Source of the DNA: an uncultured bacterium
Lineage (GTDB): Bacteria; CSSED10-310; CAZUFC01
Reading direction: 5' to 3'
DNA: 64,000 bases
Assembly: GCA_964619725.1 (NCBI GenBank)
Contig: CAZUFC010000001.1
Location: 128,001 to 192,000 of the forward strand
Part shown: positions 1 through 64,000 of the stretch, piece by piece
How the letters are laid out: every line of letters begins with the position of its first letter
How positions within the stretch are numbered: position 1 is the stretch's first letter
Notes under the pieces: model-generated
Told to the model about the DNA's origin: nothing
Databases searched by the model: none
The model's input: only the letters and a program-made list of their open reading frames with translations
Made by a program: the position numbers and the translations under genes

Positions 1-1
1 T

Positions 2-517
2 TATCTGTTGGAAATCGCCGCTTTCGATCGTAACGGAGAATCCAGCGACTTATGGCCGTATATCGTTATTCACCGCCCTCAAACACCCCCTCCAGATCAG
101 ACGCCGACAAATACCCCGCCCGTTCAGATCACCTCTACTCCCACGCCCGACGCCACCGGTCTGCCGAGCCTCAGCGATTGCATTGCCGCCGCTCCGCTGT
201 CTCACGATTTCGGATTGATCTGGGTCGGAGAAGCTGGTCCCGTCGAAACCATTACGACCATATCAAATAACTGCGGTTACGCCGTTCGATTAAGCATATC
301 AGTTGACGGGGAACCTCATTTCGAGCTGGTCGATCCTGCGGAATGCCTTGATGAGTGCCTACTGGAACCGGGCGCTGACCCCATGACGGTCCGCATGCGT
401 TTTACTCCGCAGGAATGCGGTGCAATTTCCGGAACGCTCTATCTGAACTTTAAGGCTCAAGGGCAGGACAATTACGTTATTACCCTTCAATTGACGGGTA
501 TCGGTCGCTGTGTATAA
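2..517 (+). CDS. C-terminal part of a probable secreted protein: Pro/Thr linker followed by an Ig-like (ASH/choice-of-anchor D-like) domain; 5'-partial
   Basis: Frame is open from the window edge; linker PQTPPPDQTPTNTPP; ends with RFTP...G.L...LQLTGIG, typical of ASH/PapD-like domains. Confidence 0.6.
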   Translation, partial: YLLEIAAFDRNGESSDLWPYIVIHRPQTPPPDQTPTNTPPVQITSTPTPDATGLPSLSDCIAAAPLSHDFGLIWVGEAGPVETITTISNNCGYAVRLSISVDGEPHFELVDPAECLDECLLEPGADPMTVRMRFTPQECGAISGTLYLNFKAQGQDNYVITLQLTGIGRCV

Positions 518-589
518 ATACCTTTCGCTTTTTTCAAAAGTAAAAAATTCTTTTCTTGACTCACTGATTCGTTTATGATTATTTTGACC

Positions 590-616
590 TCCCGTTCAGC
601 GTTTGATTGAACGGGA
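590..616. other. Perfect 9-bp inverted repeat upstream of the ATP-grasp gene
   Basis: TCCCGTTCA-GCGTTTGAT-TGAACGGGA; no U-tract; follows a TTGACT hexamer at 556. Confidence 0.5.
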
Positions 617-725
617 TGCAGGGACATACCAGTTTTGTTTATGCAGATAAGGCAAAATTAATTTTCAGCCGGCAATTAAATTTCAGAGTTTATAAAAATG
701 AGGCTTATCAGAAAGGAACAGTAAA

Positions 726-2102
726 ATGAGTTTATTGGCAGACGTCAACAGAGATTATGGGATAATATTGGAACAGACGGACCCGGTTTCCCAGATGAAG
801 AAGTTTGAATCGCAGATGGCGGAAAAGAAGATGTTCATGGAAGGAAAGCTGTTTCCTTCTTTTTTGAAACCTTATTTTGTTGAAAAAAAGGACAGACCTT
901 TATTTGATCGCGTGACTAAAGGACTGATTTCTTCATTGAACAAAATCGGTGATGCTTATTTCGATGAAGGACGGTTCAAGGAACAGATAAGATTATCCGG
1001 CAGAACTTTGGACCTGGCTTCGCTCAATTTCGGATATCCCGGCCATCAGATCATCAATAGACTGGACGTATTTTATATTCCGGAAACGCAGGAACTGAAA
1101 TTGCTCGAATACAACTGCGGCGATCCCAGCGGCATGGGATGGCACGATCAGATGCTGGACATGTTCCTGGGCATGCCGGCGATAGCGAAACTGGGCGAGA
1201 TGTATGATTTTGAAACCGATCATCTGGTAAAGTCTCATTTCCGGATATTCTTCAGAAAATACCGGCAATGGTGCAACAATAAAGGGATCAAACCCCAGGA
1301 AAAACCCAATATAGCTTTCGTTTGCAAACGCGATTCCACGGTCCTGGGTGATTTCCTGGCTTTCGTCGATTTTTACAACGAGATGGGCTATAACACGCAA
1401 TTCGGCGATCCCAGAGATTTTCAATACGACGGAAAGAAACTCTCATTAAAAGGCCATGCCATACAATTAATTTACAGGGATGCAATCGACGACATCATAC
1501 TCGATCCCTACTGGGACGACAGCCAACAACTCGTCCAGGCCCTGCGCGACAACGCGGTATGTTTCATTAACCCCGTCAGCGCGGCAACCGGCGATTTCAA
1601 AGCAGTCCTGGAGATTCTGACCGATCCTCAGTATGACGAAATGTTTACCGATGAAGAAATTGAAATTCATCGCAATAACATTCCCTGGACCAGAACCCTC
1701 GCTGACGTAAAAACGAAATACGACGAAAAGGAAATAGACCTGGTTTCTTTCGTTCGGGATAACAAGGACAACCTGGTACTGAAGCCGAGCGACGGATACG
1801 GCGGTTTCGGCGTGCTGGTCGGTAAAACTGCAGGGAATGAGGAATGGAACGATCTGATAGACAAATCGCTGACTGAGGACATAATCTATACGGTGCAGGA
1901 ATTCGCCAATATTCCGCAAGAGGACTTTCCCGTTATAGAAGATGGCGAATTTAAAGGCTTTTCGCCTAAAAACGTCAACATCAATTTCTGGTCTCATGAC
2001 GGCGAATTCGCCGGGGCTTTCGTCAGGGCAGCCGAAGGCAGCGTTATTAACGTACACCAAGGCGGAGGAATGGTTCCGGTTTTCTTCGTTTCCAAAAAAT
2101 AA
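726..2102 (+). CDS. Circularly permuted ATP-grasp / glutathionylspermidine-synthase-like ligase
   Basis: Motifs RLD, LEYN, LIYR, IPWT, LVLKP.DGYGG.GV.VG, VQE and terminal NVHQGGG; RBS AAGGA. Confidence 0.8.
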   Translation: MSLLADVNRDYGIILEQTDPVSQMKKFESQMAEKKMFMEGKLFPSFLKPYFVEKKDRPLFDRVTKGLISSLNKIGDAYFDEGRFKEQIRLSGRTLDLASLNFGYPGHQIINRLDVFYIPETQELKLLEYNCGDPSGMGWHDQMLDMFLGMPAIAKLGEMYDFETDHLVKSHFRIFFRKYRQWCNNKGIKPQEKPNIAFVCKRDSTVLGDFLAFVDFYNEMGYNTQFGDPRDFQYDGKKLSLKGHAIQLIYRDAIDDIILDPYWDDSQQLVQALRDNAVCFINPVSAATGDFKAVLEILTDPQYDEMFTDEEIEIHRNNIPWTRTLADVKTKYDEKEIDLVSFVRDNKDNLVLKPSDGYGGFGVLVGKTAGNEEWNDLIDKSLTEDIIYTVQEFANIPQEDFPVIEDGEFKGFSPKNVNINFWSHDGEFAGAFVRAAEGSVINVHQGGGMVPVFFVSKK

Positions 2103-2272
2103 CCGGTTTAAACCGCAGTTACACTTCTTTCAAAACTTTTGACAGCCTGTTTCAGTCATCAGGGTCAGGATCGATATCGAAACAAAATGATGGGAAATTC
2201 CCTCGAATTGTAACCTCAACCTCAAAAGACCCTTTTTTGATCAATTCCGATTTTATGGACAGGCGCTGCGCT

Positions 2273-2545
2273 CTATTTCTTTTCCTGGCACGGGCGCACT
2301 TCGCAGGGTTCTTCTTTTCCGCAGCAGGGCGAATTACGGGTGCAGGAGTTGTCGAACGTGTGATTGCTGTGATGATCCACCGAATAAAAACCCGATCCTT
2401 TGAAAATAATGCCGCTGCCTGTCCCGATCAGACGTTTGACGTGTTCTCCGCATTGAGGGCACGTCTCCAGCGGTTTTTCCGTAATATATTGCCATTTTTC
2501 GAATTGATGTCCGCAGCTTTCGCATTTGTACTCATAAGTAGGCAT
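2273..2545 (-). CDS. FmdB family zinc-ribbon protein
   Basis: [12 protein letters not shown]...CPQCG...IFKGSGFY; Cys-rich tail; RBS GGAGGTG. Confidence 0.9.
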
Positions 2546-2650
2546 AACGATTCACCTCCAAAAAGCCGAAAGGATTATACTCCTTGTTTGAAAAATTACA
2601 AGTTTAAGTTTTTCGGCGCTGAAGGGCAGCGTCTGCAGGCATAAAACCAC

Positions 2651-2668
2651 CTGTGATTTTTTTCACGA
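2651..2668. promoter_or_regulatory. Rex-like (or CRP/FNR-family) operator upstream of rnf
   Basis: CTGTGATTTTTTTCACGA compared with Rex consensus TTGTGAANNNNTTCACAA; TGTGA-N6-TCACG. Confidence 0.5.
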
Positions 2669-2673
2669 CTCAC

Positions 2674-2703
2674 TTGACTTAACTGAATTTTATATGTTAG
2701 TTT
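2674..2703 (+). promoter_or_regulatory. Putative sigma-70 promoter of the rnf operon
   Basis: TTGACT-N18-TAGTTT with TGn extended -10. Confidence 0.4.
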
Positions 2704-2787
2704 CCGTTTGATTTACGCTGATTAGGGGATGCAGAGAGATTTGAAATTGAGTTACACAGGCAGAAGAAAATGAAATAGGAGGTGAGA

Positions 2788-4140
2788 ATGATACGAGTCA
2801 AAATTCATGGAGGGAAAGGTTATACGCTGAGTGAGCCGGCGCCGGAAGAAGCGATTCAGAAAATGCCTTTGCCTTCCGAAGTGCAAATTCCCATCTCTTT
2901 TGGAGCATCCGAAGAACATCAGCCTCTGGTACTGGCCGTCGGGGATCAGGTTAAGACAGGAAGCATATTGTATCACCATAAGGAAGAATTGTGTGCTCCG
3001 GTCCTTTCTTCCGTTACGGGCGAGATTACGAGAATAGAGGATTTTCGATATCCTGAGTATGGTCGTATGTTGTCGTTAACCATAAGCAGAGCTGGTGAAG
3101 AGGAGTATGACGAAAGGTTGTCGAGTTTGAGCGATTATAAGAATGCGGAACCTGAAAAAATCGTGCGTCATATGATGGATATGGGAATTGAGTTGGGAGC
3201 TTGTATGGACAGAGCGCCGTCATCGGTCGTAAGGCCGGAGGAGGAAGCTGAAAAAGGTGCGGACGCACTTGATGTACCCTCCTTGACATCTTTAATCGTT
3301 AATGGTTGCGATCTGCAGGCCAACCGCAATATCAGGAAGCGGCTGTTGCTGGAACGGAAGGATTTATCAGAGGGAATAGAGGTTTTAAAGCGAATTTTCG
3401 GAAGCGAAGACGTTATTTTGACGTTACCGGCGGGAGCGAACGACGTCAAAGAAGCGGTACGGACGAACGGACTCCCCGATGAAGTAAAAATTATTGAGAT
3501 TAAAAACGTTTATCCTTATGCTCATCCCAAACTGCTCATAAAGGCGGCATTGGGAAAGGAAGCGGACGATTACGGTCTTTCAGTCGGCGCCGGCGTGATC
3601 GACGTAGAGACGGCGCTTGCGACGCTGGAAGCGGTAAGGGACGGCAAACCGGCTGTTGAGCAGTATATAACGGTTTCCGGTGACGGCGTAGGCAAACCTG
3701 CGAACCTGGCCGTGCGCCGCGGTACGAGGTTAAAAGAAATTCTTGAGTTTTGCGAGTATGCCGACGGCAGGAAAAGTAAAATAGTATTCGGCGGACCCAT
3801 GAAAGGCGTTTCTCAGTACAACATTGAGACTCCTGTGACTGAAGGAACACAGGCCATATGGATACAGGATGAGAAGAAGGTTTTTCATTCTTCGTATGAG
3901 CCGTGTTTTTCGTGCGGGGAATGCGTTTACGTATGTCCAATGCGGCTTATGCCGAATATGCTGGGGCGTTTTTGCGAATTCGATCAATTCGAATGGGCGG
4001 AAAGCGCGTATGATCTGACGGCGTGCATTGAATGCGGGTGTTGCGCTCACGTCTGTCCTGCCAGGCGACCGATGGTACATTTTTTCAAACTTGGTAAACG
4101 TGAATTGGCCCGATTAGCGGAAAAGAGTATGTCATTATGA
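2788..4140 (+). CDS. rnfC: Rnf complex subunit C-like protein (divergent)
   Basis: N-terminal sandwich-barrel domain (VGDQVKTG...SSVTG), SLBB region GGPMKG, two 4Fe-4S motifs (CFSCGECVYVCP, CIECGCCAHVCP); RBS AGGAGG before ATG 2788. Confidence 0.9.
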   Translation: MIRVKIHGGKGYTLSEPAPEEAIQKMPLPSEVQIPISFGASEEHQPLVLAVGDQVKTGSILYHHKEELCAPVLSSVTGEITRIEDFRYPEYGRMLSLTISRAGEEEYDERLSSLSDYKNAEPEKIVRHMMDMGIELGACMDRAPSSVVRPEEEAEKGADALDVPSLTSLIVNGCDLQANRNIRKRLLLERKDLSEGIEVLKRIFGSEDVILTLPAGANDVKEAVRTNGLPDEVKIIEIKNVYPYAHPKLLIKAALGKEADDYGLSVGAGVIDVETALATLEAVRDGKPAVEQYITVSGDGVGKPANLAVRRGTRLKEILEFCEYADGRKSKIVFGGPMKGVSQYNIETPVTEGTQAIWIQDEKKVFHSSYEPCFSCGECVYVCPMRLMPNMLGRFCEFDQFEWAESAYDLTACIECGCCAHVCPARRPMVHFFKLGKRELARLAEKSMSL

Positions 4141-5132
4141 ATACAGCAAACGAAACAAAAAGCGCACAAGGCGCCTTGACGCAAGGCGAACCCCGGAGGG
4201 TCGTTTCATTCGGACCCCACGTATGGGTAAAAAAACACGTCGACAGGATGTTGCTTTTTACGCTTCTGGCATTGATCCCGACGTTGTTTTTTTCATTCTA
4301 TTATTACAGGCTGGGAGCATTAAAAGTCATTCTGATTGCAGTAGTAACGGCCGTCGTTTTGGAAACGGCAGTGCAAAAGCTGATGCGCCGCCCCGTTAAG
4401 CTCAAGAATGGGCAATTGATCACCACCGCGCTGATATTCGCTTTTTTGCTGCCGGCTACGACTCCGTGGTGGGTTGTTCTGATCGGCTCTGCGGTTATGG
4501 TGATAGCAGGCCGGATGTTGTTCGGCGGATTTCCTTATTATGTCTTCAATCCTGCATTAGCGGGATGGGCTATGGTAAGGCTTTCCTGGGGAGATTATTT
4601 GAAGGAATTTCCTGCTCCGTTTTCTCTGGACATTTCAGAGACGCCGATGCAGATATTAGGAGAATACGGCGTAGACGGGCTGATGGGATTCGACGTAACC
4701 AATATGGCTTTGTTAAAGGGAGCGTTTCCCGCTGCACTGGGTACTATCGCCATTCCGGCGATCATCGCAGGGGGGATTTTCCTGATCGTTACGCGCACGA
4801 TCAAGTGGAAAATAACGGCATCTTTTTTGGCGTCCGTATTTATTTTCGCCTGGATACTGAAAGCGGCGAATCCTGACGTTCAACCCGGTCCCGTGTTTCA
4901 CCTGTTGACCGGAAGCGTAATGCTGGCGGCGTTTTTCATCGTAACGGACCCCTGCTCGACTCCCGTAACGCTGTGGGGGCAAATTTTATTTGGTATTCTA
5001 TGCGGAGCGATAACTATGGTGATAAGGAACTGGGGAGCGTATGCGGACGGAACGATATTCGCCGTATTGATAGTCAATATGACGACTCCGCTTTTAGACA
5101 GAATTAAACGAAAAACGTTTGGAAGGAGGTAA
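4137..5132 (+). CDS. rnfD: Rnf complex subunit D
   Basis: Polytopic; LFGG...FNPALAG, AFFIVTDP..TP, DG..FAVL..N..TPLLD; candidate FMN-Thr in ISETP. Confidence 0.95.
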   Translation: MNTANETKSAQGALTQGEPRRVVSFGPHVWVKKHVDRMLLFTLLALIPTLFFSFYYYRLGALKVILIAVVTAVVLETAVQKLMRRPVKLKNGQLITTALIFAFLLPATTPWWVVLIGSAVMVIAGRMLFGGFPYYVFNPALAGWAMVRLSWGDYLKEFPAPFSLDISETPMQILGEYGVDGLMGFDVTNMALLKGAFPAALGTIAIPAIIAGGIFLIVTRTIKWKITASFLASVFIFAWILKAANPDVQPGPVFHLLTGSVMLAAFFIVTDPCSTPVTLWGQILFGILCGAITMVIRNWGAYADGTIFAVLIVNMTTPLLDRIKRKTFGRR

Positions 5133-5137
5133 CTGCG

Positions 5138-5731
5138 GTGCCTGATACAGTACGAATGGTTCTTGTGTTGACTTTGATTTGCGCTGCATCTGCATTGGCC
5201 TTAAGCGCTGTAAAGCAGGTTACGGAAGATAAAATCGCTTATCAGGAATTGAAGTTCGTCAAGGGACCGGCTGTCCGCGCTGTTCTGGAAGGCGCTGATA
5301 ATGATCCTATCCAGGACCGCGCCGATAACCTCACATTGACGAGCGCCTCCGGAGAAACAGTTAATAAAACCGTATTTCCTGCGAAAAAAAACGGAAAGGT
5401 CTCGATGGTGGCATTTGAGGTATCAAAGAGCGGTTATCATGGAGACGTTACCATTATGTTGGGTATAGATGTGGAAACGGATAAATTAAGCGGCGTTCGC
5501 GTGACCGGACATACGGAAACTCCTGGATTGGGAGCCCGAATAACGGAGCCGGATTTTTATGAGCAGTTTGCGGGATTGAGCAAGGCCGAGGCGTCGTTGT
5601 CTTCGGAAGGCGGCGATGTGGATGCGGTAACAGGGGCGACTATTTCCTCGGTCGCGGTAACCGGAGGAGTGAAGTATGGTCTTGAGCTTTACCTGGAAAA
5701 CAAGGAAACTATTTTAAATAAAACATCGTAA
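5138..5731 (+). CDS. rnfG: Rnf complex subunit G
   Basis: N-terminal TM helix, GYHG, HTETPGLG, FMN motif DAVTGATISS. Confidence 0.95.
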   Translation: MPDTVRMVLVLTLICAASALALSAVKQVTEDKIAYQELKFVKGPAVRAVLEGADNDPIQDRADNLTLTSASGETVNKTVFPAKKNGKVSMVAFEVSKSGYHGDVTIMLGIDVETDKLSGVRVTGHTETPGLGARITEPDFYEQFAGLSKAEASLSSEGGDVDAVTGATISSVAVTGGVKYGLELYLENKETILNKTS

Positions 5732-5741
5732 GGAGCTGCCG

Positions 5742-6335
5742 ATGGCATCAACGCTGACGAAGGATTTTACAAAAGGATTATGGAAAGAGGTGCCGCCTTT
5801 TCGGCTGGTGTTGGGTCTGTGTCCTGTTCTGGCTGTGACGACTGCGGCGTTTAACGGCCTGGGCATGGGTCTGGCGACCACTTTCGTGCTGACCTGTTCA
5901 AACACTATCATTTCTATTTTAAGAAAGCTTATTCCCCGAAAGGTCAGGATCGCTTCTTACATCGTTGTGATCGCCACCTTCGTGGTCATCACCGAACTGG
6001 TCATGCACGCTTATACCTATAAACTGTATGAAGCCCTGGGAATATTCATCCCGCTTATCGTGGTCAATTGCATTATCCTGGGCAGGGCCGAAGCCTTCGC
6101 AAGCAAAAAACCGGTCATCAATTCCATTGCCGACGGACTCGGAATAGGACTCGGTTTCACGGCTTCGCTTACTCTCCTGGGCGCCATTAGAGAAATAACA
6201 GGAAACGGAACCCTGTTCGGCGCTTCCCTCTTCGGACCGGACTTTGAACCTTTCACCTTCATGGTCCAGGCCCCGGGCGCCTTCGTCTGCCTGGGAGCAG
6301 TCCTCGGACTCATGAACATGATAAGCAAAGATTAA
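5742..6335 (+). CDS. rnfE: Rnf complex subunit E
   Basis: LGLCPVLAVT, IPLIVVNCIILGRAE, PGAF. Confidence 0.97.
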   Translation: MASTLTKDFTKGLWKEVPPFRLVLGLCPVLAVTTAAFNGLGMGLATTFVLTCSNTIISILRKLIPRKVRIASYIVVIATFVVITELVMHAYTYKLYEALGIFIPLIVVNCIILGRAEAFASKKPVINSIADGLGIGLGFTASLTLLGAIREITGNGTLFGASLFGPDFEPFTFMVQAPGAFVCLGAVLGLMNMISKD

Positions 6336-6385
6336 ATCTGCGAAAGCATTAGTCTTATGAACCATACCAAGGGAGAATAAAATAA

Positions 6386-6979
6386 ATGGAACACTCCTCC
6401 TCACTTCAGGATTATATGATATTACTGTTGAGCGCCATGTTGATTAAAAACGTCCTGCTGGCCAAGTTTCTGGGGCATTGTCCTTTTCTGGGGGTTTCCC
6501 GGAGAATGGAAACGGCTGTGGGAATGAGCATGGCCGTCGTTTTCGTTATGACGATGGCAGGCATGATAACCTGGGTTGTCCGGCGTTTTTTACTGGAACC
6601 TTTCGACCTGACATACATGCAGACCATCGCTTTCATTCTCGTTATCGCTTCACTCGTGCAATTCGTGGAATTGTTTCTTCAAAAAACAATCCCGGCGCTT
6701 TATAAAGCCCTCGGCATCTTTCTGCCGTTGATTACCACAAACTGTGCTGTGCTCGGCGTGGCTCTCCTCAACATTAACGAAAATCACGACTTTATTAAAA
6801 CCGTCGTTTTTTCAATCGCCTCCGCCATTGGATATGGCTTGGCTCTGATACTGTTTGCGGGATTACGGGAAAAATTTGAGGTCAGCGATATACCGAAGCC
6901 TTTCAGGGGGACGGCCATCGGCCTGATTACCGCCGGAATGATGTCTATGGCTTTTATGGGATTCGCCGGACTTGTGTGA
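6386..6979 (+). CDS. rnfA: Rnf complex subunit A
   Basis: FLGHCPFLGVS, LPLITTNCAVLG, AGLRE. Confidence 0.97.
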   Translation: MEHSSSLQDYMILLLSAMLIKNVLLAKFLGHCPFLGVSRRMETAVGMSMAVVFVMTMAGMITWVVRRFLLEPFDLTYMQTIAFILVIASLVQFVELFLQKTIPALYKALGIFLPLITTNCAVLGVALLNINENHDFIKTVVFSIASAIGYGLALILFAGLREKFEVSDIPKPFRGTAIGLITAGMMSMAFMGFAGLV

Positions 6980-7084
6980 TGTGATATAATCAATTTTGAC
7001 GGGCAGAAGAAATCGTTCATTCTGCTCTGACTAGAGATAAAAAATGAGAAAAAAAGAGAATCGTTCACAAGGAGGGACCTTTTA

Positions 7085-9223
7085 ATGGGTTGGGCAATTT
7101 TAGTTCTTGCCGGTCTTGGGTTGGCTGCGGCTGCAGTTCTGGCGGCGGCATCCAAGATATTTTATGTTTATGTCGACCCTAAAATAGAAGCGGTAGAAGA
7201 TGCCCTGGCGGGCGCCAATTGCGGCGGATGCGGAGCGCCCGGATGTTCCGCCGCTGCTGAAATGATCGTGGCGGGCAAGTTGCCGGTGACGGCATGCGTG
7301 GCCGGCGGTGAAGAAGTTGCTGAAGAAGTGGCTGCTGTAATGGGCGTCGAAATGGAATTCAAGGAACCGGAAATTTCCGAATGCGGTTGCCGCGGCGGAG
7401 TTTTACAGGCTGACAGGATATACGAGTATTCGGGAGTAAAGGATTGCAGGGCGGTCGACATGCTGGCTGAAGGAGACAGCATATGCACGACTTCATGCCT
7501 GGGTTACGGAACATGCGTCCGGGCCTGTCCTTTCGATGCCATGACTCAGGGCGAAGACCTTCTGCCTAAAATAGATTTTACTCGCTGTGTGGGTTGCGGC
7601 GTGTGCGAGGAAATTTGTCCTCATGATGCGGTCAAACTGGTTTCGGAGTCCAGGAAGCTTCTGCACTGGCTGGAGAAGGACGAATGTTCGGCGCCCTGTC
7701 AAACGAAGTGTCCCGCACAGATAGACATACCCAGTTATATCTTTCATATTCGGAATAAACGTTATGCGGATGCCCTTGACGTTATTCGCGAGCATAACCC
7801 GCTGCCCATAACATGCGGTTATGTGTGTCCGCATCCCTGCGAAGAGGTCTGTCGCCGATTGAATGTGGACGAACCGGTAGCGATTAACGATCTGAAGCGG
7901 TTTGTCGCTGACTATGAGCTTGACGACAAAGGAAAGTCCATGGCGGGAAGGTTGTCCGTTCTTCCTGACACAGGCAAAAAGGTAGCAATAATGGGCGGCG
8001 GACCCGCCGGGTTGTCGGCGGCTTATTTTTTGAGACGGTTAGGCCATTCGCCCACTATCTTTGAGCGTATGCCGAAATTAGGCGGAGCCCTCGAATACGG
8101 CATACCGGAATACAGATTGCCTAAAGCTCGCCTGGCCAAGGAAATTCAGGGAATTTTGGACCTGGGCGTCGAAACGCGTCTGCAAACGGAATTAGGCAAG
8201 GATGTAACTATGGAATCGCTCAAAGAAGAAGGTTTCGACGTTTTTCTCCTGGCGGGAGGCACTCCGACCGGATTCTACAGCGGAACGGAGGGCGAAGACC
8301 TGGAAGGTATTCTCCTGGGCATTGATTTCCTTCGCGATTATGCTCTGGGAAAAGACGTGCCGCTGGGCGAAAGAGTGCTGGTAGTCGGCGGCGGCAACGT
8401 GGCTGTTGATGTCTCGTTGACGGTTAAAAGACTGGGCATTCCCATCGTTTATCAGGCCAGCCTGGAAGACAGGTGGACCATGCCGGCATGGGAACATGAG
8501 ATTCAGGACGTCCTCGTCCAGGGCGTCAACCTTATTCCGACCTGGGGACTAAAGAGATTTATCGGCAAAAACGGCAAACTCACAGCCGTAGAAATGCAAA
8601 GATGCGAATGCGTGTTTGACGAAGAAGGCCGGTTTAATCCTCAGTATGACTGCGATCAGACTATGAACATCGCCATCGACAACGCCTTGATTACTATCGG
8701 ACAGGGAGTCGATACCGAATTCATGAAGTCGCATCCCATTTTGAAAAATGTCCTGGACAGTCGAGGAAAAGTTGATATCGATAGCGCCACCATGCAGACG
8801 AATGTCGATTACATTTTTGCTGCAGGCGAAATCGTAACCGGACCGGGGCTGGCGATTGAAGCCATTGGCGCCGGAAGAAAAGCAGCCGTCAATATTCACC
8901 GGTATCTCACCATGGAGCAACCCGGTAAAGTCGAACCTTTGCCGCGGCTGCTGGGTCAAATTCGTGATTATGCCGATGAGGAAGAACTGGCCGAAATTCC
9001 GAAGGAGGAAAGACAGAGAGAACGAAGATTACCCCCGGAAAAACGTCAGGGATTCGACGTCGTGAACCTCGGTTTCACGGAAGAACAGGCTTTGAAAGAA
9101 GCCGGCAGGTGTCTTCAGTGCGGGATGTATTGCTTCATTAATCCCCGCACGGGTCATGAGAAAGACGGCAAACAGAGCGAAGCGGAAGGAACTGCTCATA
9201 GAGAGCGCATGAGCAAAGTGTAA
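7085..9223 (+). CDS. rnfB: RnfB fused to a GltD/NfnB-like FAD-dependent NAD(P) oxidoreductase
   Basis: TM anchor, NCGGCGAPGC, ferredoxin motifs, then APCQTKCP, CGYVCPHPCEEVC, GGGPAGL, YGIPEYRLP, GGGNVAVD, terminal RCLQC. Confidence 0.9.
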   Translation: MGWAILVLAGLGLAAAAVLAAASKIFYVYVDPKIEAVEDALAGANCGGCGAPGCSAAAEMIVAGKLPVTACVAGGEEVAEEVAAVMGVEMEFKEPEISECGCRGGVLQADRIYEYSGVKDCRAVDMLAEGDSICTTSCLGYGTCVRACPFDAMTQGEDLLPKIDFTRCVGCGVCEEICPHDAVKLVSESRKLLHWLEKDECSAPCQTKCPAQIDIPSYIFHIRNKRYADALDVIREHNPLPITCGYVCPHPCEEVCRRLNVDEPVAINDLKRFVADYELDDKGKSMAGRLSVLPDTGKKVAIMGGGPAGLSAAYFLRRLGHSPTIFERMPKLGGALEYGIPEYRLPKARLAKEIQGILDLGVETRLQTELGKDVTMESLKEEGFDVFLLAGGTPTGFYSGTEGEDLEGILLGIDFLRDYALGKDVPLGERVLVVGGGNVAVDVSLTVKRLGIPIVYQASLEDRWTMPAWEHEIQDVLVQGVNLIPTWGLKRFIGKNGKLTAVEMQRCECVFDEEGRFNPQYDCDQTMNIAIDNALITIGQGVDTEFMKSHPILKNVLDSRGKVDIDSATMQTNVDYIFAAGEIVTGPGLAIEAIGAGRKAAVNIHRYLTMEQPGKVEPLPRLLGQIRDYADEEELAEIPKEERQRERRLPPEKRQGFDVVNLGFTEEQALKEAGRCLQCGMYCFINPRTGHEKDGKQSEAEGTAHRERMSKV

Positions 9224-9444
9224 TAAGCAAGGCTAATTTGATTTTTCAGCCGATGAAAGAAGGCGGTCAATGCGCTGTTGACCCATAACCGACCGCATTA
9301 CTTCGAAACGCTTGAGAAAATAGCGGGAAAGATAAGACCTGCCATACGCCGGCCCGAAATTTGCTTAACAAGTTGACCTGTCGGCGCGAGGGAAGAACCC
9401 GGCTGTCCGACAATGAAATTCACACCGGATCAGGGAGATTGATA

Positions 9445-11103
9445 TTGGAAGTTAAAACAAAGTTTTTCAAAAGCCTGGGGGCAAAACTCGTATTGTCCGT
9501 CGGACTTATACTGGTTATTTCAATCGCTGTTTTTGCCGTAGTGAACACAAAAGATCAGCGGGATCAACTGATCAATCAGGTGATAACCGGGGCCAATCAG
9601 TTTTCCGATACGGTTATGAGCAGCACCTGGTATTACATGCTGAAGGTGGAAAGGGACGACATTCATCGCATCATCGATTCGATAGGAGATCAGGAGGAGA
9701 TAGACGATCTTCGTATTTTCAATAAAGAAGGCGTCATTATGTTTTCTTCTATCGAAGATGAGAGAGGCCATAAAGTCAATCTTCAGGCGGAGGCGTGCTA
9801 TGCGTGTCATGCCAGGGAAAAGCCGCTGGAAAGACTGTCCACCCCGGAAAGGACCCGGATATACCGTAAACCCGACGGCGAGAGAGTTCTCGGGATGATC
9901 ACCGCCATTTATAATGAGCCTGCCTGCTATAATGCGGCTTGTCATGCGCATCCCAAGAATAAACAGGTATTGGGCATTCTCGATATCGTCATGTCTCTGA
10001 CCGACGTAGACAAAAAAATCGCCGGAAGCCGCAAAAAAATCTGGCTGTTCGCTTCCATGGAAATGCTGGTCATCTCCTTCATTATCGTGGCTTTTTTGCA
10101 TACATCCGTCGTAAAACCCATCGGAAGATTGGTCAGCGGCACACAAAAAATCGCTTCCGGCGATCTGACGACAAGAGTCAAAATTAAATCAGCCGACGAA
10201 TTCGGCGTCCTGTCGGACTCGTTTAATCAAATGGCGAAAAACCTTCAACGCGCTGAACAGGAACTGACGGAATGGGGAAAAACGCTCGAACATAAGGTCG
10301 AAGAGCGCACCAAAGAGCTGAAACAAACGCAGGCGCAACTTGTTCAATCAGAAAAAATGGCCTCGCTGGGAAAACTGTCAGCCGGAGTCGCCCATGAACT
10401 CAATAATCCGCTTACGGGCGTGCTCACCTATGCCTCGCTTCTCTATGAAGACTCCCAAGAAGGAAGTCCCGAAAAGGAAGACCTCAAAGTCATAATCGAT
10501 GAAACATCGCGCTGCAAAAGAATTATCCGGGACCTGCTCGAATTCTCCCATCAGAATCAGCCCATGAAAAACAGGATAAACATCAACTCCCTCATTCAAA
10601 ATACGCTCAGCGTTTTGAAATATCAGGCTGCGTTTCAGGATATTGAAATAATAAAGGAATTCGATGAAAACCTGCCCGATGTGGAAGCCGACCGTGACCA
10701 GATTCAGCAGGTCTTTATGAACATTATTATGAATGCGGCCGACTCCATGCCTCACGGCGGATCGCTGACCATCGAAACCCGCCTCTCCAGCGTGGCAGAT
10801 AACGTCAAAATTACTTTTACCGATACAGGCAAAGGGATAGAGGAAGAACATATTCCCAAATTGTTTGATCCGTTCTTTACGACCAAACCGGTCGGACAGG
10901 GAACCGGTCTGGGCCTGGCCGTCAGTTACGGCATTATTCGAAGGCATCACGGCTCCATTAACGTCAAAAGCGCTCTGGGAAAAGGCGCCACATTCACTAT
11001 TACTCTTCCCACCATCAGCGGTACTGAAGAAGATGAACACGATGAATATTACGAAGAAGAGCCGGAGAATGAAGAAGTTCAGATCAAAGACGAAGAAAAG
11101 TAA
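9445..11103 (+). CDS. Membrane sensor histidine kinase with periplasmic heme-c motifs, HAMP, HisKA and HATPase domains
   Basis: Two TM helices flank CYACH and CYNAACH; H-box AHELNNPL; N box NAAD; DTGKG, FDPFFTTK, GTGLGL; start placed at TTG 9445 after GGGAG. Confidence 0.9.
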   Translation: MEVKTKFFKSLGAKLVLSVGLILVISIAVFAVVNTKDQRDQLINQVITGANQFSDTVMSSTWYYMLKVERDDIHRIIDSIGDQEEIDDLRIFNKEGVIMFSSIEDERGHKVNLQAEACYACHAREKPLERLSTPERTRIYRKPDGERVLGMITAIYNEPACYNAACHAHPKNKQVLGILDIVMSLTDVDKKIAGSRKKIWLFASMEMLVISFIIVAFLHTSVVKPIGRLVSGTQKIASGDLTTRVKIKSADEFGVLSDSFNQMAKNLQRAEQELTEWGKTLEHKVEERTKELKQTQAQLVQSEKMASLGKLSAGVAHELNNPLTGVLTYASLLYEDSQEGSPEKEDLKVIIDETSRCKRIIRDLLEFSHQNQPMKNRININSLIQNTLSVLKYQAAFQDIEIIKEFDENLPDVEADRDQIQQVFMNIIMNAADSMPHGGSLTIETRLSSVADNVKITFTDTGKGIEEEHIPKLFDPFFTTKPVGQGTGLGLAVSYGIIRRHHGSINVKSALGKGATFTITLPTISGTEEDEHDEYYEEEPENEEVQIKDEEK

Positions 11104-11385
11104 AAAGGGCTTGTTTGCATTCGATTTATAAACCACCGGGGCAATTTCTGGAATTAATGACGCGTGTATAACGGAATCGAATAGCGATAAGGTCCGTTTC
11201 TCCTGTAATATCGAATTCCTGATGTCCGCCGAATCGGCATTCCGTCAAGATAAAAAAACGCGACAGATTGGAAAGGTAAACCTGGACATATGAATTTCAT
11301 TCGACAAAAAAAACAAATTTCTCACCGGTATCATATCTTTGTTGATGAAAGGTTTTAAGGAAAGGAGCCGGAGAGAATGAAGGGG

Positions 11386-11425
11386 CAGTATAAAAAGTTT
11401 ATACAGGTGTACGACCTTTATACTG
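11386..11425. promoter_or_regulatory. Nested inverted repeat, candidate upstream activator site
   Basis: CAGTATAAA...TTTATACTG with inner GTATAAA-AAG-TTTATAC, about 250 bp upstream of the sigma-54 motif. Confidence 0.3.
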
Positions 11426-11657
11426 ATGAAGGAAAACAATTTTTGCAAAGGTAGAAATTAACTGAAAACAGGTTTCAGTAATAGGGCTGCGTCCTGGGAG
11501 AAGCAACAAGACGGCGCTCAGGAACGATTGATCTTGACGACATTTCCGGATAAAGAGGGACAACCCGACGAAGGCCGGTCGACTTTTTGCCGGCGGTCTT
11601 TTATAATTGAGCAGGCTTATTATGAAGTGTAATCGGCGGATAAGATCGTAAGTCTTG

Positions 11658-11675
11658 TCGGCATGTAATTTGCTT
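11658..11675 (+). promoter_or_regulatory. Putative sigma-54 (-24/-12) promoter of the REC-GcvH/hydrogenase operon
   Basis: TCGGCATGTAATTTGCTT: GG-N10-GC spacing, 38 nt before the ATG at 11712. Confidence 0.65.
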
Positions 11676-11711
11676 CCACAACGAATCGGGAATTAAGAAA
11701 AGGAGGTTCCC

Positions 11712-12476
11712 ATGGCTAGAATATTAGTGATTGATGATGAAATAGTTGTTTGCGGCAGCGTAGGGAAGATACTCCGCAGGGATAATCATGAAATCACATG
11801 CGTTTTGACTGCTGAGGAGGGAATGGAATTTCTGGAGAATCAGTCTTTTGATTTGATTATAACTGATTTAATGCTGCCGAAAATGAGCGGTATGGAACTT
11901 CTGGAAAAAGTGAAGGAAAAGTGGCCCGGTATACGGGTTGTCATGATAACCGGGTATGCAACGGTAAAGAACGCCTTGGAAGCGATGAAGCACGGAGCAT
12001 TCGATTTTCTCCCGAAACCTTTCACTCCGGATGAATTGCGAACCGCCGCAGAGCGGGCGTTGCAGAGAAACAAGCTGGGATCGGCTGAATCGGCCGTTTC
12101 AAAGATACAGGAGGATATTGCGGACAGCGAGAACATGTATTGCATTCCGGAATATTCCTGGGTGAGACTGAAGGATGACATGGCCGTCGTGGGTATTGAT
12201 CGCGTGTTTTTAAAAACGATCGGCGACATTGAACACATAGAGTTTCCTTTTAAAGGCGATGAGCTGTTACAGGGAAGCATTTGCGCGCGCCTGGCGGGCA
12301 AGAACGACAGGATTTACACGATTTGGACGCCCATAAGCGGTAAAGTGATCGAAATAAATTACGATCTTAACAAGGATATTTCAATTTTGAAAAAGGACCC
12401 TTACGGCAAGGGCTGGTTGATGACGCTGCAGGCAAGCTCCGTAAAAGAGGATTTGAGAAACCTTTTGAAGGTATGA
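11712..12476 (+). CDS. Response regulator receiver domain fused to a glycine-cleavage-H-like domain (paralog 1)
   Basis: REC motifs VIDDE, ITDLMLP, ITGY, PKPF; GcvH-like YSWV...VGI...PISGKVIEIN...DPYGKGWL. Confidence 0.88.
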   Translation: MARILVIDDEIVVCGSVGKILRRDNHEITCVLTAEEGMEFLENQSFDLIITDLMLPKMSGMELLEKVKEKWPGIRVVMITGYATVKNALEAMKHGAFDFLPKPFTPDELRTAAERALQRNKLGSAESAVSKIQEDIADSENMYCIPEYSWVRLKDDMAVVGIDRVFLKTIGDIEHIEFPFKGDELLQGSICARLAGKNDRIYTIWTPISGKVIEINYDLNKDISILKKDPYGKGWLMTLQASSVKEDLRNLLKV

Positions 12477-12520
12477 AGCCTGAGTCATGCGAAAGGACTT
12501 TATCCTGAAAGGAGTTGGAC

Positions 12521-13297
12521 ATGGCAAATATACTGGTTGTAGATGACGAAGCTGTGGTGTGCGGCAGCGTTGAACGCATATTGAAACGGAACGGACATGA
12601 AACCGAATGCGTTTTGACGGCGAAAGAAGGCCTGGATTTAATGCAGAACAGAGATTTTGATCTGGTGATAACGGATTTAATGCTGCCGAAAATGAGCGGC
12701 ATGGATTTAATGCAGATCATCCATGATAAGAAGCCGTCCTTGCCCATAATAATGATTACGGGGTACGCCACAGTAAAAAATGCGGTTCAGGCTTTAAAAA
12801 TCGGCGCTTTTGATTTTATTCCAAAACCTTTTACTCCGGAGGAGCTACGTTCTGCGGTCACCCGGGCGCTGGAACGGAGCCGTCTGAAAAAGGAAAGCAT
12901 CAGCCCCCTGCCTGATACCAGGAATATGTATGGGATTCCTGAGCATTCATGGATAAAAATCGATAACGGTGAAGGGGTGGCGGGCGTCGATCCCGTTATG
13001 CTTAAAACGATCTCAAAGGTGATCAGCATCGAATTTCCCTTTAAAGGCGACGAACTTTCCCAGGGAGGAATTTGCGCCCGCCTGATATCGAAGAACAGGA
13101 AAATATATGCGGTATGGTCGCCTTTATCCGGGAAAGTGACGGATGTGCACTACAGGCTAAATCAGAATATCGACAAGTTGGAGACTGACGCTTACGGTGA
13201 GGGATGGCTGTTGAAGATAGAACCGACTTTGTTCGATGAAGAAGTGAAAAACTTGAAATCATACCAGGAACAAACCGAAGAGAATGAATCAGAATAA
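12521..13297 (+). CDS. Response regulator receiver domain fused to a glycine-cleavage-H-like domain (paralog 2)
   Basis: REC motifs VVDDE, ITDLMLP, ITGY, PKPF; HSWI...PLSGKV...DAYGEGWL; RBS AAGGAG. Confidence 0.88.
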   Translation: MANILVVDDEAVVCGSVERILKRNGHETECVLTAKEGLDLMQNRDFDLVITDLMLPKMSGMDLMQIIHDKKPSLPIIMITGYATVKNAVQALKIGAFDFIPKPFTPEELRSAVTRALERSRLKKESISPLPDTRNMYGIPEHSWIKIDNGEGVAGVDPVMLKTISKVISIEFPFKGDELSQGGICARLISKNRKIYAVWSPLSGKVTDVHYRLNQNIDKLETDAYGEGWLLKIEPTLFDEEVKNLKSYQEQTEENESE

Positions 13298-13814
13298 GAT
13301 AGGACGGATTCTGGCTGCAGGCGTCGGTAATTCCGCCATGAGCGACGATTCCGTCGGAGTGCGGATTATCGAAGAACTGAGAAAACGGGAATGGCCGGAG
13401 AACATTGATTTTGTCATGCTTGATTATGATCCGGTCGACCTTTTAACGTTTTGCGAACAGTACGAATGTCTCGTATTAATCGATGCCGTATCGCGAAGCG
13501 GGAATCCCGGTCAATTGCATATAATAGCCCAGGAGGATTTCTTCAAAGAAGCAAAGCGAGAACGTCCGTGTTCGCTTCATCAACTGGGGCTTTCAGAAAC
13601 GTTGAAGCTGGCCCGTGCACTGGGATACCGTTTCCGGTTTTTCCTTTTCGGCATCGAATTCGAAGATTTAAGTCCGGGATTCAGTCTCTCCCGAAAATTG
13701 GCCGACCGTTTTTCCGGCCTGGTTGATGAGATCGCTTCAGAGCTTTTAAAAATCTCTAATAAGAAATCGAAACAGGCGATCTGCAATGATCGTTTGGAGG
13801 TTGCAGTAAAATGA
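13284..13814 (+). CDS. [NiFe]-hydrogenase maturation protease (HyaD/HycI family)
   Basis: GVGN.AMSDDSVG, LIDA, SLHQL. Confidence 0.92.
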   Translation: MNQNKIGRILAAGVGNSAMSDDSVGVRIIEELRKREWPENIDFVMLDYDPVDLLTFCEQYECLVLIDAVSRSGNPGQLHIIAQEDFFKEAKRERPCSLHQLGLSETLKLARALGYRFRFFLFGIEFEDLSPGFSLSRKLADRFSGLVDEIASELLKISNKKSKQAICNDRLEVAVK

Positions 13815-14842
13815 TAGCTAAACTGTTGCCGAAACAGTATACGAGGAAATTTATCAAGAACCTTGAGTCGTTCGGCAAGGTCCATGCTCCGGTCATGAAA
13901 GACGATCAGAACGTCGTTTTTTCAGAAGTCGAGGACCCGAAAGACGTAGTTCTGCATTATCAGACGACGATAATTCCGCCGAAGAAGTATTTTTTCAAGC
14001 CGGAGCAGGTCATATTGACCTTTTCGAAAGATAAGGGTTATGAGATACCTGAGGAGGAATTACGGGAAAAACTGGTGCTGTTCGGAGTTCACTCCTGCGA
14101 TATAGCGGCTTTACAGATTCTGGACCTGGTTTTTTCGGACAATTATTACGATAAATTCTACTTCACCAGGAGGCGCAATACGGTCGTCATCGGAATCAGT
14201 TGCACTCCTGACATATATTGTTTTTGTTCGTCCATGGGAACGGATTATGTCGAAAAAGGCTTTGATCTTTTTTTGACGGACATTGGCGATGAGTGGTTCG
14301 TTCGTATCGGAACGGCGAGAGGCGACGACATAGTTCGCCATAACGACAGATTCTTTAAGGAGGCTACTCCGGAGAGCATACGGGAATTCAAGGACTTTGC
14401 GAACAAGTTTCATGAGATGTTTACACGTCATCTTGATTTGAGCAATCTTTCGCCTATTCTGGAACTGGAATATCAGAGCAAGTTGTGGGATGAGCTGGGC
14501 GACAAGTGCTTAAGCTGCGGAACCTGCTCCTTGATATGTCCGACGTGCTATTGCCACAACATGGTCGACAAGGTTGATTTTAAAGGAACAGGAGAACGTG
14601 TTAGGACCTGGGATTGCTGTTTGTATGAGGATTTCTCCCTGGTAGCCGGCGGTCATAACTTCAGAGAAAGCAGAGCCTCCCGCATAAAAACCCGTTTTTT
14701 TCACAAACAGCAGGGTTTCGTGGAAAAATACGGCCGACCCAGTTGCGTCGGGTGCGGTAGATGTATTGAAAAATGCCCTGCGGGTATTGACATGGTCTCC
14801 ATTCTTGAAAAAATAAGGGGGGAAACGGATGTTGCCGTCTAA
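13811..14842 (+). CDS. Group 3b (sulf)hydrogenase beta subunit (4Fe-4S, AsrA-like)
   Basis: GVHSCD, CFC.SMG, CLSCGTC...CPTCYC, CVGCGRC...CP. Confidence 0.9.
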   Translation: MIAKLLPKQYTRKFIKNLESFGKVHAPVMKDDQNVVFSEVEDPKDVVLHYQTTIIPPKKYFFKPEQVILTFSKDKGYEIPEEELREKLVLFGVHSCDIAALQILDLVFSDNYYDKFYFTRRRNTVVIGISCTPDIYCFCSSMGTDYVEKGFDLFLTDIGDEWFVRIGTARGDDIVRHNDRFFKEATPESIREFKDFANKFHEMFTRHLDLSNLSPILELEYQSKLWDELGDKCLSCGTCSLICPTCYCHNMVDKVDFKGTGERVRTWDCCLYEDFSLVAGGHNFRESRASRIKTRFFHKQQGFVEKYGRPSCVGCGRCIEKCPAGIDMVSILEKIRGETDVAV

Positions 14843-15704
14843 GTTAGCCAGAACGCTTTCCGATCCTAAGGAAGGCTACATATACAAGCCTCACAATGCA
14901 AACATAACTGACATAAGGTCTTTAATACCTGAACATAAGGTGTTCCGCATCGTCTTCGAGGATGAAGACTACCGGGAAAAATTCACTTTCAATCCCGGTC
15001 AGTTCATGATGCTGAGTCTTTTAGGGGCCGGTGAAGCGCCGATATCGATATGTTCTTCGCCGACCGAAAAAGGTTTTTTTGAATTATGCGTGCGGCGCAC
15101 GGGGAGAATAACCGACAAGCTTCACGATATGCAGGAGAATGATCGGGTCGGCGTCAGGGGACCATACGGAAACGGCTTTCCCGTTAATCTGCTGAAGGGT
15201 AACGATCTTCTTATGATAGTCGGCGGTTTAGGCATGGCTCCCCTGCGTTCCTTGCTGCGATATGTCGTCGACAAACGGAAAGAATTCGGAAGGGTTACTC
15301 TGGCGTACGGAATAAGGTCGCCCGATGACATGCTGTTTCACGATGAAATTATGCACCTGTTTCATCGCAAGGATATGAACGTGCTGCTGGCAGCGGAAAA
15401 CGCCGGAGAGCATCAAGACTGGCCGGGGAGCATCGGAATGGTTACTGACTTGTTCGACTCCTTTGACGTCGACCTGGAAAAAACTTATGCCGTCGTCTGC
15501 GGTCCTCCCGTAATGTATAAATTCGTTTTAAAGGGGCTGTTGGATATCCATTTCTCCAAAGACAAGATTTTCATGTCTCTGGAACGAAAAATGAAATGCG
15601 GCGTAGGCAAATGCAATCATTGTTCGATCGGTTATAAGCTAACCTGCATCGATGGACCTATTTTTACTTACTGGGATGCGATTAATCTTCCCGAAATAAT
15701 TTAG
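14829..15704 (+). CDS. Group 3b (sulf)hydrogenase gamma subunit (FAD/NAD(P)-binding, 2Fe-2S)
   Basis: PGQF, GEAPISI, RGPYGNGF, GGLGMAP, CGPP.M, MKCGVGKCNHC...C.DGP. Confidence 0.92.
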   Translation: MLPSKLARTLSDPKEGYIYKPHNANITDIRSLIPEHKVFRIVFEDEDYREKFTFNPGQFMMLSLLGAGEAPISICSSPTEKGFFELCVRRTGRITDKLHDMQENDRVGVRGPYGNGFPVNLLKGNDLLMIVGGLGMAPLRSLLRYVVDKRKEFGRVTLAYGIRSPDDMLFHDEIMHLFHRKDMNVLLAAENAGEHQDWPGSIGMVTDLFDSFDVDLEKTYAVVCGPPVMYKFVLKGLLDIHFSKDKIFMSLERKMKCGVGKCNHCSIGYKLTCIDGPIFTYWDAINLPEII

Positions 15705-15715
15705 GGGAATGAAAT

Positions 15716-16501
15716 ATGAGTGAAAAACCTTCGTTATCAATTTACGGACTCACGGGTTGCGCAGGCGATCAGTTGACGATATTGAACTGCGAAGATGAAC
15801 TGCTTGAAATATTTGATGCGGTCGATATACACTCCTTTGTTATGGCTCAAACCGGAAACGTCGAAGATAAAGTGGACGTAGCCCTGGTTGAAGGTTCAGT
15901 CACGCAACCGCATGACAAGGAACATCTGCTGCAAATACGCGAAAACTGTAAGATGCTGGTCGCTATTGGCACCTGTGCTGTTTGGGGCGGCGTTAATGCT
16001 CTCAGAAACGACGCCGACCGCAGACAGCTCATCAACATCGTCTACGGACCCGAAAACAAAAGCGTGAAATACCGGGAACCAGCGCCGCTGAGCGCCTTCG
16101 TTCATGTGGACTACGCAATTCCCGGATGTCCTGTTGAAAAATCGGAAATCCTGCACGCACTGGCATGCCTGGCTCAAGGCGTCGCTCCCGTTATTCCCAA
16201 TTATTCTGTCTGTCATGAATGCAAAATCAGGGAAAATCGCTGCTTATTGATGGAAGACGGCGCCTTCTGCATGGGACCCATAACAAGAGGCGGCTGCGGG
16301 TCCAAATGTCCGAATCTCGGAAGGCCCTGCATAGGATGTCGAGGTCCTGTGGCGGATGCCAATATTCTTTCGGAAGCGAAAATTTTGAGGGAAAAGGGAT
16401 ATGGGTATCCGGAAATATTGAGACGGCTTCAAACATTCGCTTATCCTGCTAATGCCGTCAATGAAGTTAGAAAAAAATTTCTGCTTGATTCGAAAATATA
16501 A
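15716..16501 (+). CDS. Group 3b [NiFe]-hydrogenase small (delta) subunit
   Basis: TGCAGDQ, VEGSV, IGTCA..GG, IPGCP, distal Cys cluster; no Tat signal, so cytoplasmic. Confidence 0.92.
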   Translation: MSEKPSLSIYGLTGCAGDQLTILNCEDELLEIFDAVDIHSFVMAQTGNVEDKVDVALVEGSVTQPHDKEHLLQIRENCKMLVAIGTCAVWGGVNALRNDADRRQLINIVYGPENKSVKYREPAPLSAFVHVDYAIPGCPVEKSEILHALACLAQGVAPVIPNYSVCHECKIRENRCLLMEDGAFCMGPITRGGCGSKCPNLGRPCIGCRGPVADANILSEAKILREKGYGYPEILRRLQTFAYPANAVNEVRKKFLLDSKI

Positions 16502-16516
16502 GGGAGGAAAAAGGCG

Positions 16517-17815
16517 ATGCCTCATTCTTTTACTATAGACGTTAACGAAGTATGCCGGGTTGAAGGGCACGGTAATATCCACGTTGCAGTGAAAAATAAT
16601 GCCATAGAATACGTCAGGATGGGTATTCATGAAGGTCCCCGATTATTCGAAGCAATGTTCGTCGGCCGCAAATTCCAGGAGGTCCCCAAAATAGTTTGCC
16701 GTATCTGCGCCATCTGCTCAGCTCATCACGATCTGACCTCCATCATGGCACTGGAAAACGCCCTCGGCGGCGTCCGAGTCTCCGAACAGACGAAACTTCT
16801 TCGAGAATTGCTTTTCCTGGGCGGACAGATCGAAAGCCATTATCTGCACATTTTTTTCCTGGCTCTGCCTGATTTCCTAGGATACGACGGTGCAGCCGCC
16901 ATGGCGGCTGATTATCCCGAAGAAGTCAAGCTGGCGCTCAAAATGAAAAAATTGGGCAATACGATCCAGGAATTGGTCGGGGGAAGGGCAATTCATCCCA
17001 TAACTACCGATATCGGCGGTTTCTCAGACGTTCCTTCCGAAAAGGCATTGATGGATTTAAAAACCCAACTGGAAGAAGCCCTGGAAGGCTCCGTCAAAAC
17101 AGCGGATATCCTGGCGGGAATAGATTATACGGATTATTACACTGACCAGGACTTCAAATACCTCGCCGTCAAACCGAACCACGATGATTTCGGATTCATG
17201 GGCGACAAAATCATGGATTCCAACGGCGGACTGAATCCTGTCGAAAAATACAAAGATTACATCAGGGAATACGTCGTGGACCATTCCACGGCCAAGCAAA
17301 GTCTATACAATGAAAAGTCTTTCATGGTGGGCGCTATCGCCAGGACCAACCTCCTGGGAGACAGACTGAAAAACAGGGCGGCTGAAGCATTAAAAAAACT
17401 CGGCCTCGACGAATACTCTGTCAATCCCATTCATAACACTCCCGCCCAGGCCGTCGAAGGTATCTACTGCATCGAACGATGCATCGAAATAATCGATGCC
17501 CTGCTGGAGAAAGGCGTCAAAAAGGAACCTCAAGCCGGCTATGAAGTAGTTCCGGGAACGGGAGCAGCCGCTACGGAAGTACCCCGTGGAACCCTTTATC
17601 ACAGCTATTCCATCAATGAAAAAGGAATCATTACTGCCGCAGATGTTATTACCCCAACGGCTCAAAACCTGGCTAACATCGAATTCCACATGAGACAAAC
17701 AGTCCGGGGTACAAAAGATAAATCTCAGCAGGACATCCGGATGGAATTGGAAAAACTCGTTCGGGCCTATGACCCATGCATTTCATGTTCCGCTCACGCC
17801 GTCTTCCTGGATTGA
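16517..17815 (+). CDS. Group 3b [NiFe]-hydrogenase large (alpha) subunit
   Basis: RVEGHG, L1 RICAIC, GGRAIHP, EVPRG, L2 RAYDPCISCSAH plus a 5-aa cleavable tail. Confidence 0.95.
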   Translation: MPHSFTIDVNEVCRVEGHGNIHVAVKNNAIEYVRMGIHEGPRLFEAMFVGRKFQEVPKIVCRICAICSAHHDLTSIMALENALGGVRVSEQTKLLRELLFLGGQIESHYLHIFFLALPDFLGYDGAAAMAADYPEEVKLALKMKKLGNTIQELVGGRAIHPITTDIGGFSDVPSEKALMDLKTQLEEALEGSVKTADILAGIDYTDYYTDQDFKYLAVKPNHDDFGFMGDKIMDSNGGLNPVEKYKDYIREYVVDHSTAKQSLYNEKSFMVGAIARTNLLGDRLKNRAAEALKKLGLDEYSVNPIHNTPAQAVEGIYCIERCIEIIDALLEKGVKKEPQAGYEVVPGTGAAATEVPRGTLYHSYSINEKGIITAADVITPTAQNLANIEFHMRQTVRGTKDKSQQDIRMELEKLVRAYDPCISCSAHAVFLD

Positions 17816-18168
17816 TGGAACGCCCCTGGTTATTAACATAAATTCATATGCTCTGCTTCCCATCCAATAGCGCCTTCAATACTTCAGAAAAAATGACGGT
17901 GACTGAAACTACGAATCTCAGAACAGACGCTTCCCCCTTGGACTATCCCGCTGCGATCCCTCTTTTCACGCCCCTTGACAGGTCCAGCCATTTGAATTCA
18001 TGGTCTGCGTTATAGAATAAATTCTTGACTTTGATTGATCGTTTGTGCAGTAATATACTAGAGAAAGCTTCCGGTCGTGAGGAACGGACGGCTTGTAAAG
18101 CATTCGGAAATAAAACAGTCGAAGGGTTTGTCCCATTTGAAAATGAAATTTTTTATTCAGAGGAGGCT

Positions 18169-19797
18169 ATGATGCGTTTCAGCAGTAGAACTCTGTTTAT
18201 CGCGTTATTTTTTATTTTATATTGCGGCGCCGGGCTTTCGGGCGTTGAGGGTGCAGGCGGGTTTGAGCCCGTTGCAGCCGAATGGATCGATACGGCGGCC
18301 CATGGATGGATATTGAATTCGGAATATGTCGAGTGGGAGGATGCTGAAGCGGGGCGGCCGATTCCCCTGGAGAATCTGGACGGCGAGATTACGGCATATC
18401 TTTATCCTGTTCATAAAGGAGCGGAGGTTAAGGGTTATGTGACCATATCCGCTATAAAGGCTTACAGCCCTTTGTTTGAAAGGGCTGCCGGTTCTGACTT
18501 TGTCGATATGGTTCGTCGTTACGGCATCGATTATGATCACAGGCTGCTGTTTTTGGGAAATTTATATTATTTCGTTGAAATCGAAAGCGATAACCATAAT
18601 GAACCTGCTTACATTCATTTGCCTTCATTGGAAGTTTACGAAATAGAAAAAATAGAAAAAATTCAGGAACTTTTCTATGAACGCGAGGAAGACCTCCTGA
18701 GGACATCCCGGGACCATTGGACCGATATGGAAAGAGGCGAATTTTTTACAGGAACGATAGGATCGAATGAAGTTCCCAATGCGGAAGGGTTCGGATGGTA
18801 TCGCGGTTGCGGTCCGACCACCATAACCATGATGCTGCGTTGTTACGGCCGTAACGGGTATCCTGCCATGAACGAAAACATGCAGGAATTTTACTGGTGC
18901 GGTTTAAGAAAGCGGACGGCGCGTCTGTTGCACGACCGGGTAGCCAATTCATGCGGAATGCCTTATGACAGTTGCGATTATAACCAGTACGGAGTAACGG
19001 TTTTCCAGATGCGCAATTCTTTTACCGATACGGCGGCAACTTATGGCTACAACATGGGTGCGACAGTCGACGGGACTCCCAGCTACAACGAATTCAAGGC
19101 TGAAATCGACCAGGGCGATCCGGTGGGGCTGGCGATCTATAATGACAATGGTCCTATGGATTATGACGGGCATGCCATCATGGGATACGGATATATTTTC
19201 AACGCACAACATGTGGCTTTGGTTTTCGATACCTGGACCAGAAATCCCAGACAATACGCTCTCGAAAACCTGGCGGGATGGAACATGGTCAAGGCCGAAC
19301 CCGGTTCGCCGCCGCAGAATACTCCAACGCCGACACCCACTCAACCTCCGCCGCCCACTTTCACGCCGACTCAAGGCTCCACCGCTACTCCGACGCCCTC
19401 TCTGACTCCAACTCCGTCCCCTACTTTTAATCCGCAAAACCCTTTCGTCATCCTGCAGCTCAACGGAGTCTTTTTTACTGAGGGAGACATGTTCGACGTC
19501 TCACTTAACATCTGGAATCCGGAAGAATCCCAACTGACCTATATCATGATTGCTCTGGACCTCTCCGTGTTCGGACTTCCGGACCCCTACTATTTCTGGC
19601 CCCAATGGAACCAATCTCCGGCAATGGTTCCCAGAAGATTGCCGGCATCCAAAGTATATCAAGAAAAAATCCTGGGCTTCCAGTGGCCGGAAACTTCCGG
19701 TGAAGTATGGGGACTGAGATTCTGGACTGCAGTTTTCGATGCTTCAGGAGAAAACCTCTTCGCCAATTTATTCTTTATCGATTTTGGATATAAATAA
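18169..19797 (+). CDS. Secreted papain-fold cysteine peptidase (C39-like/C10-like) with prodomain, Pro/Thr linker and shared C-terminal domain
   Basis: Signal peptide after RBS AGGAGG; candidate triad GCGPTT / GHAIMGYGY / VFDTW; (PT)n linker. Confidence 0.75.
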   Translation: MMRFSSRTLFIALFFILYCGAGLSGVEGAGGFEPVAAEWIDTAAHGWILNSEYVEWEDAEAGRPIPLENLDGEITAYLYPVHKGAEVKGYVTISAIKAYSPLFERAAGSDFVDMVRRYGIDYDHRLLFLGNLYYFVEIESDNHNEPAYIHLPSLEVYEIEKIEKIQELFYEREEDLLRTSRDHWTDMERGEFFTGTIGSNEVPNAEGFGWYRGCGPTTITMMLRCYGRNGYPAMNENMQEFYWCGLRKRTARLLHDRVANSCGMPYDSCDYNQYGVTVFQMRNSFTDTAATYGYNMGATVDGTPSYNEFKAEIDQGDPVGLAIYNDNGPMDYDGHAIMGYGYIFNAQHVALVFDTWTRNPRQYALENLAGWNMVKAEPGSPPQNTPTPTPTQPPPPTFTPTQGSTATPTPSLTPTPSPTFNPQNPFVILQLNGVFFTEGDMFDVSLNIWNPEESQLTYIMIALDLSVFGLPDPYYFWPQWNQSPAMVPRRLPASKVYQEKILGFQWPETSGEVWGLRFWTAVFDASGENLFANLFFIDFGYK

Positions 19798-20051
19798 ACG
19801 CCCCTCGATAAACTCGTTCGGCGATAAAAATCAAAATATCTCAAGGTGTCGACAGAAAACTCCAACAGTCTGTTGAAATTACCCTTACAAACGGAAAAAT
19901 ATGAATAATAGTCCCCGGGGCGGTATCTGCTGCAGTCTGAAAAGCGCCCGCATTTATCCGTCCCTTTTTAGCTCTGGCGTGGCGCTAACGCTGCGTTTGA
20001 CTAATAAGAATTTGTTTAGTAGTATGATCCTTGCCTTCAATGGAGAGAGTG

Positions 20052-21476
20052 ATGACTAATCAAGGTGAAAAAAAATGCCCTCTTTGCGGAAGACCCTTAG
20101 AAAAAGATAAAAAAATATGCGATTATTGTCTGGGGGTAGCTAAAGCGCCGAACGACGTGGCTCGTCTCAGGAAAGAATTACTCGTTGATTTTCCCCCTTT
20201 GAACGAAAGCGAAGAAACAACCGCGGCATCCAGCGCGGAAGATGAAAGCGGGGGAACTTCTGCTGGAGAAAAACGAAAAGAGAAACCTGAAAAATTCCGA
20301 CCGGCTTTCGGCGTCAGAAAATCGGAAACATCAGAAAAACAGGAATTCCTTGCCGAAGAACTGCATAAACAGGCTTTCGATTACCTGAACAGAGGAAAAT
20401 TCGCCAAGGCCATTGAATTGTGGGAACGAGCGCTTGAATATGATCCGGAATTCGATCAGGCAAGAGACTATATAACCAAAGCCAGACAACTGATAGATGA
20501 AGCACGTGAAACATATCGACAGAAAAAACCGGAAACCAGAAAGAAAAAGAAGATACGTTTTTCACGCGTTTTGCTGACCACATTAATTTTATGCGCTATG
20601 TTCGCTGCAGGATATTATTATTTCAGGGAAAAAATTAACAAGATACGCGAGGAGGCCGAAACGCTCGATATCAAGCCTAAAATGGAGAGGATCGAAGCGG
20701 TTGAGGTCCATGGAATGGTTCAGATTCCTGCCGGAAGCTTTCCCATGGGCAAACCGGAAGATGATCCGGGAGCAAGTAAAGACGAAAAACCAAAAAGGAG
20801 CGTTTACCTGAACGAATATTACATGGATAAATACGAAGTGACCAATTCCATGTACGCCCGGTTCATTAACGAGCGAGGTTTGGGAGAGCCGGGGAAGCAG
20901 CCCTGGATCGATATCAGAAATCCGGCATGCAAAATCAGGAAGTTCGGCAACCAATTCAAGGCGGTACCGGGATATGAAGATTATCCCGTCGTGGCGGTGA
21001 ATTGGTTCGGCGCCATGGCTTTCGCTCGTTGGGCCGGCAAAAGACTACCCACTGAAGCGGAATGGGAAAAAGCGGCAGGAGGAACCCTGGGTTTGAATTA
21101 TCCCTGGGGAAACGAATGGGAGCCCAACATGGCCAACCTGGAAGAACGAAATACGCAAAGTCCGATTTCTGAAACCGTGCCGTTAGAGGACATCAGTCCC
21201 TACGGACTTTATCATATGGCCGGCAATGTTATGGAATGGTGCGCCGATTGGTACCAGGATAACTATTATTCTCGAGGTTTCGGCAGGAACCCCCAAGGTC
21301 CGCCTCAGGGAAAATTTAAAACGAAAAGAGGCGGCAGCTTCAAAACCAGCTCATATCTCAGCCGTAACTCTCATCGCGGTTTTGCCTCTCCAAGAGAATA
21401 CGCTGAAGACCTGGGTTTCCGTTGCGCATCCTATCAAGCCCCTAAGCGGGATATCGTTGACTTGGAAACCCCCTGA
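20052..21476 (+). CDS. Zn-ribbon/TPR/TM protein with a SUMF1/FGE-sulfatase-fold C-terminal domain
   Basis: CPLCG...CDYC, TPR, TM helix, then KYEVTN, RLPTEAEWEKAA, MAGNVMEW, RGGS, GFRC. Confidence 0.85.
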   Translation: MTNQGEKKCPLCGRPLEKDKKICDYCLGVAKAPNDVARLRKELLVDFPPLNESEETTAASSAEDESGGTSAGEKRKEKPEKFRPAFGVRKSETSEKQEFLAEELHKQAFDYLNRGKFAKAIELWERALEYDPEFDQARDYITKARQLIDEARETYRQKKPETRKKKKIRFSRVLLTTLILCAMFAAGYYYFREKINKIREEAETLDIKPKMERIEAVEVHGMVQIPAGSFPMGKPEDDPGASKDEKPKRSVYLNEYYMDKYEVTNSMYARFINERGLGEPGKQPWIDIRNPACKIRKFGNQFKAVPGYEDYPVVAVNWFGAMAFARWAGKRLPTEAEWEKAAGGTLGLNYPWGNEWEPNMANLEERNTQSPISETVPLEDISPYGLYHMAGNVMEWCADWYQDNYYSRGFGRNPQGPPQGKFKTKRGGSFKTSSYLSRNSHRGFASPREYAEDLGFRCASYQAPKRDIVDLETP

Positions 21477-21609
21477 ATTTAAAAGATTTTACAGTCATGC
21501 CGGGATCAATGCCGGCTTAAAAACGGTAACGGAAGCGAAAAATAATATTGATTCAGAGGTTTCACTGATCGCTTGCCGCAGGATCAGATCATTTTCATAG
21601 CAGTCGGAC

Positions 21610-22677
21610 ATGAACGAAAACAAACGTCATTTTCTTTTCCTGAGCGCGCTTTTGATTATTTTGATTATTTCAGCGGCCGTTCTTCATCGTTATTCGGATA
21701 TGAATCAAAGGGCGGCGCTTGAAAAGAAAGTTGATCCTGTAAAATTTTCCATCACCCGGAAAGAATTTTTGCGTAATTTTTATTCTTATAAAGAACATTT
21801 TTTCGAAATCGATCATGAAACGGCCCGTAAACGGTTGATGAAAAGACAGGCTGCAGATTCAGTATCCCGCCTGAAAATTGAGGAATTAAAAAAGTCCTTA
21901 CTGGCAAAAGCCTGGAAAAACATTCTATCAGGCAGTCTTAATGAGGCGGAGGATATTCTTGTACGTGTCAGGGAGTTGAATCCCGATCCGGAGGAATTGT
22001 CGAAACTGGAAAATGAGCTGGCGGAACGAAAGTCTGAACTGAAAACAGAAAACCTGAACAGGATGCGACGTGAGCGCAAAGCAGAGGAAATGCTGGAAAA
22101 AGTAAGATTACTCTATTTTGAGGGCCGTTACCAAGAGTCGTTAAGCTTGCTTGATAAGCTGGAAGAAATCGACGGCGGAAATCCTGATATAGAAACATTT
22201 AAAAATCGAAATAGGGCCGCCCTTAATGTAAAAAATGCAAAAGATGAGCGTGGCTTTATCGCTGAAAAACCATCTCCAGCCCCAACGAAAAGAGGCAATA
22301 TAAAACCTCCGAAACTTTCGCCTTCTCCATCGCCCGGATCGGCGCTTCCCTTGCCCAGTGTTGATGTAATTCTTCTCGGTAAGACTGATATACAGGAACG
22401 GACCCCTGTCGAGGTCCTGGTCAGGGTTTCTCCATCGGGCGACGAATATCAGGTGATACTTTATTATAAAAATAAATTCATGTCTGAATACAAATACGAA
22501 CGCTTGTCAGAGGAAAACGCAGGCGAATATTTCGGGAAGATACCGAAAAAGCATGTTAAATCTCCCGATATGGAATATTATGTAGTGGTCATCGACAGCA
22601 AGGGCAACAATTTGGCCGAGCCTGCCGTAAAAAAAGTCAAGGTTTCGAAAAGGCAATGGGTTGAACCGCCGCTGTAA
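21610..22677 (+). CDS. Membrane-anchored TPR-like protein with a C-terminal beta domain
   Basis: N-terminal TM, helical repeats, Pro/Ser linker, terminal YYVVVID..GN. Confidence 0.6.
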   Translation: MNENKRHFLFLSALLIILIISAAVLHRYSDMNQRAALEKKVDPVKFSITRKEFLRNFYSYKEHFFEIDHETARKRLMKRQAADSVSRLKIEELKKSLLAKAWKNILSGSLNEAEDILVRVRELNPDPEELSKLENELAERKSELKTENLNRMRRERKAEEMLEKVRLLYFEGRYQESLSLLDKLEEIDGGNPDIETFKNRNRAALNVKNAKDERGFIAEKPSPAPTKRGNIKPPKLSPSPSPGSALPLPSVDVILLGKTDIQERTPVEVLVRVSPSGDEYQVILYYKNKFMSEYKYERLSEENAGEYFGKIPKKHVKSPDMEYYVVVIDSKGNNLAEPAVKKVKVSKRQWVEPPL

Positions 22678-22766
22678 CAGGTATTATGATGATGGGAAGA
22701 ACGGATGTTCGCAAGCCGGTATGATTTTGACCGCATGCGACCGGGCTTGCATGAGGAGGTAGGGAA

Positions 22767-23978
22767 GTGCGTCGTTATGATATTCCTTTTGATCAATTTC
22801 AACGTTACGAAGATTTGAAGAAGCTCGTGAGCCAAATCAAACAGGTTTCCAGTTCTTCAAAGCTCAGAATTCTGGAAGTCGGCGGATATCTCGCTTCAGA
22901 TGCTCAAATCGGCTATTTGCCCGTTCGTGATTTTTTAACGTCTGATGAGGTTGTCGTTACGGATGTAAAAGATTGTAATGAAGAGAGATATATAGTCGCA
23001 TCGGGATATGAATTGCCTTTCTCTGACGGATCGTTTGACCTGGTATGCGCAATGGATGTGATGGAACATATTAATCCGCAAAACAGGATAAAATTTTTAG
23101 AAGAATTGAATCGAACTTCGTCTGAATATGTTGTGATCGCAGGTCCGTATGCCGACAAGAGGGTAGAATGGGCAGAAAGTTATCTGCATGATTTCGTTTC
23201 CGACGTTCTCCAAACAGGCGTTCCAACTCTCGAAGAACACCTGGAAAACGGATTGCCTTCACTGGCGGAGACGGAACAATTCTTCCGCAGCAAAAATCAG
23301 GCGTGCTTGAGTATTCCGGGCAGTTCGCTGAAAAACTGGATTCAACTGATGATTATCAAACATTTCCTTTATACGGTTCCAGAGAATGACGCTATACAAA
23401 AACTCACCGACAGATACTATAACCTTTTCATTTATCCTTCAGATCGAAGCGAATCCTGCTATCGTCATATGTTGGTGAGCGCCAGGAATCATTCCGGCAC
23501 GTTGCTTGAGGGGATGAGCGAAAGCTTCAGACTTCAGGAACAGGCAGACAAAGCTGACAGGAAGCTGGATGATTTTTTGAAATTGATAAATCTGGTGGCC
23601 GTTCATCTGTCGGGATTGCGCCCGAATCAACGTATCATAGAATTGGAGAGAATAGTCTCCGGTCAGCACAAAGTTATTCAGGACCAGAATCAATATTTGG
23701 AAGAATCGCACGGCATCGTAAAACGACAGCAAAAAATAATGGAAGAACGGGATGTTCTAGTCAGAGAGTTCAAATCCGCAGCGGAAGAACGATTGAAAAT
23801 AATAGACCATCAAAAACAGGAACAACGGAACCTGATGCGCCGATTAGAGGATATGCAAGAGGCATTGGATTTAAAGGAAAAACATATCCGGAACCTGGAA
23901 GACTTCCGCAACAAAATACAATCCAATTTTATATACCGAACGGCAAAAAAATCCAGACGACTATTCGGTAAAAATTGA
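22767..23978 (+). CDS. Class I SAM-dependent methyltransferase with a C-terminal coiled coil (glycan-associated)
   Basis: ILEVGG, LPFSDGSFDLV...DVMEH; Q/E/K-rich heptads in the last ~110 aa. Confidence 0.8.
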   Translation: MRRYDIPFDQFQRYEDLKKLVSQIKQVSSSSKLRILEVGGYLASDAQIGYLPVRDFLTSDEVVVTDVKDCNEERYIVASGYELPFSDGSFDLVCAMDVMEHINPQNRIKFLEELNRTSSEYVVIAGPYADKRVEWAESYLHDFVSDVLQTGVPTLEEHLENGLPSLAETEQFFRSKNQACLSIPGSSLKNWIQLMIIKHFLYTVPENDAIQKLTDRYYNLFIYPSDRSESCYRHMLVSARNHSGTLLEGMSESFRLQEQADKADRKLDDFLKLINLVAVHLSGLRPNQRIIELERIVSGQHKVIQDQNQYLEESHGIVKRQQKIMEERDVLVREFKSAAEERLKIIDHQKQEQRNLMRRLEDMQEALDLKEKHIRNLEDFRNKIQSNFIYRTAKKSRRLFGKN

Positions 23979-24361
23979 ACCATCATTTTTTCGAACGAGG
24001 CATAACCTGCGGCACTGGCGGCGCATCATACCTTCAGGCGCTTTAACCTGTATGAACCTTGTTCCCTTATCAGCCTTAATTCGATTTAACCTTTAAAAAT
24101 ATTAATTTATCTGACACATCCAGCGGGGCGGCACATGTTGTCTTTTCGGAGAACAACTTCAGAACTCTTGACATACCCTAGTCAAACAATTGATTTTAAA
24201 GGCTTTACAAGCTCACCAATTCGGCAAAATTATTGTGAAATATTTTTGAATTTCACGACAAACAATATTGATATTCTTTGAACCGTGATCCGTTTTCATC
24301 AAAAAATTCACAATTCTTTTCAGGCACATTGTCAGGAGCTCAGAACTTTTGAAAAATGGCT

Positions 24362-26026
24362 CTATTCGCCTGATGAATTGTCAGACCGGCGATCATGATG
24401 CCGGATAAAATAAAATTCGTTGTACGGTCGCACAAAAATTTTATTTTCAATGTATCGGGCTGCAAATCGTGAGGCTTCGCGCTGCCCCACGAATACAGCC
24501 AGCCATTTGGGCGGTTCAACCAGCACATCCACGTTCTGTCGAACGTAATCCAAGTATCGGTCGGTCTTGTAAGCCTGGAAAGCTTTATTATTGACCAGGC
24601 AGTCCAGATTTATCGCATAACTGCCGGGAGCGGTAAAATATAGAAGATATCCGAACAAGCCGGCGTTGAATGATCCGAAGCGGGTTCCCTGCGGAATATG
24701 CTTTTGAATATTCTGGAAAAGAGGCGGTACATATTCATCCGGTTTTCGCAGTTCCCACGAGATGCCTGACAGCGAAATAACAGTCAGGCTGATTTGAAAA
24801 GCTAAGGCGAACATGAGAAAACCTGCGGTGATTTTTCTGAATCTGCGACAGAGTAAATTTGCGGCATCACCGATAAGAAGCGAGAATGCAACCGTAGGCA
24901 GCAAGAAATACCAGATATTGTAGGCAGTAAAGTATGCCGCATAGACAAGGAAATGCAGAATGCACGTTATGTAAATAAAAAGCAGGCTTTTTGAAACTGA
25001 GATTTTTCTGTTTATTATAACGACGGCTGCGGAAATCAGGACGATCACAAATTGAATTCCGCAGAATAGATCGGACCAGCGCCTTTCTTTCAATAACTCC
25101 TTCGTGATATTGAAATAGACTCGTCTTAAAATGGTCTGCACATTTATGAGAATATTTTTCCCTGCAGTGAAATAATATGTCCCGTCCTTCATATTCTCCG
25201 GAAAAACTTCAGGCAGATCGCCAAAAAGAACGAATTCTTTCCTGGCAAGTCCGCTCACCTGTGAAAAGGACCCGAAAAAAACTTTGCTGCGAATGAACCA
25301 GGGAGAAATGCACGCGACGCATACTATGACCGTGAACAAGACGAAGCCGGCGGCCCTGAAAAGTTTGCGGTTTCTTCTGTTCAAATGCAGGAATAAAAAT
25401 GAGATCAGAACTCCTGCGAAAATCAGATTCTCGGTTCTGGCCAGAACGCATAAACCCAGCATTAAACCCAGCATCAGGAAATGAATGAAACGGAAACTTT
25501 TTCTACCTGATTGTCTGATAAAAAGGTAACTCGCGGCAAGAAATAAAAACATACTTAAAGGCGTTTCCAGGCCCTTGAACGAAATATTGACGGTAAAGGG
25601 ACTGGTTAAATACAACAGGGCGCCGATCATTCCTGCTCGTGATCTTCTGAGCGTTTTCAACATCGCATAAATAAGGTATGCGGATGCGCACTGGAAAAGG
25701 ACCAGAAAGTTCAGAGCGACTCTGACCGGAATCCAGGGGGCTTCGGGGAATACATAATACAAGGGTAGCAGCAAGACGGCCCAGAGGGGATGGAATCCGT
25801 CAGTAGGAGCCATGCGATCGAAAGAAAAGCAATAGCCTTTTGTATAATTTCGGCTGACCGTAAAATAATAGAAAGCATCATCGCTGATGTTGGGAGGAGC
25901 TGTCCCGCCGATCCAGATGATCGCCGTGCAAACGATAAAAAAGAGGACCAGAGTTATCCAAAAGACGAATTTCAATATGGTCGGATTATCGGATTCAGTC
26001 GTTTTAATGGAGTTCATCCTGTTCAT
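24362..26026 (-). CDS. GT-C fold (ArnT/PMT-like) membrane glycosyltransferase
   Basis: DDAFYY after TM1, TDGFHPLW, GLET, LARTE; polytopic. Confidence 0.75.
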   Translation of the reverse strand: MNRMNSIKTTESDNPTILKFVFWITLVLFFIVCTAIIWIGGTAPPNISDDAFYYFTVSRNYTKGYCFSFDRMAPTDGFHPLWAVLLLPLYYVFPEAPWIPVRVALNFLVLFQCASAYLIYAMLKTLRRSRAGMIGALLYLTSPFTVNISFKGLETPLSMFLFLAASYLFIRQSGRKSFRFIHFLMLGLMLGLCVLARTENLIFAGVLISFLFLHLNRRNRKLFRAAGFVLFTVIVCVACISPWFIRSKVFFGSFSQVSGLARKEFVLFGDLPEVFPENMKDGTYYFTAGKNILINVQTILRRVYFNITKELLKERRWSDLFCGIQFVIVLISAAVVIINRKISVSKSLLFIYITCILHFLVYAAYFTAYNIWYFLLPTVAFSLLIGDAANLLCRRFRKITAGFLMFALAFQISLTVISLSGISWELRKPDEYVPPLFQNIQKHIPQGTRFGSFNAGLFGYLLYFTAPGSYAINLDCLVNNKAFQAYKTDRYLDYVRQNVDVLVEPPKWLAVFVGQREASRFAARYIENKIFVRPYNEFYFIRHHDRRSDNSSGE

Positions 26027-27629
26027 CAGGCGAAAGATTTTGATTTCCGAGAATTCTTAAAGCCTTCCATCCTTTTAATCGTTTTCTCCACGAATGGCCT
26101 TGTTTAGAAAGATAAAGAAAACGGGGATACACTCTCAACCCGGAAAAGACCCGAAGTTTTGGGTTCGAGGAGGGATTCTCGCCGGCAAAATAGTAATGTA
26201 AATTCAGTTCAGGATATTCCGGCTTGTTTTCACCGTCAAAAATGATGGCGGTGAATTTTTTCTGCCGGATGCTTTCCAGAATATCCTGCGGGAAATCCTG
26301 TTCATCATTTTTCAAAATGTCGATCAGACCCATCTGATGATAATGCTGGAAACGCTGAGCTTTGTATGTATAGAAGGGATGATGGGGAATCAGTGCAGGT
26401 CCGGGCAACGCGGCGATCTGTTCCAGGAAGTTTTCGCCTGTGCGGATATCCTTCAGGACAGGAATGACGTGATCAGGCGGGTAAAACAGTATAATATATT
26501 GAAAGATTAGAACTGCGGCTGCAGCAGCAACTGTTTTTTCAGCCGCCTTTTTATTATTCTTCAAAAAGAATTGAAAAACATTCCATCCTGCCAATCCCGT
26601 AAGCAGAGAGGCAAACCAGTAAGCAGGGATATAATTATATGCCCATCCGCCAGTGTTGGCTCTCAGCAGAATGCTTGTCATCGCTGCAGGAACGGCTGCA
26701 ATAATCCAGAAATTATTGGAATCAGGCTTTAAAAACCCCCGGGGACAATAAAAAAAACGTTGGAGTGACCAGACAAGACTGATGCTTACGGCTATCGGAA
26801 AAAAACCCGTCAGCTCTCGCGGGCTTTTGATGAAAAAAACATCCCAGAGAGTTTTTCGATGAGCCGGCACGAGGAACAGATAGTGAAAAAACCATCCGTC
26901 CGATTTGACATGATAATATGTAAAGGCTGCGCTGATGAAAAGCACTGCCGAACCCATGAAAACAAGGGCATTTCGTTTATTTGATATCCACAGCAAAAAG
27001 AACAGGAAAGGCAGAAAAGCCAGCGCAGGCTGTTTGGTCATAACCGCTGCCGTATAAGTTAAGGCGCTGAGTATCAGGCCGGTTTTCGTTTTTCCATGAT
27101 GCCGGATAAGATAGAATGTTAAAACAGTCAGAAACAAATAAAGCATATCGACTCTGGCCAGATCGTACCATAAAAGAGCGATCCCGTAACAGGCCGGAAA
27201 AAGAGAAGATGAAGCAAGCGACCAGAACAGAGAACGTGTTTCCTTGAACAGGATTTTAAGTAAAATCAGCCAGGCGGCTATAGAAGAAACAATCGATACG
27301 GAGCGGGCGATCCAATATTCCGCTCCGGTTATCTTCATCAGGCTGCCGATTATGACCATGTAAAGGGGAGGATAATTAGACGGAATAAATTCAAGAGAAG
27401 GGGGGCAATACAGCGGTTTATCCAGCATTACGCGGACGCCGTGCATCATGATCCACCCCTCCAGCCATTCCAGATCAAAGGGATAAGCGATTCGATGAGC
27501 CGTGGTATAACCCAGAAAAACCACAGCGGAAAATGAGGCGCCCAGCAGTATAAGACAGAAGACTCCGGAAACCGATAAAACGGGAATTCCTATTGATCGT
27601 TCAAAAAATGCGGGAATCCTCAAATTCAT
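26004..27629 (-). CDS. GT-C fold (ArnT/GT39-like) membrane glycosyltransferase
   Basis: LEWLEG, YPPLY, ARVD, TKQ; polytopic. Confidence 0.75.
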   Translation of the reverse strand: MNLRIPAFFERSIGIPVLSVSGVFCLILLGASFSAVVFLGYTTAHRIAYPFDLEWLEGWIMMHGVRVMLDKPLYCPPSLEFIPSNYPPLYMVIIGSLMKITGAEYWIARSVSIVSSIAAWLILLKILFKETRSLFWSLASSSLFPACYGIALLWYDLARVDMLYLFLTVLTFYLIRHHGKTKTGLILSALTYTAAVMTKQPALAFLPFLFFLLWISNKRNALVFMGSAVLFISAAFTYYHVKSDGWFFHYLFLVPAHRKTLWDVFFIKSPRELTGFFPIAVSISLVWSLQRFFYCPRGFLKPDSNNFWIIAAVPAAMTSILLRANTGGWAYNYIPAYWFASLLTGLAGWNVFQFFLKNNKKAAEKTVAAAAAVLIFQYIILFYPPDHVIPVLKDIRTGENFLEQIAALPGPALIPHHPFYTYKAQRFQHYHQMGLIDILKNDEQDFPQDILESIRQKKFTAIIFDGENKPEYPELNLHYYFAGENPSSNPKLRVFSGLRVYPRFLYLSKQGHSWRKRLKGWKALRILGNQNLSPDEQDELH

Positions 27630-27726
27630 AGCAATTTCGCATCATACCCGCCTCGTTTGGATTAATCAATAAGTTTCGACCGGATGAGGCGTTATGGTCC
27701 CGCCACCGTCATTGCAAACGCTTTCC

Positions 27727-28983
27727 CTACAGGCGTTCCTCGTATGCCAGTTCAGTATTCCTCTTTTCGTGTTCCTGTTTCAGTTCGAGTATTTTCAAAT
27801 TTTTAGAGGCTTCTTCATGATCAGGATCAAGCTCAATCGCTTTCAAAAAAAATTTACGCGCCTCTCCTAGTTCGCCCTTGGCGAAAAAACTCATTCCCAA
27901 TCCGTTGAAAGCGCCGGGATTGTTTCTTCTGCGTCGGATAGACCGGCGAAAGTATTTGGCGGCCTTGTCGGGCTCATCTTGCCGCAAATGAACCATCCCG
28001 AGAAGAAAATTGTAATAATAGACCTGCTCGCCGTGTTTCAATGCCGCCCTGTAGTGTTCTTCAGCTTTTTTGAACCGGCCGTCTTTGTAATACAAATTGC
28101 CTATGTTGACGTGAGCTTCCGCGAAATCAGGATCATATTCGAGAGCTTTTCTCAAAGTCTTCAACGCTTTCTGATCCAAACCCTTATGAGTATAGGCGGC
28201 GCCCAGGTTGCTCCAGGCTTTCGCGAAATCGGGCTTGATCTTTAAGGCCACTTTGTAGAATTCAATGGAATCTCTGTCGCATAAGCCGTCTCCTGATCCG
28301 TTCAGAAAGTTCCGCGAACATTCATATCCAAGATTGTTAAAGAAGTTGGCCGCTGCTTCCAGATCATCGATCACTCTGTACCGGACATATTCCTTTCTCG
28401 GCTCCGAAGCGAAATCAATCAACGCGAATCCTGCATCATAAAAAAGACCTGCACATATATGGCTGCTGTGAACTATGACGTCTCCCTCATCAAATGTGCT
28501 GCTCAATTCATACACTTCTACGAATACGGCTTTCAAGCCTACTTCACGAGCCATAGCCACAAAAAGGTTCGTGAAAGACAGGCAATTCGCCGATCCGGTT
28601 TTCAATACGTCCATAGCGCTTCGCGTCGCCCAGCGATCATATTTCACGTTCAGATTCGCCATATCAATTATCGCGTCTACCAGCGTCACCGCTCGAGAAT
28701 AATCTGTCGTCTGATTATGGGTGATCATATTAGCCATCTCTTTTACTTCCGGTTCTATTTCAAACGGCACCTTGGCGATTTCCAGCTCATCCTCGTCCAG
28801 CCTCTCTTCCAGTATTCCCCATAGTTCCTTCGGTTTGTAAACCGACTTCTTGATCATGCAGCTCTGTGACAAAACGGCAATCAAAAAGAGCCAGAAAAAT
28901 ATTCTGACAAACGCCGGCCTTTCCTTGCCGGTTCCCGGATGAGACCGCAGTTTGCTTCTCAATTCTTTAAGAGCGATTTTCAT
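27727..28983 (-). CDS. Transglutaminase-like domain plus TPR repeats, possible lipoprotein
   Basis: Candidate triad NCLS / SHI / LIDF; several TPRs; LSQSC lipobox-like motif. Confidence 0.8.
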   Translation of the reverse strand: MKIALKELRSKLRSHPGTGKERPAFVRIFFWLFLIAVLSQSCMIKKSVYKPKELWGILEERLDEDELEIAKVPFEIEPEVKEMANMITHNQTTDYSRAVTLVDAIIDMANLNVKYDRWATRSAMDVLKTGSANCLSFTNLFVAMAREVGLKAVFVEVYELSSTFDEGDVIVHSSHICAGLFYDAGFALIDFASEPRKEYVRYRVIDDLEAAANFFNNLGYECSRNFLNGSGDGLCDRDSIEFYKVALKIKPDFAKAWSNLGAAYTHKGLDQKALKTLRKALEYDPDFAEAHVNIGNLYYKDGRFKKAEEHYRAALKHGEQVYYYNFLLGMVHLRQDEPDKAAKYFRRSIRRRRNNPGAFNGLGMSFFAKGELGEARKFFLKAIELDPDHEEASKNLKILELKQEHEKRNTELAYEERL

Positions 28984-29153
28984 AATTGCATCGCCCTCCT
29001 CTCAATATTATTTTAGCCGGTTTCGAAGCTGAAACAAAAACTGCCTGTCGCCCTCGTTTCTTAATACAACTTTTTTATTGACTATGTTTCAAAAAAAAAA
29101 CGGTACAGCTTAATATGGTTGCGAAATGATATGATATGAAAAGAAGAAATTCC

Positions 29154-29198
29154 GCCTGACGCAGCATTAGGGGAAACTAGCGGTTTACGGATAAAAAC
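29154..29198 (+). repeat. Dispersed intergenic repeat, copy 1
   Basis: GCCTGACGCAGCATTAGGGGAAA is identical to 46048-46070; the next 22 nt are similar. Confidence 0.85.
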
Positions 29199-29207
29199 GA
29201 TTTAGGT

Positions 29208-29236
29208 TGACATAACTTTCCGGCTTAGTTAGGTTT
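29208..29236 (+). promoter_or_regulatory. Putative sigma-70 promoter of trxA-accD
   Basis: TTGACA-N17-TAGGTT. Confidence 0.4.
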
Positions 29237-29295
29237 CGTTTGGAGAATGATATCACCTTTGTCAGGGTCGAAAACGAACCCGGAAAGGAGAAAAA

Positions 29296-29619
29296 ATGAG
29301 CGACGTGAAGTATATAACGGGAGATGAATTTAACGAAAAGGTCATTAATCAGAAAGAAACTGCTCTTCTGGATTTCTGGGCGGAATGGTGCGCGCCCTGT
29401 CAGATACTGACTCCTATCCTGAAAGAACTGTCGGCCGATTATGAAGGTAAAATCTCGATATACAAGGTGGACGTGGAAAAGGAAAGCGCTCTAGCCGCTC
29501 AATACGGCGTTGTGAATATCCCCACTCTGATATTATTCAAGGAGGGGGAAGAGGCGGAACGTCTGGTAGGGGTGGTTCCCAAGGCGAAAATAAAGAAAGC
29601 CGTCGACGAGAACGTTTGA
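29296..29619 (+). CDS. trxA: Thioredoxin
   Basis: DFWAEWCAPC, IPTL. Confidence 0.96.
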   Translation: MSDVKYITGDEFNEKVINQKETALLDFWAEWCAPCQILTPILKELSADYEGKISIYKVDVEKESALAAQYGVVNIPTLILFKEGEEAERLVGVVPKAKIKKAVDENV

Positions 29620-29632
29620 AGAATATACGCCC

Positions 29633-30478
29633 ATGACTTGGTACAGCAAAGAGCGAAAAGCAAAAATAAACACCAGTTACGAACAAGTGACGCCTATACC
29701 GGAGGGACTCTGGGACAGGTGCGACAGTTGTAAAGGCATATATTTTCAGAAGGACTACGATAAGAATTTAAAAGTATGCCCCTTGTGCGGGGCTCATTCC
29801 AGGATATCAGCCGTTGAAAGATTGAATCAGTTATTTGACGGCGAATATGAATTGATGGATCAAAAATTATATTCGACTGATCCGCTGGAATTTACGGATA
29901 AGAAAAGTTACAAAGAACGACTGTCGACAGCTCAAAAAAAGACGGGAATTTCTGATGCCCTGATTTCGGCTCACGGCAAAGTAGGCGAAAGGCCGACGGT
30001 GATTTGCGCCCAGGAATTTTCCTTCATGGGCGGCAGTATGGGTTCGGTGGTAGGCGAACGGATAACCAGGGCCGTCGAATTCGCCATGCAGAAAAATATG
30101 CCCGTAATAATCGTTTCCTGCACCGGCGGCGCCCGCATGCAGGAGGGCATACTTTCGTTGATGCAGATGGCCAAAACGGCTGCAGTTCTGGGCCGATTCA
30201 AAAATAAAGGATTGCCCTACATTTCTGTGCTCGCTAATCCTTCGACCGCCGGTTGTCTGGCCAGCTTCGGGATGCTCGGCGACTTTATCCTGGCGGAACC
30301 AAAAGCGCTGATCGGTTTCGCCGGACCCCGCGTCATTGAACAGACCATACGCAAAAAACTCCCGGAAGGCTTTCAACGAGCAGAATTTTTATTGGAGCAC
30401 GGTATGGTGGACAGAGTCGTCGACAGGAGAGAGCTGAAAGAAGTTATCGTCAGATTATTTGAATACGCCATGGGTTAA
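29633..30478 (+). CDS. accD: Acetyl-CoA carboxylase carboxyltransferase beta subunit
   Basis: Zn finger, FMGGSMG, GGARMQEG, GFAGPRVIEQT. Confidence 0.97.
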   Translation: MTWYSKERKAKINTSYEQVTPIPEGLWDRCDSCKGIYFQKDYDKNLKVCPLCGAHSRISAVERLNQLFDGEYELMDQKLYSTDPLEFTDKKSYKERLSTAQKKTGISDALISAHGKVGERPTVICAQEFSFMGGSMGSVVGERITRAVEFAMQKNMPVIIVSCTGGARMQEGILSLMQMAKTAAVLGRFKNKGLPYISVLANPSTAGCLASFGMLGDFILAEPKALIGFAGPRVIEQTIRKKLPEGFQRAEFLLEHGMVDRVVDRRELKEVIVRLFEYAMG

Positions 30479-30531
30479 TTCTCGCTCCTCGAAAATCGCT
30501 TGTTTTTGCGATCTCGTGTGGATGTTTCTTA

Positions 30532-33213
30532 ATGATTAAAATAGGAAGGCCATCACCGAAAAAATTTTTTTTGCCTCTTTTTCTGGCCGGCTTGTTTTTT
30601 TGTTTTACAGGCCCTTCAAAAAAAACATGGGCGCAGGGATTATCCGCATCCGATCCGGCGGACGGCGAAAACCGTGACAGGATGTTTGAAGAATACAGAG
30701 ACAATCAATACCGCCGATCATTTACCGAAGAAGAACGGTTCAGACGTGAATTCCAGGAAAAAGCCGAACGACTGGAACGACTGGAAACCAAACGTTCACC
30801 CGTATATTTCGATGCGGAGGTTCAGGAATATATTGAAGAGGAGAACCTGTTCATTTTGACGGGAAATGCCCGCATTATGAAAGATGATTTCTCCCTGTCG
30901 GCCGACAAAATCATCATTAATGACTGGACTCAGGACTTGACTGCCGAAGGCGATGTTTTTATTAAATTCGGCGAAGATGAAATAACATGCGATATGGTTG
31001 AGTATAATTTTGAAACCAGACGGGGAAGGCTTTACAATTGCCGCGGCGTTTTGACTCCGAGCGTTTTCTTTGACTGTTCGCTTTTGGAAAAACTGGGTGA
31101 TTTTGAAAAAACCGGAACGCCGCAATATTACATGGAAAACGGGACTTTCACCTCGTGCAAAGGACCGGTTCCCGACTGGAAAATTACCAGTACTAAAGCT
31201 TTAGCTCGTCAGGAGCATTATTTACACCTGAACAATCCGATCTTATGGATCAACCGGCTGCCGGCGGTTTACTTTCCCTATTGGGTCTATCCGATCAAAA
31301 CGGAACGAGCGACGGGATTCCTGGTTCCCACTATAGCCTATAACGCCAATCTGGGATTCGTCATGATGAATGAATTTTTCTGGGTTCTGGCAGACAACGC
31401 AGACGTTACCTTCGGACTGGATTATTATTCTAAGACGGGATTGCGAGAGGATATAGATGCACGCTTTGCTTTCGATCATTTTTCCCGGGGAAGCTTTCAT
31501 TTCAAGCACATTGAAGAGAGGCAGTCCCTGAGGTCGGACAGACCTGCCAGTGAACGTTGGAGATTTAATTATTATCAGAACCATGAGTTCGGATGGAACG
31601 TTCGGGGCACGGCACACCTTAATTTCGTAAGCGATGAATATTTCGATCAAGATTACAACTGGCAGCTCGATTACATGACGCATAGGGACCTGGTTTCCGG
31701 ACTCTCATTAACTAAAACCTGGACCAGGGCTTCCATGACGATGGAAGCTGACTACACCAAGGACCTGGATGAAAACCTCCAGCGCGACCTTCAGCGCATA
31801 CCCAAAATTTATTATAACTCAGGACTTCAAAAAATCGGCAAAAGCATCTTACGCTATTTCTTCAACGCATCGTTTGAGAATCTTGTACAACAAGGGCTGG
31901 AATCGTACTACCGGGAACTGGACTATATAAACGACGTGCCGTCTGGCTCTTTACTGGTCAAAGATTACCTGGACATACAGACCTACCGGAGCCATCTTGT
32001 GCCCGGAATGCAACTCGTTTTCAACCAATTGCCCTGGCTCTCCTTTACACCGCGCTTTCAATATGAAGCGACTTTATGGAGCAAAAAGCGTATCGTGGAC
32101 GAATCTTTTCCTTACGGGACCTGGGCGACTTTGCCGGAATCAGGTCCGGATATTAAACAGGAAGGCTTTCTCAGAGGAACAGGAGAATTCGGAGACGACG
32201 GCATATGGCGGCAGCTTTATCGAACCGGATTCGATCTCCAGGGACCCCGTTTCTTTCGAATTTTTCCTGCTGAGTTCGGTCGTCTCATGAAAATCAAACA
32301 TCTCATATATCCCGAAGTCAATTATAACTTCGTGCCGGAAGTCGAACAGACCAATATAATGCAGTATGACGGCCTGGATATGATACGCCCCAGCAACGCA
32401 ATCACCTATTCTCTCGTCAATACAATTCTCGGAAAAGTGAAACAACATTCAGACACTCCAGGAACTTATTCCTCCTCCATGAATGACGAATCAGAGGAAA
32501 AAATGGAGCTGGGTTCATCAGGCGTTCTGCCGGAAGATGCTGAAACGCCGGAAGGCGTCTTCCCCGAAGACGATGACTACGAAAAAAAAGATAAAACTAC
32601 CATCAGAGAATTTGCCCGTTTTACCGTCAGCCAGACTTACGATGCCTCCAAAGAAACCCTTTTCCGGGAAAAGCAGGAGGAATACGACTCCGGCGAAAGC
32701 CTGGAAAAGCCGACTCGGTATGATTACCCTTACAGCGACATCAGATTCAACGCTATCGCACGTCCTTATGCTTATATCGACTTTTCATCCAACCTTTACC
32801 TGGACCCCTACGAATCTCGTCTGGCGAGAACCGATCTGAATTTAAGATATTATGCCGGGCGATGGGCTGTTAAACTTGGCTGGAACTACAGCGTCAATGA
32901 TTATGAAAATCCTAACGACGATTTCAAAACTGTGACGCTCGAATGCGGCGCACGCCTGAGTCAGGCCTGGTCGACCGAAGTTTCGCTTTATTACGATCAA
33001 CATAAAGATTTTTTCAATCATTGGATGACGAACATTACTTACCATTCCCAGTGCTGGTCCGTTACGCTACAGACGCTTTACCGGCAAAAAATTCTTGATG
33101 GAGTCTGGCCGGACTGGCAAACGGAAGATGAATACCAGTTCGGTTTTTCGTTGAGTTTAAAAAATTTGGGAGAAGTAGGTAGCCTGGATTTGGGAGAATT
33201 CAAGTTCTATTGA
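30532..33213 (+). CDS. lptD: LPS assembly protein LptD
   Basis: Signal peptide, OstA-like N-domain, FTSC...W, R.TGFLVP, aromatic-rich beta barrel, YHSQCW. Confidence 0.88.
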   Translation: MIKIGRPSPKKFFLPLFLAGLFFCFTGPSKKTWAQGLSASDPADGENRDRMFEEYRDNQYRRSFTEEERFRREFQEKAERLERLETKRSPVYFDAEVQEYIEEENLFILTGNARIMKDDFSLSADKIIINDWTQDLTAEGDVFIKFGEDEITCDMVEYNFETRRGRLYNCRGVLTPSVFFDCSLLEKLGDFEKTGTPQYYMENGTFTSCKGPVPDWKITSTKALARQEHYLHLNNPILWINRLPAVYFPYWVYPIKTERATGFLVPTIAYNANLGFVMMNEFFWVLADNADVTFGLDYYSKTGLREDIDARFAFDHFSRGSFHFKHIEERQSLRSDRPASERWRFNYYQNHEFGWNVRGTAHLNFVSDEYFDQDYNWQLDYMTHRDLVSGLSLTKTWTRASMTMEADYTKDLDENLQRDLQRIPKIYYNSGLQKIGKSILRYFFNASFENLVQQGLESYYRELDYINDVPSGSLLVKDYLDIQTYRSHLVPGMQLVFNQLPWLSFTPRFQYEATLWSKKRIVDESFPYGTWATLPESGPDIKQEGFLRGTGEFGDDGIWRQLYRTGFDLQGPRFFRIFPAEFGRLMKIKHLIYPEVNYNFVPEVEQTNIMQYDGLDMIRPSNAITYSLVNTILGKVKQHSDTPGTYSSSMNDESEEKMELGSSGVLPEDAETPEGVFPEDDDYEKKDKTTIREFARFTVSQTYDASKETLFREKQEEYDSGESLEKPTRYDYPYSDIRFNAIARPYAYIDFSSNLYLDPYESRLARTDLNLRYYAGRWAVKLGWNYSVNDYENPNDDFKTVTLECGARLSQAWSTEVSLYYDQHKDFFNHWMTNITYHSQCWSVTLQTLYRQKILDGVWPDWQTEDEYQFGFSLSLKNLGEVGSLDLGEFKFY

Positions 33214-33440
33214 TGGTCCTTCTGCGATAAAAAACTGATCCTTGTCGCAGATTCGAAAATAACGCAATTATGGAAACTCTTTTCAACATGCAATCACTCA
33301 TTTTCCATAAGAAAAGAAAAATTCATACTTTTAACGGAATATTCCGCCCGTATTGCGGACGGTTGCTGATTAAAGACGTCAGGACCTGTCGCCGGAAGCA
33401 TATACGGCGAATGAAGCGGTTATGAGGGGAGAAATTTGAA

Positions 33441-34505
33441 ATGAAAGGTTTGATATTGAGCGGCGGTAAAGGAACGCGATTAAGACCGTTGACCTATACT
33501 CGCGCAAAACAGCTCGTGCCGGTAGCCAACAAGCCGGTGCTTTATTACGGCATTGAAGCGATTAAGGAAGCCGGCATCAGCGACATAGGTATAGTCGTCG
33601 GCGACACGAAGGATGAAATAAAAGCCGCCGTTGGCGACGGGTCCCTATGGGACATAAAAGTAACTTACATCGAACAGGATGCTCCTTTGGGGCTGGCTCA
33701 CGCCGTTATGATTTCGGAGGAATTCATCAAAGATGATCCTTTTATCATGTATTTAGGCGATAATCTCATCCGAAGCGGCATTAAAGGAATCGTGGATGAG
33801 TTTCGAAAGGGACTGTGCAATTCTCAGATTTTACTTGCGAAAGTCCCGAATCCTCAGCAATTCGGTGTGGCGGAGCTTGTAGACGGGCGAGTTTGCAAAC
33901 TTGTGGAAAAACCCAAGGAACCCAAAAGCGACCTGGCGCTTGTGGGGGTCTACATGTTCGACCGTAACATTTTTGAAGCGGTCAAGAGTATTAAGCCGTC
34001 ATTCCGTAATGAACTGGAAATTACCGACGCCATTCAATATCTGATAGACCACGGATACCAGGTGCGTCCGCATATAGTCAAAGGCTGGTGGAAGGACACA
34101 GGCAAACTGGAGGACATGCTGGAGGCGAACCGCATGGTTCTGGACAATTTTGAAACCAGCATCGAAGGTGAAGTAGACGCCGAATCGTGCGTTCAGTTTA
34201 AAGTAGTGCTCGGAAAGGGCAGCAAAGTTCTCAGAAGCACCATCCGGGGGCCTGCCATCATTGGAAATAATTGCCGCATAGTCGATTCCTTCATCGGGCC
34301 TTTTACTTCTCTCCAGCATGACGTCTCTATCGTCAACAGCGAAATCGAGCACACCATCGTCATGGAAAAAAGTTCAATTGAAAATCTCAATACAAGAATC
34401 GTCGACAGTCTGATCGGACGAAACGTCAGGGTACGCTGCAGTCAAAGCAGGCCCAGAGCCTTCCAGTTCGTTCTCGGCGACAGAAGCGACGTGAGCCTTG
34501 TCTGA
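33441..34505 (+). CDS. rfbA: Glucose-1-phosphate thymidylyltransferase (long form)
   Basis: GGKGTRLRPLT..AKQL.PVANKP, ELEITDA, C-terminal beta-helix. Confidence 0.93.
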   Translation: MKGLILSGGKGTRLRPLTYTRAKQLVPVANKPVLYYGIEAIKEAGISDIGIVVGDTKDEIKAAVGDGSLWDIKVTYIEQDAPLGLAHAVMISEEFIKDDPFIMYLGDNLIRSGIKGIVDEFRKGLCNSQILLAKVPNPQQFGVAELVDGRVCKLVEKPKEPKSDLALVGVYMFDRNIFEAVKSIKPSFRNELEITDAIQYLIDHGYQVRPHIVKGWWKDTGKLEDMLEANRMVLDNFETSIEGEVDAESCVQFKVVLGKGSKVLRSTIRGPAIIGNNCRIVDSFIGPFTSLQHDVSIVNSEIEHTIVMEKSSIENLNTRIVDSLIGRNVRVRCSQSRPRAFQFVLGDRSDVSLV

Positions 34506-34663
34506 AATCGCCGGCGCTTGTGCAATTAAAGAATTCGATTTATTTCGAGCGCCGCGCTTGCAGGAATTACAAGGGCGCTATATAATCAAATGCTTTCAAA
34601 CCCAATCCCGGATGCGCAAGGGATATCGACGGTTTTAAAGGTCAATTAAGGGAGCGATTAATT

Positions 34664-35125
34664 ATGAGTGATATTAAAGATGTGACGGTCAAACAGCTTC
34701 GGGTCATCCCTGATGAAAGAGGTTGGTTGATGGAGATACTCAGGAGAGACGATCCGATTTTTAAAAAATTCGGACAGGTCTATATTACGACTACTTATCC
34801 GGACGTCGTCAAAGGATGGCATTATCATAAAAAACAATGGGATTTCTTTACCGTCATCAAAGGTATGGCGAAAATCGTTCTTTATGACGGAAGAAAAGAT
34901 TCGCCGACTTACGGTGAAATAATGGAATTTTTTGTGGGTGAGAAAAACCCCCGCCTGATCGTTATTCCTCCCTATGTCTACCACGGTTTCAAAGGTATAG
35001 GAACCGAACCCGCCTTCGTACTCAATTGCGTTACCGAACCTTACGACCACGATGACCCGGATGAACACAGAGTCGACCCTCACAGCGGCGGCATTCCTTA
35101 TGACTGGGCACGGAAAGATTTCTAA
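34664..35125 (+). CDS. rfbC: dTDP-4-dehydrorhamnose 3,5-epimerase
   Basis: DERG, KGWHYH, D.R..SPT, HGF. Confidence 0.9.
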   Translation: MSDIKDVTVKQLRVIPDERGWLMEILRRDDPIFKKFGQVYITTTYPDVVKGWHYHKKQWDFFTVIKGMAKIVLYDGRKDSPTYGEIMEFFVGEKNPRLIVIPPYVYHGFKGIGTEPAFVLNCVTEPYDHDDPDEHRVDPHSGGIPYDWARKDF

Positions 35126-35179
35126 TTTTTTACTTTCAGCGTAAGGTATTTCATCATATGCGCTGGTTGGGAGAAAAAA

Positions 35180-36211
35180 ATGGAAACGTTGTTGATTACA
35201 GGCGGTGCGGGATTCATAGGCAGCAATTTTGTTCGGCATATTTTAAAGCATTACGACGATTATCGCGTGATTAATCTTGATAAACTGACCTACGCCGGCA
35301 ACCTGGAGAATCTGCGGGACATTGAAAATGATGATCGATATACTTTCGTCAAGGGCGACATCTGCGATGAAAATATTGTAGGTAATTGTCTGGAACAGGC
35401 CGAATCTCTGAAAGCCGTCATTAATTTCGCGGCAGATACTCATGTCGACAGGTCCATAGCAGGAGCCGGCAGTTTCATACAAACCGACGTTATGGGCGTT
35501 TATGTGCTGCTGGAACAACTCCTGAAATACCGCAACGATGCGATTTTCTTTCAGATAAGCACCGATGAAGTTTACGGAAGCATTGAGGAAGGGTCCTTCA
35601 GGGAATCAGACCCCCTTAAACCCAACAGTCCTTATTCAGCCAGTAAAGCCGGCGCCGAGATGCTGGTGAGAGCTTATCAGATCACATACGGAGTGAAGAC
35701 TCTCGTTGCCAGGAGCTCCAATAACTTCGGCCCCTATCAATATCCTGAAAAACTGATTCCTCTCTTCATTACCAACGCTCTCCAGAACAAGGAAGTCCCC
35801 TTATACGGCGACGGCTTGAACGTCAGGGACTGGTTGTATGTTGAGGACAACTGCAAAGGCATTGATTTCATTTTGCATAACGGAGAACCCGGAGAGACTT
35901 ACAATGTCGGCGGCGGAAACGAGGAAACCAATATCACCATTACGAAAACCATATTGAATCTGCTCGGAAAAGATGAATCCCTCATCAAATATGTAAAGGA
36001 TCGGCCGGGGCATGACCGGAGATATTCCATAGATTGCAGCAAATTGCAAGCTATAGGCTGGGCGCCTGAGAAAAATTTCGTCGAAGCGATGAATGAGACG
36101 GTGAACTGGTATCGTGACCGCCGGGAATGGTGGGAAAACATTAAAAATAAAAGAGAGGAGTACAAGAGGTTCTATCAATCCTGGTATTCCTCGTTGGAAA
36201 AAGGAGAATGA
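35180..36211 (+). CDS. rfbB: dTDP-glucose 4,6-dehydratase
   Basis: TGGAGFIGS, DKLTYAGN, STDEVYG, PYSASKA, RPGHDRRY. Confidence 0.97.
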   Translation: METLLITGGAGFIGSNFVRHILKHYDDYRVINLDKLTYAGNLENLRDIENDDRYTFVKGDICDENIVGNCLEQAESLKAVINFAADTHVDRSIAGAGSFIQTDVMGVYVLLEQLLKYRNDAIFFQISTDEVYGSIEEGSFRESDPLKPNSPYSASKAGAEMLVRAYQITYGVKTLVARSSNNFGPYQYPEKLIPLFITNALQNKEVPLYGDGLNVRDWLYVEDNCKGIDFILHNGEPGETYNVGGGNEETNITITKTILNLLGKDESLIKYVKDRPGHDRRYSIDCSKLQAIGWAPEKNFVEAMNETVNWYRDRREWWENIKNKREEYKRFYQSWYSSLEKGE

Positions 36212-37092
36212 GCTACATGCGAGTTCTGATAACGGGAGCGAAGGGCATTTTGGGTTCCGCATTGACGGAGATTCTGGAGGAGAGGAAGCATCAGCCCATT
36301 CCCGTGGATATAGACGATTTTGATATCCGGGAAAAAGCTGAAGCGGAAAAGTGGATAAACAAGACGGAACCGGATTGCATCGTGCATTCTGCAGCCTTTA
36401 CCGCTGTTGATGATTGCGAGCGCAGGAAGGAAGAATGTTTTAAAATAAACGGAGAGGGGACGGGAAACATAGCCGGCGCAGCGGCCAGAAAACGGATTCC
36501 CCTGGTTTATATATCAACTGATTTTGTTTTCGACGGTCGAAAAACTTCTCCGTATGTCGAAACAGACGATCCTGCCCCATTGAGTCGCTACGGATTATCG
36601 AAACTGAACGGCGAACGCGAGGTGCGGCGATACTGTGATCGTTGGACGATCGTGAGGACGGCTTGGCTTTTTGGAAAGAACGGCGGAAATTTTGTCCGCA
36701 CAATTCTGAAAAAAGCGCACGAACTGCCGGTTTTGAAAGTAGTTTCCGATCAGAAGGGTTGCCCGACGTATGCAAAAGATTTGTCTGAAGCCGTTACCGT
36801 CCTGATGGAAAAAGAATGCTTTGGAGTTTATCATGTCGTCAATAGCGGCAGCGCGGACTGGTATGAATTGGCTGAAACTGTTGTGAGGATGGCTGGATAT
36901 GAAGACGTCAGGATTGATCCGATAAAAACGGAAAATTTGCGGCAACCGGCAGAAAGACCCCGATATTCGGCGCTTTCGACGCAAAAACTGACGAATGATA
37001 CTGGACTGGAAATGCGATACTGGAAGGAAGCCTTAAAGGATTATCTTATTACGTTAGGAATAAAGATCGCTCATTATGATATAGCCGTCTGA
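36208..37092 (+). CDS. rfbD: dTDP-4-dehydrorhamnose reductase
   Basis: TGAKGILG, ISTDFVFDG, YGLSK, RP.YS.L. Confidence 0.95.
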   Translation: MSYMRVLITGAKGILGSALTEILEERKHQPIPVDIDDFDIREKAEAEKWINKTEPDCIVHSAAFTAVDDCERRKEECFKINGEGTGNIAGAAARKRIPLVYISTDFVFDGRKTSPYVETDDPAPLSRYGLSKLNGEREVRRYCDRWTIVRTAWLFGKNGGNFVRTILKKAHELPVLKVVSDQKGCPTYAKDLSEAVTVLMEKECFGVYHVVNSGSADWYELAETVVRMAGYEDVRIDPIKTENLRQPAERPRYSALSTQKLTNDTGLEMRYWKEALKDYLITLGIKIAHYDIAV

Positions 37093-37136
37093 AAGGACGA
37101 TTCATAAAGAGAACGAGAAGATGAAGGAGTAATAAT

Positions 37137-38096
37137 ATGCGAGTTTTAATAACGGGCATCACAGGTTTTGCAGGCAGTCATCTGGCTGATTATATTCTGA
37201 AAGAGCATCCTGATGTGGAGCTTTTCGGCATTTATCGGTGGAGAAGTCGAACAGAAAACATCGAACATAACCGGGATCACTTTAAAATAATAGAATGCGA
37301 TCTGCGGGACGCTTCTTCCGTCAGAACCGTCTTGAGCCGCATCCGGCCGGACAAAATATTCCATCTGGCGGCCCAGAGTTTCGTTCCTTCTTCGTGGAAA
37401 GCTCCCAGCGAATCCGTCGTAACGAACGTCATAGGACAGATCAACATTTTTGAAGCGGTCCGTGATTTAAATCTGAACCCCTGGATTCAGCTTGCCTGTT
37501 CCAGCGAAGAATACGGTATGGTTTATCCTCACGAAACCCCCATCAAAGAAACCAATCCGCTGAGGCCCCTGAGTCCTTACGGCGTGAGCAAGGTCGGTCA
37601 GGACTACCTGGGCTATCAGTATCATATGAGTTACGGAATGAATATCGTCAGAACCAGAGGATTCAATCATACGGGTCCTCGACGGGGCGACGTCTTCGTC
37701 TGTTCTGATTTCGCCAAACAGGTCGTCGAAATTGAATTGAAAAAGAGAGAATCCGTAATTCGAGTCGGCAACCTTGAAGCGCTTCGGGATTTCACTGACG
37801 TCCGCGATATGGTAAGAGGGTATTGGATGGCTTTGGAAAATTGCAAACCCGGAGAAGCCTATAATATTTGCTCCGGTCGCGCCTATTCCATTAAGGAAGT
37901 TCTCGACAGCCTGCTTTCCATGACTGATGTCGATATTACAGTGGAACAGGACCCTGACAGGTTGCGCCCTTCTGATGTGCCGATATTGCTTGGCGATAAT
38001 ACGAAATTCAGAGAAATATCGGGCTGGGAACCCCAAATTCCATTCCCCCAAACTCTTCGTGATATCCTGAATTATTGGCGGGAGAGGCTTTCATGA
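37137..38096 (+). CDS. GDP-mannose 4,6-dehydratase / GDP-4-keto-6-deoxymannose reductase (Gmd/Rmd-like SDR)
   Basis: TGITGFAG, HLAAQS.V..SW, SSEEYG, PYGVSK, FNHTGP, RDFTDVRD. Confidence 0.85.
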   Translation: MRVLITGITGFAGSHLADYILKEHPDVELFGIYRWRSRTENIEHNRDHFKIIECDLRDASSVRTVLSRIRPDKIFHLAAQSFVPSSWKAPSESVVTNVIGQINIFEAVRDLNLNPWIQLACSSEEYGMVYPHETPIKETNPLRPLSPYGVSKVGQDYLGYQYHMSYGMNIVRTRGFNHTGPRRGDVFVCSDFAKQVVEIELKKRESVIRVGNLEALRDFTDVRDMVRGYWMALENCKPGEAYNICSGRAYSIKEVLDSLLSMTDVDITVEQDPDRLRPSDVPILLGDNTKFREISGWEPQIPFPQTLRDILNYWRERLS

Positions 38097-39085
38097 TCGA
38101 AAGCGATAAAAAGAAAGTCGTCCTCATTACCGGCGTCGCCGGTTTTGTCGGAGGACCGCTGGCGGAATCCTTTCTGAAAGAAGGGATGCATGAGATTCAT
38201 GGGATAGACCTGGCGGAGTGTATGAAGGAGGAAGCCGGGTTGAAGGCTTATCCCAACTTTACTTGTCATGCCTGGCCTGAGAATGATTCGGAAAAAATTC
38301 ATCAACTCATTTCCAGAATCGAACCGGATTATATTTTTCATCTTGCCGGCGCCAGCAATGTCGCACAATCCTGGAAAACCAGAGAAATTACCTTCCGCGC
38401 TAACTTCTGGACCTGCCTTCAACTGCTGGAATCCGTCAGGCGTAATAAGCTTGATGCCAGGATTCTCATCATAGGCTCAGGAGAGCAATACGGGCTGGTA
38501 CCTGAAGAAAAACAGCCCATCAAAGAACACGAACCCTACGATCCTAGAACCCCCTATGCAGCCAGCAAAGTATGCCAGGAAATACTGGGCAGACAATACT
38601 TTCAGACGGATAAACTGAATATCGTTCTCATCAGAGCCTTCAATCATATTGGTCCCAGACAGAAACCTACGTTCGTGGCTGCAGACTTCGCCAGACAAGT
38701 CGCTGCTATCGAACTCGGTAAATGCCAACCCGTTATGCGGGTCGGCAACCTCAAAGCCAGAAGAGATTTCACCGACGTCAGGGATATGATTCGAGCATAC
38801 CGGACCGCTATAAAACGATGTCCTCCAGGGCAACCCTTCAATATCTCCTCGGAAAACACCCTTTCCATTAAACAAATTCTTGACTTCTATCTGCAGAACG
38901 CCTCTGTCCCCATCAAAGTAGAAGAGGACCCCGCTAAATTTCGTCCTGTCGATATACCGCTCATAAGCGGCGATGCTTCAAAATTTCGCAAATTCACAGG
39001 CTGGCAGCCTCAATACGATATTAAAGACACATTGACGGATATCCTCAATTTCTGGCGCCGACGGGAAGCAGATAACAAGGAATGA
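38093..39085 (+). CDS. Second Gmd/Rmd-like GDP-sugar SDR
   Basis: TGVAGFVG, GSGEQYG, PYAASK, FNHIGP, RDFTDVRD; ATGA overlap with the upstream stop. Confidence 0.85.
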   Translation: MIESDKKKVVLITGVAGFVGGPLAESFLKEGMHEIHGIDLAECMKEEAGLKAYPNFTCHAWPENDSEKIHQLISRIEPDYIFHLAGASNVAQSWKTREITFRANFWTCLQLLESVRRNKLDARILIIGSGEQYGLVPEEKQPIKEHEPYDPRTPYAASKVCQEILGRQYFQTDKLNIVLIRAFNHIGPRQKPTFVAADFARQVAAIELGKCQPVMRVGNLKARRDFTDVRDMIRAYRTAIKRCPPGQPFNISSENTLSIKQILDFYLQNASVPIKVEEDPAKFRPVDIPLISGDASKFRKFTGWQPQYDIKDTLTDILNFWRRREADNKE

Positions 39086-39089
39086 AAAA

Positions 39090-39836
39090 ATGGACCAGGA
39101 TAACGATCAGTCTCCTTTTACTGAAAATAATAAGCAGGACCGATCCACGGAACCTCCTCTGACGCCTGAATACGTCAATAAAACATCGGAGGTCTTCCCA
39201 GAACCGGAAATTGACGTCCCCGCCTGGGAGCGAAGACATGAACTGGGCTTTCTCAAATCCATCGTCGATACCCTTAATGACGTTCTGGCCAATCCGACTC
39301 GAACCTTCCGGAAAATGAAAAAATCCGGAGGCCTTGCGGTTCCGCTGACGTACGGATGGATAATGGGCATTGTGCTGGGATGCGCCGAAACCATTATCAG
39401 CCACCTGCTGACCATGAAATCCGATGAATTTGTGCGACAGATGTACCCCAGGGAAGTTCTGGAACTTTTTCCCATGCTCCTGGAACAGAGCCTGTCGTCG
39501 AAATTACTCCAGTTGATCGCTTTCGTAACCATAGGCTTGTTCATCGCACCAGCCGTAATGCATATCTGTCTCTGGTTGCTCGGCGCTAAAAAGTATCCAT
39601 ACGAAGCGACCTTTAGGCTATACTCCTACACCGTCGGCAGTATCGCTCTCATTAAAGTCTTCCCCTTCTGCGGCGAACCTGTCAGATTAATCTGGCAGTT
39701 CGTTATTCTCGTCATTGCCTTAAAGCAGGTTCATCAAACTACTACCGCTAAAGCCGTTATGGCTCTTTTACCCCCCCTCATCGCCTGCTGCCTGGCTGAC
39801 GATGCATATGTTATGTTCGCCCTTACAAATCTTTAA
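39090..39836 (+). CDS. YIP1 family membrane protein
   Basis: PAWE, L.NP..TF..M, ATFR..SY; about 5 TM helices. Confidence 0.75.
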   Translation: MDQDNDQSPFTENNKQDRSTEPPLTPEYVNKTSEVFPEPEIDVPAWERRHELGFLKSIVDTLNDVLANPTRTFRKMKKSGGLAVPLTYGWIMGIVLGCAETIISHLLTMKSDEFVRQMYPREVLELFPMLLEQSLSSKLLQLIAFVTIGLFIAPAVMHICLWLLGAKKYPYEATFRLYSYTVGSIALIKVFPFCGEPVRLIWQFVILVIALKQVHQTTTAKAVMALLPPLIACCLADDAYVMFALTNL

Positions 39837-39859
39837 CCTCCAAAATAAAGCGTCTCCCC

Positions 39860-40273
39860 TTGAAAACTCAATGGAAAATACTCGCAGAACAGGATACCGA
39901 TCATGAACTGATCTGGGGAACGATCGGTTGGATAACGACTGCCATCATTCTTTTCATGCCCTCTCTGCTCCAACGCCTGCCTCCATGCCCCTTCCGATAC
40001 TTCACCGGACTCCCCTGCCCGACTTGCGGAACCGTCACGGCCCTTCGTGAATTGCTCCAGGGACGCTTCTTCCCTGCCTTGAAATCAAATCCACTGGCCG
40101 CTGTTTTCATTCCTGCAGTCGCCCTCTATATGCTTTACGCAACCTTCGTCGTCGCTGCACGATTGCCGAGACTCCGCTTGAAACATCTCTCCCCTCATCA
40201 AGAAAGAATGCTGCGCATCTCCATTCTCTCCATCATCCTAATTAATTGGATTTTTATGATTCTTACTTCTTAA
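39860..40273 (+). CDS. DUF2752 family membrane protein
   Basis: CPFRYFTGLPCPTCGT...G...A..NPL. Confidence 0.85.
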   Translation: MKTQWKILAEQDTDHELIWGTIGWITTAIILFMPSLLQRLPPCPFRYFTGLPCPTCGTVTALRELLQGRFFPALKSNPLAAVFIPAVALYMLYATFVVAARLPRLRLKHLSPHQERMLRISILSIILINWIFMILTS

Positions 40274-40288
40274 AGGATTTATGTAACC

Positions 40289-41545
40289 ATGTCCACAATT
40301 GACGCAAAAGATTGGCATAATTACCTCGTAAATTTCGTGTTCAATGAAAAAAATGATCTTTTTTCAAACGAACAAAAAAAGACGCAGGCGCTGAAACTTA
40401 ATCTTAACGGCAGAGAATACGACGCTTACGTCAATGAATTCTGGACCTCGAGACAAAGGCAGATGAACTCGATCCATGAAATCTCATACAGAGCTTGTTT
40501 CAAACCCCAATTGCCTGAGTTTTTCATTAAAAAAATGACCCGGACCGGAGACACGGTTTACGATCCGTTCTCAGGAAGAGGTACGACCGTATTGGCGGCA
40601 GCATTGGAGGATCGCAACATTATATCGAATGATATTAATCCTTTAAGCGAAATTCTGGTTAGGCCCCGGCTTTTTATACCTGAGCTGCATAAAGTGGAAG
40701 ACCGTCTTGATTCTCTGGAATACGATAAAGATATTGAATCCGGTCTCGACCTCTCCATGTTTTATCATCCAAAAACAGAAGCTGAACTGGCGTCATTAAG
40801 GAATTATCTTATTGAACGAAAATCGTCCGGAAAAGAAGACCATATCGACCGATGGATAAGAATGGTCGCAACGAATCGGTTGACGGGACATTCAAGAGGT
40901 TTCTTCTCGGTCTATACGCTGCCGCCCAACCAGGCCGTATCGCAAAAAAGTCAAATAAGAATCAACAAAAAAAGAGACCAGAAACCGGAATACAGGGATA
41001 CGAAAAAATTAATCATGAAAAAAAGCAAAAGTCTGCTGAAAAATATGACTCTGCCGCTTAAAAACCGTATCAAAAAGATCGGCGAACGGGCCCTCTTCAT
41101 CAGCAAAGATGCCGGAGAAACGTCAGAAATTCAGGATCATTCCGTCGATTTAACCGTAACCTCACCGCCGTTCCTGGATGTCGTCCAATATGATGCGGAC
41201 AACTGGCTGCGATGCTGGTTTAACGGCCTGGATGCAAAAAATATTGCCCGGGGAATTACCATGAGCACGTCAATCGACATATGGTGCGACGTGATGATCA
41301 GTATATTTCGTGAATTATATCGCATTACCAGGCCGGGAGGATATGTAGCTTTTGAAGTAGGTGAAGTTAAACGCGGAAAGCTCAACCTCGAAGAATACGT
41401 CCTGCCGATGGGTAGAAAAACAGGTTTTCATTGCGCAGGAATAATGATCAATCGCCAGAATTTCACGAAAACAGCCAATATCTGGGGTATAGAAAACAAC
41501 AAAAAAGGCACTAATTCCAACCGCATCGTCATCTTACAAAAATAG
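40289..41545 (+). CDS. Orphan amino (N4-C/N6-A) DNA methyltransferase
   Basis: Motif I YDPFSGRGTT precedes motif IV VTSPPF; RITRPGG. Confidence 0.8.
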   Translation: MSTIDAKDWHNYLVNFVFNEKNDLFSNEQKKTQALKLNLNGREYDAYVNEFWTSRQRQMNSIHEISYRACFKPQLPEFFIKKMTRTGDTVYDPFSGRGTTVLAAALEDRNIISNDINPLSEILVRPRLFIPELHKVEDRLDSLEYDKDIESGLDLSMFYHPKTEAELASLRNYLIERKSSGKEDHIDRWIRMVATNRLTGHSRGFFSVYTLPPNQAVSQKSQIRINKKRDQKPEYRDTKKLIMKKSKSLLKNMTLPLKNRIKKIGERALFISKDAGETSEIQDHSVDLTVTSPPFLDVVQYDADNWLRCWFNGLDAKNIARGITMSTSIDIWCDVMISIFRELYRITRPGGYVAFEVGEVKRGKLNLEEYVLPMGRKTGFHCAGIMINRQNFTKTANIWGIENNKKGTNSNRIVILQK

Positions 41546-41659
41546 TCTGACAAGAGCATACCTCACCCTACAAACATTAAGCCCCTGTCCGTATAAACCG
41601 GTTAACTTCCCGTGAAATAAGTTTTCTCGATGCATCTGCCTGAAAAATATTCGCCGGAA

Positions 41660-41965
41660 TCAGGTCCAGTAACCGATCAGATAAATGACGATTTTGCCGG
41701 AAAGAGAACCGGTTACGTTATCCAAAAATTTTCCGGACAAAAACAGCTTCCCAAGACGTACACTGTGATAAAATATTAGTGAGACGCCGAGTGTATAAGC
41801 GGTAAGGTGCGAGAAAAGCAGTTTTTCAACCAATCGGATTCTTTTCTTTTTAATCGTTTCATATGTCGTTAAAGGAATAGCTGCCGCCATCGCCAGGTAA
41901 ATCAGCGGACCAAAAAGATGATACGAAATCGCAGTTACAATATTTGAAATAATCGAGTGTTTCAA
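41660..41965 (-). pseudogene. Possible truncated DUF2752-like membrane protein (C-terminal half only)
   Basis: AISYHLFGP and hydrophobic helices; in-frame TAA just upstream; no Cys motif and no RBS. Confidence 0.3.
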
Positions 41966-42011
41966 CGTAGCCTCGCCTTAATGACCATTATGCAGAGGAT
42001 GAAAGGCTGCC

Positions 42012-44066
42012 CTAGTCGACGTAACCCAGACTTTTCAAAGCATCCTTCTGGTAATGATCCAATACCGGATTCAACCTTTCGCCGGCAATGACTATTCTGT
42101 CGTATGAGGCCAGATACAACTCCAGCTCGGCAGCCATTTTCTGCGTCAGTTTTTTTCTTTCGGAAGAACAATCAACGGTTTCCATTTTCATTTTACTCAA
42201 ATCGAACAGTTGGTGATTGCCGTCGGAATGATGGATGAGTTTCCAGGGATACTGGATCAGGCATTTAAGATCGCCTTCGAAGATGTTTCTACCGCTGATG
42301 TCGGTTCTGGGATGTTCGGCGCCGAAAACCTCAGCCACAAGTCCCGGATCATCGGGACGTTGAGGCGGAGATAAACCTGCGGCTCTCAAAATGAGGTCAT
42401 GAAGTTGCAGGCAGTTTTCCGGCAATTTTACGGTCAAAGCTTCCGCATGTTGCTTATTTTCCGGGGTGGAAATAATGCAGGGGACCTGAATTTCCTGAGT
42501 ATAAAGCGTATTGGAATGCTTGAGCAGACCATGTTCGCCCATGGATTCTCCATGATCCGAGAGTATGACTACAAGCGTATCGGAATGATTAATTTCATTC
42601 AACAACCGGATCATACAGCGGTCTACGTATTGCAATTCATGTTGATACAGCGTCCAGAGAAAATTCAGTTCATCTTTCGTCAAAGCGGAACCGGTTTTCA
42701 GCAATTTCGATTTTATTTTTTCTATCGGTTCGCCGTCCCTGATCCAGCCGCTGCCGGCGATTTTTTTACGGAGTTTCCAATATTCAGGCGGCAGATAAGG
42801 GGAGTGAGCATCGAAAATGTTGACGAACAAAAAGAAAGGTTGCGTTTTTTTCATGTTGCGGAGTAATGCTATGGCCTTATCCGTTATGCGTTTACCGTTA
42901 CGATAGGGAGTGGCGGTATCGTAGCCGAAAACTGGAAAAGGAAAATCCTCGATGATTCTTCTTATCGGAATACATCGGAACAGAAGCGTTTTCTGTATCA
43001 TTTTATAGATTTCGTTTCTTTCCGCATCGTAATAGTCGAATCCTTGATTCAGTCCGTATCGCGGAGACAAAGGACCGAAGTTTCCGCTGACGGCTGCAGT
43101 TACGTAACCCTTGCTTGAAAGTCTTTCCGCAAGCGTCGGCAATTTTTTTGAGAGTTTATACGCATAAAAAGGAGGATCGGGATCATCGAAACGAGGTTTA
43201 TGTGCGCCGTGAATGCTTGAGGGGTATCCTGTGAACAGGGTTGCATGCGTGGGCAGCGATGACGGCGCTGGAACCGTAAAGTAGGGCAGCATGGCTTTTG
43301 ATTCGGCATATTTGAGCAGATTCGGCATGAGAGGTTCACAATCTTGATTTCGCAAAAGAGCTTCAGGACGAACCGTGTCGATTATGATAAGAACGACATT
43401 CTGGCCGCCGGCGTTTTCTTTTGGTGAAAATTCAGGCAGCTCGGTTTCCGGTGAAAAAAATCCCCAGCAGGCCGTGAAAGCTATCAGAGATAAATAAATA
43501 ACCTTCAACGGAAAGGAATAACGGTATCGTCCTTTTTCTTTCGATATTGCGCCGAAAACCTGAAAAATTCCTACGCTGATGAAAAACCATAACGAACCCC
43601 ACACAACATTCATCCAGCCTCCGCTTTCCAGCAGTGAACCCTTGGCGGCAAGAGATGCAAACGCCGTGGTGAAAAAAAGCGCTCCAGAATTCCGTTTGTT
43701 TAATTCGAAATCGGCAGACTTTCCCCAAAAAAGCGTTAATAATAACAAAACAAGCGTTCCTGAAATTATCGGGACAGGATGAAGAACATCATTGCCGGAC
43801 GTCAGAATCATCATTCCAAGAGTAAAAAAATAGCCGACGGATAATCCGTATCCCAAAATCTTAAAAAATTTGATGCAAAGAAAAATGGGAAGGATCAGGG
43901 CGACATGAGCTGCAGCCAGCCGCAACGGTAGATCGACAGGCGTCTCCGTCATCCTGAAAACGATCGCCGTACCCTCGACCGCATATAAACTCAGCGCCGT
44001 AAAAACTGCCGTCTTTAACGAAGCGTATTTTTTTTCGTTTTCACATTGCGTTGTCGAACGTTGCAT
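42012..44066 (-). CDS. Membrane-anchored sulfatase-like / alkaline-phosphatase-superfamily hydrolase or transferase
   Basis: About 6 TM helices, then IIIDTVR, SLPTHATLFTG, DAHSPY, SDHGE, terminal LKSLGYV. Confidence 0.85.
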   Translation of the reverse strand: MQRSTTQCENEKKYASLKTAVFTALSLYAVEGTAIVFRMTETPVDLPLRLAAAHVALILPIFLCIKFFKILGYGLSVGYFFTLGMMILTSGNDVLHPVPIISGTLVLLLLTLFWGKSADFELNKRNSGALFFTTAFASLAAKGSLLESGGWMNVVWGSLWFFISVGIFQVFGAISKEKGRYRYSFPLKVIYLSLIAFTACWGFFSPETELPEFSPKENAGGQNVVLIIIDTVRPEALLRNQDCEPLMPNLLKYAESKAMLPYFTVPAPSSLPTHATLFTGYPSSIHGAHKPRFDDPDPPFYAYKLSKKLPTLAERLSSKGYVTAAVSGNFGPLSPRYGLNQGFDYYDAERNEIYKMIQKTLLFRCIPIRRIIEDFPFPVFGYDTATPYRNGKRITDKAIALLRNMKKTQPFFLFVNIFDAHSPYLPPEYWKLRKKIAGSGWIRDGEPIEKIKSKLLKTGSALTKDELNFLWTLYQHELQYVDRCMIRLLNEINHSDTLVVILSDHGESMGEHGLLKHSNTLYTQEIQVPCIISTPENKQHAEALTVKLPENCLQLHDLILRAAGLSPPQRPDDPGLVAEVFGAEHPRTDISGRNIFEGDLKCLIQYPWKLIHHSDGNHQLFDLSKMKMETVDCSSERKKLTQKMAAELELYLASYDRIVIAGERLNPVLDHYQKDALKSLGYVD

Positions 44067-44652
44067 CTATTGCCCTTGCATAATTTCACTCAAAAAATAC
44101 GGTCCGCTGTCCGTTTCTCCTCAGTTCCGATATGAAATACAAGTTTCATCCGAAACGAGCAGATCAGCATATATTCAGTAAAATTGCATCGAAAGTCAAT
44201 GCTTTTTGAAAAATAGTTCAAGGAAGAACGCGGTATTCAAACAACTCCGCATCCTGACGCGATTCCTGAAAATTTCGCCGTTTATGGACAGGCGCTCGAC
44301 TAATGTTCTGAATATGGTATATTGACGGAGGTCCGGCGACTTCGGGCGGGACCGGAGGCTCTATTGTATTGAAAAATGAGGGTGAAAGGCTGCTGCGTTG
44401 TTTTTTTTTCATCTTTTTTCAAAGGTTTTGTCGACATTGATCTGGAGTGAGGTGATTTTACCGGCGGGAACGTTATGCCTCTGAAATGGTGACGTCATTG
44501 CCGATGTTCAAAGATAAAAGCAGGCATTCATTTGCATAATTGCGGAATAAATGTTCACGCGCTGGACTTGTCGGAATTTTTGAAAGGAACGGGAAGTCCC
44601 AGTTGTCTCATCATGCCCCTGGAGAGAAAAGAATCATAAATTCATCCGTCCT

Positions 44653-45999
44653 ATGAATCAAGAACTCAAGTTTAAAACTATATTCCTTTTTTGGGTTCCT
44701 CTCGCCGCAACCTGGCTTATGATGGCGATCGAAGGTCCATACGTTTCGGCTGTCATAGCGCGGTTAAGCGAACCGAAATACAATCTGGCGGCCTTCGGGA
44801 TAGCGATTGCCCTGGGTCTGCTGGTAGAAGCCCCTATCATTATGATCATGAGCGCGGCCGTAGCCCTGGTCAAAGATCGTGAAACTTACAGACGGGTCAG
44901 AAATTTCTCCTTCGCATTAAATTTCGGCGTTACCGCTGTGATGGCTATACTGGTTACGCCGCCCGTTTTTCGTTTTATTGCGGAAGATATCATCGGACTG
45001 CCGCCGCCGGTCGCTCATCTGGCTCACATCGCCTCCATAATTCTGCTGCCGTGGCCCGGCGCCATAGGGTTCAGAAGATTCTATCAGGGAATTCTTATAA
45101 AATACGATCTCACCCGGCGTGTGGCCTATGGAACCGCCGTCCGGCTCACCGCCATGTCGCTCACCGCTTTGCTCCTTTATCTGCTCGATTCGCTGGAAGG
45201 CGCCTATATCGGAACTGCCGCTCTATCCATGGGCGTCGTTTCAGAATCTCTCGCCGTCAGGTTGATGACGCACAAAACCGTTGTGAAAATCAAAAAACAG
45301 AAAAGGTCTCCCGAAGACCAAAAAACCGCTGAAGAACCGCCTACATATTGGGAAATAACAAAATTCTATTACCCGTTAGCCCTGTCATCCATAATGGGTT
45401 TAGCTATCGTTCCCATGATAAACTTCTTTCTCGGCAGAAGCAGACTCGCCGTCGAATCCCTGGCCGTTCTGCCTGTCATTAACGGGCTTAATTTTCTTTT
45501 TGTTAGCCTGGCGCTGTCATTTCAGGAAGTCAGCATCGCTCTTCTAAGTGAAAATCGAAAAAATTATCCGGCCGTCAGAAGTTTCGCCCTTTTGCTGGGT
45601 ATACTTCTGGTGTGCGGTTCTGTCGGCATAGCCTTCACGCCGCTCTTTATCCTTTGGTTCCATAATATCTCAGGACTCACGATGGAACTGACCGGATTGT
45701 CCGTTGGACCATATCGGATGATGGTCATTTTACCGGGACTCGTGACGCTCCTTTCCTTCCAGCGATCCATTCTGGTCCTTCACAGAAAAACCATGCCCAT
45801 AACTATTGCTACTGCCATTGAAATCATTGCCGTTTCCAGTTCATTATACGTCAGCATACATTTTTTTGATGCCATAGGCGCTTTCGCTGCCGCTCTCGCT
45901 TTCGACATCGGAAAAATAAGTTCTAACTCTTATCTGCTGATCTCCTTTGCTAAAGTCGTCCGCAGCAACTATGCGTCTCGCAGCGACTCTCACGCTTAA
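44653..45999 (+). CDS. MOP-superfamily (MATE/ANKH-like) transporter
   Basis: About 12 TM helices in two repeats, both opening with F..PLA (FWVPLA, FYYPLA); FYQGILI. Confidence 0.7.
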   Translation: MNQELKFKTIFLFWVPLAATWLMMAIEGPYVSAVIARLSEPKYNLAAFGIAIALGLLVEAPIIMIMSAAVALVKDRETYRRVRNFSFALNFGVTAVMAILVTPPVFRFIAEDIIGLPPPVAHLAHIASIILLPWPGAIGFRRFYQGILIKYDLTRRVAYGTAVRLTAMSLTALLLYLLDSLEGAYIGTAALSMGVVSESLAVRLMTHKTVVKIKKQKRSPEDQKTAEEPPTYWEITKFYYPLALSSIMGLAIVPMINFFLGRSRLAVESLAVLPVINGLNFLFVSLALSFQEVSIALLSENRKNYPAVRSFALLLGILLVCGSVGIAFTPLFILWFHNISGLTMELTGLSVGPYRMMVILPGLVTLLSFQRSILVLHRKTMPITIATAIEIIAVSSSLYVSIHFFDAIGAFAAALAFDIGKISSNSYLLISFAKVVRSNYASRSDSHA

Positions 46000-46047
46000 G
46001 CCTTGGCCTAAGCCGGATTACCAATAGCCTGACTGAGCAAATCTGCA

Positions 46048-46092
46048 GCCTGACGCAGCATTAGGGGAAATTCGCCGTTTCCGGTCAAAAAC
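46048..46092 (+). repeat. Dispersed intergenic repeat, copy 2
   Basis: Matches 29154-29198; a partial extra GCCTGAC lies at 46027. Confidence 0.85.
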
Positions 46093-46209
46093 TAAAATTA
46101 AAAACAAAAAAACTTGTCATTACTTTAATTAAATATTATAATTTAATTTGGATAACATCGAATCGAAAAAATTTTTCCGATTCGAATTATTATTTGAACG
46201 GAGGGGACC

Positions 46210-46476
46210 ATGACGATGCAACTGGAAAAAGGAGAAACCTATCACAGCGCTTTCAGAAAAGTAATGAACAGCGATACGCCGGATATCGACAAATTGAGGG
46301 AGATGTTTGAGCTGATAACGGGGCATATTGTGGAGAATGCGGAAAAGGAAATAGAATTGAGGAAGGCGATGCAGGACAAGGAGGCGGTCATCAAGGAGCA
46401 GATTAAGATGGCGGCCATGAAGCATGTGCGGGGCATTTTTCAGGAGTGTTACAAGCGCGTAAGGGAAGGGGGTTAA
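46210..46476 (+). CDS. Small helical hypothetical protein
   Basis: RBS GGAGG; 88 aa; 5 nt from the ArsR gene. Confidence 0.7.
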   Translation: MTMQLEKGETYHSAFRKVMNSDTPDIDKLREMFELITGHIVENAEKEIELRKAMQDKEAVIKEQIKMAAMKHVRGIFQECYKRVREGG

Positions 46477-46481
46477 AAGCG

Positions 46482-47063
46482 ATGAAGGTCCATAAATCGA
46501 ATCATACGGCAGAGGAGAAATTGGAATTCAAGGCGGAATTTTTCAAATCGATGGGACATCCAGTGAGGTTATTGATTTTGAATCTAATAAAAATGAAGCC
46601 TCGTCACGGACAGGAGTTGAGCGCCATACTGAAATTGAATCCGGCGACGGTTTCACATCATTTAAGCAGGTTGACCAAATCCGGTCTGTTAAAGTCGAGC
46701 AAGGACCAGTATTACCAGACCTATTCGCTGGTAAAGGGGCCGTGGGAGAAGAATCTGGGCGATATAGTATTTCTGCCTGACGAAGGAATATCCGGCAAGG
46801 TGGAGGAAGATGCTTACAGGAAGAAGGTATTGAAAGCATTCTTTCGTCACGGAAGGTTGGAGCGCATTCCTTCCCAGTTGAAGAAGAGGCTGGTGGTGCT
46901 GGAAAAAATCTTACAGGAATTCGAGTCGGACCGGGAATATACGGAACAGGAGGTGAACCGCATATTAGTGGATTTTCATGAAGATGTGGCTTCATTACGC
47001 CGGGGTATGGTTGCAAACGGATTTATGAAGCGGAGCCGGGGCATATATCGAAGGATTAATTAA
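46482..47063 (+). CDS. ArsR-family HTH regulator fused to DUF2087
   Basis: FKSMGHPVRL, ATVSHHL..L; P.QLKKR, YTEQEVN, HED.A.LRR. Confidence 0.88.
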   Translation: MKVHKSNHTAEEKLEFKAEFFKSMGHPVRLLILNLIKMKPRHGQELSAILKLNPATVSHHLSRLTKSGLLKSSKDQYYQTYSLVKGPWEKNLGDIVFLPDEGISGKVEEDAYRKKVLKAFFRHGRLERIPSQLKKRLVVLEKILQEFESDREYTEQEVNRILVDFHEDVASLRRGMVANGFMKRSRGIYRRIN

Positions 47064-47194
47064 TAAATGCAAGAGTTGTGAAGTCTTTACATGGGAGTCT
47101 TTTTCGGGAAAACTAAGGTGGGTCGGATTTATGATGTCGGGCCTGGCGACGGCAGAACGCCGGTGGAAGATTCTTCAATTAAAGGAGCGATCGT

Positions 47195-48073
47195 ATGATT
47201 GATTTCGTTTTTATAGGGGCAACGGCCTATGATCTGATCGCCAGGGTAGATCGTAATATTAAGGCGGCGGGGCATTACCGGTTTACTGAGTGGAGTTTGA
47301 GTTTCGGGGGAAAGGCCGCCAATGCAGCCGCGTACTTCGCCCGGAGCGGCGGATCAGCCGCATTTATCGGCGTTGTGGGCAGAGATTTCGAAAGCCTGGG
47401 CTACAAGAAATATCTGGAACGATTGGGAGTCGATGTGCAGGATGTCATTATTGCGGCTTCCCGGACGCCTTTGTTCGTATCAATGAGGTCCGGCGCATCG
47501 GAATATGCCTTTTGCGGGCATGCGGAAAAACTTCCGCTGAAGCCCGGGACTTTGGAGACTCATTTTAAAAAGCAACTGGTCAGAAAAGCCCCCCGAGGCG
47601 TTTACTGCACATTGTCGGAACCGGGTTTGACGTTGGAAATAATGAAAACCGCTGCCGCAGCAGGAATACGGACAGCCTGGAATCCCATATTTTACACTGA
47701 AAGCGTTCCAGAATTCGAGCACATCTTACCTTATATAGATTCCCTTTTCCTTAACCGCGCAGAAGCCGATAGACTCGTCGACATACTGGACTTACGTCTT
47801 GAAGAAATCGTCTCTAAATGCGACATAGCCTGCATCTCGGTTACGCAAGGGGCAGGCGGAGTCGATATAATCACGAAAGCAGGCATCCAGAGAATTCAGG
47901 CTGCAGATATTCCTGATCCCGTTGATGCTACGGGCGCAGGGGATGCTTATGCCGGAACGTTTCTGGCATGCTATGACAAACTAGGTGCAAACGAAATAGC
48001 CCGTTGTGCTGAAGAGGCGAACAGAGTCGCCGCTGAGACGACGTTGCGGCTTGGGGCGCAAATTCCTCTGTAA
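47195..48073 (+). CDS. PfkB/ribokinase-family carbohydrate kinase
   Basis: GGKAANAA, N..EA, VDATGAGDAY. Confidence 0.92.
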   Translation: MIDFVFIGATAYDLIARVDRNIKAAGHYRFTEWSLSFGGKAANAAAYFARSGGSAAFIGVVGRDFESLGYKKYLERLGVDVQDVIIAASRTPLFVSMRSGASEYAFCGHAEKLPLKPGTLETHFKKQLVRKAPRGVYCTLSEPGLTLEIMKTAAAAGIRTAWNPIFYTESVPEFEHILPYIDSLFLNRAEADRLVDILDLRLEEIVSKCDIACISVTQGAGGVDIITKAGIQRIQAADIPDPVDATGAGDAYAGTFLACYDKLGANEIARCAEEANRVAAETTLRLGAQIPL

Positions 48074-48265
48074 AATTTGCTGATGCGAATAATCAAGCGA
48101 TTGACGTCTGGAATGAAGGTTAAAATCACTATGAAACACGCAAATCTTTGCGATAAACAGATCGACTGAGAATTTAAACTATATTTCCCCTATTTTTTTT
48201 GAATAGGGGAATTCTTTTATGATAAGATTTTTATGATTTAAACTGAAAGTTGAAAGGAGAATGAA

Positions 48266-48757
48266 ATGGGAACAAAAGGACGAGAAATTATCGGAATGGA
48301 CGTGAATGAGCTGCTGGAGCTGCTGAACAAGGCTTTTGCAGATGAATGGCTGGCTTATTATCAATACTGGCTGGGCGCCAAAGTTGTGGCTGGGCCTATG
48401 AAAGACGCCGTTATAACTGAATTGATGGAACATGCCGCCGATGAATTAAGGCATGCCGACATGTTGGCTGAAAGAATTCTGCAATTAGGCGGAACCCCTC
48501 TGCTCGAACCGAAAAACTGGTACGACATGACCAACTGCGGATATGAATCTCCCTCAGACCCTCACGTCAAAAAGATACTCAACCAGAACATCAAAGGCGA
48601 ACAATGCGCTATAACGGTATACGATAAACTTCAGAAACTCACCAGAGATGCAGACCCCGTGACTTTCAACATGGCCGTTCAGATACTGCAGGATGAAGTC
48701 GAACATGAAGAAGACCTTCAGGCGCTTTTCGAAGACCTGGCTATTATGATTAAGTAG
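48266..48757 (+). CDS. DPS-like ferritin (DpsL/thioferritin type)
   Basis: ADEWLAYYQYW, DELRH, DEVEHE; Cys pair TNCGY / GEQCA. Confidence 0.88.
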   Translation: MGTKGREIIGMDVNELLELLNKAFADEWLAYYQYWLGAKVVAGPMKDAVITELMEHAADELRHADMLAERILQLGGTPLLEPKNWYDMTNCGYESPSDPHVKKILNQNIKGEQCAITVYDKLQKLTRDADPVTFNMAVQILQDEVEHEEDLQALFEDLAIMIK

Positions 48758-48914
48758 CGTCTGTTCATAAACTCGAAGCTCGATTAAAAATTTAATGTTG
48801 GACAGTCGCTGAGTAGAATATCTGAAATTTAACCTCTTACCGGTCTTCGTCACCGACTCGTTCGGTTTAAGAATAAGGGGCAGATCAAATTCGAGGCGTC
48901 AGCGTTTTGTCGGT

Positions 48915-49835
48915 TCAACCTCCGGTCTTTTCCTTTTCCGCAAAATAAACCGAAAGCCCGATGATCCTGGCTGATACCGTCCACGTATAATAAACTGCAA
49001 GGAAGGTCATCAGTCTGTTTAAAAAGAAATGGCCGGGGAATTTTTGAATGAACTCTGACAGAAACCACATTTGAAGACTAATCATTATTACTGTGAAAGC
49101 TGCAGTTTTCAAGTAGTAAACTCCCATGGAACGGATGAAGAGATACAATTTAACAGGGTTGATCATATCCGTAAAATTGGGTGAGAGCGCTGCTAAGGTG
49201 AAGGCGGCGGGTATGATGCCCACGCCGAAGATGATGAGGAAAACAGCAGGAACTAGCAGTGCCGTCGAAATCTCAAGGGTGGGATCGGGACTCCAGAAAG
49301 TCAAATAAATGCCGGCGGGCAGCAGACAGATGAAAACGGAAACGAGGCCTCTGATAAAAGGAGAAAGAACCTGATCGAATAATTCGTGGGCGCTGATGAT
49401 GGGCAAAGCTTTTTTTCCGGTTGATGATGAACGTATGACGAGAATAGTCTGACTGAATATTAAAGCGGAGGCGATATGTTCTCCTACGAGGAAAATAAAG
49501 GAAGAAATAAAGGTTGCCAGGACAAGGAAAAGAAAATAGAGGGCGTATATTCCCTGAAAAGTATAAAAAAATGCCTTGATGAATTGCGAATTAAAATTAC
49601 CGCTGACTTTTTGGCGTTCCGCTGGCTTGTGAACGAACGCTTTTGGACTCAGGTCAAGGAAAAAATCATCCTCTACCGGCTCATTTTTCCGTTGAGCGGA
49701 TTTTGTTATGTTTTCTGCCTGTTCTTTTTTTGAGTCGGCATTTTCGCTCTTTGAATATTTGGCGAAAACTATGCCGCATTTTATGCAATCGATTCGTTTT
49801 TCATTCTGGGCGAAACCGCATCGAGGGCATTTCAT
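48915..49835 (-). CDS. Zn-ribbon membrane protein
   Basis: MKCPRCG...CIKCG followed by about 6 TM helices. Confidence 0.7.
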   Translation of the reverse strand: MKCPRCGFAQNEKRIDCIKCGIVFAKYSKSENADSKKEQAENITKSAQRKNEPVEDDFFLDLSPKAFVHKPAERQKVSGNFNSQFIKAFFYTFQGIYALYFLFLVLATFISSFIFLVGEHIASALIFSQTILVIRSSSTGKKALPIISAHELFDQVLSPFIRGLVSVFICLLPAGIYLTFWSPDPTLEISTALLVPAVFLIIFGVGIIPAAFTLAALSPNFTDMINPVKLYLFIRSMGVYYLKTAAFTVIMISLQMWFLSEFIQKFPGHFFLNRLMTFLAVYYTWTVSARIIGLSVYFAEKEKTGG

Positions 49836-50029
49836 GGAAAAATCTCCTTATACTGAATTTTTAACAGCAAAGCTCCACAGATGTAAAGCAAAGGCAACGA
49901 CGAGAGACCAGGCAACTGCGAAAAACATTATACTTTGTATTCCAGACAATTAAATTATTGCATCTCGGAAGAATTTTCGTTATAGAATAAAAAGGTTTTA
50001 ACCGCCACTTTAATTTGAAAGGATAGGGT

Positions 50030-53000
50030 ATGAAAACCAAAAGGCTGAAGGGAATTACCGCTCTCTTTTTGATATTTTCAGCCTGCATTTGCGCGGCTGA
50101 TCAAAATGAATTATGGTCACAGGACAATTTTGTTTCTGATGCCTGGTACTTTGATAAGTATTTTAACCGGACGGAACGCTTTAAGGTAGAAGGAACAGAA
50201 ATAATCGTCAAACTGGACGAATATGATGTCGCGAAATCAACGCTGCTGGCTTCGGTTTATGATATTGAGGAACTCCATGCATTGGACGAAGAATATTATT
50301 TCGTTCATTACCGGATTCCGTTAAAAAAGGACATATGGGCTGTTTTAAAGCGTATTAATGCAGAAAAGGATGTTGCTTCTGCCTTTCCCGTTTTAATTGA
50401 CATGAGAGGAGCGAAGAAACCGGTTGTGGGAAATGAAATGACCGTGCGTTTTATTTCAGGACTGACGGAATCGGCATGTGAGGCGATAATTGAGGAGATG
50501 GGCAGTCGTGTGGTTCAGGACCATTGGACTCCGGGTTATTATACGATAACGGTTCCTGCCGGGATGACTTTATTTGAAGGAATACGGGCTTACAATGCCC
50601 GTTCGGACGTTAAATTCGCAGAATTTTTTCTGATAGGTTATGACGACGCATTATTCATTCCGAATGATCCTGACTTTGATGATCAACAGAATTTATTGAA
50701 TACGGGCCAGGTGCCGTCGTGCGACGATTGTCCCCCGTTCGGAGATCATGACATAGACGCAGTTACGGCCTGGGACATAACCCGGGGCGATCCCGACATC
50801 ATAGTGACTATTATCGATTCGGGATGTGATTTGGATCATCCCGATCTCGTGGATAATTATCTGGACCGTGACGGAGAGGATTGGAATTTTGCGAGCACGA
50901 GCAGCGACGTCCCTGAAGACACCTACGGCCACGGCACGTCCTGTGCCGGCATAGCGGCAGCAGTGAGCGACAATGCAGAGGGAGTGGCGGGAATAGCGAA
51001 TCACTGCCGCATTATGCCTTTGAAAATTGACCTTTCTTCAGGCGCCAATCAGAACAGAGCGGATGCGATTAATTACGCAGCCAGTCGTATAGGAGATTTC
51101 GACGGTATCGTTATGAGCAACAGTTGGCGAATGAGTTCAGGTTCTTATACGGCGGTGTATGCAGCGATTGAAAGCGCCAAGGCTGCGGGTTGCGTGGTCT
51201 GCTTTGCAGCGGGAAATGAGAATCAATCCCCGGTGGAAGCGCCATCGGACAGCGAACATTGCATCTGTGTGGGAGCGTTAAGTCCTTGCGATGAAAGAAA
51301 AAGTTACAGCAGTTGCGACGGTGAATCCTGGGGATCAAGCTACGGGAACGCCCTGGATGTCGCAGCGCCCGGCGTGTTGATTCATACGACGGAAATAGGA
51401 GGCGGATACACTGGAACGTTCAATGGAACATCCAGCGCCTGCCCGCATGTGGCTGGAGTTTGTGCGTTAATATTGTCGATAGCTCCTAATTTGACGCCTG
51501 ATGAACTTCAGGAGGCGCTGCAGGATGGATGCGACGATATTGATCCTCCAGGTTGGGATACGGAAACAGGTTACGGGCGGGTAAACGCATATAATTCACT
51601 CAATCTGGTTTCAGGCGTTTTCATGAATAAAAAAGCCTACCAATGCGAAGACACCGTCTATGTTTCAGTCAGAGACTCAGAGCAGTCCGTCAGTATTGAA
51701 GTCGAAGTCACCAGCAATACGGAAACTTTAGGTGAAACATTGACTCTACTCGAGATTCCGGGAGATGCCGGTTTATTTGAAGGCTCAATCGTATGCTCGG
51801 AAATACCTCCCTCTTCAGGAGACGATATTATTTCAGTCGTTCATGGCGATGAAATTACAGTTTATTACCCCGCACTAGACAAATCAGCATCATCCGCCGT
51901 TGATTGCTCTGCTCCGGACATATCCGAAGCGACGCTCGATAATATCGGCGATATCTTCGTTGAAATTTCGTGGGCAACCGATGAACCGGCTACGACAAAA
52001 ATCGTTTACGGTATAGGAACGCCCGATCAGTTTTATGAAGATTATGAATTGACTGATGCACATGAAGTGAGAATCGACGGCTTAACCGACTGCGAAAATT
52101 ATGTTTTTTACGTAGAATCTTCTGACGCCGCCGGCAATACGGCCATCGACGACAACGGAGGAACATATTACTCCTTTACGACTCAAGATCGCGTCATTTT
52201 GCTCGAAGCCGATATGGATACCGATCCCGGCTGGTCGACCGACGGACTCTGGGAATGGGGTCAGCCTGCGGGACAGGGCGGAGACCACGGAGGACCGGAC
52301 CCGAGTTCGGGTCATACGGGAAATAATGTTTATGGGTATAATCTGAACGGCGATTACACAAACTATATGGGCGAAACGGACCTGACTACGCCGGCTTTCG
52401 ATTGCAGCAATGCCGATAATGTTAAATTGAGTTTCTATCGGTGGCTCGGAGTGGAACGAAGCTATTACGATCATGCTTACCTGAGAATATCCACGAACGG
52501 TTCCTCCTGGACGACTGTCTGGCAGAATCCCGACGCAGAAACTTATGACGGGCAATGGGTCCTTTACGAATACGACATAAGTCAATTTGCCGACGGAGAA
52601 CCTGCCGTTTACCTGAAATGGGTTATGGGAACAACGGATTCAGCCTGGGTTTATTGCGGCTGGAACATCGACGACGTGGTCGTCTCTTACACCATCCCAT
52701 GCCAGACTTCACCTACGCCCACTGCTCCACCCACCTTTACTCCGACTCTCACTCCTACGGCTACACCTACCAGAACACCCACCTATTCGCCCACTCCCAC
52801 ACTTTCGCCGACGCTTTCACCTACCGCCACATTAACCCCCACCACCACCACCACCGTTACCCTCTCTCCAACCTGCTCGCCGTCTTTAACGCCGACCGAT
52901 CCGCCTTCCTATACTCCCACAGTAATCATCACTGCGACGCCATCTATAACTCCAACTTTAATTGAATTCACGCCTTCCGTTACACCTACTCATCCTCTGG

Positions 53001-53356
53001 AAGTCGGGGTGGAATTGATCATCAGCGATGAAATGTTTCATCCGGGAATGCTTTTCGAGCTTAAAGCTTTTATAGAAAATCCAGGTCCAGAAACATACGA
53101 AGAACAACCTTTCGTCATTCTTCTCGATGTACTGGGCATGTACTTCTATTACCCGTTCTGGGATACAACCTTCTCCTTCGAACCCCTTAATCTGGGCGTC
53201 GAAACAATAGAGAAAAATATACTGACGTTTACCTGGCCGGAAACGGGCGAAGCAGCGCTCGACGGCATAGTCTTCTACGGCGCACTGCTTACCAGTGACT
53301 TTAACGATATCCTGGGAAGATTCGATGCTGAAGAATTTGGCTATGGACCCGAATGA
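50030..53356 (+). CDS. Secreted S8 subtilase with FN3-like and jelly-roll domains, Pro/Thr linker and shared C-terminal domain
   Basis: Signal peptide; triad IIDSG / GHGTSCAG / GTSSACPH; AAGN; ~95-aa PT linker. Confidence 0.93.
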   Translation: MKTKRLKGITALFLIFSACICAADQNELWSQDNFVSDAWYFDKYFNRTERFKVEGTEIIVKLDEYDVAKSTLLASVYDIEELHALDEEYYFVHYRIPLKKDIWAVLKRINAEKDVASAFPVLIDMRGAKKPVVGNEMTVRFISGLTESACEAIIEEMGSRVVQDHWTPGYYTITVPAGMTLFEGIRAYNARSDVKFAEFFLIGYDDALFIPNDPDFDDQQNLLNTGQVPSCDDCPPFGDHDIDAVTAWDITRGDPDIIVTIIDSGCDLDHPDLVDNYLDRDGEDWNFASTSSDVPEDTYGHGTSCAGIAAAVSDNAEGVAGIANHCRIMPLKIDLSSGANQNRADAINYAASRIGDFDGIVMSNSWRMSSGSYTAVYAAIESAKAAGCVVCFAAGNENQSPVEAPSDSEHCICVGALSPCDERKSYSSCDGESWGSSYGNALDVAAPGVLIHTTEIGGGYTGTFNGTSSACPHVAGVCALILSIAPNLTPDELQEALQDGCDDIDPPGWDTETGYGRVNAYNSLNLVSGVFMNKKAYQCEDTVYVSVRDSEQSVSIEVEVTSNTETLGETLTLLEIPGDAGLFEGSIVCSEIPPSSGDDIISVVHGDEITVYYPALDKSASSAVDCSAPDISEATLDNIGDIFVEISWATDEPATTKIVYGIGTPDQFYEDYELTDAHEVRIDGLTDCENYVFYVESSDAAGNTAIDDNGGTYYSFTTQDRVILLEADMDTDPGWSTDGLWEWGQPAGQGGDHGGPDPSSGHTGNNVYGYNLNGDYTNYMGETDLTTPAFDCSNADNVKLSFYRWLGVERSYYDHAYLRISTNGSSWTTVWQNPDAETYDGQWVLYEYDISQFADGEPAVYLKWVMGTTDSAWVYCGWNIDDVVVSYTIPCQTSPTPTAPPTFTPTLTPTATPTRTPTYSPTPTLSPTLSPTATLTPTTTTTVTLSPTCSPSLTPTDPPSYTPTVIITATPSITPTLIEFTPSVTPTHPLEVGVELIISDEMFHPGMLFELKAFIENPGPETYEEQPFVILLDVLGMYFYYPFWDTTFSFEPLNLGVETIEKNILTFTWPETGEAALDGIVFYGALLTSDFNDILGRFDAEEFGYGPE

Positions 53357-53484
53357 TGAGGATTCTTTACCGGCCTTCTTGAAAACCGTTTTTCGATTCA
53401 TTGCCGTGAGCGCTTTCATAAACCTGATTTAGAAAATTAGTCTCACCTAAATTCGATTCATGCAAAAGTGTCGTTTTTGAAAGT

Positions 53485-53521
53485 AAAAAAAAACCGGAAC
53501 GCTCGCAAAAGCGCTCCGGTT
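53485..53521 (-). terminator. Rho-independent terminator downstream of the sigma factor unit
   Basis: Minus strand AACCGGAGCGCT-TTTGCG-AGCGTTCCGGTT followed by a T-run. Confidence 0.8.
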
Positions 53522-53735
53522 GCTGACGTGAACCCGATTAGAGTTCCACGTTCCTCCTTGATCCGATCATATTTATTCCTCCTTTCCAGGGGCTGCTCTT
53601 CCGCCGCCGCAATACCACCGAATCTTTCTCCGGCCCCCGATCGGAAAAATAGTATTCCTAGGCTCTCCTTCGCGGCGACCGTCATCAAATATACGACTCC
53701 TTAATAATTCCTCCTTGATTGAAAACTATATCGGT

Positions 53736-54239
53736 TCATTTCCTTTCATTACTTCCCAACCTGAAAATTTTTCTCATCTGTTTAACGTGATACGTTACAT
53801 TTGCCGCTGAAATTCCAAGTATCCCGCCGATTTCCCGGCGTGTATATTCCTTCTGCAATAAAATGAGTATCTCTCTTTTTTTTTCGTTCAAACGTTTGAA
53901 AAAAATAAACAGAGGCATTGTAGACGATCCGCTTGTTTCCCTCTCCGGAACATTTTCCATGAATACCAGATCATTCCGGCTCCGCCTTCTTATATAATCC
54001 AGCATCCGCCATCGCGCCTTCTTTAATAAATAAAATTGAGGTTTCCCTATCTTCACGTCTACTTCCCTTAATGCTTCAAATACTCCAACCCATCCCTCCT
54101 GCTCCAAATCGTTCCTGTCAGCTCCCGTCCTCATCGACAACGATACCGCATAATGCCTTACGGACCTCCGTAGCCGCTCTACTAGAACCCGTCGCGCTCC
54201 AGAATCGCCGCAAGCAGCCGCTTCAATAAATTGATGCAT
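53736..54239 (-). CDS. Sigma-70 family (ECF/SigH-like) sigma factor
   Basis: Region 2 DLEQEGWVG...MLDYIRR; region 4 HTH TRREIGGILGISAANV. Confidence 0.85.
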   Translation of the reverse strand: MHQFIEAAACGDSGARRVLVERLRRSVRHYAVSLSMRTGADRNDLEQEGWVGVFEALREVDVKIGKPQFYLLKKARWRMLDYIRRRSRNDLVFMENVPERETSGSSTMPLFIFFKRLNEKKREILILLQKEYTRREIGGILGISAANVTYHVKQMRKIFRLGSNERK

Positions 54240-54758
54240 CGATCCCTTCCTCAAAATTCAGTCTAGTTTCTTCCCTCTCGAAAAGCTCCGGTTTCTCCGG
54301 GATCAATCATCCACTATTAAGCTAGCCCTGATTGACGACGACTCCCCAAGAGGAATGCATTAATGCAGAGTAACTATCATTTATCATCGTATTCCTCCTT
54401 TCTGATAAATTTGACTCATCACAGTCTCATAATATATATCGCACAAAAACCACGTTTTGTTAAAATTTTATTTTCGATGATGTACTGATAATTCAAATGT
54501 GATTATGAAACCTTTATTTGCAATTCCTTGAAAGCACAATTCAAATATTTTGAATTCGAAGAACAAGTAGCCGGAAGCCGATTTTTCAGCGGGAACAACT
54601 TTTAATTTATTGTTAAATAAACTTTTTAAAATTTTCTTTTTCGGGTGGGACAATTTAGGCTAATTGCTGAATTCAAATTTTTTGAAAAAAATTCAAAAAA
54701 TTTGACCCCTTCTTAATGTTCGAAAAACTTAACTTATTGTCGATAAACTTAATTTTTT

Positions 54759-54776
54759 TTGGCACGAAAAATGCTT
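54759..54776 (+). promoter_or_regulatory. Near-consensus sigma-54 promoter with no convincing downstream gene
   Basis: TTGGCACGAAAAATGCTT: GG-N10-GC. Confidence 0.6.
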
Positions 54777-55389
54777 AATGAATATCGTCAGCTTCGGACC
54801 GAAAGCAGACATTCTTATAAGCTCGGCGGAAGGCAGGGGGCGTGCTTCAAAAAAGCAGCCAGGCTGCGGAACCGAAGTATGCCCGCGGTGGAGGAAAGAA
54901 AAGGCTGAAAGCCGGGCGGGGGAGGGCCCAATAAAAGGGGGACGGTGCGTTTTACACCTCCAATGCTTAACAGGCAATGATTTGCGATCACAAAAAACGG
55001 AACCGGACGTTGCCGCCAGAATAATGTTTGAATAAAGGTATGGCGGGAAAGTCCTGGAATTATTCAGCGGTTGTCCTCTATTTCGGCTTATTTGCGGAAG
55101 AGTCTGCTTGCGACAGATGGTCAGAAAAGGCACGGCAGTATGAAGAGTCAGAAAAAAGTAAATCTATCGAACGGGTTCCAGCAGCGCCGAATTTGCATCA
55201 TAAAAATAACTGATTTCAGGCGACATCACTCAATCTTTGCTTAAAAGTCCCGGATCACGATAAGAAGCGAATGATCAGGGCGTCGTCCTGCAAGAATGTT
55301 CTACCCGGTCCTTCAATAAAAATAATTTGGAGACGCTCCAATATTCCACCGACCCGTTCATCCGCTCTTCTGCACATCCAAGCTTCCAG

Positions 55390-57015
55390 TCAGCGACTGT
55401 CCACAAACTTATTTTTTAGGGTTGATGAGAGTCCGATCACATTGCCTGGATTCAATAAAAAATCGGGATCGAACTCTTTTTTTACGGCGCTGATTTCCTT
55501 AAGCGCTTTTTTTCCGTACATCAATTGCAGATAAGGAACGCTGTTTCCGTTTATGACAATCGTTTTTTTTCCGACCCCGTGTTCTCCTGATATGGAGCCT
55601 TTAAATGCAACGGCTTTCTGCGCCAGCTTCACATACAATTTATCGACGAAATCTCGTTCCTTCTGCGACTCAGTAATAAAGTTGCAGTGAAGGTGGTAAT
55701 CGCCGATATGGCCGAATATCAGGTAATGAAAGCCTTGTCTGGGAAAGTTTCTTTTGAATTCTTCCCCGGCCTTTTTATAAGCGGCGAACATTTCCGGGAA
55801 TTTTTCCGGCGGCACGACGAAATCGGTTCCCAGTTTTTTGCTGTTCTTCTTTCTGATCATGCTGTTTATTTCATCCGGAAGGGTATGCCGAAATTCCTTT
55901 AATTCGCGGAATTGTTGCTGATTTTGAGCATACCAGTCCGCTGCCGAACCGTTTTTTTGCGCCGTTTCCATAAGCCATTCCAATTTTTCATCGTCCGTAT
56001 AGATCATTTCGATAAAAACTCCGGCTTTCCAAACCGGATCAATCAGAGAGTATTTCTGCTGCAAAAGCGAGAGAGCATTTTCATCAAAAAACTCGATTGC
56101 TGATATTCCTTTGTTTTTTGCCGATCTCATTTTATCAATGAAATCCAGGGATTTTGATTCTTCGTCAAAAAAATTTACTCCCTGTAAAACATTCTTAGGC
56201 GTATCGGCCAGTACAAGGGTTAATTCGGCCGTTACGCCGAATATTCCTTCGCTGCCGATAAACAGGTCTATCAGGTCCATATTCGGTCTGACGTAAAGAC
56301 CGGCCGCGTTTTTGATTTTTGGAGAATCGTATGAAGGCAGAGTGAATGAGTATTTTTTTCCCGAATCCGATGCCAATGAAAAGCGGCGTTCGTTATCTGC
56401 GAATATTTTACCTCTTTCCAGGGAAAGCAATTCCCCGTCAGGTAAAACAACGGTCATGGACTGAATCCATTCTCTTGTCGGTCCGTAGTAGAAACTGTGA
56501 GCCCCTGAAGCGTTAGTTGCAGCGGTTCCTCCTGCGGATGCGCTCCATTCTGTAGGGTCCGGAGGATAAAAAAATTCAGCCGGCAAAAGACGGCTTATGT
56601 TGTCCAGAGAAACGCCTGGAGCGACCGTGAGCGTTTTTCTGCACTGATTCAACTGCGCCTTTAAAACGCCTTCCGATGTTTTTTCTTCAATAAGTTCCGC
56701 ATTTTTATCATTTTCAATTGAAAGCATTTTTTCCATCGCCAGGACTATACCTCCGAATAACGGAGTTCTCGCTCCCGTTATCCCGGTTCCGGCGCCTGAA
56801 ATCGTGCAAAAAACTCGATCTCGACGGCAATCCTTTATAACGGATACAATATCGTCTATCGATTCAGGGAAATATATTCCTTGAACATCCGTTTCATCAG
56901 CCCGGAAAATATTGCTTTCATCTGATGTATAATTCCTAATCACATTTCGATTTTTGATCATTTTCGGCAGCACAGGATTAATCCTCAGCAACGTTTGAAA
57001 GAAAACGTTCAGCAT
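55390..57015 (-). CDS. FAD-linked oxidoreductase (GlcD/D-lactate dehydrogenase family); start uncertain (57015 or 56961)
   Basis: GAGTGITG, YPPDP, ATNASG, GSEG.FG, GHIGD.HLH, SGEHGVG, LNPG. Confidence 0.9.
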   Translation of the reverse strand: MLNVFFQTLLRINPVLPKMIKNRNVIRNYTSDESNIFRADETDVQGIYFPESIDDIVSVIKDCRRDRVFCTISGAGTGITGARTPLFGGIVLAMEKMLSIENDKNAELIEEKTSEGVLKAQLNQCRKTLTVAPGVSLDNISRLLPAEFFYPPDPTEWSASAGGTAATNASGAHSFYYGPTREWIQSMTVVLPDGELLSLERGKIFADNERRFSLASDSGKKYSFTLPSYDSPKIKNAAGLYVRPNMDLIDLFIGSEGIFGVTAELTLVLADTPKNVLQGVNFFDEESKSLDFIDKMRSAKNKGISAIEFFDENALSLLQQKYSLIDPVWKAGVFIEMIYTDDEKLEWLMETAQKNGSAADWYAQNQQQFRELKEFRHTLPDEINSMIRKKNSKKLGTDFVVPPEKFPEMFAAYKKAGEEFKRNFPRQGFHYLIFGHIGDYHLHCNFITESQKERDFVDKLYVKLAQKAVAFKGSISGEHGVGKKTIVINGNSVPYLQLMYGKKALKEISAVKKEFDPDFLLNPGNVIGLSSTLKNKFVDSR

Positions 57016-57373
57016 CGGTTTGAATACACTTTCTCCCCTGTCGCAAACGCCCCCCTTCCCTTGCAGTATCAATTTAAACCAGAAAACCCGCATTTATCAA
57101 ATTTCTTCTTATCGCTCAAACGAATTGATGCTGATCATCCCTTTCATGGCCAGTTTTTGTCGTTAAACCGCAGCGCCTGTCCAGCATAAAATTTTGAATT
57201 GAGATTCGAGTTTGTGGACAGGCGCCGGCTAGAATAGAGTGAAAACAGGACATCAGAATCAGATTAGATTTTCGCATCAATTATTTTTGGAAGCCGTCAT
57301 TCTTCTGAAGTGTTTGAATTTCGGGAGCTTTATCTCTTATAATCATGGATGTTAAATCGGAAAGGTCGGATCA

Positions 57374-58594
57374 ATGCCGGGGAAAAAATCGAAAGAAATC
57401 AGCATTAACGGATACGTCGAACCCGGATTTGAATCGGTTAAGGCGGAGTTCATAAGGAATTTCACTCATCGTGGAGAATGCGGAGCGGCCTGCGCTGCTT
57501 ATCATCAGGGTAGAAAAGTAATTGATTTATGGGGCGGATACCGGGATGCTGAGAAGCAGTCATTATGGCATAAAAACACAATGGTTGCCGTTTTTTCTAC
57601 AACAAAGGGCTTTTCTTCTCTTGCTGCAGCCCTGGCGCATTCACGCGGACTTCTGGATTATGATGAAAAGGTTTCGACTTACTGGCCCGAATTCGGTCAA
57701 AACGGTAAACAGGAAATCACCGTCAAACAATTAACGTCTCATCAGGCCGGACTCAGCGCACTCGACAAACCCCTGGACCTGGAAACACTTTCTGATTTGG
57801 ATAAACTGGCTGATATCCTGGCAAGGCAGAAACCTTCCTGGAAACCGGGAACAAAAACGGGCTACCATTGCTGGAGTATTGGATTTTACTTGAACGAACT
57901 CATTAGAAGAGTCGATCCCAAACACAGAAGCATCGGCCGGTTTTTTCTGGAAGAAATCGCCGAGCCCTTAGATGCGGAATTTTATATCGGCTTGCCTTAT
58001 ACCATCCCTGATTCAAGGATTGCCATAATCAAAGGTATAAGCAATCCTTTTCAGTTGCTGTTTCATCTGGGTGAAATTCCCTTCTCATTCGTCATGCGGT
58101 TTCTTAATCCCCGATCCCTGACTGTCCGCAGCATGAACAATCCCAGGATATTGTTTAATCACAAGAACATAAACAGGCGAGACGTTTTAGCGGTAGAAGT
58201 TCCCTCGGGGAACGGCATAGGCGTCGTTCGGGACATGGCGAAAATATATAATGAATTTTTGAACAGCGGCAAGAGGCTTATCATCAGAAGGGAAACATTA
58301 AAGGCGTTGCAAGCGCCGCCCGATCCATCAGCCGACGGCGCATTCGATGTAGTCCTGAGAACTAAATCATCTTTTTCTCTCGGTTTCACAAAGCCTTCCG
58401 TAAAATCCGGCATTCTTTTCGGAAGCAGCGGGAAAAGCTTCGGTTCTTATGGCGCAGGCGGTTCTTTCGCCTATGCTGATCCTGATGCCGAAACAGCATA
58501 CGCTTATGCCATGAATAAATTAGGTTTCTGCATGCGCGATGATCCTCGTGAAAAATACGTCAGAGAAGCTTTTTACCGTTCTCTGCACCTCTGA
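57374..58594 (+). CDS. Beta-lactamase-fold serine hydrolase (EstB-like esterase)
   Basis: DLWGG, FSTTK (SxxK), SHQAGL, W.PG...GYH, G.GGS..ADP. Confidence 0.9.
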   Translation: MPGKKSKEISINGYVEPGFESVKAEFIRNFTHRGECGAACAAYHQGRKVIDLWGGYRDAEKQSLWHKNTMVAVFSTTKGFSSLAAALAHSRGLLDYDEKVSTYWPEFGQNGKQEITVKQLTSHQAGLSALDKPLDLETLSDLDKLADILARQKPSWKPGTKTGYHCWSIGFYLNELIRRVDPKHRSIGRFFLEEIAEPLDAEFYIGLPYTIPDSRIAIIKGISNPFQLLFHLGEIPFSFVMRFLNPRSLTVRSMNNPRILFNHKNINRRDVLAVEVPSGNGIGVVRDMAKIYNEFLNSGKRLIIRRETLKALQAPPDPSADGAFDVVLRTKSSFSLGFTKPSVKSGILFGSSGKSFGSYGAGGSFAYADPDAETAYAYAMNKLGFCMRDDPREKYVREAFYRSLHL

Positions 58595-58737
58595 TCCGAA
58601 AAAAAAAATTTCCTTGAAATTTGCTTTCTTATACGAATGATGCTAATAAGTATTACCCTTGCGGGTCGGCTGAAAATAAAAAAATATTCCTTTATCATCA
58701 CAGAAATTAGTGTAATTTAAATCGGAGGAGGAAAATC

Positions 58738-60255
58738 ATGCACAGCCCAATTCTTTATCGGTTAGGAGTGCTGCTCATTCTTACGGCGCTCATATTCACA
58801 GTTGAACCCCAAATTGCAAAAGCAAGCATTACGATTGATTCTTTTGAGACGAGTCAATCATTGACTGCTGAAGGGGATATTCCGCCGGACAATGTCGAAT
58901 ACGGAACCGTGATTGGAGCGGACATTGCCGGAACGGAACGAGATGCTTACATAGAAATCACCGAAGGCGTCAATTACTTGACATTGAAGTCAAACGACGG
59001 GGGAAACGGATTGCTGGCCCACAGCCAGGAAACCGGCGTAAAAGGCATTTCATTGCTTGTTTGGGACGGCCCGGACGGAGACCCTTTGTCCATCGACTAT
59101 ACAGGCCTCGGCGGTATGGACCTGACTTCCGCCGGCGTTATGGACCATGTCAAGATTCTCGTTTATGAAGAGGACTGGCCGGCAGACATCGTTTTTTCCG
59201 TGTATTCCGATGCCGGCAACTGGTCAAGCTATGAACTTAATTTACCCGGTTTGATTGAAGCGCCGGGCATTTCTTTTTACTTGCCCTTCACCGACTTTAC
59301 GGTCCAGGCCGGCACCGGAGCAGACTTCACAAATGTCGGCGCCCTTTCCATGGAAATTGTCGGACACCACGTTTCAACTGACCTTCGGATACAATCCGTT
59401 GAAGCCGTTACAGCTTCCATAGGGGATTATGTGTGGTTCGACGAGGACATGGAGGGCGACCAGGATGAAGACCCGGCGCTCTTCGGCCTGAATGACGTCG
59501 TTATTGAATTATACGAAGATGAAAATTGCGACGGCATTATCGATCCAGAAGATGACCTGTTGGCGACTCATACTACCCAAATCGACCCGCTTACCGGTTT
59601 GCCCGGATGGTACCTGTTCAACGGTCTCCAAAACGGATGCTATGTCGTCAATGTCGATGAATCTTCCCTGCCGGACGGTTTCGTCCTTACCACAAATAAT
59701 GAACCCCATCCGGTCAATCTAGCGATCGGACAAAATTATACGGATGCGGATTTCGGCTATTGGATGCCTCCGCAAGCCTCCCCTACTCCCGTCGTTACGC
59801 CTACTCCAGCGCCATGCGAACCCAGAACGCCCGGTTATTGGAAAGTCCAGTGCAGAAAACATCAGCATGAAAATCCAGAACCCTACTTCCCCATTATCAG
59901 AGAAGCATCCGCCATCTTCGACGAAATCGGCGATGCCTCCTGCGATACCGTAATGAGCAATCCTCACGGCATGATGCAAAAAGCCCTCTGGCACTCTCTC
60001 TCAACTTGGCTGAATATCTCTTCAGGAAAACTCTCTATGGACACTCCCGTCGACTTCCCGCAATTAACCGCTGCCGTCAATGTAGGCCAGGCTATCGAAG
60101 AAATTGAAATGCTTATACTCGCAGAACAGGAACTGGAAAGAGCAAAGGATATCGCAGATGCAATCAATAACGGTTGGGCTTTGGATTGTAATGACGATCC
60201 GCTTCCCGATTCCGGCAAGTCAGGCTTATCCCATTTTTCTTTGCTTAAAAAATAA
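58738..60255 (+). CDS. Secreted surface protein with an SdrD-B-like domain, PT linker and TPGYW C-terminal domain
   Basis: Signal peptide; SIGDYVWFD...G.Y.F..L..G.Y...DADFGY; RBS GGAGG. Confidence 0.8.
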   Translation: MHSPILYRLGVLLILTALIFTVEPQIAKASITIDSFETSQSLTAEGDIPPDNVEYGTVIGADIAGTERDAYIEITEGVNYLTLKSNDGGNGLLAHSQETGVKGISLLVWDGPDGDPLSIDYTGLGGMDLTSAGVMDHVKILVYEEDWPADIVFSVYSDAGNWSSYELNLPGLIEAPGISFYLPFTDFTVQAGTGADFTNVGALSMEIVGHHVSTDLRIQSVEAVTASIGDYVWFDEDMEGDQDEDPALFGLNDVVIELYEDENCDGIIDPEDDLLATHTTQIDPLTGLPGWYLFNGLQNGCYVVNVDESSLPDGFVLTTNNEPHPVNLAIGQNYTDADFGYWMPPQASPTPVVTPTPAPCEPRTPGYWKVQCRKHQHENPEPYFPIIREASAIFDEIGDASCDTVMSNPHGMMQKALWHSLSTWLNISSGKLSMDTPVDFPQLTAAVNVGQAIEEIEMLILAEQELERAKDIADAINNGWALDCNDDPLPDSGKSGLSHFSLLKK

Positions 60256-60335
60256 TACTCTACTCTGAGCGCATTTCGGCTGCTTTCCTGAAAAATATAT
60301 CAGGAAAAAAACCGACTTCGTCGCTCCTTTCATTT

Positions 60336-60389
60336 CAGCGCCTCTCCATAACGTTTCTTCTCATAAATTAACGTTCTGGAGAGGCGTTG
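60336..60389. terminator. Long imperfect hairpin between the two surface-protein genes
   Basis: CAGCGCCTCTCCA...TGGAGAGGCGTTG. Confidence 0.45.
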
Positions 60390-60604
60390 AGTCGTTTAGT
60401 CGTTTCTTGATTCATTTATTTCTTTTAAAATTTTAAACGTGGATCAAAATAGGACAAATGTTTTTCAGGAGTTGTCATAAAATCGCGCGAAAAGCATAAT
60501 GAAATAAAGGTTCATTAGGGTTATTTGATGCGCAAGCGAGTATTAAGCGTGTGATAAACCTTGGAGATTAAGACTTAGAAATGAATTATAGTAAGACATT
60601 GAAC

Positions 60605-60622
60605 TCGGCATGAAGATTGCTT
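60605..60622 (+). promoter_or_regulatory. Putative sigma-54 promoter
   Basis: TCGGCATGAAGATTGCTT: GG-N10-GC; nearly the same as the 11658 motif. Confidence 0.6.
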
Positions 60623-60750
60623 CTGTGTGAATGAAGCGGGAACTTTATTACAAAACGTTCCAATTGCAAACTGATTGGGAAGCAAGGGAATCCGGAAGAC
60701 TTTGCGAATCAATCAATGAAATCAAGTTAATCAAAAAGGAGGAGGAAGTT

Positions 60751-62373
60751 TTGAAGAAAGTATTCAAGAATCTGTTAATTTTATCGGTGATGGCTGTTTT
60801 TGTCGGAACGGTTCATGGTGAAGCCTCTTTATGGTTGTTTCCTGACAGCGCCTTACCCGGAGCGCTGACGGACGATTACAATCAGGATCCGACTTACGTG
60901 GGAGCGGATCAGGATCCGTGGTTGTCTGAGAGTTATGTAATCAGTGAGGATGGATTCATATTAGATGTATATAATCACGGACGGGGAGCAGGCGACAACA
61001 CGGCGTATAGCGTGCAGCTTATTGTAGCTGTTGAGGCGTTGGAAGAGTTTTACAGCGCGACGATAGACGGCGTGTCGTTGACGCCGGCATCATTCACATA
61101 CGGAACGCCGTCGTATTCATGCAGCGGCCGCAACATACCTTATCACGGAGTTTTTCCGACTTATAACACGACGATTGATTTAGGAGACATAGCCCAGGAT
61201 GAGATACGCCAGGTGAGTGTAGAGGTAAGCGGGACGGAGAATTTGCGTGTACATTTTGATGCTTACGGCGAGGGATATACGACTCGAACCAGGGGCAAGA
61301 AAATCACGACGAGATGTTATGATGTGTTCAACCCGTTTTCCCATGATGTAACTTTGCTGGGCACGGGGGGGCAGGAGCCGACGCCTGTTCCCTGCGTATA
61401 TGATCTTGACATAGTCAAAACGGGTCCAGCGAGCATTTCAGCAGGTGAGACGATCATATATACGATTGACTATTCCAGCGGCGAATCCACATGCGATCAG
61501 AATAATGTGGTGATAACGGATACATTACCGACATTTTCGATAGCAGGAATGACGTTGCCGGCTCTTCATGTAGTATCGACTGTTTGCACTTGCGGAACAG
61601 ATGTTTGTACAGCATCCGACGATGATCTGAGTATAAATTGCAACATCGGCGTATTGGCTGTGGGCGATTATGGTACAGTCACTGTAGAAGCCGTTGTGAG
61701 TCCTTTGATTCCCGGCGGGACCGTATTGACGAACGGAGTTTGCATCGACAGCGCTGAAGCGGACGAGGTCTGCGATTATGTCGACACGACTGTGGAGCTG
61801 CCGCCTCCGCCTCAGAATGATGCCGGCAATGATATAGGAACTCCCGGATTCTGGTGCAATCAGCTTCAACGTTCGCAGGCATGCGCCGATAGTCCGGATT
61901 TATGTTGCGTCCCCAACGGCGACCCCGGACTCTGCAGCAGCGACGGTTATCAGAAATTCAGTTACAATGAGGTCACGACCTGGTTGACCATGATACAGTG
62001 GTTTTCACGAGTGTTTGATGAGTTGGGTTTCGGCGTGAATCTGGGCGATGCGATAACTTTGATCTGCGGAAGCGATTCCGATCCTACAGTGATGTCCATT
62101 AAATTACAGCGCCATTTGCTGACTTTATGGTACAATCTCACTTCCAATCAGGTTTATTCGGGAACGACCCTTGGTTCACTCTGCGGATACGGACTCCCTT
62201 CCTGCGCTTCAAGCATAGGCGTTGATTTGGATTGGACGGTCGGCGACGTAATGGTTACTGCCGAAAGTGCACTTCTCGCTCCCGATGACGATATAACATT
62301 AGAATGCTGGAAAAACGTTATCGATGCGATTAATAACGCTCAGGCTCCCGGCGCCGGCGATTGTCCGTTATAA
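60751..62373 (+). CDS. Secreted Cys-rich surface protein: choice-of-anchor N-like domain, DUF11 domain and TPGFW C-terminal domain
   Basis: TTG start after AGGAGGAGG; signal peptide; HGVFPT, VHFDAY, PFSHD; DUF11 DL.IVK.G...YTI...NVVITDTLP. Confidence 0.75.
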   Translation: MKKVFKNLLILSVMAVFVGTVHGEASLWLFPDSALPGALTDDYNQDPTYVGADQDPWLSESYVISEDGFILDVYNHGRGAGDNTAYSVQLIVAVEALEEFYSATIDGVSLTPASFTYGTPSYSCSGRNIPYHGVFPTYNTTIDLGDIAQDEIRQVSVEVSGTENLRVHFDAYGEGYTTRTRGKKITTRCYDVFNPFSHDVTLLGTGGQEPTPVPCVYDLDIVKTGPASISAGETIIYTIDYSSGESTCDQNNVVITDTLPTFSIAGMTLPALHVVSTVCTCGTDVCTASDDDLSINCNIGVLAVGDYGTVTVEAVVSPLIPGGTVLTNGVCIDSAEADEVCDYVDTTVELPPPPQNDAGNDIGTPGFWCNQLQRSQACADSPDLCCVPNGDPGLCSSDGYQKFSYNEVTTWLTMIQWFSRVFDELGFGVNLGDAITLICGSDSDPTVMSIKLQRHLLTLWYNLTSNQVYSGTTLGSLCGYGLPSCASSIGVDLDWTVGDVMVTAESALLAPDDDITLECWKNVIDAINNAQAPGAGDCPL

Positions 62374-62425
62374 ACAAAAACGGACCGTCAATTAAAACCA
62401 ATTTAATATAAACAGCAGCTTCCGG

Positions 62426-62462
62426 AAAAAGCGCTTCTCGTTAACCGAGAGGCGCTTTTTTT
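62426..62462. terminator. Bidirectional rho-independent terminator
   Basis: AAAAAGCGCTTCTCG-TTAAC-CGAGAGGCGCTTTTTTT between convergent genes. Confidence 0.85.
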
Positions 62463-62537
62463 GCTGGGCAGTCTCTTTTGGATTGATCCAACAATTTGAA
62501 ATGCATGTTTATCTTTCTAAAAACCCGCATATGACGG

Positions 62538-63302
62538 TCAAAATACTATCAATGCGCTGAAATTCAAAATATCCAATAAAGCAGCCGCCAAAGCAGCATT
62601 CAATTCCCACTCGCAACCGAACGATTCATGCAGTCTTTTTATTTGAGCATCCCTGGTCCAGAACGGACAGTCCAAAATATCCTCCAGGCTATCTTTTTTG
62701 AATATTTCATTCAGGATCGCTTCGGAGTTTTCATGGTTTAACTCGGGGAATTTTTTTCTGATGTGAGCGCCCGGTAAAATGATGAGGAAAACGGAATGGC
62801 GTTTGAAATTTTCCGGGAAACCGAACAGGGACAAACGTCCTGATGGAAATCTCTTAACTGTCAAATTTTCTTCTGAAAGCGGCAGTCCCGATAGATTTAT
62901 CACATCGAGCACAGCGGTTTCCATTTCAGCCGTCGCAGGGGCTTTACGTAAGACAGCGACGGGGGCCTGGAAAATTTGCGAAGGTGAAAGATGCTTGCTC
63001 CGCAGAAATTCCTGGATTCTTTCCAATCGCGTGTGACGATCGTACCTTTTCATGAGTTTTCTCTTTAGCGGATTTATATCGTAATTTTGAACTGAATACA
63101 GGGCGGTATCAGGCAATCTTACAGAAGCATGGATTTTCATGCAGCGATCGCAATGGAAAAGATGCTTCAATTGATTATCGGCGAGTTCCTCGAATGATTT
63201 TCCGAGAATCTCTTTCGAAAGGCAATTTTCATGATCATTATCAGAAATGTCATAACTCTGAAACAGTGTTTTCAAAATATCCACGAATTGTTCGTCGTTC
63301 AC
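62538..63302 (-). CDS. Hypothetical protein with a ZAS-like zinc motif
   Basis: H/C in HENCL, then HLFHCDRC (HxxxCxxC); GTG start after GAGGG. Confidence 0.55.
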   Translation of the reverse strand: MNDEQFVDILKTLFQSYDISDNDHENCLSKEILGKSFEELADNQLKHLFHCDRCMKIHASVRLPDTALYSVQNYDINPLKRKLMKRYDRHTRLERIQEFLRSKHLSPSQIFQAPVAVLRKAPATAEMETAVLDVINLSGLPLSEENLTVKRFPSGRLSLFGFPENFKRHSVFLIILPGAHIRKKFPELNHENSEAILNEIFKKDSLEDILDCPFWTRDAQIKRLHESFGCEWELNAALAAALLDILNFSALIVF

Positions 63303-63467
63303 GATGTTACCCTCATTCTCATGAAAAAGAAAAGTTCCGGTCTGCATTTAGTTTCATCGGCAGCGCGCTTATCACGATTATCGCCTCCTATAATTAAACA
63401 ATTCAAGGATTATTTTTGCACATAATTTTCTCATATTCAGAAAATATCGAATAAAAATGAAGAAAAC

Positions 63468-64000
63468 TCATTCGCCCCAACCGAATGTCCAGGAATCCAT
63501 GATGCCTCGCACGTCTGTAATTTCATAATTTGTAAAGGCGGCGAACCACATGATATTTCGTGCCGATCCGGCATTTTCCGGCCAGAGGAATTCTTCCACG
63601 ACGGTAAATCCACCCGTTCCGGGGGTAAGGTCGATTTCATAATAATTAAATTCAGAAAAATCAGGAGCGAAATAATATTCTCCGAATACTTCCAGAACGA
63701 CGAAAAGAGGAATATTTTCATACTGAATCTGATTGGGATTTTCAAAGAAAACGTTGCAGGAGCAGACGTCATTCGGATAATAGAAATTGGAGGGCATCCA
63801 GAGCATTACAGAAACGGGTTCTGTTTGGGGCGTAGGCGAAGGCGGCACCGGAGTGTCCGTGCCTGGTACGGTTGACGGCGATATGCAAGGGGTAAAAGTT
63901 TCCGAATGTGAGGGAGCAGGAGTGGAACTAGCAATTAAAGTAGATGTCGGAGAGGGAGTCGGTGATGGGGGAGAAGTCGGCGTAATGCTGGGCAGGGGCG
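63468..64000 (-). CDS. C-terminus of a protein with a Pro/Thr linker and the shared C-terminal domain; 5'-partial
   Basis: PT-rich frame runs to the window edge, then ENP...EVFGEYYFAP...FLWPE...FGWGE*. Confidence 0.85.
   Translation of the reverse strand, partial: PLPSITPTSPPSPTPSPTSTLIASSTPAPSHSETFTPCISPSTVPGTDTPVPPSPTPQTEPVSVMLWMPSNFYYPNDVCSCNVFFENPNQIQYENIPLFVVLEVFGEYYFAPDFSEFNYYEIDLTPGTGGFTVVEEFLWPENAGSARNIMWFAAFTNYEITDVRGIMDSWTFGWGE

What the first reader, a model, noticed from the sequence alone, without database searches (positions are those of the whole stretch)
7085..9223. RnfB fused to a GltD/NfnB-like flavoprotein: a possibly rewired Rnf
Seen: a 712-aa RnfB with a full Fe-S/FAD pyridine-nucleotide oxidoreductase module. 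After the second Rossmann motif it has ASLEDR instead of the YRR typical of NADPH-specific GltD, which hints at NAD(H) preference. With the degenerate RnfC, the nucleotide site appears to have moved from the C side to the B side. Inference: changed substrate pair or direction, or coupling to electron bifurcation. I recall similar long RnfB proteins in some sulfate reducers, so the architecture may not be unique.
Basis: partly seen in the sequence, partly recalled or inferred. Interest (0 to 1): 0.7.

Follow-up and report, generated by a model that had tools for sequence, protein, structure and literature searches.

The report
Rnf2-type pump with NADH-type RnfB
This is a real six-gene Rnf membrane redox pump of the already described "Rnf2" design, whose pyridine-nucleotide site sits on a flavoprotein fused to RnfB and not on RnfC; this copy belongs to a subtype whose sequence points to NADH rather than NADPH, and what the pump does is still untested.

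Summary
Window 2782-9223 (+) is an rnfCDGEAB operon. RnfB (712 aa) is a normal RnfB fused to an FAD/NAD(P)H iron-sulfur flavoprotein module related to GltD, NfnB and StnC. RnfC has lost both FMN/NADH motifs but keeps two [4Fe-4S] sites.

The fusion always came with a degenerate RnfC: 30 of 30 assessable fusion operons lack both motifs, and 5 of 5 canonical controls keep them.

The architecture is already in print as the "Desulfobacula toluolica Tol2-type" or "Rnf2" complex of Desulfobacteraceae. It has been seen by proteomics but never assayed. Earlier notes of this scan reached the same verdict on other genomes.

What seems new is the subtype:
- The NADPH triad Y-R-R is replaced by (C/S)-L-E, here S459-L460-E461. 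Assayed DsrL enzymes link this pattern to NAD(H).
- The nucleotide-binding subdomain groups with Hdr-associated "CLE-type" flavoproteins, while the rest groups with other RnfB fusions, which suggests a subdomain swap.
- Unlike most NADPH-type operons, there is no multihaem cytochrome gene.
- The genome also holds a canonical Rnf.

Bifurcation is unlikely. The best reading is a non-bifurcating NADH port wired into the RnfB cluster chain, with an unknown partner at RnfC.

The parts
2782..4140 (+). rnfC, 452 aa. It has the RnfC_N barrel. The FMN/NADH domain is degenerate: GIELGACMDRAP at nt 3184-3219 and NGCDLQANRN at nt 3301-3330 replace the canonical motifs. Two CxxCxxCxxxCP [4Fe-4S] motifs are kept at nt 3904-3939 and 4024-4059.
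   Evidence: TIGR01945 scores 265.4 bits (cut-off 245.95). Complex1_51K scores 24.4 bits, below the 31.2 cut-off. Residue-level alignment to PDB RnfC chains. Motif table. Coordinates.
4137..5132 (+). rnfD, 331 aa. The covalent-FMN site region reads L-D-I-S-E-T-P (nt 4626-4646). The Thr is kept, but the motif differs from the canonical D-x-x-[ST]-x-A-T-P.
   Evidence: PF03116 scores 278 bits. TIGR01946 scores 238.6 bits. Alignments.
5138..5731 (+). rnfG, 197 aa. The FMN-attachment motif D-A-V-T-G-A-T is intact (nt 5621-5641).
   Evidence: NCBIfam RnfG_DVU2794 scores 221.2 bits (cut-off 205). Motif.
5742..6335 (+). rnfE, 197 aa. Cys27 and Cys110 lie in the LCP and NC contexts that I recall as the intramembrane 2Fe-2S ligands of RnfA/E and NqrD/E.
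   Evidence: TIGR01948 scores 257.3 bits. Sequence. The ligand role is recalled and was not tested.
6386..6979 (+). rnfA, 197 aa, with Cys32 and Cys120.
   Evidence: TIGR01943 scores 281.7 bits. Sequence.
7085..7660 (+). RnfB proper, residues 1-192 of the 712-aa product. It holds the membrane anchor, the PF04060 Fe-S site (C46, C49, C54, C71) and a ferredoxin-type dicluster domain (C134-C178).
   Evidence: PDB RnfB 9eri_B at E 1.2e-48 and 7zc6_B at E 3.6e-39 over residues 4-193.
7685..8917 (+). The fused flavoprotein, residues 201-611. It holds the Fer4_20 body (C201, C205, C209, C248, C252, C256, E253), the FAD Rossmann motif GGGPAG at 304-309 and the NAD(P) Rossmann motif GGGNVA at 435-440.
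   Evidence: Fold search top hits are 9bov_A, 9n5u_A and 8oh5_C, then NfnB 5jca_L (TM to target 0.79).
8360..8713 (+). The nucleotide-binding subdomain, residues 426-543. S459-L460-E461 (nt 8459-8467) stand in place of Y-R-R, and W469 stands in place of PfNfnB Arg333. In trees this part groups with non-fused 'CLE-type' flavoproteins and not with other RnfB fusions.
9023..9133 (+). The C-terminal tail, residues 647-683, ending R-C676-L-Q-C679-G-M-Y-C683. It is the permuted first segment of the Fer4_20 domain and supplies the first two cluster cysteines.
   Evidence: On its own the tail matches Fer4_20 profile positions 3-28 (E 8.8e-5), while residues 201-280 match positions 27-110. The tail aligns to NfnB residues 10-43 (4ylf_B) and 14-46 (5jca_L). 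In the model, residues 661-680 have pLDDT 77-82 between stretches below 50.

Best explanation
This is an rnfCDGEAB operon of the published Tol2-type or 'Rnf2' design, in a subtype with an NADH-type signature.

Shown by sequence:
- The membrane core (RnfA, RnfE, RnfG and most of RnfD) is intact.
- RnfC has lost its FMN/NADH pocket but keeps both [4Fe-4S] sites.
- RnfB carries, after a linker of about 15 residues, a complete circularly permuted GltD/StnC-like module. It has two [4Fe-4S] sites, an FAD site and a dinucleotide site.

Inferred mechanism:
- The fused module is a non-bifurcating NAD(H) port, as in StnC and in the GltD family generally.
- NADH gives a hydride to the FAD. Single electrons then pass through the module's two clusters into the RnfB cluster chain.
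- From there they pass to the RnfA/E centre and the RnfG flavin, and through RnfD to the two clusters of RnfC.
- At RnfC they meet a partner that is not a pyridine nucleotide and is still unidentified. The whole path can also run in reverse.
- In logic the complex would therefore work like Na+-NQR: nucleotide input on the B/F side, and a C/A subunit without a nucleotide site. It would be an ion-coupled NADH:acceptor oxidoreductase distinct from the canonical ferredoxin:NAD+ Rnf that the same genome also encodes.

The S-L-E triad makes NADH more likely than NADPH as the nucleotide. The identity of the operon is near certain. The mechanism is inference.
For: Identity: domain and family hits and PDB sequence and fold matches.

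Same clade as the other RnfB fusions:
- All fusions form one clade of 191 of 318 rows, with support 1.0 on the whole module and 0.994 on the 361 columns outside the nucleotide subdomain.
- These include fusions in contigs titled Desulfobacteraceae, Desulfosarcina and Desulfobacula.

Published description of the type (PMC5109826, passage read):
- A large RnfB of about 700 aa with NAD-binding sites.

Nucleotide site only on RnfB:
- 30 of 30 assessable fusion operons lack both RnfC motifs, and 5 of 5 canonical controls keep them.
- All 36 RnfC rows that reach that region keep both CxxCxxCxxxCP motifs.
- All eight of these Cys are invariant among 10 type-B RnfC sequences.

Non-bifurcating port:
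- The closest solved relatives are the StnC and NfnABC large subunits.
- In StnC the FAD is non-bifurcating and 'shuttles electrons from NADPH' along a cluster chain (PMC10482914, passages).
- The PfNfnB Arg333 equivalent is W469. There is no nfnA gene and no extended N-terminus.

Cofactor sites: FAD and dinucleotide fingerprints, the R344 (Pf R201) and R516 (Pf R382) equivalents, and all cluster Cys are conserved.

NADH: Y-R-R is replaced by (C/S/V)-L-E in 51 of 51 type-B rows. This fits the NAD(H)-preferring DsrL-1 pattern (PMC7596348).

Not redundant with Fd:NAD+ Rnf: the genome has a canonical rnfBCDGEA on contig C95. Its RnfC scores 561.8 bits on TIGR01945 and 187.7 bits on Complex1_51K.
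Against: - No biochemical data exist for any member in the papers I could search.
- Published metabolic schemes still draw Rnf2 as a ferredoxin/NAD link (PMC11887813).
- The partner at RnfC is unknown. Nothing in the window nominates one.
- RnfB keeps its ferredoxin-type domain, so ferredoxin may still dock there.
- The nucleotide assignment rests on analogy with DsrL and NfnB. The Pf Arg253 equivalent is T in the window.
- The FAD 'GD' motif reads GE in type B.
- Most relatives, though not the window, lack the FMN-attachment Thr of RnfD. If RnfD in them carries no FMN, the path from RnfG to RnfC that I assume is uncertain.
Confidence: 0.5

Rival explanations
1. Conservative reading: the complex is still a ferredoxin:NAD+ oxidoreductase. 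The flavoprotein is tethered to RnfB only in sequence. In the assembled complex it docks on the Fe-S domain of RnfC and replaces the lost FMN/NADH domain. Electrons then run ferredoxin -> RnfB -> A/E -> G -> D -> RnfC clusters -> module clusters -> FAD -> NAD+.
For: - It explains the strict co-occurrence of fusion and degenerate RnfC (30 of 30) together with retention of the RnfC clusters.
- RnfB keeps its ferredoxin-type domain.
- The linker region 175-201 is modelled with pLDDT below 50, so it may be flexible.
- Authors of the Desulfobacteraceae study place Rnf2 between the ferredoxin and NADH pools (PMC11887813).
Against: - The module follows RnfB's last dicluster domain after only about 15 residues. 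Direct transfer between them would short-circuit the pump.
- A module that serves RnfC would more naturally be fused to RnfC.
- The same genome already has a canonical Rnf.
- In NADPH-type relatives a multihaem cytochrome gene precedes rnfC in 14 of 17 operons with upstream sequence, and RnfD has lost its FMN threonine. Both point to a changed exit route, not just a replaced domain.
Confidence: 0.2
2. The fused FAD is a bifurcating or confurcating flavin, as in NfnB. It would split NAD(P)H electrons between ferredoxin and the membrane path.
For: - The module is homologous to NfnB (4ylf_B at E 5.7e-71, 5jca_L at E 3.8e-69).
- The Arg that contacts flavin N5 in NfnB (Pf R201) is conserved as R344.
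Against: All three features that set NfnB apart from non-bifurcating relatives fail (PMC12221290, section 14):
- Arg333 is W469. Across type B it is W in 48 and L in 3 of 51 rows; across 132 type-A rows it is N in 116.
- There is no extended N-terminus, because that segment is permuted to the C-terminus.
- There is no nfnA gene in the operon.

The nearest solved relatives are StnC-type, where the FAD 'lost the ability to bifurcate' (PMC10482914).
Confidence: 0.07
3. Electrons do not return to the cytoplasm. They leave or enter at the periplasmic FMN of RnfG to or from a periplasmic carrier, as I recall for Methanosarcina Rnf with its cytochrome. The complex would then link NAD(H) with periplasmic redox proteins, and RnfC would be mostly structural.
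For: - The RnfG flavin site is intact in every fusion operon.
- The RnfD FMN-attachment Thr is missing in 29 or 30 of 34 fusion-type RnfD sequences, including 10 of 10 close relatives of this operon.
- 14 of 17 NADPH-type operons with upstream sequence carry an ORF with 4-10 CxxCH right before rnfC.
Against: - No ORF with 2 or more CxxCH lies in the first 20 kb of the window or in the 10 type-B loci.
- The window's RnfD keeps the Thr.
- The eight cluster Cys of RnfC are invariant among type-B relatives, which argues for a working redox role.
Confidence: 0.1

Closest known systems
Tol2-type or 'Rnf2' Rnf complex of Desulfobacteraceae. First reported for Desulfobacula toluolica Tol2 according to PMC5109826. 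Rnf2 of Desulfococcus multivorans. In the 'core genome' of Desulfobacteraceae according to PMC11887813.
   Same: - The same gene set.
- An RnfB of about 700 aa with a fused FAD/NAD(P) module.
- An RnfC without the Complex1_51K and SLBB domains but with its clusters.
- It coexists with a classical Rnf in the same genome.
- The window's RnfB falls in the same clade as fusions from Desulfobacteraceae, Desulfosarcina and Desulfobacula contigs.
   Different: - The Desulfobacterales-type operons fetched here have Y-R-R (132 of 132 type-A rows). The window has S-L-E.
- Its nucleotide subdomain groups with non-fused CLE-type proteins.
- It has no multihaem cytochrome gene upstream, against 14 of 17.
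- Its RnfD keeps the Thr at the FMN site.
- The host belongs to a phylum with only 14 genomes in the collection. It is not the phylum of the sulfate reducers sampled.
- I did not read the 2013 Tol2 paper, nor the supplement of the 2025 paper that holds its Rnf2 figure.
GltD-like NADPH domain of StnC (S. ovata StnABC, 8oh5_C) and of the NfnABC large subunits (9bov_A, 9n5u_A)
   Same: - These are the best sequence and fold matches (E 1e-88 to 1e-97; Foldseek E 2.5e-45 to 5e-43).
- The same permuted arrangement, with the 'RCxxCG' segment after the flavin domain.
- A non-bifurcating FAD feeds a cluster chain.
   Different: - Those proteins continue into NuoG/FdhF-like domains and belong to soluble HydBC-type bifurcating complexes.
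- They carry Y-R-R (visible as 'vyrrs' and 'yrrt').
- Here the module ends after the tail and is fused behind a membrane-anchored RnfB.
NfnB of NfnAB (T. maritima 4ylf_B, P. furiosus 5jca_L)
   Same: The fold (TM to target 0.79-0.80), the FAD site, two [4Fe-4S] clusters including the Glu ligand position (E253), and the R201 equivalent.
   Different: There is no NfnA partner. Arg333 is W. Y-R-R is S-L-E. The N-terminal segment is moved to the C-terminus.
Na+-NQR (NqrA-F)
   Same: A resemblance in logic only:
- Nucleotide oxidation sits on the subunit that replaces or extends RnfB.
- The homologue of RnfC carries no nucleotide site.
- The membrane core is shared (review PMC12174285, passages).
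   Different: - NqrF is an FNR-type FAD/2Fe-2S protein, unrelated to GltD.
- NqrA has no cofactors at all, whereas this RnfC keeps two clusters.
- No quinone site was tested.
- The genome has a separate nqrBCDEF-like cluster.
DsrL-1 (NAD(H)-preferring) versus DsrL-2 (NADP(H)-specific)
   Same: A homologous NfnB-like nucleotide domain in which Y-R-R versus [S/T]-[L..]-[E..] tracks the assayed specificity (PMC7596348). The window's S-L-E fits the NAD(H) pattern.
   Different: The protein context differs. DsrL is soluble, has a C-terminal ferredoxin domain and is the partner of DsrAB. The transfer of the rule to RnfB is by analogy.

Membership tests
RnfB (TIGR01944 / PF04060) | N-terminal membrane anchor, the Fe-S cysteine motif of PF04060, and a ferredoxin-type dicluster domain | tested here: met
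   TIGR01944 scores 79.9 bits against a cut-off of 68.7. PF04060 scores 36.2 bits at 41-72. Fer4 families hit at 134-184. PDB RnfB 9eri_B at E 1.2e-48.
RnfB (TIGR01944 / PF04060) | Encoded in an rnf operon with rnfC, D, G, E and A | tested here: met
   All five neighbours pass the NCBIfam cut-offs for the rnf subfamilies. Gaps are -4 to 105 bp.
Tol2-type / Rnf2 Rnf complex (as described in PMC5109826) | RnfB of about 700 aa with a nucleotide-binding domain in addition to the Fe-S domains | tested here: met
   712 aa, with Pyr_redox_2 and two Rossmann fingerprints.
Tol2-type / Rnf2 Rnf complex (as described in PMC5109826) | RnfC lacks the NADH-ubiquinone-oxidoreductase (Complex1_51K) and SLBB domains | tested here: met
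   24.4 bits (cut-off 31.2) and 22.9 bits (cut-off 27). Both motifs are lost. The genome's canonical RnfC scores 187.7 and 43 bits.
Tol2-type / Rnf2 Rnf complex (as described in PMC5109826) | Common descent with the fusions of Desulfobacterales | tested here: met
   All RnfB fusions form one clade (191 rows), with support 1.0 on the whole module and 0.994 on the 361 columns outside the nucleotide subdomain. FastTree, midpoint-rooted, not tested with a second method.
Tol2-type / Rnf2 Rnf complex (as described in PMC5109826) | NADPH-type Y-R-R triad. This is not a published criterion, but it holds for all 132 type-A rows here. | tested here: not met
   S459-L460-E461. The type-B clade has CLE in 46, SLE in 3 and VLE in 2 rows.
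NfnB, the bifurcating subunit of NfnAB (criteria of PMC12221290) | Arg at the position of P. furiosus NfnB Arg333 | tested here: not met
   W469.
NfnB, the bifurcating subunit of NfnAB (criteria of PMC12221290) | Extended N-terminus and an nfnA gene directly upstream | tested here: not met
   The N-terminal segment is permuted to residues 647-683. The upstream gene is rnfA.
NfnB, the bifurcating subunit of NfnAB (criteria of PMC12221290) | FAD site and ligands for two [4Fe-4S] clusters | tested here: met
   GGGPAG; R344; C201, C205, C209, C248, C252, C256, E253, C676, C679 and C683, invariant or nearly so in 30 fusions. By sequence only.
Canonical RnfC (ferredoxin:NAD+ Rnf) | FMN/NADH motifs G-x-G-G-A-x-F-P and E-C-E-P-Y | tested here: not met
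Canonical RnfC (ferredoxin:NAD+ Rnf) | Two C-terminal [4Fe-4S] motifs and the RnfC_N barrel | tested here: met
   CFSCGECVYVCP and CIECGCCAHVCP. RnfC_N scores 44.2 bits.
Na+-NQR | NqrF-type FAD/2Fe-2S input subunit and a cofactor-free NqrA | tested here: not met
   The input module is GltD-like, and RnfC keeps its clusters. The resemblance is in logic only.
NAD(H)-specific nucleotide site | Measured preference for NADH over NADPH | not testable with these tools
   Only the triad pattern and the DsrL precedent are available.

The most novel reading that the evidence does not exclude
The window encodes an ion-pumping NADH:acceptor oxidoreductase that does not use ferredoxin as substrate. It would be a second, independent conversion of an Rnf chassis to the NQR logic: nucleotide input on the B side and a nucleotide-free C/A subunit. 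Its nucleotide specificity would have been re-set from NADPH to NADH by swapping in the nucleotide subdomain of an Hdr-associated 'CLE-type' flavoprotein. Its still unknown acceptor would be reached through the RnfC clusters. That acceptor might be a thiol/disulfide or Hdr-like system, as hinted by HdrB/C-like and DsrE-like-looking genes beside 4 of 10 related operons.
Probability: 0.25. Interest if true: 0.75.

Novelty: new variant of a known kind. Interest (0 to 1): 0.4.

Why it matters
Rnf is one of the central energy-conserving machines of anaerobes. Its textbook reaction is ferredoxin:NAD+.

The Rnf2 design is widespread:
- 52 of 401 sampled genomes of one phylum carry it.
- More than 120 protein clusters exist in public data.
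- It is reported as constitutively abundant in marine sulfate reducers (PMC11887813).
- In the papers I could search, nobody has measured what it does.

This window adds three points.
- The design exists in at least two forms with opposite nucleotide signatures. The NADPH type is mostly cytochrome-linked. The NADH type has no cytochrome gene.
- The NADH form probably arose by exchange of one subdomain.
- It can sit beside a canonical Rnf and an Nqr-like cluster in one genome.

The soluble module is a simple, expressible test object for the predicted specificity switch. If the complex turns out to be an NADH-driven pump with a new acceptor, energy budgets drawn for these organisms would need revision.

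Tried and rejected
1. The search for related loci with the single protein found no relative in genome contigs. The alignment-based scan worked.

2. The metagenome scan with a type-B alignment chose unspecific peptide patterns. It gave only three full-length fusions, all type A (L109-L111). Type-B loci were reached through the genome search in the class of G044.

3. The search for homologous proteins with the window's RnfC returned only hits of 36% identity or less, mostly canonical RnfC. It missed the true closest relatives (33-38% identity by alignment, phmmer 251-319 bits), which were found later in the type-B loci. Its blank was therefore not used.

4. Complex prediction of RnfC with RnfB residues 198-690 scored 0.00. 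No verdict. It is not used for or against docking.

5. The look-up of sequencing runs listed four DNA runs of one microbial-mat study and no RNA holder, so there is nothing on expression.

6. The promoter and terminator scan gave counts no different from shuffles: 11 against 11.4 and 16 against 11.6. It is not used.

7. The supplement of PMC11887813 that is held as text has no mention of Rnf2, RnfB or RnfC. The supplementary text and figure S18 the paper cites could not be seen, and they may already describe some of the differences reported here.

8. ORF 2237-2644 upstream of rnfC has no family hit and an odd composition, with no CxxCH. I rejected it as a gene or a cytochrome.

9. That flavin belongs to NfnA.

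10. The 3-residue insertion at the YRR site seen in one HMMER alignment was rejected in favour of the ungapped MAFFT and HMMER alignments.

11. The two searches of earlier notes by place and by words gave nothing for this genome.


Full report
**What is there.** Window 2782-9223 (+) holds six tightly spaced genes with gaps of -4, 5, 10, 50 and 105 bp. Five of them pass the NCBIfam cut-offs for rnfC, rnfD, rnfG, rnfE and rnfA. The sixth is the ORF of the finding, 7085-9223, 712 aa.
- Residues 4-192 are an ordinary RnfB. They hold a hydrophobic anchor, the PF04060 Fe-S motif and a ferredoxin-type dicluster domain. TIGR01944 scores 79.9 bits against a cut-off of 68.7. Solved RnfB chains match at E 1e-39 to 1e-48.
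- Residues 201-611 are Fer4_20 plus Pyr_redox_2.
- Residues 198-681 align end to end with the GltD-like domain of the large subunits of NfnABC (9n5u_A, 9bov_A) and StnABC (8oh5_C) at E 1e-88 to 1e-97. They align with NfnB (4ylf_B, 5jca_L) at about 1e-70.
- An AlphaFold model (mean pLDDT 71; the flavoprotein part mostly 75-95, the RnfB part poor) finds the same chains first by fold.

**A permuted Fe-S domain.** Pfam Fer4_20 matches residues 201-280 only from profile position 27 onward. The missing first segment is at the C-terminus.
- The tail alone matches profile positions 3-28 (E 8.8e-5).
- HMMER aligns residues 647-680 to residues 10-43 of T. maritima NfnB and 14-46 of P. furiosus NfnB. That stretch ends in the 'RCLQC' that carries the first two cluster cysteines (Cys42 and Cys45 of PfNfnB according to PMC12221290).
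- The solved StnC and NfnABC chains show the same order.
- With C676, C679 and C683 from the tail and C201, C205, C209, C248, C252, C256 and E253 from the body, the ligands for two [4Fe-4S] clusters are complete. They are invariant or nearly so in 30 fusions.
- Residues 661-680 are modelled at pLDDT 77-82 between stretches below 50. This is weak support that the tail is folded into the domain.

**RnfC.** Against three solved RnfC chains, the FMN/NADH motifs read GIELGACMDRAP in place of G-(M/L)-G-G-A-x-F-P, and NGCDLQANRN in place of N-(A/G)-x-E-C-E-P-Y. Complex1_51K scores 24.4 bits and SLBB 22.9 bits, both below cut-off. Both C-terminal CxxCxxCxxxCP motifs are intact.

I collected fusion operons from four sources: species-representative genomes, metagenome contigs, the window's relatives and a class of Desulfobacterota-like genomes.
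- In one alignment of 37 RnfC rows, duplicate fetches of the same genes were removed first: L082, L089, L191-L193, L195, L197 and L212.
- 32 rows come from fusion operons. Two of these are cut by contig ends and are not fully assessable (L014, L024).
- Of the other 30, all 30 lack both motifs.
- The 5 RnfC rows from non-fusion loci keep both. These are the genome's own contig C95 and four loci in two genomes that also carry a fusion operon.
- All 36 rows that reach the C-terminal part keep both cluster motifs.

**It is a known type.**
[quoted passage not shown] RnfB is about 700 aa with NAD+-binding sites. [quoted passage not shown]
- The same paper reports that D. multivorans and D. autotrophicum have both an A. 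woodii-type Rnf1 and a Tol2-type Rnf2, both seen in proteomes (PMC5109826, passage read).
- A 2025 study puts Rnf2 in the Desulfobacteraceae core genome and calls it abundantly and constitutively formed (PMC11887813, passages). Its supplementary description could not be seen.
- A 2025 review of RNF/NQR holds no hit for 'fused', 'fusion' or 'NADPH' (PMC12174285).
- My searches found no biochemical study of the type.
- Earlier notes of this scan on other genomes came to the same verdict.
- The fusion is common. More than 120 protein clusters cover 93-98% of the query. 52 of 401 sampled genomes of one phylum have a full-length hit at E of 1e-130 or better.

**What is different here: the nucleotide triad.**
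- Of the first 160 fusion rows, 98 carry Y-R-R, 41 carry (C/S/V)-L-E-x-R, and 21 are truncated or divergent.
- In the later set of 318 rows, all 132 'type A' fusions have Y-R-R. The 51 'type B' fusions have CLE (46), SLE (3) or VLE (2). At least two of these rows are the same protein fetched by two routes, judged by equal contig lengths.
- The window is type B, with S459-L460-E461.
- By the alignment to 5jca_L, these residues stand for Pf Y323-R324-R325. W469 stands for Arg333, R344 for Arg201 and R516 for Arg382.
- In T. maritima NfnB the Y-R-R triad holds the phosphate of NADPH.
- In DsrL, enzymes with Y-R-R use NADP(H) only, and enzymes with [S/T]-[L/V/..]-[F/E/..] prefer or require NAD(H) (PMC7596348).

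**A probable subdomain swap.** FastTree (LG+gamma, midpoint-rooted) was run on 318 module sequences.
- The whole module puts all RnfB fusions in one clade (191 rows, support 1.0). Type B is monophyletic (0.996) and nested among type A.
- The 361 columns outside the nucleotide subdomain give the same fusion clade (support 0.994).
- The 118 columns of the nucleotide subdomain (residues 426-543) put type B with 41 non-fused proteins that also have C-L-E, away from every Y-R-R protein (support 0.90).
- This holds after deleting the two signature stretches, which leaves 83 columns (support 0.917).
- Mean identity of the window to type-A fusions and to CLE-type non-fused proteins is 49.5% and 38.5% outside the subdomain, and 33.6% and 37.6% inside it.

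Caveats: the groups were defined by a motif inside the subdomain, the partition is short, and only one tree method was used. Convergence under a specificity change is not excluded.

One CLE-type protein lies in the same genome. It is 1,483 aa and HdrA-like, and it is preceded by HdrC-like and HdrB-like genes.

**Relatives of the window's own subtype.** Ten genomes of one class carry type-B genes at 55-57% identity (836-874 bits).
- All ten have the order rnfCDGEAB.
- All ten RnfC lack the motifs.
- Their RnfC are only 32-38% identical to the window's.
- A small cNMP-binding protein follows rnfB in 6 of 10.
- HdrC/HdrB-like genes lie downstream in 4 of 10.
- Two DsrE-like-looking small ORFs precede rnfC in 4 of 10. 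That likeness is my reading of the sequences, with no family hit.
- None of these neighbours is in the window.

**Other differences within the family.**
- ORFs with 4-10 CxxCH lie directly before rnfC in 14 of the 17 earlier operons that have upstream sequence. None with 2 or more CxxCH lies in the window's first 20 kb or in the ten type-B loci.
- The FMN-attachment motif of RnfG is intact in all fusion operons.
- The RnfD motif D-x-x-[ST]-x-A-T-P is present in 6 of 6 canonical or Nqr controls.
- Its Thr is kept in only 4 of 34 fusion-type RnfD: the window, L003, L035 and L110. It would be 5 if the shifted S-A-T-D-P of L011 counts.
- The Thr is absent in 10 of 10 type-B relatives.
- The window reads S-E-T-P, so whether its RnfD is flavinylated is open.

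**Genome context.**
- The genome is 9.17 Mb in 344 contigs, 90.9% complete with 6.5% contamination, in a phylum with 14 genomes in the collection.
- It also holds a canonical rnfBCDGEA on contig C95. Its RnfC scores 561.8 bits on TIGR01945 and 187.7 bits on Complex1_51K, and its RnfB is 314 aa.
- It also holds an nqrBCDEF-like cluster without nqrA on contig C33.
- With 6.5% contamination, I cannot prove that all three sit in one organism.
- Two other genomes of the phylum have type-A fusions.
- Some sulfate reducers likewise have canonical RnfC genes beside the degenerate one. Others have only the degenerate one.

**How it most likely works.**
- Shown: the cofactor sites listed above.
- Inferred: the fused module is a non-bifurcating nucleotide port. 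This is the role of the GltD fold in its closest solved relatives. In StnC the FAD 'is the non-bifurcating flavin' and passes NADPH electrons one by one along clusters (PMC10482914).
- All three features that separate bifurcating NfnB from non-bifurcating relatives fail here (PMC12221290).
- The module follows RnfB's last dicluster domain after about 15 residues, so the simplest wiring is module clusters to RnfB clusters.
- NAD(H) would then enter or leave on the B side. The electrons would cross the conserved A/E-G-D core and meet a non-nucleotide partner at the RnfC clusters.
- Ferredoxin cannot be that partner if ion coupling has the polarity I recall from the canonical enzyme. Both half-reactions would then run downhill or both uphill. 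This is reasoning, not a test.
- The design resembles Na+-NQR in logic but not in descent.

I give this 0.5. The rivals are given with their evidence in the fields above:
- The module docks on RnfC and the enzyme is still ferredoxin:NAD+ (0.2).
- The electrons exit to the periplasm at RnfG (0.1).
- The FAD bifurcates (0.07).

**Verdict.** The architecture is published and has been met repeatedly in this scan. This copy represents a subtype with an NADH-type signature and no cytochrome gene, probably a mosaic, in an unusual host. I did not find this subtype described in the text I could search.

Noticed in passing
Own genome contig C95, L258:2265-7318 (-): A second, canonical rnfBCDGEA operon. 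RnfC has intact motifs (TIGR01945 561.8 bits, Complex1_51K 187.7 bits) and RnfB is short (314 aa). With 6.5% estimated contamination, it is not proven to be in the same organism.
   Followed up: partly
Own genome contig C33, L259:11292-15257 (-): A third cluster of the family. It has nqrB/rnfD-like, nqrC-like, nqrD, nqrE and an nqrF-like gene (TIGR01941 259 bits, below the 295 cut-off), with no nqrA or rnfC gene beside it. A PreA/PreT-like pair lies 6 kb away.
   Followed up: partly
window 9361-13297 (+): A HAMP histidine kinase is followed by two paralogous proteins that join a response-regulator receiver to a GcvH-like domain. The GcvH-like parts show no E-S-V-K-type lipoyl-lysine motif, which I recall from memory.
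   Followed up: no
window 13284-17815 (+): A hydrogenase gene set lies right after the regulators: HycI-type protease, Fer4_22 protein, FAD/NAD-binding protein (HydG-like), NiFe small subunit and NiFe large subunit. It looks like a cytoplasmic NAD(P)-linked (group 3b-like) hydrogenase. The group assignment was not tested.
   Followed up: no
L001, L002, L005-L012, L017, L019, L043, L056 (just upstream of rnfC): ORFs of 137-305 aa with 4-10 CxxCH motifs lie directly before rnfC in 14 of 17 type-A or other fusion operons with upstream sequence. There are none in the window or in the 10 type-B loci. In L047, two ORFs of 614 and 621 aa with 11 and 10 CxxCH motifs lie downstream on the other strand.
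   Followed up: partly
RnfD of fusion operons (window 4626-4646; L247-L256 and others): The Thr that carries covalent FMN in canonical RnfD and NqrB is missing in 29 or 30 of 34 fusion-type RnfD sequences, replaced for example by Y, P, A or H. It is present in 6 of 6 controls. I did not see this mentioned in the passages I read.
   Followed up: partly
L022, L023, L029-L033, L037, L039, L040, L042, L044, L064: These are RnfB-flavoprotein fusions of about 700 aa with a degenerate second Rossmann motif and no Y-R-R. No rnf genes lie within the flanks fetched (up to 8 kb; some loci are shorter). They look like 'orphan' forms. L020, L024 and L047 have similar motifs but do sit in rnf operons.
   Followed up: no
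L247, L250, L252, L256 (type-B loci): Two conserved ORFs of about 105 aa with no family hit lie before rnfC. I read them as DsrE-like. A Sulf_transp (YeeE-like) gene lies nearby in L252 and L256. HdrC-like and HdrB-like (CCG) genes lie convergent downstream. A small cNMP-binding protein follows rnfB in 6 of 10 loci.
   Followed up: partly
Own genome contig C5, L257:2148-8511 (+): HdrC-like and HdrB-like genes are followed by a 1,483-aa HdrA-like protein. It contains a Fer4_20/Pyr_redox_2 module of the same kind as the non-fused 'CLE-type' proteins (36% identity to RnfB residues 162-679).
   Followed up: partly
window 726-2102 (+) and 2237-2644 (+): A circularly permuted ATP-grasp-like protein with weak Pfam hits lies upstream. 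The 135-aa ORF between it and rnfC has no family hit and an odd composition, and is probably not a gene.
   Followed up: no
L255:7209-8743 (-): In one type-B relative, rnfC is split into two frames of 348 and 191 aa. This is a frameshift or a sequencing error.
   Followed up: no

Follow-up and report, generated by a model that had tools for sequence, protein, structure and literature searches.

The window analysed here, a 64-kb stretch from the genome of an uncultured bacterium, contains a run of genes whose every ORF lies on the + strand, from rnfC (2782) to the gene for a hydrogenase large subunit (end at 17815), as the original prediction had stated. The run begins with rnfC, rnfD, rnfG, rnfE and rnfA (2782..6979; Pfam RnfC_N, NQR2_RnfD_RnfE, FMN_bind and two Rnf-Nqr matches) and continues with rnfB (7085..9223), a gene fusion whose 712 aa product includes an NAD(P)H flavoprotein module resembling GltD/NfnB (Pfam FeS, Fer4, Fer4_20 and Pyr_redox_2; NCBIfam rnfB and glutamate-synthase-small-subunit-like models). 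Positions 9445-17815 encode a HAMP histidine kinase, two sister response regulators, HycI and four group 3b hydrogenase subunits, and from the first regulator onwards the genes are tightly packed in the order regulator 1, regulator 2, hycI, hydB, hydG, hydD and hydA. The second regulator gene (stop codon at 13295-13297) overlaps the start of hycI (13284) by 14 nt, as proposed; the overlapping run described for the hydrogenase genes holds for hycI/hydB (4 nt) and hydB/hydG (14 nt) but not further, since gaps of 11 and 15 nt leave no overlap at the hydG-hydD and hydD-hydA junctions. The arrangement upstream had to be corrected: 608 nt separate the kinase from the first regulator, and the two seem to have separate promoters. 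Most of this interval is a long spacer (11104..11658, no strand assigned) with a 25-codon ORF (11378-11455) and a 17-nt direct repeat; an Rfam search of 9000-18200 gave no match below E = 0.35.

The sensor histidine kinase (9445..11103, + strand) starts at a TTG codon with GGGAG in front of it and is predicted by sequence and Pfam to comprise a transmembrane segment, a periplasmic Cache-like domain, a second transmembrane segment, HAMP, HisKA and HATPase_c. The loop of about 165 aa bounded by the two hydrophobic segments carries CYACH (CXXCH) and CYNAACH (CX4CH), in agreement with the periplasmic heme motifs ascribed to this protein. Orthologues in G051 and G090, which belong to another phylum, are 46-48% identical at three loci, heme-motif sensor included, and these kinases likewise stand before REC-GcvH genes (see below); comparison with them showed that the CXXCH is invariant, while the second motif varies as CX2-4CH. 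The AF2 model of the sensor places the CXXCH in a helical insert and the variable CXnCH after it, with a moderate pLDDT of 68 and the two heme-motif stretches as its least confident parts. Foldseek with this model returned the Cache domains of WalK, KinD and DctB as top matches and GSU0935 at rank 9, the sequence match to GSU0935 (3b42) being weak (E = 0.19); PF21563 scored 22.4 bits (E = 1.5e-4), under its cut-off of 27 bits, and PF11845 gave no match at E <= 0.001. The Geobacter heme-c Cache sensors GSU0582 and GSU0935 and the sCache_heme family (DUF3365/Tll0287, PF11845; PMC12889525) share with this kinase a single extracytoplasmic Cache domain between two membrane segments, a CXXCH in a helical insert between strands, and HAMP and kinase output thereafter; the kinase differs from them in its second CX2-4CH motif and in lacking a PF11845 match, and its heme binding is predicted. 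According to the preprint PMC12889525, heme-c Cache domains that are fused to signalling modules act in the manner of NO sensors. The genome encodes no second sensor of this kind that we could find, and its two Cytochrom_C_asm genes make heme attachment feasible.

The two regulators, REC-GcvH1 (11712..12476, + strand, 254 aa) and REC-GcvH2 (12521..13297, + strand, 258 aa), join an NtrC-type receiver to a lysine-less H-protein fold, and are paralogues that are 55% identical and form sisters in the tree (support 100/99). For REC-GcvH2, the TTG at 12515 given previously as the start is replaced by the likelier ATG at 12521, which is preceded by AAGGAG. Pfam scored Response_reg at 98.4 and 106.9 bits and GCV_H at 65.9 and 50.9 bits (cut-off 22.2) in REC-GcvH1 and REC-GcvH2, respectively, and detected no AAA+ or HTH domain in either, while the receiver pocket is complete in both (acidic pair, phospho-Asp, Thr and Lys), bearing out the description of intact phospho-sites without a DNA-binding or AAA+ domain. 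They share the complete pocket, the adjacent kinase gene and the missing DNA-binding domain with response regulators of protein-binding, non-DNA output such as CheY and REC-STAS, but differ from these in having an H-protein (barrel-sandwich hybrid) fold as output; their nearest receivers by structure and sequence are those of the NtrC family (NtrC1, NtrX and DctD). The AF2 model of REC-GcvH1 (pLDDT 92, pTM 0.87) confirmed this fold, with Foldseek matching the receiver to NtrC1/NtrX and the C-terminal half to the GcvH fold (TMt 0.75-0.81, rmsd 1.7-2.0 Å); none of the structure matches was a solved structure joining a receiver to an H-fold. No NCBIfam model matched either protein at cut-off, the GcvH models reaching 64-65 bits against cut-offs of 116-117.

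The GcvH-like barrel proposed for these proteins is retained as a fold, but not as an H-protein in function, since the lipoyl lysine has been lost. Its column is occupied by Asp in REC-GcvH1 and Arg in REC-GcvH2, and in the alignment Lys was present in 9 of 51 family members as compared with all seven stand-alone GcvH/LbpA-like proteins. The hairpin that bears it is one residue longer in the family and varies strongly, the lysine column alone showing 11 different residues, and no gcvT/gcvP or ligase gene was found near the window's REC-GcvH genes. Judged from these residues, the H-fold output is not a lipoyl carrier. The fold is nevertheless kept throughout the family, with nine invariant positions across 11 diverse domains and a near-invariant Cys four residues past an invariant QG. 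In a third REC-GcvH copy, encoded elsewhere in the same genome, the receiver pocket no longer contains its Thr and Lys.

Downstream of the regulators, hycI (13284..13814, + strand) encodes a maturation endopeptidase (Pfam HycI 57.9 bits; NCBIfam hydrog_prot 100.8 bits, cut-off 47.45) with the GN..DD, IDAV and SLHQ stretches, which we take to hold the metal-binding residues. The following genes, all on the + strand, encode an Fe-S beta subunit (HydB-like, 13811..14842; Pfam Fer4_22) whose homologues carry the source name 'sulfhydrogenase subunit beta', an FAD/NAD(P)/2Fe-2S gamma subunit (14829..15704; Pfam FAD_binding_6, NAD_binding_1 and DHODB_Fe-S_bind, and source names), a delta or small subunit (15716..16501; Pfam Oxidored_q6) and the [NiFe]-hydrogenase alpha or large subunit (16517..17815; Pfam NiFeSe_Hases), with an N-terminal RICAIC and a C-terminal DPCISCSAH followed by AVFLD. 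From its sequence, we assign the enzyme to the cytoplasmic, NAD(P)-linked group 3b (sulfhydrogenase-type) [NiFe]-hydrogenases. It shares its four subunits, domain set and large-subunit RxCxxC and DPCxxCxxH motifs with sulfhydrogenases I and II of Pyrococcus furiosus, and its subunits were best matched by the NCBIfam sulfhyd models HydA/ShyA, HydB/ShyB, HydG/ShyC and HydD/ShyD, at scores so far under the equivalog cut-offs that it must be a distant bacterial relative. The window's operon differs from the P. furiosus ones in being headed by two response regulators and hycI.

Candidate sigma-54-type promoters precede both transcription units. Scored against the -24/-12 consensus, CGGCCCGAAATTTGCT (9350..9365, + strand, some 80 nt upstream of the kinase start codon) and CGGCATGTAATTTGCT (11659..11674, + strand, 37 nt before REC-GcvH1) each matched 10 of 12 positions; the 64-kb window, searched on both strands, contains five such sites, the first box among them, and 28 sites scored equally well or better in 1.2 million scanned positions, the boxes being pattern matches. 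In G051, two REC-GcvH genes have boxes matching 11 of 12 positions, at 83 and 88 nt upstream. The genome encodes rpoN and, on contig 17, an orphan NtrC-type activator that is 53% identical to the activator located between kinase and REC-GcvH in G051, and both activators precede REC-GcvH copies that group together (support 96/90). Taken with the boxes, this makes the orphan activator the likely transcriptional arm of the system, in addition to the post-translational action proposed earlier. HoxBC-HoxJ-HoxA of Cupriavidus/Ralstonia provides H2-sensing control of hydrogenase genes, and shares with the window a dedicated two-component system whose likely transcriptional arm is an NtrC-type activator acting at sigma-54-type promoters; the window differs in that its sensor is a periplasmic heme-motif Cache domain rather than a regulatory hydrogenase, and in the extra non-DNA-output regulators encoded inside the operon.

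The REC-GcvH architecture marks a genuine, diverse family rather than a chance pairing of domains: besides the third copy in this genome, 35 of the 120 best database matches contain both domains, as do 64 of the 150 top-scoring cluster representatives at 50% identity. Literature searches yielded no publication on the architecture, in keeping with the statement that no characterised example was known. In a neighbour census of 45 REC-GcvH loci, a co-oriented HAMP kinase lay directly upstream in 38, supporting the proposed kinase/REC-GcvH pathway as a conserved module. The commonest neighbour was a HEAT/WD40 protein of about 1050 aa, directly downstream in 30 loci, for which one query of the window's genome found no counterpart; other neighbours varied widely, among them cytochromes, acetyl-CoA enzymes and transporters. 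An activator adjoined REC-GcvH in five loci (L001, L135, L179, L183 and L184) and was not found in the examined stretch of the other 40. Four proteins (P0023, P0041, P0117 and P0131) carry an HdrC-like domain fused to REC-GcvH, and the fusion of G051 adjoins an HdrB-like CCG protein and a 1580-aa HdrA/NfnB-like protein; P0123, the best match of the representative search, combines three lysine-less H-folds with a GlcD-like flavoenzyme and an HdrD-like module. LbpA is the lipoate-binding protein of the sulfur-oxidising Hdr-like (sHdr) system, and is likewise associated with Hdr-like proteins.

All four group 3b subunit genes adjoined REC-GcvH in four of the 45 loci (the window, L146, L169 and L183), which differ in gene order and in their kinase sensors. 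These REC-GcvH copies fall at four places in the tree, and the well-supported branches force at least three separate origins. The link to the hydrogenase thus recurs, within the limits of four loci, and we consider it unlikely that REC-GcvH has no direct functional link to hydrogenase or Rnf, with some other target as in the HEAT/WD40-paired majority clade and the operon fusion a local accident or mere co-expression. The census numbers, the diversity of the remaining neighbours and the single Rnf-linked locus favour such an absence of linkage, but the close or overlapping genes from REC-GcvH2 through hycI to hydBGDA and the repeated adjacency argue against it, as does a looser linkage in the genomes G623, G685, G461 and G673, in which one contig holds both REC-GcvH and, 17-29 kb away, a beta-like gene. 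Within 30 kb, six cases were observed in 33 Aminicenantes-class genomes, two of them from close relatives, against about one expected by chance on a rough estimate. A HydB-like gene was present in all 36 REC-GcvH genomes searched, a count taken among REC-GcvH genomes that says nothing about co-occurrence.

The joint presence of kinase, REC-GcvH and hydrogenase genes points to an unstudied coupling of redox sensing to hydrogen metabolism, and we tentatively favour, at somewhat less than an even chance, the view that a two-component system sensing through heme affects the hydrogenase, or the maturation of that enzyme, through protein-protein binding of its lysine-less H-fold outputs. By analogy with the heme-c Cache sensors, the periplasmic heme would report the redox state or the presence of a diatomic gas, for instance NO, and the kinase would phosphorylate both REC-GcvH proteins and probably also the orphan activator, which would fire the sigma-54-type promoters before the kinase gene and before the regulator-hydrogenase operon. 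Phosphorylation may free or re-orient the H-fold, which would serve as a docking module and not as a cofactor carrier; its binding target would be an electron-transfer subunit of the Fe-S or flavin type (HydB/HydG in this case) or else the maturation step of HycI. With such post-translational action, hydrogenase activity would adjust to the redox state detected by the sensor more quickly than transcriptional control permits. The rarity of hydrogenase genes among the 45 loci, the prevalence there of the HEAT/WD40 protein, the moderate confidence of the sensor model, the missing PF11845 match and the subthreshold PF21563 score, the distance between kinase and regulators with their seemingly separate promoters, and the nature of the boxes as pattern matches all count against this reading.

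A sigma-54 promoter and the orphan activator could also account for hydrogenase control without REC-GcvH acting on the enzyme. Purely transcriptional control from kinase to NtrC-type activator to promoter, with REC-GcvH proteins confined to the pathway itself, where they would serve as a phosphate sink, a connector or a modulator of kinase or activator, seems doubtful to us, although the boxes here and in G051, the five activator-linked loci and the G051 string of kinase, activator, three REC-GcvH and REC-STAS, a layout typical of branched phosphorelays, are consistent with it, and the pocket residues missing from the third copy recall the pseudo-receivers of signalling complexes. Against it, most loci lack an activator within the examined stretch, a phosphate sink would need no conserved output of 115 residues, and the HdrC- and HdrD-like fusions of the lysine-less fold point outside a signalling pathway. 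Those fusions would suit a swinging arm that carries a non-lipoate group, for instance a persulfide on the conserved Cys, to Hdr-like or sulfhydrogenase-type enzymes under phospho-control. Relatives of the Hdr-like modules act on disulfides or lipoate-bound sulfur (as in the sHdr-LbpA system), and the closest stand-alone relatives of the H-fold are lipoate-binding proteins encoded beside lipoate ligase and radical-SAM enzyme genes. We nevertheless consider a carrier very improbable: the same column is Cys in four of the seven lipoylatable stand-alone proteins aligned, so the residue is not a family-specific gain, the hairpin is longer and variable, and the window contains no ligase or sulfur-transfer gene. 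As for Rnf, the proposed link did not extend beyond the window, the only one of the 45 loci in which Rnf genes adjoin REC-GcvH; 3 of 14 genomes from the phylum carry the rnfB fusion at full length.

All genes between positions 2782 and 17815 of the window lie on the + strand, and the ORFs and Pfam matches bore out the original prediction of a co-oriented kinase, two receiver proteins, maturation protease gene (hycI) and hydrogenase genes beside Rnf. The rnfC, D, G, E and A genes (2782-6979) are followed by a 712-aa protein joining RnfB to a GltD/NfnB-like NAD(P)H flavoprotein module (7085-9223), a histidine kinase (9445-11103), two receiver + GCV_H proteins, REC-GcvH1 (11712-12476) and REC-GcvH2 (12521-13297), and a HycI-type maturation protease (13284-13814). 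The hydrogenase genes come next, coding for the beta subunit (hydB, Fer4_22, 13811-14842), the gamma subunit (hydG, FAD/NAD/2Fe-2S, 14829-15704), the small subunit (hydD, 15716-16501) and the [NiFe] large subunit (hydA, 16517-17815). The predicted layout was thus confirmed overall, except that the start of REC-GcvH2 was corrected to the ATG at 12521 and an unusually long spacer, 608 nt in all, was added 3' of the kinase gene. Likewise, the overlapping run of hydrogenase genes held for the junctions of the REC-GcvH2 stop with hycI (14 nt), hycI with hydB (4 nt) and hydB with hydG (14 nt), while the last two junctions, hydG-hydD and hydD-hydA, are gaps of 11 and 15 nt. The spacer region (11104-11658) contains a 25-codon ORF behind AGGAG (11378-11455), within which lies a 17-nt direct repeat (11398-11414 and 11417-11433), and an Rfam search of 9000-18200, spacer included, returned nothing with E < 0.35.

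By Pfam domains the group 3b set is complete, with alpha, delta, beta and gamma subunits all present. The best NCBIfam models for all four were those of Pyrococcus-type sulfhydrogenase subunits, with scores below the equivalog cut-offs, which by sequence makes the enzyme a probable distant relative in group 3b (sulfhydrogenase type); the closest homologues of the beta and gamma subunits are named 'sulfhydrogenase subunit beta/gamma' by the database sources. The large subunit carries RICAIC near its N-terminus and DPCISCSAH near its C-terminus, followed by AVFLD; we take the first two to be the NiFe-binding cysteine motifs.

Both REC-GcvH proteins matched the receiver family PF00072 well above its cut-off of 30.2 (98.4 bits for REC-GcvH1 and 106.9 for REC-GcvH2). 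The receivers are of the NtrC1/NtrX type, and their pocket (D8, D9, D52, T80 and K102 in REC-GcvH1, with equivalents in REC-GcvH2) was invariant or nearly so across 27 sequences; these residues are the acidic pair (D8/D9), the phospho-acceptor (D52) and the conserved Thr and Lys expected in a working receiver. The likeness to NtrC-family activators ends with the receiver, since Pfam found neither the AAA+ sigma-54 interaction domain nor a Fis-type HTH in either protein, in line with the claim that they lack a DNA-binding or AAA+ domain. The output domain had been described as a GcvH-like barrel, and this fold was supported both by PF01597 (65.9 and 50.9 bits, cut-off 22.2) and by an AF2 model of REC-GcvH1 (pLDDT 92, pTM 0.87), the C-terminal half of which superposed on solved H-proteins in Foldseek (TMt 0.75-0.81).

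To compare the position of the lipoyl lysine of true H-proteins, 51 family members were aligned with seven stand-alone GcvH/LbpA-like proteins. Lysine occupied this column in all seven stand-alone proteins as against 9 of the 51 family members, among which 11 different residues were found, the window copies having D and R, and the hairpin of the REC-GcvH H-fold is one residue longer than that of the stand-alone proteins. The equivalog models TIGR00527 (64.3 bits, cut-off 115.85) and NF002270 (65.5 bits, cut-off 117) were missed, and neither gcvT/gcvP nor a lipoate ligase occurred among the 47 window ORFs scanned. Judged from sequence, the output domain is an H-protein by fold and not by function. 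In the closest stand-alone relatives the lysine is retained, and their genes lie beside those of a lipoate ligase and a radical-SAM protein.

A third copy in the same genome (locus L001, 9168-11827, contig 17) lies directly 3' of an orphan NtrC-type sigma-54 activator. Its receiver has DSE for DDE, MARY for ITGY and PMPF for PKPF and, with the conserved Thr and Lys missing, looks like a pseudo-receiver.

In the kinase, two hydrophobic segments flank a loop of about 165 residues carrying CYACH and CYNAACH, and HAMP, HisKA and HATPase_c domains follow. Three kinases encoded 5' of REC-GcvH genes in G051 and G090, two genomes of another phylum, were 46-48% identical to it over the full length including the sensor; the first CXXCH is invariant in all four orthologues, whereas the second motif reads CX2CH, CX3CH or CX4CH. 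An AF2 model of the loop, built from the alignment of these four sequences (pLDDT 68), showed a five-stranded sheet, a long helix at the N-terminus and, at both cysteine motifs, helices lying between strands; these two stretches are its least confident part. Foldseek returned the Cache domains of WalK, KinD, DctB and Tlp3 at the top and the heme-c sensor GSU0935 at rank 9, so that orthologue alignment, model and structural search together put CXXCH within a Cache-fold insert. At the sequence level the match to GSU0935 (3b42) was weak (E = 0.19), PF21563 reached 22.4 bits against a cut-off of 27, and PF11845 (sCache_heme) was absent from the Pfam matches of the kinase at E <= 0.001. A 2026 preprint presents heme-c Cache domains whose CXXCH sits on a helical insert, and reports that those joined to signalling modules behave like NO sensors (PMC12889525); the window sensor resembles them in design and differs in lacking a match to the family profile. 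What points to a covalently bound, putative heme in this sensor, the only one of its kind found in the genome, is the presence there of two cytochrome c assembly genes.

Upstream stretches were scored against the sigma-54 consensus, which we take in its usual form. One site matching at 10 of 12 positions precedes the kinase start by about 80 nt and another precedes REC-GcvH1 by 37 nt; they are two of the five such sites in the window on both strands. Among 123 upstream stretches of 250 nt from related loci, three scored at least 10/12, all before REC-GcvH genes, one in the window and two in G051 (11/12), against a background of 28 sites with such scores per 1,206,604 positions. The genome encodes rpoN, and Pfam detected no sigma-54 activator gene within the window. 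The NtrC-type activator that precedes the third REC-GcvH on contig 17 is 53% identical to an activator of G051, and the REC-GcvH copies adjoining these two activators cluster together (support 96/90). A search for activator sites gave a single weak inverted repeat, located upstream of the kinase gene; the spacer preceding REC-GcvH1 had none. Sigma-54-type boxes were also seen at 54760-54775 (11/12) and 60606-60621 (10/12), the latter ending 9 nt before a 580-aa ORF (60631-62373) without a Pfam family.

The architecture is widespread. Both Pfam domains were present in 35 of the 120 best matches from a collection of 5.8 billion proteins, three of these having an HdrC-like di-cluster domain in addition. 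Run against 1.84 billion cluster representatives, a profile of the H-fold alone matched 9316 proteins at E <= 0.001, and 64 of the best 150 representatives were receiver + H-fold proteins, that is, at least 64 clusters at 50% identity among those 150, from several phyla of uncultured anaerobes. One of 14 genomes in the window's own phylum has the fusion, namely the window's genome with its three copies, and 2 of 401 genomes in the phylum of a Deltaproteobacteria MAG gave strong matches, a count confined to these, besides which weaker frames of 230-350 aa (E 1e-22 to 1e-25) were present. In the class of an Aminicenantes MAG, 35 of 301 genomes had a match at E <= 1e-28; in 33 the matching frame was at least 235 aa long, and every one of these frames is a full-length fusion. 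Scanning genome contigs with the H-fold alignment was abandoned as a source of neighbours, as ordinary GcvH genes dominated and the fusion occurred in none of the 80 loci kept.

The tabulation of REC-GcvH neighbours proposed in the original prediction was carried out over 45 loci with full-length REC-GcvH: the window, four from its genome, G051 and G090, 33 from the Aminicenantes class, and seven of nine loci from a metagenome scan, from which L141 was dropped as a duplicate of L142 and L148 for want of a full-length REC-GcvH. A co-oriented HAMP kinase lies directly upstream in 38 loci (sCache_3_3 sensor in 32, heme-motif sensor in three, cut or unassigned in three), an adjacency that suggests phosphotransfer from kinase to REC-GcvH. 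A HEAT/WD40 protein of about 1050 aa is encoded directly downstream in 30 loci, a sigma-54 activator occurs in the stretch in five, two or three REC-GcvH copies in five and Hdr-like genes in two. Rnf genes adjoin in the window alone (1/45), and Rnf was rejected as a conserved partner, leaving the predicted link to it without comparative support.

All four group 3b hydrogenase genes were found in four loci, the window, L146, L169 and L183. REC-GcvH lies directly 5' of hydB in L169, the hydrogenase genes and hycI precede the kinase in L146, and the HEAT/WD40 gene separates REC-GcvH from the hydrogenase in L183. A fifth locus, L171, has a gamma-like gene, with the rest of the set missing. A maximum-likelihood tree with 51 rows requires four changes of the label for hydrogenase linkage, at least three of them forced by well-supported branches, and as few changes arose in 122 of 500 label shufflings, indicating that the label is scattered and not clustered. 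In four further genomes REC-GcvH shares its contig with a HydB-like gene at a distance of 17-29 kb. Such a gene was found in all 36 genomes searched, every one a REC-GcvH carrier, which we do not count as evidence because there was no control set.

Further links to redox enzymes came from fusions. In G051, a heme-motif kinase, an NtrC-type activator, REC-GcvH, REC-STAS, a 104-aa ORF and another REC-GcvH are followed by a REC-GcvH-HdrC fusion, an HdrB-like CCG protein and a 1580-aa HdrA/NfnB-like protein. The top match of the representative search, P0123 (1391 aa, metagenome), combines three lysine-less H-folds with a GlcD-like FAD oxidase and an HdrD-like Fe-S/CCG module. It is chiefly this repeated joining of the lysine-less fold to iron-sulfur redox modules that leads us to interpret the fold as a docking domain. 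Tandem H-folds, two or three, were also seen in P0132, P0196, P0224 and P0156. A fusion of REC-GcvH to a HycI-like domain was looked for as well, and none of the 271 proteins P0001-P0271 matched HycI.

Taken together, these results are compatible with a heme-sensing two-component system with two branches, in one of which a sigma-54 activator would control expression, while the other would consist of two non-DNA regulators whose genes open the hydrogenase operon. From the structure of this operon, the recurring adjacency and the fusions to Hdr modules we propose, tentatively, that the target bound by the H-fold is the hydrogenase (HydB/HydG) or its maturation step. Set against this, the sigma-54-type boxes before the kinase and REC-GcvH1 would suit a role of REC-GcvH internal to signalling, with purely transcriptional control of the hydrogenase, which we regard as unlikely, if deserving of some weight, given the joining of the same output to Hdr modules. 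With the complete hydrogenase set in 4 of 45 loci, a target unrelated to the hydrogenase could also be envisaged; the overlap of REC-GcvH2 with hycI speaks for the hydrogenase, and we hold this alternative to be improbable. That the H-fold is a non-canonical carrier seems very improbable.

A more specific and rather doubtful form of the docking proposal is that the lysine-less H-fold is a phospho-switchable decoy of a lipoyl carrier, which the receiver would free when the heme sensor fires and which would plug or bridge Fe-S/flavin subunits of cytoplasmic redox enzymes, HydB/HydG here and HdrC/HdrB-type modules elsewhere. If true, no earlier case would be known of a two-component system controlling a [NiFe]-hydrogenase directly and post-translationally, and the mechanism would act as a general gate for electron flow among uncultured anaerobes. 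Two-component systems have almost invariably been viewed as gene switches. The family itself is a large, unstudied one of response regulators whose output is a protein fold minus its cofactor site, fused to or adjoining hydrogenase, heterodisulfide-reductase-like and other electron-transfer modules. Should the output act directly on enzymes, the lipoyl-carrier fold would have been reused as a signalling module, providing a fast layer of control over hydrogen and the ferredoxin/NAD(P)H balance in sediments and digesters. The two-component system, the Cache sensor with heme motifs and the group 3b hydrogenase are of known kinds. The literature reached by our searches yielded no publication on the receiver + H-fold architecture, in agreement with the earlier remark that no characterized example was known, and as far as they show, the lysine-less output and its coupling to redox enzymes are undescribed in print. 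As a test case the window is compact: it encodes a single kinase, two regulators and a soluble hydrogenase of four subunits, all of which could be expressed.

Several minor observations concern the neighbouring genes. The only PDB entries that the HEAT/WD40 protein matched were designed HEAT/armadillo repeats and WD40 proteins, and it was not found in the window's genome (91% complete) with a single 1031-aa query. The cassette of sCache_3_3-HAMP kinase, REC-GcvH and HEAT/WD40 protein occurs in L142, L146, L147 and 27 of the loci L169-L201 (e.g. L177:2901-5996), and in several Aminicenantes-class genomes genes for a DPP-IV-like peptidase, a methyltransferase, UbiA, MgtC and Ham1 lie 3' of it. 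In L171 (3962-9330), just 5' of REC-GcvH, the hydrogenase-gamma-like FAD/NAD/2Fe-2S gene sits between REC-HisKA and HisKA-HATPase fragments, which could be a split hybrid kinase with an inserted redox gene. In the window, co-oriented genes 3' of the hydrogenase (18025-23978) code for a 590-aa Peptidase_C39-like protein, a TPR + FGE-sulfatase-domain protein, a 355-aa product without a family and a methyltransferase. The full-length fusion of RnfB to the GltD/NfnB-like module occurs in 3 of the 14 genomes of the phylum (G000, the window's own, G009 and G010), and G000 has an additional ordinary short RnfB on contig 95. An NfnB-like module akin to this fusion partner lies within the 1580-aa protein encoded 3' of the REC-GcvH-HdrC fusion in G051 (L135:6551-11293); this protein has HdrA/GltD-like flavoprotein modules and, at its C-terminus, a PIN domain.

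Follow-up and report, generated by a model that had tools for sequence, protein, structure and literature searches.

The window, by which we mean the whole 64-kb stretch of DNA that was analyzed, carries three genes whose products end in the same domain, directly behind a stretch rich in proline, threonine and serine. The features are as follows.

18169..19797, + strand: gene 1, exported C39-like cysteine peptidase with the terminal domain, here also called the tag (Peptidase_C39_2 match; signal-peptide-like N-terminus from Met49)
about 19297..19437, + strand: Pro/Thr/Ser linker of gene 1 (ORF residues 425-473, at least 6/10 residues P, T or S)
19438..19797, + strand: C-terminal beta-sandwich domain, copy 1, stop codon included (171 bits against the three-copy profile)
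50030..53356, + strand: gene 2, exported S8 subtilase with the tag (Pfam Peptidase_S8)
about 52685..52999, + strand: Pro/Thr/Ser linker of gene 2, about 105 aa (P/T/S composition)
53000..53356, + strand: C-terminal beta-sandwich domain, copy 2, stop codon included (the sequence used for the structure model)
63468..63821, - strand: C-terminal beta-sandwich domain, copy 3, stop codon included (the gene starts beyond the end of the window)
63822..63998, - strand: Pro/Thr/Ser linker of gene 3, continuing past the window (P/T/S composition)

The open reading frame of gene 1 (18025-19797, + strand) opens at a TTG at 18025, and the likely start is Met49 of the ORF, at nt 18169 (MMRFSSRTLFIALFFILYCGAGLSG): a Sec-type leader is present only with the start at Met49, not with the TTG. 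Peptidase_C39_2 covers ORF residues 260-396 with 27.2 bits, compared with a Pfam cut-off of 24, and the protein ends in FGYK. Gene 2, which also has a Sec-type leader, consists of an N-terminal prodomain (fervidolysin-type in the Pfam search), Peptidase_S8, a middle part whose residues from about 650 to 930 resemble MAM-like regions of other phyla, a long Pro/Thr stalk and the tag, with the terminus FGYGPE. The ORF of gene 3 (63468-63998, - strand) leaves the window and ends in FGWGE; in the genome it is complete, with 457 aa at C1:191471-192841, and its protein matched no family in a Pfam search. These are the only three copies inside the window. LptD is also encoded within the window, and an outer membrane is therefore expected.

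An earlier reading of the sequence alone had proposed that three proteins, the two complete ones with signal peptides and different catalytic domains, share a C-terminal domain directly behind a Pro/Thr linker, and had named its motifs. All of this stands, for gene 1 with the leader as placed above. The C-terminal 118 or so residues of the three proteins align with 17 invariant columns, which include NP, P, FxWPE and FG, and pairwise BLASTP gives E-values of 6e-9 (29/116 identical), 4e-5 (23/95) and 7e-14 (33/120), so that their similarity far exceeds chance. The domain is about 115 aa long and is marked by LDVxGxYxFxPxW, FxWPE and a terminal FG[WY] plus 1-5 residues.

The domain is uncatalogued: no model of Pfam or NCBIfam matches it, as searched with the three window copies and with 60 genome copies. 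The best hit of a sequence search of the PDB, LRP6 at E 0.009, was taken as chance. Matches in the ESM Atlas were to unnamed clusters only (best score 0.91), PADLOC found nothing, and a word-based homologue search returned only 9 matches; an estimated 2,700 protein clusters worldwide bear the domain. The papers searched, including a CSSED10-310 genome announcement, do not mention it.

Copy number, cargo and range of the domain

A profile built from the three window copies was run on the 53,820 six-frame ORFs of at least 60 aa of the 9.2-Mb genome. It finds 225 domains in 224 ORFs, with two copies in one ORF only, which bears out the prediction of many more copies genome-wide and corresponds to about 3.5% of 6,470 crudely called genes. 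The domain is strictly C-terminal: 206 of the 225 copies end within 5 aa of the stop, 7 end at 6-15 aa, 7 at 16-40 aa, and 5 are internal or N-terminal, from which it follows that the terminal position is not obligatory for folding. An aromatic-x-aromatic motif is conserved within the final 12 residues of 179 of 208 copies. Signal peptides were called in 155/208 carriers compared with 925/4,230 other ORFs, as counted by the strict version of home-made rules that have a high background, and lipobox-like leaders are rare among carriers (10/187). The 40 aa upstream of the domain have a median P/T/S fraction of 0.525, compared with 0.196 in the remainder of the proteins.

The cargo was surveyed by a Pfam search of a random 60 of 211 carriers. 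Families were found in 46 of them, and all listed best-scoring stretches lie upstream of the tag. They comprise peptidases (C25 in five, S8 in three and M14 in three carriers, as well as M28, S15 and C13), glycosidases (GH18, GH57, GH114 and GHL10), beta-helices (6), PMP repeats, FG-GAP, BNR and PKD; thioredoxin-type and FGE-type proteins are also among the carriers. This repertoire is typical of surface or secreted proteins. When a tree of 53 tags is compared with cargo class it requires 15 changes (minimum 3; shuffled mean 23.3; 0/200 shuffles as low). Tag sequences thus appear to have been swapped between cargo classes, which we put as a suggestion because just 4 branches of the tree are well supported.

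Only part of each family carries the tag in most cases: 6 of 21 S8, 14 of 25 C25, 6 of 6 M14 and 29 of 84 beta-helix ORFs. Among the untagged paralogues, 5 S8 and 6 C25 proteins end instead in a [VI]P[AST]..G motif, a membrane helix and a basic tail, and this exosortase-type tail follows the same kind of Pro/Thr stalk. Genome-wide it is found on about 210 ORFs, none of which has the domain, and a short homologue of the exosortase family is present in the genome. That the domain and a membrane-anchoring tail exclude each other within the same paralogue families argues for a role in localization.

The sequence-only reading had called the domain lineage-specific, which holds in part. In the window's own phylum, probably CSSED10-310, 10 of 13 sampled relatives carry it, and each of these has between 60 and at least 148 matches; none was found in three families of that phylum. 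However, it is also present, in divergent and mostly C-terminal form, in 7/7 genomes of a second small phylum and in a third lineage, a single-genome phylum. In two phyla the tag is often found on C25 peptidases. Giant proteins of the second phylum, 2,356-4,242 aa long, have two or three copies in tandem at their ends, the last one terminal. Relatives from that phylum give faint matches to CARDB, DUF11 and A2M_BRD, those to CARDB and DUF11 below the cut-offs, and one tandem copy in each of two giants matches NPCBM_assoc (27.5 and 24.6 bits, cut-off 24.4). For the genome analyzed here, 0 of 60 copies match the CARDB, NPCBM_assoc or DUF11 models, even at E 5.

Fold and comparison with known systems

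The structure prediction for copy 2 is a confident Ig-like beta-sandwich of eight strands without a membrane helix (pLDDT 98.0, pTM 0.88). The best VIA-align match is the N-domain of a dextranase (Z 10.2, rmsd 2.9 Å, 102 residues aligned), with many unrelated domains of the Ig-like kind ranking after it; for CARDB (3idu) the values are Z 8.9, rmsd 2.9 Å and 97 residues aligned, with a Foldseek E of 6.5e-4. Among the nearest folds are accessory domains of glycosidases, CARDB and RbmA, a biofilm scaffold. A Z of at least 8 is reached by 21 chains of unrelated families, and Foldseek TM-scores are about 0.5. As modelled, the Ig-like fold is generic and uninformative on function. CARDB, NPCBM_assoc and DUF11-type domains belong to the Pfam E-set clan, and the domain may have its fold class in common with them. 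These families are usually internal or repeated modules, unlike the domain, which is a single terminal tag.

A close parallel in architecture is the type A C-terminal domain (CTD) of the type IX secretion system (T9SS) of Bacteroidota and relatives. Like the domain, this small beta-sandwich forms the very end of proteins exported by Sec, with dozens to hundreds of carriers per genome and diverse cargo including C25, S8 and M14 peptidases and glycosidases. No sequence or profile similarity to the models TIGR04183 and PF18962 (Por_Secre_tail) was found, however, and the motifs are different; the domain is about 115 aa long as opposed to the 72 positions of the T9SS CTD model, and, unlike the T9SS CTD, it is usually preceded by a long Pro/Thr stalk. 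With E values up to 1 allowed, neither model matches any of the three copies in the window, and 60 genome copies give no match at E up to 5. Aligned by hhalign, 60 domain copies and 20 genuine T9SS tails give a probability of 0.7%, in agreement with the earlier judgement that the domain does not look like a T9SS CTD. TIGR04183 scans find 0 tails in four genomes of the same phylum (G000, G001, G003 and G006) and 0 in three second-phylum genomes (G055, G223 and G304) and G059; the control genomes have 79 and at least 150. SprA (TIGR04189) has 0 matches in seven same-phylum genomes (G000, G001, G003, G004, G006, G007 and G008), where among the controls Cloacimonadota gives 467 bits and a Bacteroidota control is also without a match, and PorV (NF033710) gives none above cut-off in five genomes. 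The genomes searched for T9SS are 86-96% complete, and the core components searched for were SprA and PorV. On this evidence we reject a relationship to T9SS. That the domain is nevertheless a highly divergent member of the type A CTD family, served by a divergent T9SS, would fit the shared position, similar size class, beta-sandwich and kind of cargo, but given the hhalign result, the empty TIGR04183 and SprA scans and PorV below cut-off we consider it practically negligible.

Nor is the domain a PEP-CTERM tail, a dockerin or an autotransporter, which had also been set aside from sequence: the model is a beta-sandwich without a membrane helix. The tripartite tails of exosortase systems (PEP-CTERM, IPTL-CTERM and kin) resemble the domain in standing behind a Pro/Thr stalk in S8 and C25 paralogues and in their abundance (about 210 compared with 224 ORFs). 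They are some 30 residues long, made up of a motif, a membrane helix and a basic cluster, and are read by an exosortase-family protein, whereas the domain is a folded sandwich of 115 aa that ends in FG[WY] and 1-5 residues with no hydrophobic helix. An autotransporter (T5SS) has a C-terminal beta-barrel of roughly 250-300 aa; the domain is far shorter, is modelled as a sandwich rather than a barrel, and matches no autotransporter model of Pfam or NCBIfam. Type I dockerins of cellulosomes and CBM2-type modules are single terminal modules on many enzymes, often behind a Pro/Thr linker. The dockerin is a small helical calcium-binding module with a duplicated loop-helix motif and a cohesin partner. 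The domain differs from both in its Ig-like fold, its wider cargo (CBMs are mostly on glycosidases) and in that no partner module was found in the large neighboring proteins sampled; a dockerin is rejected on the all-beta model and the lack of a Pfam match.

Candidate partners and possible functions

The sequence-only reading had expected a translocon that is distributed together with the domain, and this expectation was not borne out by any candidate tried. No translocon-like family occurs in the 628 ORFs that flank tag genes. The neighbor clusters comprise untagged giants with beta-helix and FG-GAP, a collagen-repeat family, TonB receptors, radical-SAM proteins and sigma-54 activators. Secretin and Omp85 are each present in 14/14 genomes, with and without the domain alike. 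Strong matches to Peptidase_C25 also occur in the domain-less genomes G001 and G002; in G004 a first look gave four C25 candidates, none of them at E 1e-60. A screen for orphan outer-membrane proteins yielded 23 signal-peptide ORFs with an aromatic C-terminus, 20 of which were annotated. The set also comprised L146, L154 and the FadL-like L156 and L157. Three unnamed OMP-like orphans (L151, L158 and L159), each used as a single-sequence query, have no homologue in G006, G055, G001, G002 or G004. They are thus not conserved machinery, being absent by this search from a relative that does bear the domain. Gene 1 has an FGE neighbor, and some internal copies of the domain sit in FGE proteins. The counts show no association with FGE-sulfatase proteins, as the domain is on 2 of 27 FGE ORFs and an FGE neighbor was found for 2 of 215 tag genes.

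The proposal of a sorting or anchoring signal therefore survives in what concerns the cargo, through the terminal position, the diverse exported proteins and the alternation with a sorting tail, but without candidate machinery. The reading that we prefer, at about even confidence, is that the domain is an independently folding, CARDB-like (E-set) beta-sandwich that serves this diderm bacterium as an address module at the C-terminus of its Sec-exported proteins. The N-terminal signal peptide would carry the protein through the inner membrane, and the terminal domain, at the tip of an extended Pro/Thr stalk, would set its final location. Passage of the outer membrane may use a general route, secretins being present, or an as yet unfound receptor for the domain. 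The domain would most likely be retained and would tether the enzyme or adhesin non-covalently to the envelope's outer face, the stalk serving as spacer. The surface location, the retention of the domain and any partner are what we infer from these observations.

The strongest competing explanation, in our view fairly unlikely, is that the domain is the secretion signal of a new T9SS-like outer-membrane system, recognized in the periplasm by a translocon and then either cleaved off or replaced by a lipid or glycan anchor through a sortase-like peptidase. With 60 to about 224 copies in a genome, and in the range of its cargo, the domain resembles the T9SS sets of the controls. It is strictly terminal with its conserved aromatic-x-aromatic motif near the end, and the T9SS sortase PorU belongs to the C25 family, whose members are often carriers in two phyla; T9SS itself was not found. 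However, C25 peptidases occur in domain-less genomes too, no translocon candidate emerged from the neighbors, secretin, Omp85 or OMP orphans, and the three domain-less families of the phylum retain the same general outer-membrane machinery. Stalks of up to about 105 aa also suit a retained anchor better than a signal that is removed, and alignment A2 shows no conserved cleavage motif at the boundary of the domain.

Somewhat less likely still is an ordinary CBM-like binding module that sticks enzymes to an external substrate or community matrix rather than to the cell's own envelope. A Pro/Thr linker and a terminal beta-sandwich of about 100 aa are the classic CBM layout, known from cellulases, the nearest folds include the accessory domains, RbmA and CARDB named above, and one second-phylum copy passes the NPCBM_assoc cut-off (the 27.5 bits given above). 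Sequencing runs that contain this DNA are labelled microbial mat metagenome; they come from one study, which may be the source of the DNA. The cargo, on the other hand, reaches far beyond polysaccharide enzymes, to many peptidases, adhesin-like beta-helices and thioredoxin-type and FGE-type proteins, and the domain is a single copy at the very end in 206/225 cases and excludes a membrane-anchoring tail within the same paralogue families.

We consider it improbable that the domain is a dockerin-like or homotypic assembly module, whose copies plug into scaffolds or into each other to form multi-enzyme surface complexes. The tandem copies at the ends of the second-phylum giants would suit such a role, and dockerin sets are likewise numerous, with diverse cargo; but in this genome there is one two-copy ORF only and no tandem array was found, and the large neighboring proteins sampled show no repeated receptor module. 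That the domain is merely a structural Ig-like cap, as a folding aid, spacer or shield against proteases, without a targeting role, is compatible with the generic fold and with the few internal copies, yet such a cap would not be expected to close about 220 unrelated proteins, always at the tip of a flexible stalk, and to be exchangeable with a sorting tail, so that we regard it as very improbable.

A bolder interpretation, possible though on balance doubtful, would make the domain the mark of cargo for a secretion or attachment system of the outer membrane that is as yet undescribed: an independent functional analogue of T9SS, derived from a CARDB-like Ig domain, that operates in three rare uncultured phyla in parallel to the exosortase-type system in the same cells, with its translocon and processing enzyme among the unannotated proteins. 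C-terminal address domains have led to the discovery of whole machines: T9SS, sortases and exosortases. Here, a tag with no homology to those is found on about 3.5% of the genes crudely called in one large genome, and the phyla that have it are without a cultured member and without T9SS markers found. If we read it correctly, a search for the domain would yield in one step the proteins that these organisms secrete or carry on their surface, and it would serve as bait for its partner, with the three domain-less families and the divergent form of the second phylum as the comparison set.

Three proteins and their relatives across the genome

The sequence-only reading had described a shared C-terminal domain on three window proteins, and all three ends, FGYK, FGYGPE and FGWGE, are present in the open reading frames:

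18025-19797, + strand: gene 1, C39-like cysteine peptidase, 590 aa, C-terminus ...FIDFGYK
50030-53356, + strand: gene 2, S8 subtilase, 1108 aa, C-terminus ...EEFGYGPE
63468-63998, - strand: gene 3, C-terminus ...TFGWGE, open at the window end, the whole gene in the genome encoding 457 aa

Aligned over their last ~118 residues, the three copies share 17 invariant columns, and pairwise BLASTP comparisons give E-values of 6e-9, 4e-5 and 7e-14. A Pro/Thr/Ser-rich linker precedes every copy (~47, ~105 and at least 59 residues), and the N-terminal parts differ: Peptidase_C39_2 in gene 1, Peptidase_S8 with a fervidolysin-type prodomain in gene 2, and no known family in gene 3. Searching the terminal stretches of the three proteins against Pfam and NCBIfam gave no match even at E 1. 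The signal peptide of gene 1 depends on translation from the ORF's Met49 (nt 18169); the longest ORF begins at a TTG 48 codons upstream (window 18025-18168), and annotating this long form would mask the export signal. An ECF-type sigma-70 factor gene lies at 53736-54254 (- strand), 380 bp downstream of the S8 gene stop and on the opposite strand. Among the sequencing runs listed for the S8 gene, none is of RNA.

A three-copy profile, put through two iterations, was run on 53,820 six-frame ORFs of the genome assembly (9.17 Mb, 344 contigs, 47% G+C, the window being C1:128001-192000). It found 225 domains in 224 ORFs, a single ORF having two copies, which corresponds to ~3.5% of 6,470 crudely called genes. 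The domain, hereafter the tag, ends at most 5 residues from the stop in 206 of 225 cases, 6-15 residues in 7 and 16-40 in 7, and is internal or N-terminal in 5. An aromatic-x-aromatic motif lies within the final 12 residues of 179 of the 208 full-length terminal copies, mostly 1-5 residues from the end, and the median P/T/S fraction of the 40 residues upstream is 0.525, compared with 0.196 elsewhere in the same proteins. Under home-made signal-peptide rules with a high background, the strict rule was satisfied by 155/208 carriers versus 925/4,230 other ORFs, and the loose rule by 187/210 versus 282/600; lipobox-like leaders are scarce among carriers (10/187).

Among a random 60 of 211 carriers, Pfam families were found in 46, and every best-scoring stretch listed lies upstream of the tag. 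The cargo includes peptidases (C25 in five, S8 in three, M14 in three, also M28, S15 and C13), glycosidases (GH18, GH57, GH114, and GHL10 with an amidase), beta-helix proteins (six), PMP repeats (three more), FG-GAP, BNR/sortilin, PKD, lamin-tail, CBM96 and PGA_cap. In rare proteins the domain either follows the signal peptide directly or separates catalytic domains (L074 at C153:3829-6558, L077 at C179:780-2942, L075 at C40:22837-25437), and the database protein P0100 has one internal and one terminal copy among FGE-type regions, like two fused tagged units.

Fold, family placement and taxonomic range

The AlphaFold2 model obtained with a 60-copy alignment is an eight-strand beta-sandwich (pLDDT 98.0, pTM 0.88). 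Foldseek returned a best E-value of 4e-4 and TM-scores of ~0.5, with RhoGDI, Spo0M and CARDB as neighbours, and VIA-align gave a best Z of 10.2 for a dextranase N-domain (rmsd 2.9 Å, 102 aligned), followed by RbmA (9.3) and CARDB (8.9), with Z of at least 8 in 21 chains. These searches with the predicted structure gave generic Ig-like neighbours only. No Pfam model matched the 60 copies repeatedly up to E 5, a PDB sequence search gave chance-level matches only, and an ESM Atlas search gave unnamed clusters only. Relatives in a second phylum show faint CARDB, DUF11 and A2M_BRD matches, and one copy in each of two giant proteins there passes the NPCBM_assoc cut-off of 24.4 bits (27.5 and 24.6). 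On the fold and these faint profile matches alone, we place the tag in the CARDB-like (E-set) Ig superfamily as a putative new family.

Searching 1.84 billion representative proteins gave 2,698 matches at E ≤1e-3 and 2,290 at 1e-10; in the best 150 matching proteins, the distance to the C-terminus is at most 5 residues for 147 of 153 domains. Named relatives all come from 'candidate division CSSED10-310', and the window's phylum, probably this division, is named after them. The genome paper on this division does not mention the domain, and a literature search by descriptive phrases and the phylum name found no description of it in the papers covered. Within the phylum the tag occurs in 10 of 13 other sampled genomes (families f4, f6 and f7), with 60 to at least 148 matches each; families f2, f3 and f5, represented by three genomes that are 87-96% complete, gave no match. 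Outside it, 7 of 287 sampled genomes have a match at E 1e-3, three of them convincing: G055 (54 matches) and G223 (52), both of one genus, and G059 (5). All seven genomes of G055's phylum, which form one family, carry the tag (10-33 matches each at E 1e-6), and G059, the sole genome of its phylum, has four matches. The lineage specificity first proposed therefore stands only with a range wider than one phylum, and with three families of the window's own phylum lacking the tag.

Seven of the nine best external matches end 3-11 residues before the stop, one at 32 residues, and one is N-terminal. Of five giant second-phylum proteins, four finish in two or three tandem copies and one in a single copy, the final copy being 4-9 residues away from the stop in four of the five and 24 residues away in the other. 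Among the second-phylum carriers are one C25 peptidase, one thioredoxin/AhpC protein and one DUF362 protein that starts with a TAT leader.

Alternation with an exosortase-type tail

ORFs carrying the tag in this genome, for four cargo classes with local profiles:
S8 peptidases: 6 of 21
C25 peptidases: 14 of 25
M14 peptidases: 6 of 6
Beta-helix proteins: 29 of 84

In five S8 and six C25 paralogues without the tag, the Pro/Thr-rich stalk leads into a tail of three parts: [VI]P[AST]..G, membrane helix and basic cluster. A regular expression for this tripartite tail found ~210 ORFs in the genome, 103 with a Pro/Thr-rich stretch upstream and 0 of 210 with the beta-sandwich; examples lie at C1:116473-121089 (outside the window) and on C140 and C232. 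A short exosortase-family gene (an Exosortase_EpsH homologue) is present at G000:C134:13003-13455 and in all four other phylum genomes tested (5/5). Two abundant, mutually exclusive C-terminal modules thus fill the same place, on the same stalk and the same enzyme families. The exosortase-type tail is of a kind already recognised as a sorting signal, and the alternation with it is the strongest indirect argument for the beta-sandwich as a localisation module.

Two S8 and three C25 paralogues have another terminal domain, ending in ...WPYLNV. This ending, or one near it, marks a third recurrent C-terminal module on S8/C25 peptidases that have neither of the other tails (ORF ends on C51, C69, C70, C72 and C34); a loose pattern matches 7 ORFs, about five convincing. 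In the window, a 580-aa protein (60631-62373, + strand) matches the 'choice-of-anchor N' domain model NF038141 at 45.7 bits (cut-off 40), contains a DUF11-like region, and ends ...GDCPL without a recognisable C-terminal anchor of either kind.

Partners, rival readings and a proposed mechanism

Genes flanking tag genes include no translocon-like family. Secretins were found in all 14 phylum genomes, and the secretin, Omp85 and C25 families were rejected as partner, being found in genomes with and without the tag. Three unnamed OMP-like proteins were set aside as machinery since a tag-bearing relative does not keep them. FGE-type proteins, hinted at by a gene 1 neighbour and the internal copies, show no genome-wide association with the tag. 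That neighbour, directly downstream (20031-21476, + strand), combines a Cys-rich motif at the N-terminus with a TPR region and an FGE-sulfatase domain, and its 116 bits with GldK fall well short of the 350-bit cut-off; the next gene encodes a TPR protein (21610-22677, + strand). A paralogous family with collagen-type Gly-X-Y repeats repeatedly adjoins tag genes (14 ORFs, e.g. C5:109165-111030 and C91:22173-24008). In a tree of 53 tags with few supported branches the cargo classes are mixed: 15 changes are needed, where the minimum is 3 and shuffling gives a mean of 23.3.

The main rival is a T9SS-like signal that would be removed by cleavage and served by a dedicated translocon, which we consider unlikely. 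Somewhat less probable again is a module that binds substrate or matrix. We think it improbable that the tag is a dockerin-like assembly module, and more so that it is a purely structural cap. A divergent T9SS tail can practically be dismissed: profile-profile comparison of 60 copies with 20 genuine type A tails, excised from two control genomes, gave a probability of 0.7%. TIGR04183, the T9SS tail, has no hit in this genome, in G001, G003 and G006 of its phylum, in three second-phylum genomes or in G059 (controls 79 and at least 150). The T9SS core search covered SprA and PorV: SprA (TIGR04189) gave no hit in seven phylum genomes that are 86-96% complete (a Cloacimonadota control scored 467 bits, an incomplete Bacteroidota control had none), and PorV (NF033710) gave nothing above the cut-off in five genomes (controls: not reached).

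From the window's genes for LptD, Rnf and a sulfhydrogenase, the organism is predicted to be a diderm anaerobe. The Rnf set adjoins a sulfhydrogenase-type NiFe hydrogenase of four subunits and the protease that matures it (2782-9223 and 13284-17815, + strand); RnfB carries a fused glutamate-synthase-like NAD(P)-binding module, and two response regulators and one histidine kinase lie between the sets.

We give roughly even chances to the reading of the tag as a retained, probably non-covalent foot of the Pro/Thr-rich stalk at the outer face of the envelope. The Sec system would carry the protein out, and the outer membrane might be crossed by a general route or through a receptor for the domain. 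The folded terminal domain, probably attached non-covalently and not removed, would hold the enzyme or adhesin at the envelope's outer face.
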